From: Octopus sinensis | Taxonomy: Eukaryota | Assembly: GCF_006345805.1 (NCBI RefSeq) | Contig: NC_043008.1 | Location: 28,954,001 to 29,018,000, forward strand | Reading direction: 5' to 3' | DNA: 64,000 bases | Notes under the pieces: model-generated | Database searches by the model: none | What the model was told of the DNA's origin: nothing | Seen by the model: the letters and a program-made list of their open reading frames with translations, nothing else | Shown here: positions 1-64,000 of the stretch, piece by piece | Position numbering within the stretch: position 1 is the stretch's first letter | Layout: each line of letters opens with the position of its first letter | Position numbers and translations under genes: made by a program

Positions 1-141
1 TCATCTAATTGTATATATCTTTCGCTACTTTTCATAAAAATCCTTGACTTTTTTTGAGTTACAATGTGCATTTTCGTTTATTTTTCTTACTTTCCCCATT
101 ACGTTTCCACGTGTAGTTTCTATTTTCACTTTATGACTTAT

Positions 142-192
<51 letters not shown>

Positions 193-481
193 TGTGTGTG
201 TATTTTTTCAATATGTAGAAGTAACACGGAAAAAATAAATAAAGAGTTACCAGGATAGGAAAAGTTCACATAAGTGCCAAGGATGTTATAGCCTACTTAC
301 AAAGGTAGAAGTTACAGGGTTTCTTGAAACGTTTTTGAATGACACAGATAAAAAAGAAATGGAGTTGAACGCAGGTTTTATAAAAATATTATTTGAATAA
401 CACCTGCGTTTACTTCCATTTCTTAATTTACATATACACACACACATATATATATATGTGTGTGTGTGTTGAGCGTGTATG

Positions 482-519
<38 letters not shown>

Positions 520-599
520 TTTTGGTGGAGTTGTTATAGATCATGTAATGGAAGCCGCAACACATAGAAATGATGGAATTAGCATATAAGAGTCACATA

Positions 600-1330
600 A
601 GTAGGTATATCGCGCATTTGGAGATTCTATTGTTGTCTTTGCTTCTAGCATCATAGAAACACAAGACTACTTCGATCTTGTCATGAGAGAAGTATTCTCT
701 GTGGTAGAAATAAACGAATCGAAGGCAGAGTACATCGCCATTAATATAAACACAAACGAAACAACAGGTGTCCTGGCATATCGAAAGCAATTATCCAGGG
801 TTGATAATACACTCACGACTGTAACTGATCGCATAATTCAAACAAATGACATCATAGACAAAATTAAAGTGGCATGTGGAGTAATGTCACAACTTCAATA
901 ATTCTGGTCATTTGGCATCAACCTAACAACCAAGATAATGATAGATAAAACTCTATGTCTTCCGATTTTTATATATGAATGCGAGGCGTGGGTATAAAAC
1001 CGAATCGGAAAATGGCCATGGCGAACACTTTTCAAGGAAGAAACCTGAGGAAAATTTACCAGATATCATATGACGACCAATTTTCCAACTATGCATTTTA
1101 CAAAATTGTTGACGAAAAGCAAATGAACACAGGAATAAAGGAACGCCGGCTGAGATGGATTGGTCACTAACTGCAACACTCACCCAACGAATGCACTGAA
1201 CAGTTCCTGCTGTTTAACATCCCGCAAAATGAAAACCGCGAACAAAAAGGACTTATCACCGTATAATTCGTGCAGACTGCGGGATCTCAGTCAATGAAGT
1301 AATTCTAGCTACTGAAGTTTGAAATGAGTT
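600..1330 (+). mobile_element. Degraded RTE-like non-LTR retrotransposon fragment (RT end and C-terminal region)
   Basis: Fragmented translations GDSIVVFAS...EINESKAEY and LRKIYQISYDDQFSNYAFY...IKERRLRWIGH resemble the RTE-clade C-terminal motifs (LRxILxIxWxDxISN...RRLRWxGH); several stops and frameshifts. Confidence 0.6.
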
Positions 1331-1431
1331 AAAAGCCTTAATAAACCTTCTGCCAATGACTTGACTACACATATTTTTCCCTATTATATTTCTTTGTTAA
1401 ATTTTGAATAATGAATATCAGTTGATTAATG

Positions 1432-1500
<69 letters not shown>

Positions 1501-1701
1501 TATGTAGGTGAATGAATTATCCCAGTATGGATACTTCGGTTAACCGATACCCGGGTAGCAAATTCGCGTCAGAAAACACGGTTGAAGCTACATGCCAAGG
1601 GCAGACTTCCCGTGTTCTCGTGTAGAAATTTGTGTGTTTTCTTTTGACTATGAATAAATGAAAGAATGGAGTCGAACGACGATTTTAACAACATTCCTTT
1701 A

Positions 1702-1784
1702 CTCTCGACATATGTTTCGAAGACTGCATATTCTTAATTCCGAAGGAATAAAGGGTGCATTATGCCACCTTCTCAGTAGGAAAT
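1702..1784 (-). ncRNA. Type I hammerhead ribozyme remnant (core mutated to CUACUGA)
   Basis: Reverse complement reads ATTTC-CTACTGA-GAAGGTGGCATA...TATGCAGTCTTC-GAAAC-ATAT-GTC-GAGAG; topology kept, core mutated. Confidence 0.7.
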
Positions 1785-2364
1785 ACAAGGAACCTAAGTC
1801 AGCATCATGACGAACAGAAACATTTAGATGACTGCCCACATGGTGTCCACAGTGATAATGGGTGTTTCTTTAAAATATTCCGTTATAAGCAATGACGTCA
1901 ACATTGGTTGGATGGAGAAGGTTCTAAAAAGTTCAAGAGTTCAAATTTGGTTGGAAGGAGAAAGTTCTAAGAATAGGAAGGTGACAAAGTGCAAGTTGTA
2001 TGTATGGGGATGTGTGGGCGTTTGCTTTTGTTAATGAGTTTGAGTGTCTATGTGTGTGTATGTATATAACTGCATTCGTGTCCGTGTGTGTGTGTGTGTG
2101 TGTGCGTGATTGAGTATGTGGGGGACAAATGTCAAATACACGTAGTAGTGAGGTGATAAATTTGTGTATGTTTGTTTGATTGTGCGTATGATAGAGAGAG
2201 AGAGAGAGAGAGAGGTAGAAGTAGAGAGAAAGAGGTAAACATACCCCAACGAAATATAGTAGTAGTTCTTCATGTAACGGAGTAGAAAAAAAATATTTGT
2301 CTATGGTGGTGTTGTAGAAATGGAACTAAATTATTAAAATCAAAGAGGCTATCTATATTAATCA

Positions 2365-2754
2365 TCATTCATATGAGTGGAAGGTGTGCTTCTGCCAATG
2401 CTTGCACTTATAGGATTTTTCTATTATTGTGTTTACCATGGGGAACTTGTCGAAAAGGATATAGAAGAGTTCGGAATTACAAATGCCACAATATTTCCTG
2501 CTCTTATAAAAAGGACAGGATACAGACAATCTGGACCAATCCAGCTTGAAAGCTATATTGCCGCCCTTAAGACGCCAAACTAATTTACTTAGTCCTGTAC
2601 TTTGTTGTTTTCTCCTATCTCGGAAAGTTGAATAATGATTGGAAATTCTCTGGGACAATCTAGAAGCTGCCGCACCAATATAGAAGAAGACATCGCTACC
2701 GGAAGAAATTTTACACTGGTAAAAGGAATTTCTAATTTTTGAATTACTGGACAA
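2365..2754 (-). pseudogene. GIY-YIG endonuclease domain of PLE A
   Basis: ORF track 129 aa with FYQC/FYIG motifs, catalytic-region R and H, and C-terminal CxxC and CxH. Confidence 0.85.
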
Positions 2755-4543
2755 GAACTTTAATCTGTTAGGGTTTTCCTAGAGTTTTTATTGTTATGAT
2801 TGCTGTAAATATTATTGCTAGCATTGACCACTATACTATTTCTATTATTGTTATTATTATTATTATTATTATTAATTGTACTATCGCCGGCAATATCCCT
2901 GACTATAGAAATGCTGTCGTTGTTAGCATAAACACTACCACTGTTATTAATCCGACTAATATTATTAATAATATTAACATTGTTAATACTAACGCTGTTA
3001 CGAATGTTGCTATTATCAATACTATTTCTATTATTATTATTCTATGTTTGGTTGGAATTTGTAGGAGTAGTGTTGAAACTACCGGGTGAAGAATCTTTGT
3101 TTAGCAGCTTGTTATTATTGGAGGCACTAATTTGCGAAAGATTTCTAGTGTTAGAGAATGCAATCCTTACCTTATGCGAATTGATAGTAGAGTAATACCT
3201 AGAATTCCTGGGAAAGTTCCTAGCTACGGCTTCACGGAACTGTAAAAGAAGGTTTAAATTGATTTGTTTTCCGAAAGGTGTGACAAACCAGATATAGTTT
3301 TTGTGGACTTAGAATTGCTCATAGCGCTACCAGTTACATTAAAGGAAAGATTTCTGTGCTGGTAAATTGAGGTTGGTTGTCGACTGCCTCCCCTGGTCCG
3401 TAAATTATTTTTCTTATGTACAGGGGTGCCGACGTTGTTAGAGCTGAAATCATTTTTCTCGCTATTTCTATTCTTATTGGTTTTCTTATCCTGGGAAGCA
3501 TATATTGGTTTAGAATGGGCCGGGTCGGTGTATGATACTTTTTCTCTATAACCGGCTTTGGACCAGGCGGCGTTATAAAATTCCGCTTTCTGGTTAAAGA
3601 AGTCGACATTAGCAGATAATTTTGACAGTTTTAAAGAAATGTTTTTAACTAAATTATCTGTAATTGTTTTGGCATGGTTACTGAAAATGCTGATATATTT
3701 AATATTAGTAGAAGGTTTATGATAAGGGAAGTATGAATTATTCTGCAGATTTAGGGTAATGTCTAAGAAGTTGGCTTTTAAGTTAATTCATCGTCGAAAA
3801 CTATGCTCAAGCCCATTCTCCTAAAGAATCTAGCTAATCTGTTCTTAATCTTCTGTATTCTATTTGTAATTCCGAACACTTCTATATCCTTTTCGCCAAG
3901 TTCCCTTGGTAAACACAAAAATAGAAAAATCCTATAAGTGTAAGCATTGGCAGAAGCACATCTTCCACTCATATGAATGATGATTAATATAGATAATCTC
4001 TTTGATTTTAATAATTTAGTTCCACTTCTACAACACCGCCATAGACAATTCCATTTTTCTACACCGTTACATGAACTACTACTATATTTCGTTGGGGTAA
4101 GTTTACCTCTTTCTCTCTATTTCTCCCTCCTCTCTCTCTCTCTATCATACGCACAATCAAACAAACATACACAAATTTATCACCTTACTACTAAATGTAT
4201 TTGACATTTGTCCCCCACACACACAATCACGCGCACACACACACAGACAAGAATGCAGTTATATACATACACACACATAGACACTCAAACTCATTAACAA
4301 AAGCAAGCACCCACGTATCACCATACATACAACTTGCACTTTGTCACCTTCCTATTCTTAGAACTTTCTCCTTCCAACCAAATTTGAACTCTTGAACTTT
4401 TTAGAACCTTCTCCATCCAACCAATTTTGACGTCATTGCTTATAACGGAATATTTTAAAGAAACACTCCTTATCACTGTGGACACCATGTAGGCAGTCAT
4501 CTAAATGTTTTTGTTCGTCATGATGCTGACATAGGTTCCTTGT

Positions 4544-4626
4544 CTTTCCTGCTGAGAAGGCGGCATAATGCACTCTTCATTCCTTCGGAATTAAGAATAT
4601 GCAGTCTTCGAAACATATGTCGAGAG
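4544..4626 (+). ncRNA. Type I hammerhead ribozyme (core variant CUGCUGA, probably impaired)
   Basis: CTTTC-CTGCTGA-GAAGGCGGCATA...TATGCAGTCTTC-GAAAC-ATAT-GTC|GAGAG; palindromic stem III ACATATGT. Confidence 0.75.
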
Positions 4627-4671
4627 TAAAGGAATGTTGTTAAAAATCGTGGTTCGACGCCATTCTTCATT

Positions 4672-4750
<79 letters not shown>

Positions 4751-4757
4751 ATATATA

Positions 4758-4799
<42 letters not shown>

Positions 4800-4846
4800 T
4801 AAATGAAAGAATGGAGTCGAACGAAGATGTTAACAAAATTCCTTTA

Positions 4847-4928
4847 CTCTCGACACATGTTTCGAAGACGGCATACTTTTATTCCGAAGGAATGAAGGGT
4901 GCATTATGCAATCTTCTCTTCAGGAAAG
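4847..4928 (-). ncRNA. Type I hammerhead ribozyme, intact core, PLE B 3' pLTR
   Basis: Reverse complement CTTTC-CTGAAGA-GAAGATTGCATA...TATGCCGTCTTC-GAAAC-ATGT-GTC|GAGAG. Confidence 0.85.
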
Positions 4929-5429
4929 ATAAGGATGATTGCCTACATGGTGACCACAGTGATAACGGGTGTTTTTTTTTAAATCCGTTATTAGCATTGA
5001 CATCAAAATTGGGTAGAAGGAGGAAGTAGTAAAAATAGGTAGGGGACAATATGTATGCTGTACGTATGGGGATGTGCAGGTGTGTGCTTGTGTTAATGAG
5101 TGCAAGTGTTTATGTGTGTGTATGAATGTGTGTATATAACTGCATTTGCGTCTCTCTGTGTGTCTGTGTGTGTGTGTGATTGCGCGTTTGAGATAGACAA
5201 ACGTCAAATATACGTAGTAGTAAGGTGAAATATTTGTGTCTGTGTGTTTGATTGTGTGTGTGATAGAGAAAGAGAGAGAAACATACGTCAAAGATATTTA
5301 GTAGCAATGGAACATATAACGGAGCAATAGGTACGGAGGAGGAAGTAAACGTTGATTGAAGGAATGTTCGAAGGCATAGGCAAGTATAGGAAAGAATTTG
5401 TCTATGGCAGTGGTGTGGACATGAAGCTA

Positions 5430-8027
5430 ATTGTTAAAACTACAGTGGTTATCTTTATCATTTATATGAGTGGAAAGTGTTTTTCTGCCAATGTTTACAT
5501 TTGTACGATCTTTCTATGGGTGTGTTTACTAGGGGAACCTTGGCGAAAAGAATATAGAAGAGTTTAGAATTACAAATGTTACAAAATTGTCTGCTCTTAT
5601 CAAAAGGAAAGGATACAGACAATATGAACCAATTCAACTTGAAAGTTATATTGTTGTCAAACTAATTTGCTTAGCCCTGTACTACGTCGTTTTTTCTTAT
5701 CTCGGAAAGTCGAATAATGATTGGAAATTCTCTTTGATAACTGAGAAGTGGTCGCACCTATATAGAAGAAGACATCGGTACCGGAAGAAATTCTACACTT
5801 GTAAATGGAATTCTTAATTTTGGAATTACTGGCCAAAAATTTTAATCTGTTAGGGTTTTCCTCCGAGATCGAGACGGAGTTTTTATTGTTACGATTGTTG
5901 TTTTTATTACTAATAGCGTTAACAATTACACTATTTCTATTATTATTATTATTATTAATTGAACTGCAATATCTCCGACAAGAGTACCGTTGTTGTCGTT
6001 ACCATCAACACTACCATTGTTATTAACCCGACTAATACTATTATAAATATTATCATTGCTAACACTATCGCTGCTACGAATGCTGTTACTATCAATACTA
6101 TTTCTATTATTCTGATTGTATGATGGGTTGGAATTGGTAAGTTTAGTGTTGGAACTCCCGGGTGAAGAATCTTTGTTTAGTAGCTTGTTATTATGGGAAG
6201 AAATAATTTGTGAAAGATTCCTAGTGTTAGAGAATGCAATTCTTACCTTGTGTGAATTGATAATAGAATGATATCTAGAATTACTGGGAAAGTTCCTAGC
6301 AACGGCTTCACAGAACTGTAAGGAAAGGTTCGATTTAATTTGTTTACCGAAAGGTACTACAAACCAGATACAGTATTTTGTGGACTTTGAATTGTTCCTA
6401 GTGTTATTTGTGACAGTAAGGGGGAAATTTCTGTGTTGGAAATTTGGGGTTGTTTGGCGCTTACCTCCCCTAGTCCGTAAAAAATTTATCTTATGTACAG
6501 GGGTGCTGGCCCTATTAGAATTGAAATCATTATTTTTATTACGAGTAGCTTTACTATCTTGAGAAGCAGATGCTGGTTTAGAATGAGCTGGGTCGATGTA
6601 TGATACTTTTTCCTTATAACCGGCTCTTGACAAGGCGGCGTTATAGATTTCCGCTTTTTGGTTAAAGATGTCGACGTTAGCTGATAATTTTGACAGTCTC
6701 AGAGATATGTTTTTAACTAAATTATCGGTAATTGACTTGGCATGATTACTGAAAATGCTGATATACTTAAGATTAGTAGAAGGTTTATGATAAGGGAAGT
6801 ATGAGTTATTCTGCAGATTGAGGGTAATGTCTAAGAAGTTGGCTTTAGTTAACTCGTCGTCAAAATCTATGCTCAAGCCCATTCGACTAAAAAACCTAAC
6901 TAATCTGTTCTTAACCTTCTGTATTTTTTGGTTTGAAGCTTTCTGGGGGTAAAGCAGACAATCGTCGCGATACAGACCTCCACAGATGTCCGGAAATTGG
7001 TCGGCCATTTCATAGAGAATATAAATTCCGACCAAATCGGCTATCTGGGCGCTGTCTGTACTTCCCAGTAGTACATCAAAGGCGTTAGGGGTGTCTCTAC
7101 AGACCAACAACTTGCTATCGAACTGTATGAAAGATTTTCTAGCTGTTATTATCACATAAATTTCCTCCCTGGAGAGGCCTGCCTTATTGTGTGTGTGCCA
7201 TAGGGCCTTATTAAGTACACTAGGGTTGATTGACGGGTAGAAACTGGATTTATCGAATTGTATAAATTTAGTGTTGGCCTTATCGGTAATAGAAGTAAAC
7301 CAATCTACGACTTGAGCAGAGTTGGACCATAAGTTAAGTTTTAATTTATCAATTAATATAGGTATATCATTATCTAATATGCATTTACTAAGGGTACCGA
7401 TGTCTGAACTGGAAGGGCATATGAGTCGCAATGCTGAGTTGGTATGAAAGTTCTGTTTGTGGTCCTTTAAGATGAATCTTGGTTGTCTGGGGTTCAACGG
7501 TTTCGTCTTCATTTGTAATCCGTAAGTCTCCATAATCTTCTTAGTTTCTAAGTTGGCCTGTCTGAGCATATTCCTACTGGTGGTCCTGTAATTCTTATGT
7601 ATCTCTCTTTTGAGCAGTTCTAAATAATGGCTCTTGGCAAGCTTATATATGTTCCCGGTTTTATCGATTGGACCAGGATAAAGTCTAATCAGTTTATATC
7701 TCTAGAGACTTTATCGAGGTATTTGAGGTGTTTATTCCTGAGGGGTGATTTATGAAATTTAATATTCCTTACGATGTCCCAAAGATCATATTCGAAATTC
7801 TTCAGTCTAGGATTAGGTGGAGGAGTTCCCCTCGACTTAAATAGTTTTTTATATGAAAGGGAGACGTCGTTACTGGTCCGTTTTAGGTCCTCATTATCGT
7901 GGAAGAAGGCGAGCAATCTGATGCGGATGATAAATGCAATTGACTTGTTAATAATTTCCTTAAGGGAGGCTTCTTTTGGTGGTATAGGGATGTCCTTAAG
8001 GGAGGCGTTAATATCGAACAGCTCCAT
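5430..8027 (-). pseudogene. PLE B RT plus GIY-YIG polyprotein, disrupted by a few stops and frameshifts
   Basis: ORFs 7689-8027 and 5926-7569 (547 aa, YRDD). The 547-aa frame extends upstream to about 7685 (DKTGNIYKL...). The endonuclease at about 5430-5810 is in another frame with a TGG>TGA stop in LVW. Confidence 0.9.
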
Positions 8028-8277
8028 TTGCGGGATCGGTTAAGTTAGTAGGTTGTCAGGGAAACTGTATAAGAATATTTAAGTAGGTGAATGAATTATC
8101 CTAGCATGGAAAATTCGGTTAACCGATACCTGGGTAGCAAATTCACGTCAGAAAACACGGTTGAAGCGACCTGTCAAGGGTAGAAACTCCGGGTTCTTGT
8201 GTGGAAATGTGTGTATTTTTTATATATGAACAACTGACAGAATGGAGTCGAACGAAGATGTTAACAAAATTCCTTTA

Positions 8278-8359
8278 CTCTGGACACATATTTCGAAGAC
8301 GGCATACTTTTAATCCGAAGGAATAAAGGGTGCATTATGCAATCTTCTCATCAAGAATG
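8278..8359 (-). ncRNA. Degenerate hammerhead in PLE B upstream pLTR
   Basis: Same layout as 4847-4928 but core TTGATGA, with substitutions in stems I and III. Confidence 0.6.
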
Positions 8360-8928
8360 ATAAGGAGCCTCTCTCAGTCACGAGACGAACAAAAAACTTT
8401 GATGATTGCCTACATGGTGACCACAGTGATAATGGGTGTTTTTTTTTTAAATCCGTTATAAGCATTGACGTCAAAATTGGGTAAAAGGAGGAAGTAGTAA
8501 AAATAGGTAGGGGACATTATGTATGCTGTACGTATGGGGATGTACAGGTGTGTGCTTGTGTTAATGAGTGCAAGTGTTTATGTGTGTGTATGAATGTGTG
8601 TATATAACTGCATTTGTGTTTGTGTGTGTGATTGTGTGTTTGAGATAGACAAACGTCAAATTTACGTAGTAGTAAGGTGAAATATTTGTGTCTGTGTGTT
8701 TGATTGTGTGTGTGATAGAGAGAGAGAGAGAGAAACATACGTCAAAGATATTTAGTAGCAATGGAACATATAACATATATCTCACACACACACACACACA
8801 CACACACAAATGCAGTTATATACACACATTCATACACACACATAAAAAACACCCGTTATCACTGTAGTCACCATGTAGGCAATCATTAAAATTTTTTGTT
8901 TGTCTTGTGACTGAGAGAGGCTCCTTAT

Positions 8929-9010
8929 CTTTCCTGATGAGAAGATTGCATAATGCACGCTTTATTCCTTCGGATTAAAAGTATGCCGTCTTCGAAACAT
9001 GTGTCGAGAG
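8929..9010 (+). ncRNA. Type I hammerhead ribozyme, intact core, PLE B inverted pLTR
   Basis: CTTTC-CTGATGA(8934-8940)-GAAGATTGCATA...TATGCCGTCTTC-GAAAC-ATGT-GTC|GAGAG; predicted cleavage after C9005. Confidence 0.9.
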
Positions 9011-9229
9011 TAAAGGAATTTTGTTAACATTTCGTTCGACTCCATTCTTTCATGTATTCATACATAAAAAAACACACAAATTTCCACACAAGAATCCGGA
9101 GTTTCTACCCTTGACAGGTCACGTCAACCGTGTTTTCTGACGTGAATTTGCTACCCAGGTATCGGTTAAACGAATTTTCCATGCTAGGATAATTCATTGA
9201 CCTACTTAAATATATATATATATATATAT

Positions 9230-9420
9230 AAAGTAATAAAATAATATACAATGGGTTTGCCAAGGCATGCTTGAAATATTCTTTTGTTTTCTGAAAAAAA
9301 ACAACCTTTTTAACTTTTACATAATTTTGTATAATAGCAACGATACATATTCCCTTGCCTTTCTTTTTCTTGCTCTCTCTCCCTCTCTCCCTGTCCTTCT
9401 CTCTCTCTCTCTCTCTGTCT

Positions 9421-9475
<55 letters not shown>

Positions 9476-9695
9476 CCTATACAAAGACAGAGAGATAAAG
9501 AGAGAGAGAGAGACAAGTGCAGGGGGACAGAGAGAGAGAGAGAGAGAAAGAGCAAGAAAAAGAAAGGCAAGATAATATGTATCGTTGCTATTATACAGAA
9601 GTATGTAAAAGTCCAAAAGGTTGTTTTTTTTCAGAAAACAAAGGAATATTTCAGCCACGCCTTAGCAAACCCATTGTATATTATTATATTACTTT
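9230..9695. repeat. Fold-back / MITE-like inverted repeat with about 190-bp unique arms around (CT)n-(TA)n-(GA)n
   Basis: AAAGTAAT...TATACAATGGGTTTGC...CTGAAAAAAAACAACC is mirrored by GGTTGTTTTTTTTCAG...GCAAACCCATTGTATA...ATTACTTT. Confidence 0.8.
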
Positions 9696-9699
9696 ATCT

Positions 9700-10430
9700 T
9701 TAAATGTATCAGCATTGAGGCTGCAGTCAAGCTGGGGCACCGCCACTGTAATCACTTGGACGATTCTATGTGTTTGCCTTTTAGTGAAGGTGGGTTTTCG
9801 ATATTGTTGCTCTCTTTTGAGTTTCCTCCCTTGATTTTGGTATATCTGGGATCATGAATTGCAAGAGGTCAAGTTGTTTCTTGAAAACAACTAATCCCAC
9901 TCCAAGGAGATCTCTCTGATGTTTTGTCAAGGAGTTAAATAGCTGTGGGCCCTTGAAACCCAAGCTGTTGCACTACATGGTCCTCGCCCCTAGATGAGAC
10001 AGCTGGGACTTTTGGGACAGTGCAGCGACATCCAATTCGAGGTCTTGTATAACTCTCAATTCCAAAATTTTGTGTCAGCCCCTCCAGTATCTCCCATATA
10101 TATAACACGGCGTGCCTCTCCCGTGTTCGCTCCAGAGAAAAGAGTTGTAGCGCTTTCAGTGTCTCTCAGTAGCTCAGTTGTTTCATTGGTGCAATCTTCT
10201 TCGTGTAGTATCACTGAAATACCTCAAATTCTGCAATTATTTCTACCATAGATGAGAGCTGTAGTCCACATGGCTGACGACAAATAATTTCCTGGTCCCA
10301 TATTCTGAAGGATCTCAGAATCCATCCGGTCATTCGCCTGGATACTGTCACCATCTTGGTGACAAATTTTGATATCTTGGCAACTGAAGCAACTGGACAT
10401 GACAGTTTGACCAAACGAACTGGCTATTGC
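9700..10430 (-). mobile_element. 3' fragment of CR1/L2-group LINE
   Basis: GFKGPQLFNSL...DLLGV...FKKQLD...IPDIP and MTGWILRSF motifs, same family type as 45.9-48.8 kb and 50.8-54.2 kb; 3' tail GGCGGTGCCCCAGC. Confidence 0.8.
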
Positions 10431-10541
10431 AAGCAAAAACAGATATTGAAAAATAACGCATATATTATGTTGTTTCATATGTAATGTCATATTTGAAGGG
10501 TAAAAATGAAATGTTTCAGAAATGTTAGAGAACTGATTTAT

Positions 10542-11540
10542 TTAATCAAAGTATGATCCATGTTCATTTATGACGTTCACTCAACGTTTCTCTATGGCAT
10601 ATATTCCATCTTCAAAACAAAATTCATTTTTTTTATGTGATAAATTGTCCGAATGCATCAATTACCTCTTCTCTATCTGAGAATGTTTTATTGCTTATAA
10701 AAATCTCAAAATGTTTAAGTAAGTGATGATCAGTAGGAGAGATATCAGGAAAATAGGGAGGATGTGTCAAAATCTCATTATTCAGGTTTTAAACTTTTAG
10801 TAGCTTCAGAAGTGCCAGGATGTGCATTGTCGTGGAGCAAAATTAGGCCATCTCTATTCACTATTCCGGGTTGCTTCTTTTTCAAATCCTCATGCATACA
10901 ATCAATTGGCAATTCGATGCTGCTGTTACCGTTTTGCCTTGTTGGAAATAGGAATAATGAATAACTCCCTTCGCAAACAACCATACAGTGACATCTAACA
11001 TTTTAGCGTGGAATAGTGGGTTTGGGTAGTGTTTAGTTGACTCTCCTGCATCTAATCACTGTCTTGTACTCCTGCCGTTGTTAAAGAGTATCCATTTCTC
11101 ATCACAATTAATGATTTGATGCAGAAATGGTCTTTTTCCAGTCGCGAAAGCAATAAGGAGCACACTTCGAGGCGTCGGTTTCTTTTATTTCGTTCAGTTC
11201 ATGTGGAACAAACCTATCTATTTTCTTGACTTTTCCAAATTTTAACAGGTGCCCAAAAAAGTTGTGCGAGTTCTGATAAAAATATTTGAAACTTTGTTCT
11301 CGGATTTTGTTCAACCAGAGCCTTTAATCCATCATGTCGTATAGCTGATTTTGGCCTACGCTTTGGTTTATTTTTTAGGCTATCATCTCCTGAACGAGAG
11401 CTTTGGAAACATCTCTAAACATTCTAATGTTATTACCAAAGCCACCTTGATATTCCGTAGAGTTTCTGCAGCATGATGACCTAGTTTGTACTCATACGAG
11501 AAAATCACTTAACAAACAGTTATGTTGTTATCATTTTCAT
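10542..11540 (-). mobile_element. Degraded mariner-family transposase (about 1 kb)
   Basis: YEYKLGHHAAETLRNI (HTH), RFVPHEL (WVPHEL-like), ILLHDNA motif and C-terminal GIYAIEKR*VNVINEHGSYFD; many stops; TIRs not recognisable. Confidence 0.85.
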
Positions 11541-11685
11541 ACTGTCTGTGGGTACGAATTTTGTATATTAATATTGTTGGGAAAGAAAAACAGTGAAGAC
11601 TATATACAAGATATACATTATTGAGTTTTTAAATGACTGAAGTAACAAATAATTAAAAATGAGGCATTTCATGTGAAACACACTA

Positions 11686-11832
<147 letters not shown>

Positions 11833-11855
11833 TATATATATATAATATATATATA

Positions 11856-12031
11856 GGTGTAGGAGTGGGTGTGTGGTATGTAGCTTGTTTACCAACTACA
11901 TGGTTCCGGGTTCAGTCCCACTGCGTGGCACCTTGGTCAAGTTTCTTCTACCATTGCCTCGGATCGACCAAAGCCTTTTGAGTGGATTTGGTAGACGGAA
12001 ACTGAAAGAAGCACGTCGTATATATGTATAC

Positions 12032-12076
<45 letters not shown>

Positions 12077-12285
12077 GTTGTGTGTCTGTGTTTTCCCCCT
12101 CTCCCTTGACATCGCTTCACAACCGATGGTTTTGTGTTTGCGTCCCTGTAACTTAGCGGTTCGGCCAAAGAGACCGATAGAATAAGTACTAGGATTACAA
12201 AGAATAAGTCTTGCGGTCCATTTGCTCGACTAAAGGCTGTGCTCCAGCATGGCTGTAGTCAAATGACTGTAACAAGTAGAAGAGA
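11856..12285 (+). mobile_element. tRNA-derived SINE with internal (TA)n/(TG)n tract and LINE-like 3' tail
   Basis: A-box-like GGAGTGGGTGTGTGG, B-box-like GGTTCAGTCCC, internal microsatellite, tail GGCTGTGCTCCAGCATGGCTGTAGTC...; related pieces at 57488-57620, 59130-59285 and 60054-60090. Confidence 0.8.
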
Positions 12286-13156
12286 GAGAGTAAGGAATAT
12301 ATATGTGTGTGTTTGCCTGCGTATTTGCGCGTGTGCGGGACTGGTCAATCAAGTACAATTTACCATAAAAATTTGCAGTTTTATTTGGATTAAAATATCA
12401 GCCTCTTCAAAGCAAAATATTTGAACGTTGTTCACCTGCTTTTCAACTTCTCTCACTGTCATCCACTTCTATTCTTTCTGCTGCTAGAATTCTTTCCGTA
12501 GCGTGTCAGGCCACAAGCTGCGCTTTATTATATGTAAGATACCCAACTTGCTGTGAGAAAATGTTTATGTAGACAAAGAATAGGATACATTTTCTTTGAA
12601 ATTTAATATAAATATGTTCTATTATCTAAAGATATTCTGAGATAAATAATAAATTTTTCTGAATAACAATTCTGAAATAAATTTGTCTCACTTTATTTCT
12701 TGTTGTCGTTATGAAAATTCAAAGAGTTACTCTATATCATCATCATCATCATCATTATCATCATCATCATCACCATCATCATCATTATTATTATCATTAT
12801 TATTTTCTAATTTTTACCATTACGGAATAAAATCGATTCAAGACAATGTTAGCAGCTAAACATAATTAGCTAGAAAAGTAAATTTTTCTCTTCTATTTTC
12901 ATTCGTACGGCTGTAGGTAGAGAAAGGCGAGAGAATAATGTGTTGACATTAGTAGATAATTTCTTGTTATCCCATCAATGTCTACTTCCAGAACATAAAA
13001 TGATTCCCGTTATCGCAATTCAATCAGGTGTGTCTCACCTCGGGATAGTGTTTTTGCTAATTAAGCAATCTTTACAGCATACTTATTTTATTTTCCCTGC
13101 CTATGTGTCTGCTTACATGACTGTGTAGATACAGACATGTACATATATACATATGC

Positions 13157-13205
<49 letters not shown>

Positions 13206-13234
13206 TAAAGGTATATATATATATATATAATATA

Positions 13235-13303
<69 letters not shown>

Positions 13304-14779
13304 GCATATATGCATATATATATACACGCACTCACAAACACATATCGCTCGCACCTTCCATCTCTACTATGTGATATATACATTTGAGCGCGTGTGTTGT
13401 GATTTTCAAATCTTTGAATGTGCGTGTGTTGATGTATGTATATGATTGGAAATAAGTAAGAGTATATGCACTAGGTTTGCACATAGAAGGCACAGGGTAA
13501 GCTGATGGTAATCGACTGCTCTGGACGTAGGCTGCATGTTGGGTTGAAATATGTTATGATTTTAAAATACACGACGAAATTTAGAAGTATTGCCAAGAAT
13601 AAAGCTTCTGAAAAAAAAATAATAGCATTACGTGAACCATGCAAATGTGCATGGTTCTTAAATATTCGTATATAATTATAAGAGAAATAATGGATCATGA
13701 CAAAACTTATCTTTGCATAGGAATAAATTATTACCTAAGCATATTTATTTCTACCAACTGAATCCTTATAACGTGGTCTTATGCGAGCATTAGCAAAACT
13801 GTTGGACAAATATATCTTATGATTTCAGACAATATCGAAATCTCCTTTATTGCTAATAAATGTGATATCAGATTAATTTGCACATTCTTTTCTGAACAAT
13901 AGAAGTCCATGATAGTTTGTTCCATATTATTCTATTTTCATATGACAAATTTTCATCAAAGTATTGTGAGTGATATATGGTAGATAGATTTCTTTGGGAC
14001 AGTGGTAAATAAGGCGTTTCTGTGTATAAGTGGTAGTAAATCAGTTACTCACTTTAAAATCGGCAATGGTATTTGATTTGCTGAAATGGATTCTAACCTA
14101 TTAAGATACATTGTGTTGTGACCTCGACTTTTGCTCAAAATAATCTCGCCTCCTGATACCATTCATGGTGTACACTGAATAGAATCAGGAGCACAGATTT
14201 TCCTATTCAAAGCAACCAAAATATATAACGTAAAATCATGATTCTCCACTTTGACTTAACCACGAGAGGCAATCTTGCATTCGTCACGGCAACACAAAAC
14301 AGTTAAATTCTCCGTGAATTCTCTTATGGAATAATTATTGATGACGAATAGTAGTCTTGTTACTTTAGTTATATTCGGCCGTGCACCAAATATCATTGAC
14401 CATATCTAGCCATAATATGAAATTATTGTGCATTAAAACAAAACAATATATATTTCAAACGTGCGGTATATGAATAAAAGATTTCATATATGTATGTGTG
14501 TGTGTACGTGAGCGACTATGCACGTGCGCAACAATTCGCATACGTGATGTACACATGCATGATTGGACGTTTGGGCAGAACTGACGGAGGCGATCAGATA
14601 AGTCAGAAAGTGAACAAATTAAATATAAAGTAGTATAGAGTGCCTAATCTTTGTATACAGTATTATAAATGTAGCTTCATTACCGCCAAATAATATTAGA
14701 TGATGCAAAAAGCAATTAGGATTCAATTCAGGTGAATACATATATATATATACATACAAATATATATATGTATATATAT

Positions 14780-14810
<31 letters not shown>

Positions 14811-15019
14811 TATATACCTATATATACATATATATATATAATTATATAAAAGGGCTTAGTAAAATAAATTACTTTGCCGCATACTGAACTCGTTAGAAAT
14901 AGCAGCTAAAAAAACTATTTCTAACACTTAAAGAAAACCTCTCTCATATAGTGTTTGCTCAATTCAACTCAAGAAAGTATGAGGGTAGAGACATTAAAAA
15001 ATCAAATGCAAAGGTTATT

Positions 15020-16717
15020 TGAGTACGTACGTTTCAAGATTAGCCAAAATCGACCCTTCTCTCATCAGCTCAGAATGCCCTTGTTTGAATTTGAAAACAC
15101 TGAAAATGGGAGCATACCCTTTCGGCTTGTTATCGCTTCTGAAGATCTGTTCCAAACTAACAGTGCCAACAAAATCAAATATGCAAGAGAAAAATTTCTG
15201 CTCTCCCCTTTCCACCAGCGTGGGTTAAAATCAGCAAACACTATGCTTTTTTCGGTAAAATCCGAGACAATTAAGTAGAGAGAGATGAATTATAATTTCA
15301 ACAATTGAGGGTAAAATTAATTAATTAATTAATCAATTTCACCAAGTATTCAGTATGCAAAGGGACCATTTAAGGCAAATTCAAATTATTACATTATATA
15401 AAAGGGCTTAGTAAAATAAATTACTTTGCCGTATACTGAACTCGTTAGAAATAGCAGCTAAAAAAACTATTTCTAACACTTAAAGAAAACCTCTCTATAT
15501 AGTGTTTGCTCAATTCAACTCAAGAAAGTATGAGGGTAGAGACATTAAAAAATCAAATGCCAAGGTTATTTGAGTACGTACGTTTCAAGATTAGCCAAAA
15601 TCGACCCTTCTCTCATCAGCTCAGAATGCCCTTGTTTGAATTTGAAAACACTGAAAATGGGAGCATAACCCTTTCGGCTTGTTATCGCTTCTGAAGATCT
15701 GTTCCAAACTAACAGTGCCAACAAACTCAAATATGCAAGAGAAAAATTTCTGCTCTCCCCTTCCACCAGCGTGGGTTAAAATCAGCAAACACTATGCTTT
15801 TTTCGGTAAAATCCGAGACAATTAAGTAGAGAGAGATGAATTATAATTTCAACACAATTGAGGGTAAAATTAATTAATTAATTAATCAATTTCACCAAGT
15901 ATTCAGTATGCAAAGGGACCATTTAGGCAAATTCAAATTATTACATTATATAAAAGGGCTTAGTAAAATAAATTACTTTCCGCATACTGAACTCGTTAGA
16001 AATAGCAGCTAAAAAAACTATTTCTAACACTAAAGAAAACCTCTCTCATATAGTGTTTGCTCAATTCAACTCAAGAAAGTATGAGGGTATAGACATTAAA
16101 AAATCAAATGCAAAGGTTATTGAGTACGTACGTTTCAAGATTAGCCAAAATCGACCCTTCTCTCATCAGCTCAGAATGCCCTTGTTTGAATTTGAAAACA
16201 CTGAAAATGGGAGCATACCCTTCGGCTTGTTATCGCTTCTGAAGATCTGTTCCAAACTAACAGTGCCAACAAACTCAAATATGCAAGACAAAAATTCTGC
16301 TCTCCCCTTTCCACCAGCGTGGGTTAAAATCAGCAAACACTATGCTTTTTTCGGTAAAATCCGAGACAATTAAGTAGAGAGAGATGAATTATAATTTCAA
16401 CAATTGAGGGTAAAATTAATTATTAATTAATCAATTCACCAAGTATCAGTATGCAAAGGGACCATTTAAGGCAAATTCAAATTATTACATTATATAAAAG
16501 GGCTTAGTAAAATAAATTACTTTGCCGCATACTGAACTCGTTAGAAATAGCAGCTAAAAAAAACTTTCTAACACTTAAAGAAAACTCTCTCATATAGTGT
16601 TTGCTCAATTCAACTCAAGAAAGTATGAGTGTAGAGACATTAAAAAATCAATGCAAAGGTTATTTGAGTACGTACGTTTCAAGATTAGCCAAAATCGACC
16701 CTTCTCTCATCAGCTCA
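15020..16717 (-). ncRNA. Four minimal type I hammerheads at 15020-15072, 15571-15623, 16121-16173 and 16665-16717
   Basis: Reverse complement TGAG-CTGATGA-GAGA(AGGGTCGATTTTGGCTAA)TCTT-GAAAC-GTAC-GTA|CTCA; stem I TGAG/CTCA, palindromic stem III ACGTACGT. Confidence 0.9.
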
Positions 16718-17633
16718 GAATGCCCTTGTTTGAATTTGAAAACAAAACTGAAAATGGGAGCATACCCTTTCGGCTTGTTATCGCTTCTGAAGATCTGTTC
16801 CAAACTAACAGTGCCAACAACTCAAATATGCAAGAGAAAAATTTCTGCTCTCCCCTTTCCACCAGCGTGGGTTAAAATCAGCAAACACTATGCTTTTTTC
16901 GGTAAAATCCGAGACAATTAAGTAGAGAGAGATGAATTATAATTTCAACAATTGAGGGTAAAATTAATTAATTAATTAATCAATTCACCAAGTATTCAGT
17001 ATGCAAAGGGACCATTTAAGGCAAACAAATTCAAATTATTACATTATATAAAAGGGCTTAGTAAAATAAATTACTTTGCCGCATACTGAACTCGTTAGAA
17101 ATAGCAGCTAAAAAAACTATTTCTAACACTTAAAGAAAACCTCTCTCATATAGTGTTTGCTCAATTCAATTTGATTGAGAGGTTTTCTTTAAGTGTTAGA
17201 AATTTGAATTGAGAGGTTTTCTTTAAGTGTTAGAAATAGTTTTTTTAGCTGCTATTTCTAACGAGTTCAGTATGCAGCAAAGTAATTTATTTTACTAAGC
17301 CCTTTTATATAATGTAATAATTTGAATTTGCCTTAAATGGTCCCTTTGCATACTGAATACTTGGTGAAATTGATTAATTAATTAATTAATTTTACCCTCA
17401 ATTGTTGAAATTATAATTCATCTCTCTCTACTTAATTGTCTCGGATTTTACCGAAAAAAGCATAGTGTTTGCTGATTTTAAAACCACGCTGGTGGAAAGG
17501 GGAGAGCAGAAATTTTTGTCTTGCATATTTGAGTTTGTTGGCACTGTTAGTTTGGAACAGATCTTCAGAAGCGATAACAAGCCGAAAGGGTATGCTCCCA
17601 TTTTCAGTGTTTTCAAATTCAAACAAGGCATTC

Positions 17634-20436
17634 TGAGCTGATGAGAGAAGGGTCGATTTTGGCTAATCTTGAAACGTACGTACTCAAATAACCTTTGCAT
17701 TTGATTTTTTAATGTCTCTACCCTCATACTTTCTTGAGTTGAATTGAGCAAACACTATATGAGAGAGGTTTTCTTTAAGTGTTAGAAATAGTTTTTTTAG
17801 AGCTGCTATTTCTAACGAGTTCAGTATGCGGCAAAGTAATTTATTTTACTAAGCCCTTTTATATAATGTATAATTTGAATTTGCCTTAAATGGTCCTTTG
17901 CATACTGAATACTTGGTGAAATTGATTAATTAATTAATTAATTTTACCCTCAATTGTTGAAATTATAATTCATCTCTCTCTACTTAATTGTCTCGGATTT
18001 TACCGAAAAAAGCATAGTGTTTGCTGATTTTAACCCACGCTGGTGGAAAGGGGAGAGCAGAAATTTTTCTCTTGCATATTTGAGTTTGTTGGCACTGTTA
18101 GTTTGGAACAGATCTTCAGAAGCGATAACAAGCCGAAAGGGTATGCTCCCATTTTCAGTGTTTTCAAATTCAAACAAGGGCATTCTGAGCTGATGAGAGA
18201 AGGGTCGATTTTGGCTAATCTTGAAACGTACGTACTCAAATAACCTTTGCATTTGATTTTTTAATGTCTCTACCCTCATACTTTCTTGAGTTGAATTGAG
18301 CAAACACTATATGAGAGAGGTTTTCTTTAAGTGTTAGAAATAGTTTTTTTAGCTGCTATTTCTAACGAGTTCAGTATGCGGCAAAGTAATTTATTTTACT
18401 AAGCCCTTTTATATAATGTAATAATTTGAATTTGCCTTAAATGGTCCCTTTGCATACTGAATACTTGTGAAATGATTAATTAATTAATTAATTTTACCCT
18501 CAATTGTTGAAAATTATATTCATCTCTCTCTCTTACTTATTGTCTCGGATTTTACCGAAAAAAGCATAGTGTTTGCTGATTTTAACCCACGCTGGTGGAA
18601 AGGGGAGAGCAGAAATTTTTCTCTTGCATATTTGAGTTTGTGTTGGCAATGTTAGTTTGGAACAGATCTTCAGAAGCGATAACAAGCCGAAAGGGTATGC
18701 TCCCATTTTCAGTGTTTTCAAATTCAAACAAGGGCATTCTGAGCTGATGAGAGAAGGGTCGATTTTGGCTAATCTTGAAACGTACGTACTCAAATAACTT
18801 TGCATTTGATTTTTTATGTCTCTACCCTCATACTTTCTTGAGTTGAATTGAGCAAACACTATATGAGAGAGGTTTTCTTTAAGTGTTAGAAATTAGTTTT
18901 TAGCTGCTATTTCTAACGAGTTCAGTATGCGGCAAAGTAATTTATTTTACTAAGCCCTTTTATATATGTAATAATTTGAATTTGCCTTAAATGGTCCCTT
19001 TGCATACTGAATACTTGGTGAAATTGATTAATTAATTAATTATTTTACCCTCAATTGTTGAAATTATAATTCATCTCTCTCTACTTAATTGTCTCGGATT
19101 TTACCGAAAAAAGCATAGTGTTTGCTGATTTTAACCCACCTGGTGGAAAGGGGAGAGCAGAAATTTTTCTCTTGCATATTTGAGTTTGTTGGCACTGTTA
19201 GTTTGGAACAGATCTTCAGAAGCGATAACAAGCCGAAAGGGTATGCTCCCATTTTCAGTGTTTTCAAATTCAAACAAGGGCATTCTGAGCTGATGAGAGA
19301 AGGGTCGATTTTGGCTAATCTTGAAACGTACGTACTCAAATAACCTTTGCATTTGATTTTTTAATGTCTCTACCCTCATACTTTCTTGAGTTGAATTGAG
19401 CAAACACTATATGAGAGAGGTTTTCTTTAAGTGTTAGAAATAGTTTTTTTAGCTGCTATTTCTAACGAGTTCAGTATGCGGCAAAGTAATTTATTTTACT
19501 AAGCCCTTTTATATAATGTAATAATTTGAATTTGCCTTAAATGGTCCCTTTGCATACTGAATACTTGGTAAATTGATTAATTAATTAATTAATTTTACCC
19601 TCAATTGTTGAAATTATAATTCATCTCTTCTACTTAATTGTCTCGGATTTTACCGAAAAAAGCATAGTGTTTGCTGATTTTAACCCACGCTGGTGGAAGG
19701 GGAGAGCAGAAATTTTTGTCTTGCATATTTGAGTTTGTTGGCACTGTTAGTTTGGAACAGATCTTCAGAAGCGATAACAAGCCGAAAGGGTATGCTCCCA
19801 TTTTCAGTGTTTTCAAATTCAAACAAGGCATTCTGAGCTGATGAGAGAAGGGTCGATTTTGGCTAATCTTGAAACGTAACGTACTCAAATAACCTTTGCA
19901 TTTGATTTTTTAATGTCTCTACCCTCATACTTTCTTGAGTTGAATTGAGCAAACACTATATGAGAGAGGTTTTCTTTAATGTTAGAAATAGTTTTTTTAG
20001 CTGCTATTTCTAACGAGTTCAGTATGCGCGCAAAGTAATTTATTTTACTAAGCCCTTATATAATGTAATAATTTGAATTTGCCTTAAATGGTCCCTTTGC
20101 ATACTGAATACTTGGTGAAATTGATTAATTAATTAATTAATTTTACCCTCAATTGTTGAAATTATAATTCATCTCTCTCTACTTAATTGTCTCGGATTTT
20201 ACCGAAAAAAGCATAGTGTTTGCTGATTTTAACCCACGCTGGTGGAAAGGGGAGAGCAGAAATTTTTCTCTTGCATATTTGAGTTTGTTGGCACTGTTAG
20301 TTTGGAACAGATCTTCAGAAGCGATAACAAGCCGAAAGGGTATGCTCCCATTTTCAGTGTTTTCAAATTCAAACAAGGCATTCTGAGCTGATGAGAGAAG
20401 GGTCGATTTTGGCTAATCTTGAAACGTACGTACTCA
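17634..20436 (+). ncRNA. Six minimal type I hammerheads at 17634-17686, 18186-18238, 18740-18792, 19286-19338, 19834-19887 and 20384-20436
   Basis: Same motif on the plus strand; the 19834 copy has one extra A in stem III. Confidence 0.9.
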
Positions 20437-20711
20437 AATAACCTTTGCATTTGATTTTTTAATGTCTCACCCTCATACTTTCTTGAGTTGAATTGAGCAA
20501 ACACTATAGAGAGAGGTTTTCTTTAAGTGTTAGAAATAGTTTTTTTAGCTGCTATTTCTAACGAGTTCAGTATGCGGCAAAGTAATTTATTTTACTAAGT
20601 CCTTTTATATAATGTAATAATTTGAATTTGCCTTAAATGGTCCCTTTGCATACTGAATACTTGGTGAAATTGATTAATTAATTAATTAATTTTACCCTCA
20701 ATTGTTGAAAT

Positions 20712-20774
<63 letters not shown>

Positions 20775-20862
20775 GGGGAGAGAAAGTATTTACATATATG
20801 CATATACAAACACACATATGTATGTGCCTGTATACATATTATGTATGTGCAGGTAGATATAG

Positions 20863-20978
<116 letters not shown>

Positions 20979-21206
20979 TGCTAGAGAGATAGATGCATGA
21001 CTATATACACGTATATGCACACAAACATACACATATATACATGGTTATCCGAAGTGATTTTATATTTCAGAAAAAATAGCACACCATACATTAAATATGT
21101 TACACAATCTACAATATTTAAAGCCTGTTATATATTTAGCTCCATGCTTGATTCAATATTGTATTCTGTAAAACTCAATGTTAATTAGAGTATCTTTTGA
21201 CTTGAC

Positions 21207-22418
21207 CTGTTGTGTATGTAGAACAGGGACGAATTAGTGTGAAAATTTGAGTGCAAACATCAGGAGAACAACTAAGAGTGATTGCTTGCACCATAAAACT
21301 ACGAAGTTTGGTCTCCATCCAAAGCTGATGTTGATCACGAAATATATTTGCATCATTTGGAGGCATTCCTGAAATTTAAATGGAAGGTTCTCTCCCTGTG
21401 TCTTTATGACAGGAAATACATGTTTAATTATTGGTGGAGATTAATTTAACAGTAAAAGGCGTTGTTTCATTATGCCATCCCAATATTACATACTCTGAAT
21501 CACATTCTTTTCTCCATCTGATTTCTACGTATTCCTTTATAACATTATTCCCTTTTACAACTGTTTCCCTCCCTTCACTTCTCTACAAACCTTCTTATCA
21601 CTATCACATTCTGCCTCATTTATACTCTCTATTTCGGCCTCATACATTTCTTTTCTCTCCTCATCCTATACCACTTACTTGCACTCTAATGCAGGCACGT
21701 ATACATTCATGTTATCCTAGATAATAGAGAGCCTATTACTTAAAAGTTAAACTAAGCGATATATCACGAGAAGAAAGAGACCCAGTATTCCATGTTATCT
21801 TTTTGTAGCTCTTGTTATTATTGCAACCAAAGAGTCTATGACTGATTATTTTTTTTGAAGACTTCAGTGCAAAAAAAAAAATCAACTTGTTTAACAATTA
21901 TTTAATTATTCTTTATTTTAAAGGAGGCTTAAATATTTAGTATTTGGCCGCCTATGCGGAACAATTTCGTAATACTGAATAAATAATTATATATATATAT
22001 ATAAGTTTCCCAATGGCGGATAAATGCGTGTCGTCAAATTACGAACTTTCAAAATTGGATCATTACCAGACGAGATGATTTTTGTGTGATAACTTACTGC
22101 AAAGATTGCAGAAGAGGTTAAGTGAATGGCAATGAGGGATATATCAATCTCTAACCTGAAAACATGGGAATTTAGCAAGACATTTGCTGGCTCTTAACGA
22201 TTCACTATATAGATATCATTAATGTTTATTCTGAAATTTTATAGAAAAAAGAAAACATGAATCATGAGGAATTTCCGGCGGCTACAGATCGCTGAAACAT
22301 CGATCACGAAAAGTGTTTATTTTTACCACAGGTGTAACATTCAAAGAAACGCATAAGCACATATATATGCGTGAATAGCACAGATACACACATACATATA
22401 TATGTGCGCGTGTGCGTG

Positions 22419-22450
<32 letters not shown>

Positions 22451-22457
22451 ATATTAT

Positions 22458-22521
<64 letters not shown>

Positions 22522-23185
22522 GTAGACACGTATTTTTATGTATATATCCATATATACTTATACATATATATATATATGTATGTATGTATGTATGTTGTGT
22601 TTGTATATATATATACGTAAATGTGTGTTTGTGTGTATGTGTGTTTGAGTTTGTATGTATGTTTGATAGTGTGTTTGTGTGTAAGAGATTTTGTGTGTAA
22701 ATACATGCACAAATGCAGTTATGTATATGTATGAACTCTCACACAGATGTATGTGTAGTAATTCTTAGCAGAATGTATTTACTCTAGATTCATATTAATA
22801 TTACCAAGTATGTGAATAAATATGCGATTTTTATGCGGTACATTTCAGCTTGTATAACCCAATTTTAACCGCACGAATAAGAATATGTACCACATTTTGT
22901 TCACTTTTGATTCTGTCTTCGTAGTCATTTATTTCACACATAGAATATATTCAAAATTTATTATTTTTCTTTCCGACAAAGCTTTGCGTGAAATTTTACA
23001 AATTTACATATTCAATAGGAAAACATATTAATCCAATTTTGTGGAAATTATTTCCTAATGTTAGCCTAATTAGTATGCTTAATCTGCTTTCATTCCACTC
23101 GTTCTCTCTCTCTTTCCCTCTTTCGTTTTCTCTCTGTTCATGCGTAGATATATGTGCACACATCTGTATAAATACATATACACAT

Positions 23186-23238
<53 letters not shown>

Positions 23239-23367
23239 TTATAAATGGATACATATACAAATATATAGATATTATAAACATGTATGTTTACATATATACA
23301 TATATAGAAACATACATATATGAGTGTTGTGTAGGCAGATAGATTCACTGATAGATAGCTATAATGT

Positions 23368-23413
<46 letters not shown>

Positions 23414-23432
23414 TAGATAGATAGATAGATAT

Positions 23433-23465
<33 letters not shown>

Positions 23466-23735
23466 AAGTGAAGCAAACACATAATTTACGCGCATCTCTT
23501 ATATCTAAGCTATAGATTTTAATCTGTGCCTATTGTCGTTGAACGCCATGTCATCATTTAAACACGGATTTATTTTTTCCAAATAGTATTCATTAGTGGA
23601 ACAGTGAAAATGTCTAAAACGTTGTAAAAGATATGCATCTGCCGTTCATGTGTAGAGAACACATACCCTATACTGTGCATGCCTGATGAATGCAGATGCA
23701 CCCAACTACCGCGGCAGTAACGAAACGTATTTTTC
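21207..23735 (-). other. Possible host-gene exons at 23667-23735, 22098-22155 and about 21207-21368 (unidentified product)
   Basis: AG/GT boundaries (GCAACAG|...|GTATGT; TTTTCAG|...|GTAAGT; ATTTCAG|). The first two join in phase: KNTFRYCRGSWVHLHSSGMHSIG-LEIDISLIAIHLTSSAIFA. The frame of the third is ambiguous and no homology is recognised. Confidence 0.3.
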
Positions 23736-24370
23736 CTGTTGCAGCAAGCAAACTCGTGTGTCCAAGCTTATTCACAATCTCGCATATCCTCATAGCACGT
23801 ACACATGTATGCATGTATAAAGAAAGTCAGGCGACTTCAATCACCATCAGTAACCTTCCTCTAAAAAAAAGAGAGAGTTGCCATATAGCTAGGAAATGGT
23901 TGAAATTTTGAAGAGGAAAAATTACCTTGTATAATCCAAAGAAGCATGCATGCATAGTTACATAACTACATACACACATACAAGCGTGCATGCATATATA
24001 TATATATATATATATAATATATATATATATATATACATGAATTCATGCATACATGCATATCTATATACATACACACACACATATAGGTGTGTGAGTGTTA
24101 GCGTGTACATAAGAGTTAATTGAGATTCAGTCGCACTAGGTACTTAAATTGAAACCACAAGTCAGTCTGATATTATCCGCACAACTCTGTCACTTATTTT
24201 TATTTTATACTTATACATGTATATCAAGATTAATCATGTGAAATTGCGAGGATGATCTGGTTCTTGACTGAAGATTAAAGGCTTCGAATGACCCGGTCGT
24301 GTTTTCTGTATCGTCTTCTGGATGTTTTGCGTTCTTGTCCCGTTTTGTATTGTTTTATATATATTTATAT

Positions 24371-24404
<34 letters not shown>

Positions 24405-24450
24405 GATAGACGCACACACACGCACGCACGTACGCACACACGCACACACA

Positions 24451-24536
<86 letters not shown>

Positions 24537-24544
24537 CATATGCA

Positions 24545-26150
24545 TGTATGAGAGTTACGAAATGGGTTATGGAAAATCTGGGTTACATATGTTTCGTAGC
24601 GAGTGGAATCGCAGAAGTGTTAAAATCCAAGTGTGGCATATATCGCCGGTTACTCTTCAGATCCAGGTTATCTGGATTACATCAAAGTCTACATTGTCGC
24701 AAGGAGGTGCATAGTGACGCAATGGTTCAGTCTGAATATTTGGAGGGCACAGTATTCGTTGTATATATAAATGAGGGGAGATATAATTCATAGAAGAAGG
24801 GACGAATGAAGAGAGGCAAAAAAAAAGTTACTTGAAATAAAATACAGTAGGGTGAGAGAAAGGAGGAATTTGACGGGTCGGCTAAAGCTTAATCACAGAA
24901 TTCAATAGTGGGATTGACATTTGAACAGAAGAGAAATTGGAGAGGAGAGGATGGGGAAAATTCTTTTGGTCTTTGGGAGTAAAAGAAAGTATGTATAAAT
25001 AAAGCAAGGTAGGGTGAGGTGTTTAAGCACGACTAGTGGTTTTATGGTCAAATGGCGTAGAATGGTACAGGAAAACAAAGAAAACGAATGAAGTGGTGAA
25101 AGTGTATATAAGCTTATGTATTTGTACTTTTAGGGGTGGAGGGAGTAGAAGGGACAGTTGAAATATAAAGAAAGAAGAATAGTTTAGGTATTAAGTAAAA
25201 ATAAGGATAGAAAATGACGAATAAGAAATTAAAAGCGGAAAGAAAATATATTGTTGGTTTAATACGCAGTGGTTGTGAGGTTTAATAAGTGGGGAAAAAT
25301 ATATGAGTTACGGGGAGACAAGAGTGGTTGGTTATAACTATTTGTATTTCGAGAGTAGATTTAAGACCCTATGTTTGCAGGCCAGTATTATACTGCTGCG
25401 TTCATTGAGCAAAATAGGCGTGACCTCGCCAATATAGAGATCACACTCATTATTATATCCTCTGCAAGATTTGGCGTGGGTGATTATGGACCATGTGAGA
25501 CAGAAGGGAGCTGAGTCAAGCGTCCGTTAATAGATACATTGAGATAACGATGTACTGTTAGACTTTGTGTGGGATTTGAAGCTATAGTAGTGATTTCTCA
25601 CTGAAGCTTTGAAGGTGGTGCTATATGAGCCGATGTAAATGTAGTTTCAGTTGTTAATTGTATGAATTAACTATGCATATTTAAACACAGTTTTAGTGAG
25701 ACAGCGGTTATCTACAGGACAGGAGTTATGGCCTCTGAAGCTGCATAGGTTAGTAAGGTTGTTCCGGATGAGCTTGTGAGGACATTGTTATTATAGTTGG
25801 TGCCAAGGTTATTAATTGTTAAGGCGTTGAAGGTGGTGTTGTTGGGTTGTTGTGTATGATACTTAATGTGTCCGGTGATATCCTCTGTGCTATTCTCTAT
25901 TATGGCAGGAGGTATATTTGGCTGTTGTAGTAAATTTAATATGCTGGTGTTAGCAATGACACTATAGTTGTAGTTATGAAGGTTTGTTTTGCTTTGGAGT
26001 CAGTTGGTTTATTGGGTTTATATGCATGGACATAAGTGTTATGTTGAATTAATTTACTAGGGTCGTTAGATGTTAGTGGATTTTGGTGGTCCTAACAGAT
26101 AAAAAATAATAACTGTACAAGGTTGTCTCAACTTAATAATACTAACAGTA
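24545..26150 (-). mobile_element. Degraded Penelope-like element D (GIY-YIG end plus pLTR)
   Basis: Minus-strand translation fragments CPVDN...YIYIGSYSTTFK...NHYYSFK...STSLSQ...WSIITHA...LNERS...CKH; hammerhead in the pLTR. Confidence 0.75.
24578..24666 (-). ncRNA. Type I hammerhead in PLE D
   Basis: Reverse complement CTGGAT-CTGAAGA-GTA(ACCG)GCGA...TCGCTAC-GAAAC-ATAT-GTA|ACCCAG; one mismatch in stem I. Confidence 0.75.
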
Positions 26151-26324
26151 CATCGTTATACAGTTCTATATTCAAGAGATGCGGAATTATGTACCTTATT
26201 TACATTATGTACATTTGACGAATACTTGTCCTCATCTTGTTTGTTGTTAACACAATGTTTCCGGCTGGGGAAATTTCGAGCCTGGGTTCTCATTCCTAAG
26301 TTATTTTTCGAAGTTGTTGTTGTT

Positions 26325-26331
26325 ATTATTA

Positions 26332-26385
<54 letters not shown>

Positions 26386-26460
26386 TATTATTATTATTAT
26401 TATTATTGTTGTTGTTGCTGTTGTTGTTGCTGTTGTTGTTGTTGTTATTATTATTATTTT
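26325..26460. repeat. Compound (TTA)n/(TTG)n microsatellite
   Basis: Direct inspection. Confidence 0.95.
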
Positions 26461-27455
26461 TTTCTGGGCTATAATAGAATCGTGTATCTCTTATTAGGGC
26501 CAATAATCCATTTGTGGATTCAGCTTCAAAGAACCCCTTAAACCTCACATAGCTCACAACAATTTCTTAATAAACACAACGAAGCCTCCACTGCGTGTAA
26601 GCGCAAATTCTTCCGTACTTTTAAATTATTTCATGAAACTAAATGTAACTTCACCCACTACGAATAGCACTCACATACAAAATCCTATGATCACTAACAC
26701 GTGACCCTCAATATCTCTTCCATCTCTCCTATATCTCTATATCTCTTATATCTACGTTTTCTTTTATATCTCTTCTATCTACCTTACCGCATCGCTTCAT
26801 GAGATAAATATTAATTCTTAAATTTATACTTAATTTATTTTTTAACCATAACCAAATAATACGCCTAATATTTAATTCTAACCCTACTCCTAAATAATTT
26901 AACATTCAGCTAGTTCTTCAACTCTCAAATACCTACAAACTCATAAACCCATGGCTAAAATAAGTCTAGAGCCATTGAACTTAGCCAGATCGGACACAAA
27001 ACTGTACCACTAGATTTCCTACCCAACACCTATAGACTGGAAGAATACCACAGACACCTACTATTCTTCAATATCCTTTCATTTTGCTCTATTTTGTTTA
27101 TTTATTTACGCTAACTTCTACCTCTTCGTTCTCTGTCATATATTCTCGGTTACTCCTATTTACCATATTCTTAGACACTATATGCTTATATACCTTAATT
27201 TATCTAAAAGCGAATCCTTAATTTCCCCCTCACTCTATATACCTCTCTTTCTATTTATTTATTTTTCTTTCCTCCTAACACTTAATAACCACCTGCGCTA
27301 CCATTCTTTTATTAAAATTTGATATCTTCGCCGCGTCTTTCTCTGGATGTTTACAATATCAGTATATTAACACACAATGATTTACCCAGAATTGCACCTA
27401 AGAACTTATAGCCTTATTTCTACAACATCGAAAATTTTAAATGTGAACATTTGTT

Positions 27456-27510
<55 letters not shown>

Positions 27511-27854
27511 GTCCACATCCTTATTGCTTTACTCCCTTCCTATATGTCGTCACTTCATTAATATATACCCATCTCATACTCCCCATTTGTCTCTGTTGAC
27601 AGAATGGCTCATAATCTGGGATAACACAGAAACAGCTATAAGACATTGAAATCTTTCCAATAATAATATTGTATATGACTTGAGATGGTTGCTTAGCCTT
27701 AAAGTTTATTGTCTTCTTTAACACTTATATATCTATATACAGCGATAAGTAGATAGATGGATACAAAAATACATTGATAGAGATAGACAGAGACAGACAT
27801 ACAGACAGACACAGAGACCTGCAGCAGACAGGCAAACAGACAGACCGACAGCCA

Positions 27855-28095
<241 letters not shown>

Positions 28096-28754
28096 ACAAA
28101 TCGACTCGCTGAAACACATTTACACAGGCATACGAACACACAACCACACACATACATCTATGTCATATTTTGCTATGTTCGATAGAATTACTTTTATTGT
28201 GTTTCTTTTTACTGTGCTGTCAGTTATGGAATTTATTGCAGTGCAATTTACGATAATTTAATATCCCATAATTTGATATGCTTTATATAGAAACAAGATA
28301 TTTATCTATCTTCTCTAATCACTTTTATTTATCTTTTGACCAGTGAGTTCTCTCACATAGTTTTTTAATGTTTATTTTTATTAGATCAACGTGATTCTTT
28401 TTACTAAGCTGTGTTTTTTTCTTCCTTTATTGTAATTATCTGCCAATAACAATAACCTATCTATTCTCAATATTATGTGCAATTCTAAAACATGAAAACA
28501 GAAGGTGTTACTGTAGGTATAAAAGAAATTGTTTACTCTTATTCATTTTTTATTGTTGTCCTTATATATAGATGCAATTATTCTCAAATTATTTTCAGCA
28601 TATATATATCATTTTACAGCAGAGAAAAGATTTTAACTACAGTGAAAACACGATGCAGGTAGTTTGAAGACATACAATAACTACTCAAGCAAAGAACAAA
28701 AGGTTCCAATTCCTTACAGCAATTATTTCATTCTTCCCTTTAATAATAATAATG

Positions 28755-28786
<32 letters not shown>

Positions 28787-28959
28787 GATGGTATACAGAC
28801 AATATCACTACTAGGACCTGCACACATCCTACATAAAACACTTTCAATACAGTTTTAAAAAAAAGAGCATCACAACAAACCGCGCCACATACCCAAGACA
28901 CACAGAGCTGCGCTCGGTAGTGTAGTGAAAGCATGTGATAAAAATACAACCACTGACTA

Positions 28960-29083
<124 letters not shown>

Positions 29084-30525
29084 AGGATCGGATGGAGTCG
29101 CCCTGAGCCTCCCCATGGGCTGATTAAGGATACACCTAGTGATATGTCACAATACAAACACTGGTAATTGGGCAACCTGATAATCGCTACCTCATATGAG
29201 TGGCAATGAATAAAAACAATATTGTGAATAACAGTGGTAATGAAACTGAAACCATTGATGGTGACAGAGTTGCGCCCGGCAAGTTCAGAGATTCTGGTCC
29301 GGCTCCAGCTTGTATATATCCAGAAAGGCACCCCAACACATGGTAGGTGAAAATGGTGCTCAAATTAGGGTTTACCGGCAACGTATGTATGATCATTGGA
29401 GGGAAAAGGGATTGTTTCATCTCACAGAACAGCGACTATGTAATCAAGCTAGAGCAATAAGAAAAAAAAATCGTTCTTTCACAGAAGTAGAGCTCGGAGC
29501 TATCGAAAGACTGGTCTTGGAAAATAGCAGCAGAGATAGCGATAAAAATACAGTTCATATTACTAAATGTAACCTGATAGCACAGGAAAGGATCAGTGGT
29601 AGTTTATTTGATGAGAGGCATATAGATGATCTAAAAGAAGACAATAAAACTGATATCGACATGACAGATGGACAAAAGGCAATCTACGACAGAATAAAGG
29701 TAAGAATATAGGAGAATGATAGCGACATTATTTGCAACCTTTAAAAAGGTTGGCCGGTAGAAGCTGAACCAAGAAACGAAAGATGTCAATGATATTCTGA
29801 AATACATCACAACAAACAACATCACAGAAACAAATGATTTGATCAAGGCAGCGAGTGTAGTTGTAGCAGAAAATGTGTATGCTGATGTGAAGAAAATGAA
29901 ATACGATGAGAGTGACAAAAGAAAAGACACATGGGGGAGAAAAAAATACAGGGAGTGTTAGATATGCTCTCGAAGGATATTTCTGTGTAAGACCAAAAAG
30001 AGAAAGGGGAGCTTAAAAACGAAAAGATGCAGGGCACTGAAAAGGAAGTATAATATTGAAAGTAAGGGTCTGAAAGTGGTAATAGAGGAACTGAAGCAGT
30101 GCGTCGTAGTAAAAAAAGCAAAGATGGTAAGACACGACCAAAAAATAATGGGTTACCAGCAGAATAGGTTATTCAGAGTAGATCAGAATAAATTCTATAA
30201 AGAAATGAATGATGAGAGTACAGATGAAATGGAATTTGTACAGATAACAATGACAGTGAAAGGCTTTGGAGTGACATCTGGAGCAAAGACAAGGAGTACA
30301 AGAAGGATGCTGAACGGTTGCAAGAACTGAAACAAACAGTAGTCTGTCCAAAACACGCAGAACTAATCCTTTCAGTGAGGGAAGTGGAAGGAAATCAACA
30401 AAATGATGAGCAAATGGAAGGCCCCAGGACCACATGGCATACAAGGCTACTAATTAAAAAAGTTTGGTGAATAGCTGTGCAACTAAACACCTTGTTAACT
30501 GCGACCAAGTAATACCAGAGTGGTC
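29084..30525 (+). mobile_element. R4/Dong-clade non-LTR retrotransposon, 5' part (N-terminus to start of RT)
   Basis: YRQRMYDHWREKGLFHLTEQRLCNQARAIRK is a typical R4/Dong N-terminal motif; followed by YQQNRLFRVDQNKFY, KAPGPHG and IPEWST. Confidence 0.75.
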
Positions 30526-30596
30526 AACATTATTAAAATTATTATTTTTGCTGTTGCTGATATTATTTTTCTTCTTATTATTAAAATGTATATTAT

Positions 30597-30662
<66 letters not shown>

Positions 30663-30759
30663 TACTACTACTGCTGCTGCTACTACTGCTGCTGCTGCTA
30701 CTGCTGCTGCTGCTACTGCTACTACTATCATTATTATTATCATTATTTATTGTTTTTGC

Positions 30760-32300
30760 ACAGCGTCTATCGCTGGAGATGTACTATTGTGCCAGCTTTT
30801 CGCTACCAGATATCAAAGGTAACTCCCCTTATTTTTCGAGCAACATACGGAGTATTCGAGCGGTTCCTAGCAATGCTGTTTTCTGAAAGTGCCCCACCCT
30901 TATTGCAGCCTCTATTTTTTCCATGTACCCCTCAATATTTTTTACTCACTGTCCCCAGGGCTCCGACAATTATTGGTATTACTACCATCTTTTTCATCGA
31001 CCACAATTGTTTAATGTCTAAAACTAATCTTTCATTCTTCCTTATCGCATAACTTGCCGTCAACTGGGCATGCTATATCTATCATCCAGCATCGTTTGCT
31101 TTCTTTCTCAATTAAGACTATGTCTGCCTTCCTATTCTTTATCTCATGGTCGCACTGAATCATATAATCACATACGATCTTTGCATACCTACTATGTTGT
31201 TTTCTTCACCTCTAACGTTTGTTGGCATCCAATAAATTCTCTTGCCACTATTTTTCTTGGTACATACTGTCTGTCTGTGTCACTTTTCGGGTAGAGTATC
31301 TCATATCTATTCAGTAGCGTCCTTGTCTTTCTGTCTAAGCTGTTTAGTTCATCTATTGTCCATGCGATTACCCCTCCTCCATATCTAAGGAGTAAAAACT
31401 TCCCAGGTGTTGATAGCTTCAATCTTATTCCGTCCGTTTAAATTCGACTCAAGGATCAGGCTCAATCTTCACAAGTACTCAAACTTAACGTTTTTTTGAC
31501 ATCAATTTATCTATTTCCAATGTTCCCAAGTACTTATATACCGCTTCATAAATTTCATCGACGGTATCGCTAACCTGTCCATTCATTTGATTTGGGCTCT
31601 CTTCAACACCACACACCACACTTTTTCATTCCGAAATCCATACCCGTATCAGCACTGAAAGTATACACTGTACGAACAACAGAACTGACTTGGAATTCAT
31701 CTTTACGATAAAGATTGGGTTTATCCATGAATAACAAGTGCTTGATTTTTTGTTGGCGGGTTTTGAATACATACCCAGCATTTGCTTTCCTCAGAATCAG
31801 CGTTAGTGGTATGATAAATATTACAAAGATCAGTGGGGACAGACATTCCCCTTGGAAGATGCTTCTCTTGATTTCTGTTGTCCCTAAACTTTTCCATATG
31901 CTATCAGTTCCGTCCTCCAATTCATCATACCTTTTTCAAGCACTCACTCAACATTCGATGCAATACCAAATAGGTTCATTCATTCCATAATCCAAAAATG
32001 TGGGATCATACGCCATACGATAATCGATCCATGACATGGATAGGTGGGATTTCCCCCTCTTTCAGGTTTGTCTACAAGGAGTTCATCCTTAGTACATCTG
32101 GACTTACGCTTGCAACCCCTCTGCTCATGTGACAGGAGTCCATTTTTTCCCAGATGTCCATAATCGATTCTGCGAATATTCTAATGTGTAATGAATTGCC
32201 ATTCTTCTTGATTATTGATAAGATTATTTCTGTAACGTTCGTCAAGGTGTGCTACAGCATAGCTGGGCACTCCTTTAGTTAAGACGACGAATTTTCCAGT
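30760..32300 (-). mobile_element. R4/Dong-clade element, RT to 3' end with internal deletion
   Basis: EQRGCKRKSRCTKDELLVDK, IFQGECLSPLIF, HLLFMD, FGMKKC, and the RLE-type C-terminus IIVGALGTV...QKTALLGTARILR. Confidence 0.8.
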
Positions 32301-32329
32301 TGATTCTATCTATAGAACAACCTCGTGAT

Positions 32330-32595
32330 GAAGTTGACCTGTATGTGTCTGATCACTCCACATACAAAACGTATTACTAACATATTTCTCAGGGATATTC
32401 AGTATGATACATTGCATGCAACAAAGGGATTCTTGCATCACGGATCCGTTGAATAGCTGATTTGTGTCATTTGATTTGACTAGCGCAACGCAAAATAAAA
32501 TGTCCTGCTCCAGGATACAACTCGCTGCGGAGAATCGAACCATGACGTGAAGATCGTGAGCCGAATACACTGACTCCTAAACTACATACCTTCGG
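32330..32595. mobile_element. Degenerate SINE
   Basis: AATGTCCTGCTCCAGGATACAAC...GAATCGAACC...CGTGAGCCGAATAC resembles the reverse complement of a tRNA-head/core SINE; heavily mutated. Confidence 0.45.
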
Positions 32596-32699
32596 TGTTG
32601 CATAACAACGATGATTTTGTAATCATCGCTAGCTGTTTAATGACGCCACATCACATTCATTTAATTCCATGTCACTCATCCGGAGAATATCTCTTATGA

Positions 32700-33600
32700 T
32701 ATATTATCGTAGAGATCTTCAAAGTGATTTACTTTTGCATGAACAATTAGGGTTAAGTTGTTTCCCCATTGGAAAAAAATTTGACTCTTGTCAAGATTTT
32801 TATGACAACTAATTTTGTGCAGGTATTCAGACTAATTTTAATGATTTCGCATTCTGTGGGCTTGCATTTTCCAACATCCAACTGTGGTAATACATCAGTT
32901 GTTAGTTCCTTAAGTATTTTACATTGTGTCAACAAATGATCGTAGAAGTTGCATTTTTTCACTTAGTACTCTACCAAATTTTATAATATAAAATAGCTAT
33001 AGTTATAATAACCGATTCTGAGTTTAATAATTCTATTTCAAAGCTAATTCACACTAAAGAAGAATGTTCTGTAAAGAAACCATCATTTCGCTTTAATAAG
33101 TCGATAGAATATTTTAAGTCTAACTGTTTCAATATGCCTTGTGTCATATAGATAAGGTTTGATCTGATTTAGCAGATAGTTTTGCATTCATGGCCGCTCC
33201 AAAGTTTTGTATATTCAGAACTACATTAATGTCTACCTCATTCTTCTCATGCGGTCGGCAGAATAAGTATTTATTGCGAGTTTTAACTATCTGTAAGGAC
33301 ATCATTATACATATGGCGGTAATGTAATTATTTTTGTTTTTCATATATGAAATGATATCCACCGGTAATACACAGGCGTTTACTCGATCAGCAAAGGTGG
33401 TGACCTGTATACTTAGTAGTTTTACGTATTGATTTTTCTTTACGCATATGGCTCTTTGTATTTCCGAGATTTTGTGGAACTTGTGTAATCCCCACAAATT
33501 GCACTCTTTCATTTCAAAGTTACGTAAATAGTCTATTCCTTTATCCGTGAAGGATTGGTTAATTAATGTTCTGGTCATAGTTATTATCGTTTTTCTGAAC
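32700..33600 (-). mobile_element. Internally deleted PLE remnant E (different family)
   Basis: DYLRNFEMKECNLWGLHKFHK (cf. NFYGLPKIHK) and a Cys-rich pre-GIY-YIG segment KCKPTECEII...NTC. Confidence 0.6.
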
Positions 33601-34616
33601 TTATTGCTACTTCCTTATATGATCCAATATTTTGCGTTTATAATATTCACTCTCCGTTTATCGCTATCGTCGTGATGGAAGGAAAATTATATTGAAGACA
33701 AGAGTTTTCTTTGCCAATATGCAAGAATCCACACTCCGCACATCAGGCAAGAACAATTAAGCAAGAATCCACTGAGAATGCATCTGGAAATAAAAAGAGA
33801 TAGCAATTTCAAGGTCTTACTCGTTTACCAGTAAAAAAGCGATGACCCTAAGTACTGAGAAGCAATTCATGTCTATACTAACCGCTTAAATATGATCACT
33901 ATTTATGTTAACAATCACTGAAATTAAATAATTTATGAACATTATTTTACTTAGTTAACTCGCACTGGACGAAGCTAACGTTTGCAAAAAATATCGTTGG
34001 ATTTACACATGGATTTTCGGTGAAATAATGAAAAGTAAATCCTTGAATATTCGATTTTGACACTCATCAAGCATATTGGTTTTGTACAAAATCTATTGAT
34101 ATTGGGTTGAATGTATATTTACATCTTAAATATGATTTGAAACACTCGGCTTTCTTTCATATCTCATAATAATGAGTGCATCCATTCTTATCGCTTTTAT
34201 GAATGATCGTTTCAATCAACGAGTAACAGCGAACACTTTCCTAAAATATAATACACATGCATATTTACAGAAGCGTGAGCATGTATGTGTATACATATTT
34301 ATATATATGCATATATGTATGCATGTGTAATGTGTGTAAGTACATGATACATGCATTGCACTATGTATTTTATGTATCATGTGTATAAATCTGTAAATGT
34401 ATGTATGTGTATTCTTACATACAAGTAATTTGGTATACAATAATAAACAGAGAGAGGGGAAAAGAGAACATTAGGAGAGAGAAATGTTTTCAAAACCATG
34501 AGAAAAACAAAACTGAAATCTTGAATTGTCATTAACTTTGAACAAGCTGACCATATGAATAGAATAAAATTCAGATAATCGCAGGAGCATTCCCACTTCT
34601 CTCTTTCTCTATCTCT

Positions 34617-34652
<36 letters not shown>

Positions 34653-34755
34653 ATTTATATATCTATATATATATTTCTTCTTGTATTTCTTCCTTTCGGT
34701 TTATTATTTCTCTCACCAAGCCTCCGGAAATTCAGATACTCGCAGGATCATTCGC

Positions 34756-34801
<46 letters not shown>

Positions 34802-35584
34802 ATATATATATATATATTTGTATTTCTTTCTTTCCATCTATTATTCCTCTCACGAAGCCTCCGAAAATTCATCACGCATGCATATATCTGCATACGCATA
34901 TATGCACATGAATACACACAGCAACATATGTACGTACCCACATATGAAACAAACACATAGGTAACAAGAGTACATTCTCTATCAGATTAATATAAAAAGG
35001 CATAAAATATTTTGTAAATATCTGATATGATGAATCTTCGAACCGAACCAGATGTAAATGCTAATAATGGTTAAGCAAAATTCAGACGACCTCCAATTTT
35101 TTTCAAATCTAAATAATTAACAGCACATGTAATAATCTGTATCTATCTATCTATCTAGCGATCTATCTGTCTGTCTCTCTGTCTGTCTACCTATCTATAT
35201 GCCTACTATGTATATATATATATATCGGTTTTAGATTTGGTTTGCAAGATTCTTTATGTGAGTTCATGTGTTGAAGCATGTTCCGTTGTGTCTGGGAAGA
35301 GTAATTTTTTGTGCCTTATAATTTAACACACTCACCGGTAAAATTTCCAATTTTTTTCTTATTTTTATTTTTCTAAAATTCTCATTGCGTCTTGAAACTT
35401 TTTCAATAGTCTTAACTCTGTCCGTTAGTTACACTGTCCTTTTTGTTTGGGTGTGTACTTGTGTGTGGCTCAGTGTGTGTGTGTGTGTGTGTGCATATGC
35501 ATGCATGTATGCTCTTATGCATTTATGTGTGTATGTATGTATGCATGTGTGTGTATGTATACATGTGTGTGTATGCATATGTAC

Positions 35585-37015
35585 AGACTATGCTATGACA
35601 GTAACTATTTATATGACCATGACCGCAGTAAATTCTGCCGCAACAGGTCACAGAAGGGAAGACCACCCACTATCACTTCAGTAATGAAGAACAGCACCAC
35701 AGAGTGCTGGAGTGGCTGGAGCGCACCCACAGAAAACCCTGAGAACAACAATTAGGTGAAAGAAATGATTGCACATGCAATAGGGGCCAGTTTAAAAACC
35801 ACCTTGAAGAACAGCATAGTAAAGTTTAACAAAAACTATACATGCAATTTCAAAGAGCAGCCATTGGTGTAGGTGTAGCTGGAGACATGGCTGGCCTCTT
35901 CATGACCTGGTGGGACAAAAAACTTAAACAAATGCTATCAGAACAGTCCACAACTCTACAGTAGATATGTACATAATATTAATATCATAGTTAGGACCAA
36001 CTGTAGTGACGTTAATGTAAAAAGTGAGAATGTAATGGAGAGCATCCAGCAAATAGCTAACTTCATCCACCAATGTATCAAGGTAACTATAGATTACCCC
36101 ACTAAGCACTCCAACAATAGACTCCCTGTACTTGATACTGAACTTTGGTTAGAGACTATGAACAATAGATTGCAGCTCGTCCACTCCTATTACATGAAAC
36201 ATAACTTCAAATTATGTTGTTCGCAAGATATCAGCTTTGTCACACTACATGATAATTAACATAATAAATGCAGGCCTAGTTAGAATAATGAACAATGTGT
36301 CCCCACTATGCAAACGCTATGAAACGAAAACAACATATACAGAACTTCATGCACCGCTTGCAGTTCTCTGGATATGATCAAAAAGATAGGGTTCGAGAAT
36401 ACAGCGGGGGCGGGGCTAGAAAGAAATTAGACACCATTATACGTAATGATATCAGTGGTACCTGCCCCAGATATAGAAACAAAGAATGGAATAGGATACA
36501 AAGAACTTGTGATAAAGCAAATAGGGTGAATACGTGGTATAAAAACGACAATATCAAGTAGTGATATTTTTAGAGGCCACAGTCCATGGAGAACAAGCCC
36601 GTAGATTTAGAAAAGCTCTGAAGGAGAAAAAACTCAACATTAAGATTGTTGAAAAATCAGGGAAATCCGTCAGATCACAACTCTGTAGGACGTACCCCTT
36701 TGAGAATACCATATGCACCAATGGTAACTGCATGGTATGTAGCATTAGCCCTGGCATTAACTGTAGAACTCGAAATGTAGCCTACAGCATAAGATACATA
36801 TAAGTTTCTTGTAAAGATATGAACATGAGACGTACATAGGGGAGACATCTAGGGGCATTGCGGAACGACTAAATGACAATCTGGGACTTTATAAAGACAA
36901 AATATACTCCTCCATACTCTACCAATATGCCAAAGACCACCATGGCGGTAACTTGGGTCAACTTCACATCTGCTTCTCATCCAAGCTCCCAAAAGACACA
37001 ACACTCAAATACGGG
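35585..37015 (+). mobile_element. PLE remnant F (family of G)
   Basis: KGRPPTIT, YSRYV, LPVLD, RLQFSGY, KIVEKSG...PF...C..C...NCRTRNV, YIGETSR remnants; broken by stops. Confidence 0.8.
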
Positions 37016-37809
37016 AGTACGTCCTTATATATGAACTTATCCAAAACTAAATAGGATATATACATAGTAGATATCATAGCTACATACCCATAGTTTACAC
37101 AGGTAGAGTAGAATAGTTAGTTAGTGGGCTGTTATGTTGTTAGATGTATGTATGTGTGTGTGTGGCTGTGGTGTGTGTGCACATGTATGTAAGCATATGG
37201 ATATGAAAATAAACAGATCAACATACTGACGGAGAGGTACATAGGTTATATGAACAGACAGGCACACATACGTAAATGGAGACTGAAATATATGACCATA
37301 TATACACACACACTTTACTCCACACAAGGACACATATGGAGACACATGTCCACAGATATAAAGATGCACATACATACATACAAACATGGTACATAGCTAC
37401 AAAATACACACACACAGATATGCACACAAGGTGCATACATATAGAAACACACGCTCGCGCACACATACATACATAAATATAAAAACACGGACATGCAAGC
37501 ACAAAAATATGCAGAATACATACATATATACATAGGCATACACACACATGTATACATACATAAACATACATATGTACGTGCATGCATGCATACATAGACA
37601 CACACACACAGTGACCCACACACATGCACACAAATAAACAAAAATAAGAAAAAATGTGGACATTTTACCGATGGTTTGTTAAATAATAAGGCAGAAAAGA
37701 AATTACCCTCCCCCAACACAACAGTGTATATATATATATATATATATATACATTATTGGTGAATTGAGGAAATGGAGCTGAACGCAGATTGAACAGAAAT
37801 CGTTTTATT

Positions 37810-37895
37810 TCATTCTACACGTGTTTCGAAAGGCACAAATTACCAAAATCCGATTGAATAATGGGACCATATTGTGTCTTTCTCTTCAGGAAGAA
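37810..37895 (-). ncRNA. Type I hammerhead, PLE C left arm
   Basis: Reverse complement of the 40090-40174 motif. Confidence 0.85.
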
Positions 37896-39005
37896 AAAAG
37901 GAAATCCGTTAGAGAAACAAAAACAGAACAGAGGCGGAGCAAAAACCAAATCGAACTATGCTCCTAAGAGCCCATGGCGAAACTGTTTATCAGTGTATGC
38001 TGAGAACCGGTGGCTGAAGAATTCTACAGGTCAGGCATCGGTCAATCATGTGGGTGAGGGTGTATAGATGTTCTTAGTGACCGAGAATAAAGTTCTGACT
38101 ATTTAAGGATATTGGATGTTTTATAAGGGGCGAGAAAAAATCTACTTAGAGACGTGTGTGTGTGTATCCTGTTCTATATATGTGTGTGTTGGCGTAGGGG
38201 TAGAAAACACTTTTTGTGTACGTGTGTGCGTTTGATCGTTCGGCTGTCAGTGGCTACTGCCGTGATAACCGTTGGGTGGCAGAAAGAAAAAATATATATA
38301 TATATATTATGTTTTATGTGTGTGTGTGTTCATCTGAGCCTGCCTTGTCAAGGAAACCCCCCGCTGTGAAAAAACCAAGCCCCGTTTGTCTTACAGGAGT
38401 AATTCCCCTTGCAGTGGATAATCGTAGATATCTAAAGGCTATTTCAGAATTTGTTACCAAGGGCTATGGGTGCCGGTATTATTTATAAACGCTATTTAAA
38501 AGCCAGATAAGTGTAACGCCGCCAATGGGGGCATCGAAAAGCCGACTGTAAGAGCCCGTTACCATCCGGCCTCTGGCAAACAAAATATGGAAGAGTTCGG
38601 AGACACAAGGTTACACTGTCTTCTGCCCCTATCAAATGGGAGGGCCACCGACAAAATTGACCATTCCAGCCTGTAGCTTAAGTTCGTATCCTTCAGTCGC
38701 CATATTAGCTTACTGAGTCCCGTGGTGGCGCTTGTTCACGTCCCGAAAAGTTGCGTAATGATTGGAGACACGCAAAGACAATCTTGAGGATGATGCCCCT
38801 ACATAAGTGAAGACATCTGAGTCCGTGTAAACCTTGCATTGGTAGACGGCGTTTTTGATCTTGGAGTTCGCCGACGTAAATCTTAATCTGCTAGGATTAG
38901 TTTCTGAAATTAGAACTGCGTTCCTGTCACTATATTCGTTGCAATGACAGTACTCTGATAGATAGTGGAGAATCAGGGGTTATTCCTATAGTTAATAGTG
39001 ACGTA

Positions 39006-39494
39006 GTGGAAAATAGAGTAGTAAGCGGCTGCAGGTCTCGGAACGAATATAGTGACAGGAACGCAGTTCTAATTTCAGAAACTAATCCTAGCAGATTAAG
39101 ATTTACGTCGGCGAACTCCAAGATCAAAAACGCCGTCTACCAATGCAAGGTTTACACGGACTCAGATGTCTTCACTTATGTAGGGGCATCATCCTCAAGA
39201 TTGTCTTTGCGTGTCTCCAATCATTACGCAACTTTTCGGGACGTGAACAAGCGCCAGACCACGGGACTCAGTAAGCTAATATGGCGACTGAAGGATACGA
39301 ACTTAAGCTACAGGCTGGAATGGTCAATTTTGTCGGCGGCCCTCCCATTTGATAGGGGCAGAAGACAGTGTAACCTTTGTGTCTCCGAACTCTTCCATAT
39401 TTTGTTTGCCAGAGGCCGGATGGTAAACGGGCTCTTACAGTCGGCTTTTCGATGCCCCCATTGGCGGCGTTACACTTATCTGGCTTTTAAATAG
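39006..39494 (+). CDS. GIY-YIG endonuclease domain of PLE C (open frame, 5'-truncated element)
   Basis: AVYQCK...TYVGASS...RVSNHYATF...LSKLIWRLK...CNLC...CPHW; homologous to 2365-2754. Confidence 0.8.
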   Translation: MENRVVSGCRSRNEYSDRNAVLISETNPSRLRFTSANSKIKNAVYQCKVYTDSDVFTYVGASSSRLSLRVSNHYATFRDVNKRQTTGLSKLIWRLKDTNLSYRLEWSILSAALPFDRGRRQCNLCVSELFHILFARGRMVNGLLQSAFRCPHWRRYTYLAFK

Positions 39495-40089
39495 CGTTTA
39501 TAAATAATACCGGCACCCATAGCCCTTGGTAACAAATTCTGAAATAGCCTTTAGATATCTACGATTATCCACTGCAAGGGGAATTACTCCTGTAAGACAA
39601 ACGGGGCTTGGTTTTTCACAGCGGGGGGTTTCCTTGACAAGGCAGGCTCAGATGAACACACACACACATAAAACATAATATATATATATATATTTTTCTT
39701 TCTGCCACCCAACGGTTATCACGGCAGTAGCCACTGACAGCCGAACGATCAAACGCACACACGTACACAAAAAGTGTTTTCTACCCCTACGCCAACACAC
39801 ACATATATAGAACAGTATACACACACACACGTCTCTAAGTAGATTTTTTCTCGCCCCTTATAAAACATCCAATATTCCTTAAATAGTCAGAACTTTATTC
39901 TCGGTCACTAAGAACATCTATACACCCTCACCCACATGATTGACCGATGCCTGACCTGTAGAATTCTTCAGCCACCGGTTCTCAGCATACACTGATAAAC
40001 AGTTTCGCCATGGGCTCTTAGGAGCATAGTTCGATTTGGTTTTTGCTCCGCCTCTGTTCTGTTTTTGTTTCTCTAACGGATTTCCTTTT

Positions 40090-40174
40090 TTCTTCCTGAA
40101 GAGAAAGACACAATATGGTCCCATTATTCAATCGGATTTTGGTAATTGTGCCTTTCGAAACACGTGTAGAATGA
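40090..40174 (+). ncRNA. Type I hammerhead, PLE C right arm
   Basis: TTCTTC-CTGAAGA-GAAAGACACAAT...ATTGTGCCTTTC-GAAAC-ACGT-GTA|GAATGA; palindromic ACACGTGT; predicted cleavage after A40168. Confidence 0.85.
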
Positions 40175-40382
40175 AATAAAACGATTTCTGTTCAATCTGC
40201 GTTCAGCTCCATTTCCTCAATTCACCAATAATGTTTTAATTTCAATTATCCGCACCAACGCACGGTTGCAACGCCAGATGTTGTACCTCCAACCGTGCTG
40301 TTTACTGCTGTGATTTTTGCTACTAAGGTATCGGTTAACTTTTGATTAATCTACAACAAGATTATTCATCTTCCTATTTCAC

Positions 40383-40417
<35 letters not shown>

Positions 40418-40794
40418 TGTTGTGTCGGGGGAGGGTTATTTTCTTTATATATATATGCTAGTCCCCCCCCCCCCAAAAAAAACAAAAAAAACTATGAACA
40501 AACCCTAATTACAACGTGAGCTAGTGGTACATGCAAAATATTAGCAGACGCTCAGGAAAGGAAAGAGAGTTAACAAATGATTCACGTGCAGCTACATTTT
40601 GAAATAACCGGAAGGGAATCGGTGAAGAAAAAGTTATTTCTAAGACAGGAGAATGAAAGTGAAGGAGGGATGTGTGTCTATGTGTAGGTATGTGCGTACA
40701 AGCTAGACTCTTAGTGTGAGTTTAATATCATGCCTGTGTGTGTTGTGTAGGTGGTGGTTGTGTGAAGTTGTCCGTTTATATATGTATGTATAAA

Positions 40795-41012
40795 GCGGCG
40801 AGTTGGCAGAAACGTTAGCACGCCAGGCAAAATGCGTAGCCGTATTTCGTCTGTCGTTACGTTCCAAGTTCAAATTCCGCCGAGGTCGACTTTACCTTTC
40901 ATCCTTTCGGGGTCGATAAATTAAGTACCAGTAACACACTGGGGTCGATGTAATCGACTTATTCCCTTTGTCTGTCCTTGTTTGTCCCCTCTGTGTTTAG
41001 CCCCTTGTGGGT
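40795..41012 (+). mobile_element. tRNA-derived SINE of a second family
   Basis: GGCGAGTTGGCAGAAACGTTAGCA A-box region, GTTCAAATTCC B-box, and central CCTTTCATCCTTTCGGGGTCGATAAATTAAGTACCAG resembling conserved SINE core domains. Confidence 0.75.
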
Positions 41013-41119
41013 AGTAAAGAAATATATATATGTATGAGTGAACTTTCTGCCTGTTAGTGCTGTAGGAAGAATTCAGCAGCTTGGTAACAGGTGTGGTGTT
41101 ACTTCGCGTAGTTGTACGT

Positions 41120-41810
41120 GGAGCTAACTGTGTGCTCCTGCGTGCGTCTGCATGCGAGTGCGTGCGTGTATGTGCGTGTATGTATGCTGGTGCATGTGTA
41201 ATTGTGTGCGTGAATGCATGTGTTGTGTGTGTGTATGGCATGTGTGCATTCATGTGCGTGTGCGTACGTGTGTCTGTGTGTATATGCACGTGTACGCGCG
41301 TGTGTAGCGGTGTGTACGTGGGGTTATGTGTGCGGTGCGCGTGTATATGTGTTAGGTATGTGTGCATTCATGTGCGATTGTGTGTGCGTGTGTACGTGCG
41401 CAGATGTGTGTATGCGTGTGTTTGTATGTGTACGTGTGTGTGCTCATGTATGTGTGTGTTGTGTATGTGAATGTATGCGCATGTTGCGTGTGTCGTGTGT
41501 GGGAGGTATATGTGAATTCATGTTTGTACGTGTGTGTATATGTGCGCGTGTGTATGTATCTGTGTGTATGTGTGCGTGTGTGTGTGTGTGTGTGCGTGGA
41601 GTTGTGAGTGTAGAGGTATATGTGCGTTTCTGTGCGCGTGCGTGCATATGCGCGTGTATGCGCGTGTGTGCGTGTGTATGTGAATGTGTGTGTGTATACG
41701 TGTGCATGTATGTGTCATGTGTAGTGTGTTGTGAGTGTGGAACGTATATGTGCGTTCATGAGTGTGCGTGTGCGTGTATTTGTGCATGTGTGTGTATATG
41801 TGTGCATGTA
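41120..41810. repeat. Long degenerate (TG/CG/TA) dinucleotide tract; similar at about 43105-43400 and 37140-37640
   Basis: Direct inspection; source of the many VCVC/THTH pseudo-ORFs. Confidence 0.9.
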
Positions 41811-42390
41811 TACAGAAATAAAATAAAACATAAAATAAAATAGATAAAAAAGGAAAAAATAAGGGTAGGGTACAATATGTAAAAATTTTAAAAAGTGTAT
41901 AAAAATACAAAAATTACGGATACAAGATAGAAAAAGAAAAATAGAATAAATTAAAGGGATAAAAAAGAAATTAATACTGTTATAAAAAAATTAAAATTCG
42001 ACACAAAATAACATTAAAAATTGCAAAACGATAACAGTATGAGAAAGTAATTCGGTATAAAAGAGGATAGAAAAAGAGAAGAAAAGAAAGTAAAAAAAAG
42101 TTGCTTTTTTTTCAGGAGGGTGTAGAAACAGTCGTTAAGAGGAGGGTGTTGTGTTGAGTGGGAAAGGAATATGTGTTTGTTGATTGAAAATGTATCGCTC
42201 CTCAAGGCGGAGGTGCGAGTGTGGTCCGTGGTACGGGGCGAGGCCAAAAATGGAGATCTTAGATGTAGAGTGGTTGGGCAAGTGCTAATGACTGGCGACG
42301 GGTATGTTTGTGCGTGCCCGAACATCTCGTAGGTGTTCTAAAATCAACTTCAGCTGATTGTGAAAAGTGTGAGTAAGAGAAAAGCACGTT

Positions 42391-42423
<33 letters not shown>

Positions 42424-42426
42424 CTG

Positions 42427-42476
<50 letters not shown>

Positions 42477-43467
42477 CGGAGATGTACTTGCATAGCAAGT
42501 GATTTGATCTGAGATCGTGTGCTGGAACGAAAACAATTGCAGCGTGGAAGGTGTTTCTAAGCCATTTAAGAAACACACAAAAGCCGTTCGATTCACTTCA
42601 ACATTTAAGTTTAATTTGTCAAAATATTTTCTTCGCTATAAGACCGTGACCTGTTCACTGACAAAAATCCGTGCGGCATCTGAGAAAGTAACAGTTAGTT
42701 CGTCATATATATGTACGTATGTATGTGTGTATGTATGTATACACGCATGTATGCATGCATGCATGCATGTATGTATGTATGTACGTACGTACGCCTGTGT
42801 GTATGTACGTATGTATGTATATATGTATGTATGTGTGTGTATATGCACGCACATACACACTATAAACTTAAAATTATAAACCTGTAGTGATGGATAGATG
42901 TAGACTGACCATTCATCACAACAATATCAAATTTCAACCTCCCCCTGCCGAAACTAGGAAGTGATTTACGACCCTCACCCCCAAAACAAAACTCTAAAAC
43001 CTATTATCAGACATTTATCTCTATATCACAAAACTTTTGTTTTACTATTACTTATCTTTTTTTTTCTCCCTTATATCTAGTTAGTTCAGGTTAAATATAT
43101 ATACGTATGTATGTGTGTATGTCTGTATGTGTGTATGTATGTAAGTATGTGTGTGTGCACGTACGTACGCATGCACGTATTTATGTATACGCGCACGTAT
43201 GCATGTGCCTATGTATGTGTGTGCGTACATGTACGTGCGTATGTACGAGTGTGTGTGTATGTAGGTATGTATGTATGTTTGTACTTATGTGCTACGTATG
43301 TATGTGAGTATCTAGGAGAATGGGCAGACGCGTCTGTGTGTGTGTGTACATGTGTTTGTGCATGTGAACGCATGTCCGTGTACTGGTATGTGTCCGTCCA
43401 AGTTGTGTACATGACTGTTAATTTGTTGAAGGTTGTATATATTCACACATATATGTTTGTATAGACG

Positions 43468-43514
<47 letters not shown>

Positions 43515-44049
43515 TGTGGGGGGGGTGTTTGTTCCTCTCATCATCGTCTAACTATGAATGGATACAACGTTCAGGTGCAACTGTGCACATATAACCATAT
43601 GCATATACGCAAGTACACCCATTTATGTAGACACACTCATAAATATACATATAATCTTAAATTATATACTCATATATTCTTATCCACTTCTATATACATA
43701 TGACCTATAACACACATACACACACACCCACGCACACACACGCGCACACACACACATACATACAAAATACGACACAGTATACAAGGACAACGGTTAAAAA
43801 TCGAACATGGATTATATTAACCTATGGGCTCTATTTTTTTATATATACGCATAAATGCACACATATACAATATATACATACATCCATACATGCTCATATG
43901 TGCACGCATGTGCATTTTTTTATAGCACCACACACGCACATACGTATCAAACAACGTACGTTCATACGGTTATATATAACTGCACATAAGTGTCTTAGCA
44001 CCACGCATTGCAACATGTATGTAAGGATTACATGTAAACGAGAGAGAGA

Positions 44050-45720
44050 GGGGTGGTTGTAGAATGGTCCTCCCGAATGGGAACTGGATGTTATTCCATT
44101 CGGATTTTCGGTTGAGAGTAGGTCTGTATTCTTGTATACAAACAGCTTCTGTGACCTGCCTCAACATTGCATCGGTGGGATGTGCTGATAGGATGTTTAA
44201 CTTAAGTTTCCCTAAGAATCCCTTGTGGCAGTCTACAGCATGTTGGCAGAAGATGGAGTTTGGCTTCCTTTCAATGTAGTTTTCCATGTGTTCTTTGAAT
44301 TGATCCTTAATACTCCTAGAAGTCTCAGCTATGCATGACTCTGGGTTAGTCGCGCAAGCTCCTTCTTGGTACTCAATTTGGTATACAGTGCCCTTAGTTT
44401 TGCAGGTTACATGTGGGTTTGTCGAACATACTGCACAATTACTTTGACGGGTGATTCTATCAAATGGATATGATCTGCATAATGCCGATTTGATAGTCCT
44501 ACCTGTCTTTTCTACAATTTTGATTTTAAGGCCAGTAGTGCGTAGGATGTTCTTGAATGCCTTACTTTGCTCGTTCTTAGTTGTGGCGTCAACGAACATT
44601 ACTCCGTGAAATTTCCTGTTATCATACCAAGTATCGTCTCTCATCCTTTTGTTGGTGTCCATCTCTAAACTATTCCAGAACTTGTTGCGGTATAGGGGGC
44701 ATATACCGTTTTCGTCATCCCTTAGAATGCGTTCGAATCTTGCTTTCGCTCTCTTGTACACTCTGACTCTATCGTCTTGTGTGTCTCCGGAGCGTTGCAT
44801 TCGGAATATGTAGTGCTGGATGTGTTGTTGTCGTTCTTTTGGTTGGCATAGTGGTGATACATTCCACATTACTCGAATTAAGTCTGCCACTAGGATGTTG
44901 AGTTTGGCAGTATTCGACATAGCTGAGTTACTAGGGATTACTAGTGGATTAGCCATCTGTTTCTGATAGTGTGAATGGAGTATACAGGGTTTAATGGTTC
45001 CATTAACCATAGCATCTTCTATCCATAGCTCAATATCTAGGACGGGTAATCGTTTACTGGGGTGTTTAGAGGGGTAGTCTATGGTAACTTTTATACTGCT
45101 GTGGATAGAGTCAGCTATGTGTTGTAATAGATGTCATCACTTGTTCTTCACTTGGTAGATGGCTCATAACTGTGTCTGTATTATAACATTTCACGACAAG
45201 GTCAATGTCGTCGTCGTAACGAGAGTACATAGGCAAGTGGATGTTACGGTTTGCTAGGCAGTTTAAAATGTTTGTCCCACCATACCATGAAGAGGTTTGC
45301 AACGTCACCGACGATCCCTACTCCATTAGCACCGCCTTTCGTCTGCTTATACAGTTTGTTGACAAACTTAAAAATATGTGTTTTAAGTGTAATTCTCAGG
45401 CTGACACCGATAGAATGTGCGATGGTGGTTCTAATGTCGTGTGCACTTGAAGGTGGGTAGTCCGGCTTCGTCCATCCCTGCCAGGGTTCACTGTGAGTCT
45501 TCCTGTATGCTGAGGTAATGGTAGGTGGTCTACCTCGTTTGTTACGAGTGGGACACGAATACAGAAGGTTATTGCGCGATAGCTATTCATTGGTACACGT
45601 CAGGGCCAGGAAGAACCCTAGTTCATATACATCCACATTCTTAAATATCATACTACTCTCACTAACTATTTCTATACATTTATCGACAGCAAAGTCTACA
45701 TCGATGGAGGGGCATATATT
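44050..45720 (-). mobile_element. PLE remnant G (RT core, thumb and GIY-YIG)
   Basis: PSIDVDFA, RGRPPTIT, YSRYDDDI, RMQRSG, KIVEKTG, CKTKGTVYQI...CIAETSRS...EH...H...RQVTEAVCI...LNRKSEW. Confidence 0.85.
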
Positions 45721-45743
45721 TATACATATATATGTATGTGTGT

Positions 45744-45797
<54 letters not shown>

Positions 45798-45889
45798 TCA
45801 CCATCGGCAAACCAGTATTATATTTATATTCATGAATATCCTTATATAAGTAAAATCTATGTCTGAAGTTGATTGATTGATTGATTCTA

Positions 45890-48830
45890 GTTTCAGCTTA
45901 TGAGCTGTGGCCATGCTGGGGCACCGCCATTTGGTGTTGCTACTTGGTTTCACTTCATGGAGGCTTTCTAGCAACTGCTATTTGGTGCATGAGAGAGTTC
46001 GATGCAGCTGCCCTCATCTGCCCCTCCTGCCGTGAAGTTGGTTCATCTGGGACACCTGACAGGAAGAGATCCAGCTTCATTTTAAAGACATCTGTATCCA
46101 CCCCATGCAGGTCTCTCAGGTTCTTCGGGAGGATATGAAGAGCTGTGGGCCTCGGAAGCCCAGGCTATCACAGAATCTTGTCCTACATCTTGATGGCAGG
46201 TTTGGAGTCCTAGGCACCACGCAGTGGCGCCCAGTTCTGGCATTTGCGTAACTCTCGATGCCAAAGTTCAGGACACTTCCCTCCAGGATCTTCCAGATGT
46301 ATATTATGGCATATCTTTCCCGCCTACGCTCCAGAGAATATAATTTTAATCTCTTGAGTCTTTCCCAGTAGCTTACATTCTGCATAGAGGCTATCTTCTT
46401 TGTGTAGCTTCGTTGGATCGCCTCAAGTTCTGTGATCAACTTGACACTGGATGGTGACCATAGCTGAGAGCAATAGTCAAAGTGGCTTAGGACAAGTGTC
46501 TTCCAGAGGACCATCATGGTTTTTTGTTCTCTTGTTCTAAAGGTTCTAAGAATCCATCCAGCCAGCCGTCTACATTTCATTGTCAGTTTAGCAACATGTA
46601 CATGAAAGGTCGCGTCATCACTCATGTGAATACCCAGGTCACGCACTGATTGTGCCTCTGGGATTGCAATCCTCCGGGTCCAGTGTATTTATTGGGTATT
46701 GCATTCAGTTTTGCATGCTGATAGTATAAAGCTTGAAACTTTCCAGCATTGAACTGCATGCTATTCTTTTCAGCCCACTTGTATATTTCGTCCAGCTCAC
46801 ATTGCAGGTGTTTAGTGTCCTCAGGGTTCTGTATTGCCTGTGAAACTTTTGTATCATCTGCATAACTTGTGATCGGGCTCTCTGCGTGGCTGAGGGCATG
46901 TCTGAGAGGGACATTATGAACAGTAGTGGTCCCAGAACAGTGCCCTGCGGAACACCGCTCACTATTGTGTGTTAATGGAGGTGGCCCCATTGGCTACTAC
47001 CACCTGACTTCTATCCTTCAGAAAGTCATGAAGCCATTCTCCCAGTTTTCCAACTATGTTGAGATCACGCAGTTTGTGACATATCATTCCATGATCGACT
47101 TTATCAAAGGCCTTTGCAAAGTCGAGATATATCACTTCCACATTAGAGTGGTTGAGCAGCCGTTTCAGCACCCAGTCATATGTTGTAGGAGCTGAGTTAA
47201 ACAGCTTCTCCCTGTCGGAAACCATGTTGGGTGTCGGGCAGCAAGTCATTCTCTTCAAGGAAGGTGATCAGCTTCCTTCTGACTATTCGTTCCATGACCT
47301 TGCTGATGTGTGAGGTCAGAGAGATAGGTCTATAGTTCTTGGCTTCCGCTCTGCTACCTCCTTTATGAATGGGGCATATTTTACCTTCCTTCAGTTTTCC
47401 TGGAAGTTTGCCAGCTGCAAGGAAGCTCTGAAAGAGGAACTGCAGTGGTCTTGCTAGGACTCTCTTACATGCTTTTAGGAGGATTGCCGGGAATCCATCG
47501 GGGCCAGTAGCTGAGTCTGTTTTCATTTCATCTATAGCCTTGGTTACATCGTCTTCCTTTATATCGATGTAATCTATCGTCGCCGCCTCTGATTTTATAT
47601 CTGCAGTGGTAAAAAAGTCAGTTGGATTGGTGATTTGGAGATGCCCAAGGGGTGGAGTGAAAACACTCTGAATTGCTCATTCAGTATTTCACTACCCTCA
47701 TTGGTTTTCCTGTAAGTGTGCCATCCTTTTCGAGGAGTGGCCCATTTCTACAGTGCACTGTAGCTGTTTCTTTGGCATACCTGTAGAAAGCTCTGGGGTT
47801 AGATTTTATGTTTTCTATAGCCCAGGCTTCTTTGTCTGCTCTTTCTTTCATGGGAGAGTTGCAGACATTTTTCGATTTCCAACAGTTTTATTTTTAGGCG
47901 GGACTTTTCACTGCTTTCAATCTGTTTGTTTAGGCGATTTGAAAATTTCGTACGCCGTCTCATTGAAATTTTCCTCTCTCTGGGGATTTTGTTCTTGTGT
48001 ACAGTGGCCTTTCTCTCTGGACACATTTGTAGCATATGGCTTGCATTACAGACATGAATTGTTGAAGTTTCACGTCGATGTCTGGCGAGGGGAGACATTT
48101 AGGCCAGTTTTGTTTGAGGATCTCTTTCTCAATTTGTTTCCAGTTTGCCTTATGGTAGTTCAAGCTGGAAAGATTTTGAGGGTTTCTTGTAGGCTGCATG
48201 TCCGTGCTCTCTTTTGGCCCGTACATGGTCGCTCTATCATGTTGTGATCCGAGAGTAGTGTCGGTGTCACTTTCACATTATGGATGAGATCCATGTCATT
48301 TGTGAAGCAGAGATCCAGTGTGTTACCTGCCCTGGTTGGTTGGAGTATTACCTGCTCCATGTACAGGGGTTTGATGAGGTTCAGGAGGGACCTCGCCTGT
48401 CCTCGTTCACATCTTGTCATTCCTGGGAGAGAAAGGCCTCGGGCCATCTGACATTGGGCAGATTGAAGTCTCCCATAAGAAGCACACCATGTTGTTGCTC
48501 TAATGTGGTTAGAATTTCTTCTATTTTTATAAGGCAGTCTTCAAACTTGCCCACATGGTTGGGGCATCTGGAGGGCGATATGTAGCACACACAACTACAT
48601 CAAGTTGCCTAATATGTACAATTAGTGTGTCACACACCGAGTTTGAGTATGACAAGAGGACCTGGGGTGTGAGGTCCTCACGGATGTACATAGCAACACC
48701 TCCATGACTCCTTTCTTTCCTGTCGGTCCGTAGTACAGCATACTGTGGTATGTGTAACTCCGCATCTGCTATGTCCGGTTTCAGGTGCGTTTCTGTAAGT
48801 AGTGACAAAAGAAATAAATTTTGGTAGAAG
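45890..48830 (-). mobile_element. CR1/L2-group LINE H (APE endonuclease plus RT, 5'-truncated, disrupted)
   Basis: LTETHL, RTDR...HGGVAMY, YRPP, GDFN, PTRAGNTLDL, ATGPDGFP, NYRPISLTS, YLDFAKAFDKV, SGVPQGTVLGP, YADD, LERRRERY; (ATCA)n tail. Confidence 0.92.
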
Positions 48831-49189
48831 AGCTGAGAGACTTCAACAAATATAGTTTTCCCAGTACACAATAAGGTTGCTTTATTAAGATGATGTATAA
48901 TTGTTGTTTCTAGCGTTTGAAAATCAATGAACTTTTTAAAATGGTTGTTTGACTTTATGATAAATATATGTAAATGTCTTTCGATTACAATCATTATTAA
49001 TTTACCATACATTCATTAAGCTTTCCCCACAAATAAGAAGCCATAAAGATTCTCTTAAAGATAAGGGATGCCATGCAATATGTGAAATCTAACACATATG
49101 TATGTTCGCGCGAGTGCTTGCTGACATGTTTGCATATAGTATGCACATTCGAACACACGCGCACAATTACACACAACTCATATTCATAT

Positions 49190-49205
49190 ATGTATGTTGT
49201 GTGTG

Positions 49206-49267
<62 letters not shown>

Positions 49268-49384
49268 ATATATACACATACATATACACATTTACATATA
49301 CATATACATATATGCATATACATATACATATATATATTGTATATATATACATATACATATATATATATGTATTATATATACATG

Positions 49385-49423
<39 letters not shown>

Positions 49424-49463
49424 TACATATAATATACATATATACATACATACATACATACAT

Positions 49464-49515
<52 letters not shown>

Positions 49516-49535
49516 ATGATATATATATATATACA
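49190..49535. repeat. Compound (TA)n/(TACA)n microsatellite; other long (TA)n at 148-190, 1435-1495, 4672-4796, 11690-11855, 13160-13320, 20865-20970 and 59385-59470
   Basis: Direct inspection. Confidence 0.95.
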
Positions 49536-50785
49536 AGTAGGCTCACTTAAAAGATTGATGATCGCTTTGTAGTTTCAATTAATAAATTAGCCAGTCCCGA
49601 AATCTTCTTTACTTCTTCATCTAATGATTATTTGTAACAAAATGGCAACAACAGAAAATTAATCATTACATGTACGATGTTATTTCCCTTTCAAAATGCA
49701 GCTGATATATCAGTGATTTAAATGAAGGAGAATAGACCATGAAAAGAAAGGTTTATTCCGCAAAATATCAAATACCTGTCTATATTAATAACCTGCTTAT
49801 ACATCAAGATCAGACAAAGAAACATCAACGCCATGGAACGCGGCAAAGGTGAGCAAAAACCTGCAACGTTGATATATATGATAGAAGTAGCATATTTAAA
49901 ATTATGTTGGTCTTTGGGGTTACAAAACATTGCTAATATTTTAAACAATCCAAAATGACAAGCAAGTGAAATTGTAATATTTTTGTATTACTTCACAGGC
50001 ACAGAACAGTCTAGCGAGGAATATAATGTATAGCATAACGGTAACAATTAAATATACAGTAGCAAGTTTAATCTCATAAATTCATAAAAGGGCCAATATA
50101 TTCAAGTATATTACCAATATTCGTATGCAGTACAAAAAGTACACTGTACTTATTTTTTATAGTTGTAATTTAATTCTAAACACTTACACCATAATGATAT
50201 TATACTAATTGGAATATTTTTACACATACACAAAAATATGCAACGCTATAAAGATTGCAGCACCTGTTCTATACTGAAATGCCTTTAAACTTCTCTTCTA
50301 TCAAATAAAAAAAGAATTAAACTTCAGTCCAAAATTAGTAAATACTTGTAAACATAACATATTAAAAGTAAATTATAATATTATCCATCGTTTAATTTAA
50401 ATTACATTCTTGTTTTGCAACAGCAGCTACTGATAATAAACACTCTCACTGCTATCATCCAAATGCCTCACTATTACAAAACTTTACATTCACCACATAT
50501 ATGCACTCCTGATATCAAGCTGTTCTACGTAGCGATTATGCACATCACTGTATGTGGGAGTACATCTATACATATATGCGTGTTTATGAATTAATAGGAA
50601 TATATTAATACATAACATTATGCACATACGTACACATCTAAATACTATGCTTTTAATTTGTGTATGCGTTAAAATATCGACATATATGTCGATATTTGTG
50701 AGCATTCCACATACTTTTTGTCAGTATCTCCACACACGTTTCTCTTTTTATATACATAAAGGTATGTATAATATAGTTTTAATGT

Positions 50786-50819
<34 letters not shown>

Positions 50820-50820
<1 letters not shown>

Positions 50821-53800
50821 CTACCTGAAAGGTGTCTGCTGGCATGGAGAGGTAGGTGCAAACTGCCGTTTTGCACACAATATGTTTTGCCACATAAACA
50901 TAAAACAGGGCAGAAACCAACTACCAAAATGAAATGGAATGGACCACGCCCCACCTGCCCCAAAACGGAGGTACGCAGATGTGGTGCGTGATACAAACTG
51001 CCAACATGTTATCGAAAGGGCGGCTGCTGAACAAGAATCTTTTTTGTGAATGGCACAAAAGATTGTACAGCAGCTAACCTGGCTCCATCAAACTCAATCT
51101 CGCAGATGGGACTATCCACAATACACAAGACCGCCACAGCAAATAGACCCAAGGTGGACACCACCGGCAACAGCATACACATCACCTCAATGCTCCTACT
51201 GAACATCAGAGGACTGCTAACACTCAGTAACAGGACAAAAATCCCGTTCTTGAGAGACTTTGTTGCATGCAATTAAGCCTTATGCATAGCACTTACGGAA
51301 ACACACCTAAAACCGGACATAGCAGATGCGGAAATACACATACCACAGTATGTTGTACTACGGACCGACAGAAAAGAAAGGAGTCATGGAGGAGTTGCTA
51401 TGTACATCCACGAGGACCTCACACCCCAGGTCCTTTTGCCATACTCAAATTCGGTGTGTGACACACTAATTGTACATATTAGTTAAATTGGTGTAGTTAT
51501 ATGTGCTACATATCGCCCTCCAGATGCCCAAAGCCATGTAGGAAGTTTGAAGACTGCCTTATAAAAATAGAAGAAGTTCTAGTCACATTAGAACAACACA
51601 TAAGTGTACTTCTTATGGGAGACATCAATCTACCCAATGTCAGATGGCCCGAGGGCCTTTCTCTCCCAGGAATGACACGATGCGAACGAGGACAGGCGAG
51701 GTCCCTCCTGAACCTCATCAACACTCTGTACATGGAGCAAGTAATACTCCAACCAACCAGGGCAGGTAACATACTGGATCTCTGCTTCACAAATAATATG
51801 GATCTCGACACTAGTCTCGGATCACAACATGGTAGAGCTGATCATGTACGGACCAAAGGAAAGCATGGACATGCAGCCTACAAGAAACTCCCAGAATCTT
51901 TCCAGCTTGAATTTCCATAAGGCAAACTGGAAACAAATTGAGAAAGAGATCTTCAAACAAAACTGGCCTGAATGTCTCTCCTCGCCAGACATCGACATGA
52001 AACTTCAACAATTCATGTCTGTAATGCAAGCCATATGCTACAAATGTGTCCCAGAGAGAAAGGCAACTGTACACAAGAACAAAATCCCCAGAGAGAGGAA
52101 AATTCTAATGAGAAGGTGTACAAAAGTTTCAAATCGTTTAAATAAACAAATTGAAAGCAGTGAAAAGTCCCGGTCTGAAAATAAAACTGTTGAAAATTGA
52201 AAAATGTCTGGAACTCTCTCATGAAAAAGAAAGAGCAGACAAAGAAGCCTGAGCTATAGACAACATAAAATCTAACCCCAGAGCTTTCTACAGGTATGCC
52301 AAAGAAACAGCTACGGTGCACTGTAAGATAGGGCCACTCCTTGAAAAGGATGGCACACTCACAGGAAATCCAATGAGGATAAGTGAAATACTAAATGAGC
52401 AATTCAAGAGTATTTTCACTCCACCCCTAGAGTATTTTCAAGTTATAAATCCAACTGACTTATTTACCACTGCAGATATAAAATCAGAGGCAGTGATGAT
52501 TGGTTACATCAATATAAAGGAAGATGATGTAATAAAGGCTATAGATGAAATGAAAACAAACTCAGCTACTGGCCCCTATGAATTCTCAGCAATCCTTCTA
52601 AAAGTATGTGAGAGAGTCCTAGCAAGACCACTGCAGTTCCCCTTTCAGAGCTTCCTTGCAACTGGCAAACTTCCAAGAAAACTGAAGGAAGGTAAAATAT
52701 GCCCTATTCATAAAGGAGGTAGCAGAGCGGAGGCCAAGAACTACAGACATATCTCTCTGACCTCACACATCAGCAAGGTCATGGAACGAATAGTCAGAAG
52801 GAAACTAATCACCTTCCTTGAAGACAATAACTTGCTGCCTGACACCCAACATGGTTTCCGACCAGGAAGAAGCTGCTTAACTCAGCTCCTACATCACTAT
52901 GACTGGGTGCTGAAACGACTGCTCAACCACTCAAATGTGGAAGTCATATATCTCGACTTTGCAAAGGCCTTTGATAAAGTCGATCATGGAATATGTCATA
53001 AACTGCGTGATCTTGGCATAGTTGGAAAATTGGGAGAATGGCTTCATGACTTTCTGAAGGATCGAATTCAGGTGGTAGTAGCCAATGTGGCCATTTCCAT
53101 TAACACGTAAATAGCGAGCGGTGTTCCGCAAGGTACTGTTTTGGGACCACTACTGTTCATAATGCCCCTCTCAGACATGCCCTCAGCCACGCAGAGAGCC
53201 ACAATCACAAGTTATGCAGATGATACAAATGTTTCACAGGCAATGCAGAACCCTGAAGACACTAAGCACCTTCAATGTGAGCTGGACAAAATATACAAGT
53301 GGGCTGAAAAGAATAGCATGCAGTTCAATGCTGAAAAGTTTGAAGCTTTATGCTATCAGCATGCAAAACTAAATGCAATACCCAATAAATACAATGGACC
53401 TGGAGGGATTGCAATCCCAGAGGCACAATCAGTGCGAGATCTGGGTATTTACATGAGTTATGATGCAACCTTTCATGTGCATGTTGCTAAATTGGCAATG
53501 AAATGTAGGCGCTGACCGGATGGATTCTTAGAACCTTTAGAACAAGAGACCAGGAAACCATGATGGTCCTCTGGAGGACACTTGTCCTAAGCCACTTTGA
53601 CTATTGCTCTCAGCTATGGTCACCATCCAGTGTCAAGTTAATCACAGAACTTGATGCGATTCAACGAAGCTACACGAAGAAGAGAGCCTAGCCTCTGTGC
53701 AGCATATAAGCTACTGGGAAAGACTCAAGAGATTAAGACTCTATTCCTTAGAGCGTAGGCGAGAAAGATATGCCATAATATACATCTGGAAGACCCTAGA

Positions 53801-54165
53801 AGGACTTGTCCCAAACTTTGGCATCAAGAGTTACACAAATGCTAGAACTGGGTGCCACTGCATGGTGCCAATGACTCCAAATTTGCCATCAAGATGTAGG
53901 ACGAGATACTGTGATAGCCTGGGCTTCAGAGGCCCACAACTCTCCAATAACCTCCCGAAGAACCTGAGAGACCTGCATGGTGTGGATGCAGATGTATTTA
54001 AAATAAAACTGGATCTCTTCCTGTCAGGTGTCCAAGATAAACCAACTTCACGGCAAGAGGTGCAGATGAGGGCAGTTGCATCGAACTCTCTCATTCACCA
54101 AATGGCGTTACCCCATCATGGCCACAGCTCGTTAGCTGAAAGTAGATAAAATAAAATAAAATAAA
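50820..54165 (+). mobile_element. CR1/L2-group LINE I (ORF1 Cys/His end, APE, RT, 3' tail)
   Basis: FYLKGVCWHGEVGANCRFAH CCCH-like motif; ORFs 52316-53110 and 53141-53515 (YADD), 53697-54149; (TAAAA)n tail; same family as H. Confidence 0.92.
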
Positions 54166-54199
54166 AATATATATGTATGTATATGTATGTATATACATA

Positions 54200-56450
54200 T
54201 ATATATATATATATGGGTACAGGACGTCACGAACTATAAACAATATGAAATACAAAAACAAATGATTTCAATACACAAACAACGAAAGAAGCAAATGGAA
54301 ACCAGGACGATAACATAAAGAAGGGCCCTTCATCAGTAGTCGTCCGTATATCTACTCCGCCTTTCAAACATTCAACGACAATATGATTCTTCGAAGACAG
54401 TTGCCCCCATAAGTATCAAAATAAATTTGGGATTTATTGAGGGTCAAATTTGGGACAAAAATAGGGCAGTGGAGACTGACAAAGAAACCGAACGTAAACA
54501 AACATGGAGGGTCGTTAGACCAGAACGAGGGTAATATTTTACGAACGCTGGATAAATATTTTCTTTGACAAGAGTCACAAAATTGCTCAGACTTTTGTGT
54601 ATATTTGCCAAGTGACAATTTGATGTCGAATATGCATAATTTTGAACATGGTTAAAACGCATAGACCCATCTCTATAATACTAAGACGTCCGAAAGGCAG
54701 AATATAGAAATAGCGTAGAATTTCCAAAATTGAATAACTACTCTGCAGTTCACAAATATTTGGACTGTACGACCGAGTTACTTAGGCTTCGTGTGCAAAG
54801 AGCCAGTGACGAAAACTAACCTTATTTACGACGCAAAGTGTTTCAGATGTAATCCGAAATATTGTATTAGATAAGCAGGCGTTAATGACCGCAATCATCA
54901 TCAGCAAAAGTCATTCTCCCAAAAAATATTTACCATGGAAGTAGAAATAGAGAAAGTGATGTTAGCGAGAAAACTAACTGGAAAAATAAAATTTGCGCCC
55001 AGGAATGACTCCAATGTTTGCGACCATTTTCAACGTGAGATACAAGAAGGCTTCGATATTAGCGCTATGGAGTATGATTATATGTCAAAAAGGTAGAAAG
55101 GACGATACCTGGCGAAACTTTTAATTTGTTTTCCGTGGACCATATTCTCTGTGTGATATAGACCCTAATTAAATTTTATGTTTTAAGGGAGGACATGGCA
55201 TCAACAGGAACCAAAATGAAGGAGGCAAATTTGGTTGTTCTTCAACTAGGCACCAGAATTACTCGGCTCATAATGTCAACAACATCATGGTAACTTGTTT
55301 GGTTTCACTTCAGTTTAAAGGTAGATAAGGACTGGAAGAAACTGATCAGCAAACTGGCCAGTCCGAGCCAAAATGTAGCGGAACAAATTACTTGTCGGTA
55401 TAGAGGCCGAAGCCCACCATCGTTATATATTACCTCCAAGCAGTCGTGCTCAATTTGCATTCAAGTGAAATGGAGCATCTTAAAACGTGTGATAGTATCC
55501 CGACTTTTCAGGAAGGGGCTCATTCCACTAGTTACGCGCCCATTCTCCCTGTCAAACACGTTGAGTGTAGAATTTGGACATATCTTGACTGGCGTTGAGT
55601 TGGCAGGCTCTGACACAACGACATTATCAGTGATTCTTCGTGTTGAACAATTGTAGCCGTCGTTTGATAGATGTATATCTTCCTATTGGTCTTTGGTAAC
55701 ACAAACGTCAAGAAAGGGGGCTTTGCGTCTTAAATATTGTCATGTAATTACAACTTAGTATGAACCACGCTGTGAGACAGATGAAAGTTCTATGTATGTG
55801 ATTTCGGGTAGATGAGTAACGAGAAAATGTACTGATGTTCTTCGATGAAATTTCGTTTCCTGGTCCTTTCGGGAGCGATGTTTTTCCGAGGTCGATGGGT
55901 AACTACTCAAAATATCTGACTAGGCACTCTGCCAGGAACTTGATTAGATACAAAATATCTGAACAAACAAAGAAATATTGTCATCCGGGCCTGTCTTGGA
56001 TGTAGGCGTGACAAACAAACTATTATGTACACACTCGCAGAAAATTGAGAGTTAAGTTGAACAACTGTCATCACATGTAAGACTGAACCTGCTACCAGCT
56101 ATTCCCATAGTAATTTTTCCTTACCGTTTCCCATTGGCCAGGATGTGCCGCTAGATTTTATATGTCTGGTAGACATAATGAAAGCGGTTGGGTGCATGAC
56201 ACGATCGGAAGTGCCGAATACAAGACTGGAAAAGCCTCAGAGAAATACATTCCTCTTTGTTGAAATTAAATTTCCTTAAAAGGAAGCGGACCACGGCATC
56301 ATAACTAAAAGGTGATTTGCAATGACGTTCATGGCAGACAAATCTATATTGCTCTTGAGAAAGACAAGTTATATTGGAGTGGGACTGATAGGAATAGTGG
56401 GTGATATTCATTGTGATCAAGTTTGCCTTGATTTTGTTGAATTTCAATGT
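54200..56450 (-). mobile_element. Highly degraded PLE remnant J
   Basis: PFLDVCVTK thumb-like motif, N-terminal-like ORF 56151-56447, C-terminal RFNHVQN...KENIY; lone CTGATGA near 54335. Confidence 0.5.
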
Positions 56451-57487
56451 AATCCTCGCAAGTATAACAACTCTGGGAGAATTATGTTAGAATGTTAGTG
56501 TGTCATGTTTTTACCTTTCCGGTTTATACCGTATCTTTTGCAAAACAGTATGGTATCATTGTGTATATGCCTTGACAATATTGTGAAACGGATATATTTT
56601 ATAAAGAGGGCACGCATCTCCTCCTCCTTCTTCTTCTTCGTCTGCCTGTTCTTCTTTTTCATCTTCCTTCTCTTCTTACCCTTCATCTTCCTTCTGCTTT
56701 TTGTCATCCACCCACTCCTTTTATTCTTCATCTGATATTAATGCTGTTCTACCGTATTGTAAGTGATCACAAAAAGCCTTATATGAATTTTCGTATATTA
56801 ATATCTATAAACATAAATATATATAGTTATAAATCTTAATAATTCTCTAATTATATTTCATTGATTGTCATTATAACTATGAATGGTGTTATTATTGGTT
56901 TATATGACATTTTTAATGCATAAATTAGGCCAAGTATACAGTTATCGTAGCCACGTAGCAATACAAGTGCAAATTGATCACATAAGTAATATACATGTTC
57001 CCCAAGAGAAACATCTATATTCCCTAATACGAAGACAATGAACACGGTATTTGGTAGTCATCCAGATCAATCTAGAAAAATAGTCGGCAAATTAGTTGGC
57101 GGCATTGTCAAAAGCTTTTGTCTAGCTAATAAAACATTTTTCTATTCTTTTTGTTTTTTTATCAGACTTCACTTTCTAACTTCATTTCCTTTCCTAAATT
57201 TCTATTGCTTGGCACTGAAACAAAACCCTGTCTGCAGGGCATTAATTTAAGTAAATTCTATTTCTGATATTATGTGTGGTGATTCAGCAGCTAAAGAGGA
57301 GCAGTTATAGTTTGTTTATGTCATATACTCTCTTCTTGTCATCTTGCTGTTTGAAGCCATTTACATTTTTGTTTTGTGTTTTCAATTCATGATATTAAAG
57401 TAATTTGCTTTGAGAAAGCGTATGTGTGTATGTCAGTGTATGTTTGTCTGTATGTGAGTGTGTTTATACATATACATACTCTTCGCT

Positions 57488-57718
57488 TCTACTCTTCTAT
57501 TTGGTTCAGTTATTTGACTGCGGTCATGCTGGAACACCGCCTTTAGTCAAGCAAATCGACCGCAGGACTTATTCTATCGGTCGTTTTGCCAAGCCGCTAA
57601 GTTACGGGGATATAACACACGACACACAAACATGCACACACACACACGCGCACACACACCCACATACATACACACATATGTATATATATATATATATTAT
57701 ATATATATATATATATAC

Positions 57719-57751
<33 letters not shown>

Positions 57752-59285
57752 CTTTGATAGGATTCAGCCAGTATTGGCCCAGGCCATGTCTAAGTTAATG
57801 GCACCACCTGGCAATGTCATTTAAATCAGGAATCAGACAACATGGCGCACTCAATTAGAGAGTTATTGTTTACGGAGGCATGTCCACAATGGACAACAGT
57901 ATTCAAAATGGGCTCAGGCAACAGTTGAGAAGAGAAGGATACCGGTGTCGATATCTCTCGACTGAATAGTTCTAAAAATCCAGGAACACATTCTGCGGCC
58001 ATGTCAACTTTCCTGTTTATATGAGCGGCCCAGCTTATGTTATCCACAATCACTCCGGCGTCTCTGATGTTGTTGGAAGCCATGAGAGTTTCACCTGAAG
58101 GAAGGGAGTATAGAAGTTTCCCAGTATCCTCTTTTCCGAAGTGGATTAATTCAAATTTCTCCTCGGTGAGCAGCATATAATTGTTTTTCTCCCATTAGAA
58201 TACAGCCAATAGATCTGACTGAAGGCATACACAGTCACCCATTAAATTTACAACGCTCAAGATCTTAGAATCATCTTCAAAAATTCTTATGTTACTGTCC
58301 TTGATGATGTCAGTAATATCATTGATGTAGATGATGAAAGAAGTGGGCCCAATACAGTGCCTTGAGGAACAACACTACTGACTTTGAATCGGCTTGATTT
58401 TACTACTTCGACTACAATTCATTGGATTCTGCTTGTCAGGAAACACTTGATCCATTGAAGTACCTTTCCAGAGATACCGATGTTGGATAGTTTTTCAAGA
58501 GGATCTTACGATCCACGCAGTCAAAAACTTTGCTGAAATCAAGGTAGATGACAACATTATTCGATCCCTCTCCGGAAGCTCTCAAAATGTCAACAATGTG
58601 ATGCAACACGGGGTATTCAAATACTCTACGCTCTTGAAAGCAACAGACTGTTGAACCCCAGCCTAAATGGGTTAGGCAGTTCCTACCAATACGGAACCCA
58701 TTTAGGTTGGGGTTCAACAGTCTGTTGCTTTCAAGAGCGTAGAGTATTTGAATACCTTGATGATACGAGAAGTGAGCGCGATCGGCCGGTAGTTCACTGT
58801 AAGGGACTTGTTTCCCTTTGTGAAAACTAGGGCAACAGACTGGGACAGAAAGTTTTCGGTAATATAACAAGCATACAATGAGATCCTCCACAGGTTAGCA
58901 AGATGAGATGCAAGCTGGTGTGGACACACCTACAGGACACAAGCAGGGAACCTATCGTGGCCCGCCGGTGAATTGTCCGATATAATGTTTTCAGGGTTAA
59001 TATCACTGATCCAGTATAGATTGGGCATATCAGGATTGCTAAAAACAGAGCTGTACTGTTTCTGCAGTATCTCAAACATGGTTTTGGCATTTTCTTGGAG
59101 GGTGCTATTTTCAACAATTAGAGAGCCAACGACAGGCTTCTTTCAGTTTACGTCTACCAAATCCAATCACAAGGATTTGGTCGGCCTGTTGCTATGGTAG
59201 AAGAGACTTGCCCAAGGTGCTAAATAGGGGATGAATGAGCCCGGAACCATCTGGTTAGGAAGCAAGCTTCTTACTACACACCAAC
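57488..59285 (-). mobile_element. tRNA-SINE split into 3' half (57488-57620) and 5' half (59130-59285) by LINE K
   Basis: Both halves match the 11856-12285 SINE in reverse complement and are in the correct order. Confidence 0.75.
57770..59130 (-). mobile_element. Degraded CR1/L2-group LINE K (RT region)
   Basis: NYRPIALTS, VIYLDFSKVFD, VVPQGTVLGP, EKFELIHFG. Confidence 0.85.
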
Positions 59286-59388
59286 TTTGTACTCGAATAA
59301 TTCTTTGCTCAGAGGCACATGTATATTTGGTGCTACACCAGGTTTTTAATATTACAATGCCTTCGCGAAATATATATATATGCATATA

Positions 59389-59475
<87 letters not shown>

Positions 59476-59902
59476 GTGCGTGTGTCCATTCTGATTTCTA
59501 TTATAAAATATATGTCGCATACCACGGTGACAAACTCCAAGATGAAACACGTAAGATTGCCAATTATTCCTCAGTCAAGGAAGTTGAATTAATCTAATTC
59601 CCTACATGGAAAAAAACATGTTTTTCCACATCATGTGACAAAGCGTACACCTACATCTGTTGGTTTGTCTAGCAAGATTTACATACATGGGTATTTATTT
59701 GTGGTGTGCAATGACATGTGTATAGATTCAGCTATCAACAAGAGTCATTAAACTCACAGCATGAAGATTCCCGAGAGAGGGCGACACTGAAAGAACTGGG
59801 TGTTTTTACGTTTTACACTAAGACAGATATTTTGCTCACGATAACTGCAGTGTATTTGCCTTTAGCAGTTGAAATATGTGACAAACATATTTCAACAAAC
59901 CT

Positions 59903-59965
<63 letters not shown>

Positions 59966-59972
59966 ATGTATG

Positions 59973-60003
<31 letters not shown>

Positions 60004-60008
60004 GTGTG

Positions 60009-60039
<31 letters not shown>

Positions 60040-60462
60040 CGTATATATATATAGGCGCAGGAGTGGCTGTGTGGTAAGTAGCTTGCTAACCTCACCGACT
60101 CAAGAGTGACTTTGCTTACCTTACTACGGTTTGGACGCGTTTTCTTCCCGGTAAGTGTTTTGCTGTGTTAATTGTTGAATTTTACTACTGAAAATTTGTC
60201 TTTGAACGTTGTTTAACTGTCTTGTTCTCCGGTTTTACCGGGGAATAATTGGATAATTTGTTACTGTTGAACTGTTAGCCATTGTGGCTTTTTTATCTAC
60301 GTGACTATATATAGTCTTGCCAGACTATTCTCGTGCCCCTCCCCCGAATGGGGGTGGGAATTGAAATTTTTGAACTGCTTTTTACCACTCATTGAACTGC
60401 TTTGGAAGAAAAACTTTCTATAGGTTTCCTAGTTTTGTGGGAAACCAATATTCGTAATTTTT

Positions 60463-61893
60463 TTGTTGTCTAATTTCAACAGAATAATGTCTGTTGAGAT
60501 TATTCACGAAAATAGTGCTCTTGAGGAGAACAATGTTAACTGTAGTAAAAAATTTTCTGCGGTAGCCGCAGTGGCTACCGAGAACATTGATATCAATGTC
60601 AATCAGCTCGTCGAGCTATTTAAAAGAATGAAAGAGGAGGGTGGTGATGTTAAAATATCACCCTCCGGTAGTATCGTGGAGACCGGGAAGCGGACCGTAG
60701 TGTTTAAAACCTTCTGTCCACAAAGCAGAAGGTTCAAACACTTTGAAAAAAATACTACCGAGAAATACCTGTCCCCGATTTGGAAGGACATTGTGTACGT
60801 CGCCAGGGGACAGGCATATGGCACTGTGGATGTCCGCTTCTCGGGGGAAGAGGTGGCCCGCGGGCATTCTGTGAATCCCCTAAAAACCAAGGAGGTGGTA
60901 CTTTTCCCAAGCTATCGGGGACGCAGGACGTCCCGGGTCAGGATTGCAGAAGCACCGCCGGAAGTGGATCCGGTAGAGGTAGTGGCCGCCCTGTTATATA
61001 AAAGGACGCACAAAATTAAAATAATACAGGTAACATGCTCTGCCCCTCTATATTGGCTTGGGTGAGACATTAATATAATAATCCAAGGAACACCGGAGGA
61101 CCTGCAGCTCCTTCCTGGGAGGGTGCTTGTGGGCGAGAACGTGGCCCTCAGGGTACAGGTCGAAGGCCGAAAACCCACCTGTTACGCCTGCGGCAAAAAA
61201 GGCCACATTCGTGTAGACTGTCCAGACAAGCAAAAGAAACCGCAGACACCAGGCCCCTGAGATAATAAAAAAATCCCTACCCTTGCAAACTCACCTACCC
61301 CTACAAAAACAAAAAGTCGCACTCCTGCTGTTACGGTGCCAACCCCAAAACAAACTGAAGAAAAAACCCAGCCCTCGCACTCACAAACCCCTACATTATT
61401 AAAACCTCCCACCCCCTTAAAAACTGCGGCGCCTACTGAACAAACTATTGCTACCCCAGACGATACCATGGAGGTATCAGAGGAGGGATTTACAACAGTT
61501 CGTAAAAGAATTCGTGCATCATCCCCGTCCACATGCCCTACAAAAATAATAAAAACAAAGACACACCACAGACACGAAAAAAAAATCCCGCTCAACTGGC
61601 CCAGAAAAAGAAGACAAAAAAATGAACTCATATTAATTGAATATGACACACAAAACAAATACATAAACGATATTGTGGTTCAGCATCAGTCAGCAAGACT
61701 GTACAACAAATACAAAGATCGAAATAGACACGCGTGGATTGCGGAAACAACGTTCAAACAATTAAAAGACAGACACCCAAACGCCATCCGGCATATCGCG
61801 AACTTGCCGGACTATCTGAAGAAAGAGGAGAAAGAAGGGGCCCACAAACGTGTGGTGAGGTCGGCCCCCACCTCTCCAACGAAATGTAAGTAG
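60463..61893 (+). pseudogene. Tx1-like ORF1 (gag-like, zinc knuckle CYACGKKGHIRVDC) with two in-frame TGA codons
   Basis: ORFs 60463-61065 and 61336-61893 are in the same frame; the intervening sequence encodes the CX2CX4HX4C knuckle near 61180-61225; TGA at 61063-61065 and 61258-61260. Confidence 0.85.
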
Positions 61894-61910
61894 AACTTTT
61901 ACTTTTTGTA

Positions 61911-64000
61911 ATGGCTTCGCTTAACCTTGTTTGTTTAAATGTGCGTGGTCTGAGTTCGAAGTGGAAGCAGGCTTGTTTCCTCGACGACCTCAGATCACAT
62001 GATATACATGTGATGGTTGCTACAGAGACCAAGCTGGAGAGCCTACAAACCTTCTCGCCTCTCCTGAATGGCTACGACAACATCATGTCTCCTGGCCAGA
62101 CCGGAGGGCGAGGGGGTGTAGTGGTACTGATCCGTAAAGACTTGGCTCTGCAGACAAGTACAGTCTATGTAGACCCAGAAGGTGGGCTGGTCGTCCTTGA
62201 TGTGACATACAGCAGTAAGGCCTTCAGGTTGATCGGACTCTATGCACCTTGTGCTAGAGATTTCCAAACTGACTCTTATCGGCGCCTAGAGGGCTTTCTC
62301 GTGACGTCAAAGAATTTAGTGATATTAGGGGACTTTAATGCTATCGTTGACGTACACATCGATAGCGTTGGCTCGATCTATAGGAAAGTGAACTCACGTC
62401 TCGTGGATCTGCTTAAACGGTTTCAGTTGGCAGATCGTTACAGACTTGACCATCCGAACGTCCCAGAGTGGACCTGGGTGAGTGGCGACGGAAGGTTCAA
62501 GTCTTATCTAGACAGGATAGTGATAAGAACTAGAGATAAGTCTAGTTTTAGTTGTCCACAGCTCGTCCAGTTGCCCTATACTGGCCATAGAATGGTCAAA
62601 TGTAGACTGGACATAGATAGCACACTTAAGATAGGAACCGGCTACTGGAAGCTGAACAAGTCTATTTTGACTCGCGAGGCATACCGTAACCGGATTAAGG
62701 GGTTTGTGCAGAGGGCGTTAACCGGAGCCGTGTTAAATAACCGGTGGTGGTTCGCCCCCAAAAGAGCCATTCGATTCGAGTCCATTAGATTTAGTAAACA
62801 ACTAAGACTAGATAGGGCTAGAATAGAAGGGCAACTAGTTAAGAACTTAGAGGAGGCATTGAGGTTGGGCTCTGCATCTCACATTTTAGCGGCGAGAACG
62901 GCATTAGACCGTCACCTCAAAACCAAACATGAGGGATGTAGAGTTCGGGCTAAAGTACGAGCATTGGGCCGTGAGGGAATTAATGTCGCCGGATGGGCCC
63001 GTACGATAGAAACACAGCGTGGCAACGATTCCAAAATTGGGTCTCTTGTTGATGAAAACGGATGCACGATCAAGAAGCGGGACGAGATGTGTGAGGCACT
63101 TCACAAGCAATTCGCCGAGTTGTTCGGGAGGTGCGGGACGCTGGATCATGATGAGGCCCTTAGAGACTTCCTGTCTGGTGGCCCGCGCCTCTCGACACGA
63201 GAGGCTGAGTGCTGTGAAGGGCCAATCACAGCCGGGGAATTAATCGAGGTGTTGGGCAAGTGCACCGGGGAGAAGTCGCCGGGTCTCGATGGTCTGCCCT
63301 ATGAATTTTATAAAAGTATGCCAGACTTGTTCGGGCACCTGCTGGCTAGCGCCTACGCCAACTGGCAGCAGAATGGGAGAATTCCCAAGTCTGCGAGCCG
63401 GGGGGTGCTGACGTTGATCAGGAGGGACCCGATAGAGGGGGACGAGATAGGGAACTTCAGGCCCATAACGCTGTTGAACACAGAGTTAAAGATTCTGGCC
63501 AAGGTGCTAGCAAAAAAGTTGGCGCGGGTCGTGGACAAACTTGTCGGGGAAGCGCAAACGTGCGCTATCCCCGGCAGAACGATCCACGACATCTCAATCA
63601 CCCCTTATACGCTACTCCTTAGAGAGGGTGGGGAAGCTTTCTGGCGCAGGGGGAGCACTGGTACATTTAGACCAGTCCAAAGCATTTGATAGGGTCGACC
63701 ATCGGTACTTGGCGGCGGTCCTCGGAGAGGCTGGCCTAGGCCCGACCTTTCGAGGTTGGATCGCTGCTTTGTATAACGACATCGAGTCTGTAGTCAAGAT
63801 GAACGGTTTCTTTTCAAAGCCGTTCAGGATCGAGCGTTCAGTTCGTCAAGGGTGTCCCCTATCCTCGCTCATTTACGTATTGGCTCTTGAGCCTTTGCTG
63901 CGGAAGTTGGAGGCACTAGGAGGCACTAGGGGTGTGGAAGAGGAGCTACGGCGTATGCGGTTGACACCTCCATCAGCGTGGCAGACGAAGGCCAGCTTCC
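61911..64000 (+). pseudogene. Tx1-like ORF2 (AP endonuclease plus reverse transcriptase), frameshifted near 63600-63690
   Basis: 592-aa ORF; RT motifs continue in a shifted frame after about 63680. Confidence 0.88.

What the first reader, a model, noticed from the sequence alone, without database searches (positions are those of the whole stretch)
14841..20714. The '550-bp satellite' is a hammerhead-ribozyme concatemer: candidate cephalopod retrozyme / circular RNA system
Seen: 10 near-identical monomers each carry a minimal type I hammerhead with canonical CUGAUGA and GAAAC cores, a GUA cleavage triplet, a 4-bp stem I and a palindromic stem III (ACGUACGU); one copy has an extra A in stem III. 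There is no RT-coding capacity. Established: such minimal hammerheads work as dimers in tandem repeats (newt satellite 2, Schistosoma Sm-alpha, PLE pLTRs), and metazoan non-LTR retrozymes are tandem hammerhead repeats whose transcripts self-cleave to monomers and circularise, thought to be mobilised by PLEs. Inference: read-through transcription gives about 550-nt monomers/circRNAs, and the array is a rolling-circle reverse-transcription product. The monomer is larger than the roughly 170-400 nt I recall for described animal retrozymes; I cannot confirm whether this family is already described.
Basis: partly seen in the sequence, partly recalled or inferred. Interest (0 to 1): 0.93.

Follow-up and report, generated by a model that had tools for sequence, protein, structure and literature searches.

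The report
Hammerhead-ribozyme tandem repeat in an octopod
A 5.9-kb block of a 552-bp non-coding repeat in an octopus-like genome carries a hammerhead self-cleaving RNA motif in every unit, which makes it a new example of a known class of animal mobile repeats ("retrozymes"), built here as two mirror-image arrays like the Penelope-type retroelements beside it.

Summary
Positions 14841-20715 are a 552-bp repeat with ten type I hammerhead (HHR) motifs. Each has CUGAUGA, GAAA, a GUA cleavage triplet and the ACGUACGU helix III. Nine of the ten 53-nt motifs are identical and one has an extra A. A matching descriptor found nothing in 85 Mb of random sequence.

Three corrections:
- The block is not one concatemer. 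It is two head-to-head arrays, four units on the minus strand and six on the plus, meeting at an exact palindrome centre (17169/17170). Both 3' ends run into (TA)n.
- A 552-bp unit lies inside the published retrozyme range (51-972 bp).
- No Rfam hammerhead model matches, and pair 10.1-11.1 is G·U rather than G-C.

Two Penelope-like element (PLE) insertions in the same window carry their own hammerheads and share the layout: diverging strands with (TA)n at both ends. This favours a non-autonomous, PLE-mobilised retrozyme-like element.

Folding favours the two-unit "double hammerhead" (+3.2 versus +8.4 kcal/mol above the minimum). Transcription, cleavage, circular RNA, other genomic copies and selection on the motif could not be tested.

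Verdict: a new member of a known kind, of moderate interest.

The parts
14841..17169 (-). Left arm: 4.2 monomers with the ribozyme sense on the - strand. The 5' (inner) end is consensus position 57 at 17169. The 3' (outer) end is consensus position 183 at 14841, where ...UUUUAUAUAAU merges into (AT)n.
17170..20715 (+). Right arm: 6.4 monomers with the ribozyme sense on the + strand. It starts at the palindrome centre, also at consensus position 57. The 3' (outer) end is consensus position 285 at 20715, where ...GAAAUUAUA merges into (TA)n.
17170..17237 (+). Centre-proximal rearrangement found only in the right arm: two copies of a 34-nt unit (consensus 57-66 joined to 85-107, so a 17-nt internal deletion). 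It breaks the otherwise perfect palindrome.
   Evidence: (TRF 17168-17237, period 34)
15020..15072 (-). Hammerhead motif 1 of the left arm (53 nt, helix I 5' strand to helix I 3' strand); H17 at 15024.
15571..15623 (-). Hammerhead motif; H17 at 15575.
16121..16173 (-). Hammerhead motif; H17 at 16125.
16665..16717 (-). Hammerhead motif; H17 at 16669.
17634..17686 (+). Hammerhead motif; predicted cut after 17682.
18186..18238 (+). Hammerhead motif; predicted cut after 18234.
18740..18792 (+). Hammerhead motif; predicted cut after 18788.
19286..19338 (+). Hammerhead motif; predicted cut after 19334.
19834..19887 (+). Hammerhead motif with one extra A in loop 3 (GUAACGUA), which breaks the 8-nt palindrome; predicted cut after 19883.
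20384..20436 (+). Hammerhead motif; predicted cut after 20432.
14736..14848 (.). Left flanking (AT)n microsatellite, abutting the 3' end of the left arm.
20712..20755 (.). Right flanking (TA)n microsatellite, abutting the 3' end of the right arm and followed by (GA)n.

Best explanation
The block is an octopod member of the animal hammerhead-bearing tandem repeats, that is, non-LTR retrozymes or non-autonomous derivatives of Penelope-like elements.

Shown here:
- The repeat is a 552-nt non-coding unit with 34% GC.
- Each unit has a complete type I hammerhead core with a 2-bp helix III closed by the palindromic loop GUAC.
- Ten such units form two arrays whose ribozyme strands diverge from an exact palindromic centre. 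Each 3' end runs into (TA)n.
- Two hammerhead-bearing PLE insertions in the same window have the same layout.

Inferred mechanism:
- A transcript spanning two or more units pairs the ACGUACGU segments of neighbouring motifs into an 8-bp helix III, forming a double hammerhead.
- A host RtcB-type ligase can circularise these monomers.
- Circular or multimeric RNA is copied by a PLE reverse transcriptase. Copying is primed from a nick in (TA)n by microhomology to internal UAUA(A)U sites of the RNA (consensus positions 176-183 and 279-285), giving multimeric cDNA.
- The second, inverted arm arises as in PLE insertions, either by priming from the other strand or by fold-back of the first cDNA.
For: - Motif presence and identity. 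The motif is beyond chance, with 0 hits in 200 shuffles and 0 in 85 Mb of Markov sequence.
- A dimeric transcript forms the inter-unit helix III with probability about 0.89. Its minimum-energy fold already pairs the 3' strand of helix I of unit 1 with the 5' strand of unit 2.
- Enforcing the double hammerhead costs +3.2 kcal/mol above the minimum, against +8.4 for a single hammerhead.
- A two-strand cofold gains 11.4 kcal/mol over two separate monomer folds.
- All 59 variable alignment columns are private to one monomer, which fits units born identical.
- Both arms start at consensus position 57, and both outer ends stop at UAUA-type sites inside (TA)n. The flanks are not mirror copies of each other.
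- PLE-A (1458-9213) and PLE-B (37695-40446) also have diverging sense strands, hammerheads in their terminal repeats and (TA)n at both outer ends.
- PMC8557442 lists partial tandems, an adjacent inverted 5'-truncated copy and a (TA)n insertion bias as PLE hallmarks.
- The literature places such hammerheads in tandem repeats that work as dimers and links retrozymes to PLEs (PMC4209133, PMC7229834, PMC7761336, bioRxiv 10.64898/2026.07.22.740005).
- The monomer RNA folds better than shuffles (z = -3.2), and 61% of the circular form is paired.
Against: - No Rfam hammerhead model matches, even at E<=10 on 101 nt. The PLE-A motif scores 18.1 bits on the same kind of search.
- The 10.1-11.1 pair is G·U, and helix II is weak (-4.6 kcal/mol, three G·U pairs).
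- There is no covariation, because the copies are near-identical. The 53-nt motif is not less variable than the rest of the monomer: 17% of windows of that size have as few changes.
- The monomer has no significant similarity to the PLE terminal repeats in the window (z about 1). The only hint is a 13-nt match in helix II (P about 0.005).
- No other copy was found in the remaining 58 kb, in two fetched octopod loci, in metagenome or viral contigs, or in the protein collections.
- The antisense strand is at least as structured as the sense strand (z = -4.2).
- Published in vitro tests of predicted retrozyme dimers often fail (1 of 9 cleaved), and PLE-type hammerheads cleave poorly in vitro.
- Neither the inner nor the outer array ends lie at the cleavage site, so this locus gives no direct trace of a cleaved template.
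Confidence: 0.6

Rival explanations
1. This is ordinary satellite DNA. A hammerhead-bearing seed, such as a fragment of a PLE terminal repeat or an old retrozyme, was amplified in place by unequal crossing-over or replication slippage. Part of the array was then inverted by a DNA-level fold-back. The ribozyme motif is a passenger with no present activity, and the array never moved as RNA.
For: - The locus is a single one as far as can be seen.
- There is no sign of constraint on the motif relative to the rest of the unit.
- The motif deviates from the standard: G·U at 10.1-11.1, a weak helix II and no Rfam match.
- The window is full of microsatellites, so (TA)n flanks are not rare here.
- The 2026 preprint itself discusses local amplification of retrozyme-derived minisatellites.
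Against: - All ten cores are intact, whereas three of the five PLE-A terminal-repeat hammerheads nearby have core mutations.
- Every variant is private to one monomer, with no higher-order pattern.
- The diverging-strand layout, with both 3' ends in (TA)n at UAUA sites, repeats that of two PLE insertions in the same window. An inversion at a random point of a satellite would not produce this.
Confidence: 0.25
2. The mirror-image arrangement is an assembly or long-read artefact, such as a fold-back chimeric read or a mis-join inside a repeat. The true locus would then be one head-to-tail array.
For: - Differences between copies are mostly single-base indels, each private to one copy (40 of 59 variable columns). 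This is the pattern of unpolished long-read sequence.
- The two arms start at exactly the same consensus position.
- PLE-B is also a nearly perfect palindrome whose arms differ mainly by small shifts in register.
Against: - The arms differ in length (2.3 and 3.5 kb).
- They end at different consensus positions (183 and 285).
- Their flanks are unrelated.
- The right arm alone has a 17-nt deletion and a 34-nt duplication next to the centre.
- Both palindromes in the window coincide with element boundaries. PLE literature describes this as a real feature that troubles assemblies.
Confidence: 0.12
3. The hammerhead-like motif is a chance resemblance in an AT-rich repeat.
For: No curated Rfam model recognises it.
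Against: The descriptor gave 0 hits in 85 Mb of composition-matched sequence, so fewer than about 0.005 are expected per window. The helix III is the exact 8-nt palindrome typical of animal type I hammerheads. The motif also sits in the genomic setting, a tandem repeat near PLEs, where such ribozymes are known to occur.
Confidence: 0.02
4. This reading is not exclusive of the others. Read-through transcription across the palindromic centre would give a hairpin RNA with a stem of about 2.3 kb. Such an RNA would feed small-RNA silencing of the repeat family.
For: The arms are 98-100% complementary over hundreds of bases. The centre folds as a hairpin strong enough to give a sub-threshold Rfam microRNA-precursor match (mir-7552, 35.7 bits).
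Against: There are no expression or small-RNA data. The ribozyme strands diverge from the centre, so a transcript through the centre would have to start on the antisense strand of one arm.
Confidence: 0.1

Closest known systems
Metazoan non-LTR retrozymes (Cervera & de la Pena 2020, PMC7229834; Li, Clavereau & Pollet 2026, bioRxiv 10.64898/2026.07.22.740005)
   Same: Both are tandem non-coding repeats of low GC with a type I hammerhead in every unit. Both have a weak helix III that favours dimeric cleavage, and both co-occur with PLEs. The unit length lies inside the 51-972 bp range.
   Different: Expression, cleavage and circular RNA are untested here. Dispersal is unknown. The motif lacks the standard G10.1-C11.1 pair. 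The array is two inverted halves inside (TA)n; I found no description of this for retrozymes in the papers read. No cephalopod example appears in the searchable literature.
[quoted passage not shown] 2021, PMC8557442)
   Same: Both have a short helix I and a 2-bp helix III with a 4-nt loop. The GUA triplet is shared with PLE-B in this window. Both show tandem plus inverted copies with 3' ends in (TA)n.
   Different: No RT/GIY-YIG ORF lies between the repeats. There is no detectable sequence homology to the two PLE terminal repeats present in the window. Helix II is 26 nt here, against about 53 nt in the local PLE motifs.
Newt satellite 2 and Schistosoma Sm-alpha hammerhead satellites
   Same: Each is a satellite-like repeat of a few hundred bp with a type I hammerhead. 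Cleavage is dimeric through an extended helix III, and helix I has an internally looped extension.
   Different: The taxon and sequence are different. The unit is longer (552 versus about 330 bp). Activity is not shown.

Membership tests
Hammerhead ribozyme, type I | Conserved core C3-U4-G5-A6-N7-G8-A9 and G12-A13-A14 | tested here: met
   CUGAUGA and GAA are present in all 10 copies.
Hammerhead ribozyme, type I | A15.1-U16.1 pair, followed by H17 (not G) at the cleavage site | tested here: met
   GAAA-C-GUAC-G-U-A: A15.1 pairs with U16.1 and H17 = A.
Hammerhead ribozyme, type I | Three helices around the core, with helix I open-ended (type I topology) | tested here: met
   Helix I is UGAG/CUCA, extendable to 4+3+4 bp. 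Helix II is GAGA/UCUU plus 5 further pairs. Helix III is 2 bp plus a 4-nt loop.
Hammerhead ribozyme, type I | G10.1-C11.1 pair closing helix II (usual in natural hammerheads; stated from my own knowledge) | tested here: not met
   All copies have G10.1·U11.1. The effect on activity is unknown.
Hammerhead ribozyme, type I | Score at or above the Rfam RF00163 gathering threshold (34 bits) | tested here: not met
   There is no hit at gathering, none at E<=10 on 7.5 kb and none at E<=10 on 101 nt. The neighbouring PLE-A motif reaches only 18.1 bits, so the model is also insensitive to this kind of variant.
Hammerhead ribozyme, type I | Covariation supporting the helices | tested here: inconclusive
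   The copies are near-identical and no relatives could be retrieved.
Hammerhead ribozyme, type I | Site-specific self-cleavage | not testable with these tools
   This needs in vitro transcription of monomer and dimer constructs.
Metazoan non-LTR retrozyme | Tandem repeat with a type I hammerhead in every unit | tested here: met
   10 of 10 units carry it. This matches the definition of an 'active' element given in the 2026 preprint.
Metazoan non-LTR retrozyme | Non-coding, low GC (<45%), unit of a few hundred bp | tested here: met
   34% GC. ORFs are <=108 aa and a consensus-length 107-aa ORF has no homologue. The 552-bp unit lies within 51-972 bp, though above the 150-450 bp of the 2020 paper.
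Metazoan non-LTR retrozyme | Many copies or arrays dispersed in the genome | not testable with these tools
   No eukaryotic genome collection is on hand. None was found in the other 58 kb or in 43 kb of two other octopod loci.
Metazoan non-LTR retrozyme | Expressed as monomer-length linear and circular RNA | not testable with these tools
   No transcript data are available.
Metazoan non-LTR retrozyme | Co-occurrence with PLEs in the same genome | tested here: met
   PLE-like RT plus GIY-YIG ORFs and hammerhead-bearing terminal repeats lie in the same window. The PLE call rests on motif reading and a weak GIY-YIG Pfam hit (E = 0.017).
PLE pseudo-LTR derivative | Sequence homology of the unit to a PLE terminal repeat | tested here: not met
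   Local alignments to the PLE-A and PLE-B repeats score like shuffles (z about 1). The only hint is a 13-nt helix II match (P about 0.005). PLE families elsewhere in the genome were not available.
PLE pseudo-LTR derivative | PLE-type insertion architecture: tandem copies, an adjacent inverted copy and a microsatellite target | tested here: met
   compared with the description in PMC8557442.

The most novel reading that the evidence does not exclude
The locus is the footprint of one integration event. Multimeric cDNA of a hammerhead circular (or multimeric) RNA was laid down by PLE machinery from a nick in (TA)n, and a second inverted arm was made by opposite-strand priming or fold-back. This would be structural evidence of how, and by which enzyme, animal retrozymes integrate. 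The 2020 review says retrozyme sequences alone cannot answer that question.
Probability: 0.3. Interest if true: 0.6.

Novelty: new member of a known kind. Interest (0 to 1): 0.4.

Why it matters
Hammerhead tandem repeats and their circular RNAs are known in cnidarians, mussels, amphibians and fishes. I found no cephalopod example in the searchable literature.

If this element is active, it would be an abundant ribozyme-made circular RNA in an octopod.

This locus also shows an insertion layout (diverging arrays, a shared inner end, 3' ends at UAUA sites in (TA)n) that matches the neighbouring Penelope-like elements. That bears on the open question of which retroelement mobilises animal retrozymes.

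The finding extends a known class rather than opening a new one.

Tried and rejected
- **Rfam.** The whole window at gathering thresholds, the array at E<=10 and a single 101-nt motif at E<=10 gave no hammerhead or other ribozyme family for the satellite. The microRNA-like hits are microsatellite or palindrome by-products.
- **Protein route to other copies.** The 107-aa antisense ORF had no exact record and no homologue. Exact look-ups of two window ORFs, meant to name the assembly, also failed.
- **DNA pattern scans.** Both metagenome scans and one viral scan returned nothing. These collections are not eukaryotic genomes, so this says little.
- **Fetched octopod loci.** The Octopus sinensis and Argonauta hians loci around PLE homologues hold no satellite and no hammerhead.
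- **Constraint on the motif.** The 53-nt hammerhead is not less variable than other windows of the monomer.
- **Homology to local PLE terminal repeats.** None was found.
- **Strand-specific RNA structure.** Both strands fold better than shuffles, so this is uninformative.
- **Naming the PLE ORFs.** Pfam and PDB sequence searches gave only a weak GIY-YIG hit.
- **Rejected ideas.** Chance motif, and flanks that mirror each other as in a simple fold-back read.

Full report
**What is there**

Positions 14841-20715 hold a repeat with start-to-start spacings of 544-554 bp. TRF missed it because its longest period is 500.

I cut the array at the predicted ribozyme sites and aligned eight full units, which gave a 552-nt consensus. 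GC is 34%, against 37% for the window.

The units differ at 59 alignment columns. Every variant is private to one unit, and 40 of the 59 columns are small indels. This pattern fits either unpolished long-read sequence or a very young array. It leaves no covariation to analyse.

**The motif**

All ten units contain UGAG-CUGAUGA-GAGAAGGGUCGAUUUUGGCUAAUCUU-GAAAC-GUAC-GUA^CUCA. Nine copies of this 53-nt stretch are identical. The copy at 19834-19887 has one extra A in loop 3.

In standard hammerhead numbering the following are all present:
- the core C3-A9
- G12-A14
- the A15.1-U16.1 pair
- H17 = A

Helix III is 2 bp closed by GUAC, so A15.1 to U16.1 reads as the 8-nt palindrome ACGUACGU. Helix I is 4 bp. 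The minimum-energy fold extends it to 4+3+4 bp with a bulge and a 2x2 internal loop. This recalls the internally looped helix I of the newt "extended" hammerheads (PMC6155905).

Helix II is weak:
- It has four closing pairs, starting with G10.1·U11.1 rather than the usual G-C.
- An internal loop follows, then five pairs of which three are G·U.
- Its stability is -4.6 kcal/mol.

**Is it chance?**

I used a descriptor requiring the exact core, helices I and II of at least 4 bp, helix III of at least 2 bp, and UH. It found the ten satellite motifs plus one other site (8934) in the window.
- It found nothing in 200 dinucleotide shuffles of the other 58 kb.
- It found nothing in 85 Mb of first-order Markov sequence.

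The expected number per window is therefore below about 0.005.

Against this, no Rfam hammerhead model reports the motif at gathering score, at E<=10 on 7.5 kb, or at E<=10 on 101 nt. On the same kind of search the site at 8928-9011 scores 18.1 bits against Hammerhead_1, whose threshold is 34. The curated model is thus insensitive to this local style of hammerhead, and the satellite motif departs from it further still.

**The array is two arrays**

Four motifs lie on the minus strand (14841-17169) and six on the plus strand (17170-20715). Inverted repeats between the halves are up to 100% complementary over 523 nt.

Mapped to the consensus, where position 1 is the first base after the cut:
- Both arms begin at consensus position 57, at an exact palindrome centre (17169/17170).
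- The ribozyme strands diverge from that centre.
- The left arm ends at position 183 (UUUUAUAUAAU) inside (AT)n.
- The right arm ends at position 285 (GAAAUUAUA) inside (TA)n.

Only the right arm has a centre-proximal 17-nt deletion and a 34-nt duplication (17170-17237). The sequences outside the two microsatellites are unrelated to each other, so this is not a simple fold-back read that duplicated its flanks. Neither the inner nor the outer ends coincide with the cleavage site.

**Context**

The window comes from an octopod. The best relatives of a 591-aa ORF at 7701-5929 (minus strand) are from Octopus sinensis (52% identity) and Argonauta hians.

That ORF carries reverse-transcriptase-like motifs (FDKSSFYPSI, YRDD, FLD; my reading, with no Pfam hit). 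A GIY-YIG-like ORF follows it (Pfam E = 0.017). This is the domain order of canonical Penelope-like elements (PLEs).

*PLE-A (1458-9213):*
- It has tandem minus-strand copies with a repeated terminal segment.
- It also has an inverted plus-strand copy at 8844-9213.
- The terminal segment carries a hammerhead with a 53-nt helix II and the sequence GAAAC-AUGU-GUC.
- The hammerhead is intact at 8934-9005 (+) and at 4923-4852 (-). It is core-mutated in three other copies.

*PLE-B (37695-40446):*
- It is a nearly perfect palindrome, with arm segments 98-100% complementary.
- Its hammerheads lie at 37889-37816 (-) and 40096-40168 (+). They use CUGAAGA and a GUA triplet.

In both composites the sense strands diverge and both outer 3' ends run into (TA)n. 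PMC8557442 describes exactly these traits for PLEs: partial tandems, an adjacent inverted 5'-truncated copy and a (TA)n bias. The satellite array has the same layout.

**How it most likely works**

The literature states that animal type I hammerheads with a 1-2 bp helix III and a palindromic loop cleave poorly as single motifs. In tandem transcripts they fold into an active dimer (PMC4209133; PMC6155905).

The folding results here fit that picture:
- Two 74-nt motifs cofold at -36.2 kcal/mol, against 2 x -12.4 for the separate folds, and form the 8-bp helix III.
- In a 735-nt transcript holding two motifs, the inter-unit helix III has a pairing probability of about 0.89.
- The minimum-energy fold of that transcript already pairs the helix I strands across units.
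- Enforcing the whole double hammerhead costs 3.2 kcal/mol above the minimum, against 8.4 for a single hammerhead.

From here on the account is inference by analogy with described retrozymes (PMC7229834, PMC7761336):
- cleavage after GUA;
- ligation of the 552-nt monomers into circles;
- reverse transcription by a PLE enzyme;
- integration.

Three features fit a single priming-and-copying event by PLE-type machinery but do not prove it: the two 3' ends at UAUA-type sites within (TA)n, the shared inner end, and the all-private variants. Whether the template was circular or a linear multimer cannot be decided from this locus.

**What weakens it**

- There is no evidence of transcription, cleavage or circles.
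- There is no second locus in the other 58 kb, in 43 kb of two other octopod loci, or in the protein, metagenome and viral collections. None of these collections is a proper test for a eukaryotic repeat.
- The unit has no significant homology to the two local PLE terminal repeats. The only hint is a 13-nt match in helix II to PLE-B (P about 0.005).
- The 53-nt motif is no less variable than 17% of equal-sized windows of the unit.
- The antisense RNA is at least as structured as the sense RNA.
- Predicted retrozyme dimers often fail in vitro: 1 of 9 cleaved in Xenopus. PLE-type motifs cleave weakly.
- The G·U at 10.1-11.1 is an added risk. My recollection that this pair is usually G-C was not checked against a paper.

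**Comparison and novelty**

The locus meets every structural criterion of a metazoan non-LTR retrozyme that could be tested. It fails the Rfam score, the G10.1-C11.1 pair, and homology to the local PLE repeats.

Its unit length is not unusual. The 2020 paper gives 150-450 bp, but the 2026 preprint reports 51-972 bp with a mean of 650 bp in ray-finned fishes.

I found no paper describing hammerhead repeats or retrozymes in cephalopods. A 2026 repeat annotation of Octopus vulgaris does not mention ribozymes or retrozymes.

It is therefore a new member of a known kind. The mirror-image, (TA)n-bounded layout shared with neighbouring PLEs is the most useful new detail.

I give it an interest of 0.4. 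A specialist would not be surprised by the element itself, but could use the locus to test the proposed link between retrozymes and PLEs.

Noticed in passing
window 1458-9213: A composite Penelope-like insertion. Tandem minus-strand copies hold an RT-like ORF (7701-5929), GIY-YIG-like ORFs (5998-5660 and 2778-2368) and a 5'-truncated second copy (4116-3257). There is also an inverted copy at 8844-9213. (TA)n lies at both outer ends. Homologues in Octopus sinensis and Argonauta hians are annotated with unrelated names ('myb-like protein I', 'GATA zinc finger domain-containing protein 14-like').
   Followed up: partly
window 8928-9011 (+) and 4923-4852 (-): A second hammerhead family in the PLE-A terminal repeat, with a 53-nt helix II, GAAAC-AUGU-GUC and a helix I of about 12 bp. 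It scores 18.1 bits to Rfam Hammerhead_1, below the threshold of 34. Three further copies of the repeat (near 8354, 1740 and 4560) have mutated cores.
   Followed up: yes
window 37695-40446: A near-perfect palindrome (arm segments 98-100% complementary, about 100-nt centre near 38990) made of a 5'-truncated PLE with a GIY-YIG-like ORF (38901-39491). A third hammerhead family (CUGAAGA, GUA triplet) lies at 37889-37816 (-) and 40096-40168 (+). The left arm lacks about 200 nt present in the right arm. The mirror symmetry continues about 30 nt beyond the (TA)n tracts, which may be the 30-40 bp PLE 'tail'.
   Followed up: partly
window 43973-45133 (-) and 35906-36256 (+): Fragments of a different, canonical-looking PLE, with a GIY-YIG motif of the type GTVYQIEY...CIAETSRSIKDQFKEH. 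No hammerhead was found next to them.
   Followed up: no
window 61890-63999 (+); 46119-49012 (-) and 51483-54146 (+): A LINE-type ORF with an AP-endonuclease domain (Pfam E = 1.9e-12) and the start of an RT domain, running off the window end. There are also two copies, in opposite orientation, of another RT-bearing element with frameshifted ORFs.
   Followed up: no
window 17121-17198 (-): The palindrome centre of the array folds as a hairpin that matches Rfam mir-7552 at 35.7 bits (threshold 59, E = 0.0044). I read this as a by-product of the inverted junction, not as a microRNA gene.
   Followed up: partly
window 18195-18222 compared with 40103-40155: A 13-nt stretch of the satellite's helix II (GAUUUUGGCUAAU) matches helix II of the PLE-B hammerhead (GAUUUUGG-UAAU), with P about 0.005 by shuffling. 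This is a possible trace of common origin, and the only one found.
   Followed up: yes
consensus positions about 401-408 of each monomer (e.g. window 18083-18090): UAUUUGAG is a perfect 8-nt complement of CUCAAAUA, the 3' strand of helix I just after the cut. In the monomer's minimum-energy fold these two pair. This would hold a released monomer in a non-cleaving shape.
   Followed up: partly
whole window: The window is unusually dense in microsatellites (81 TRF rows in 64 kb, mostly (TA)n, (CA)n, (GA)n and tri- or tetranucleotide runs). This lowers the weight of any single (TA)n flank as evidence for target choice.
   Followed up: no
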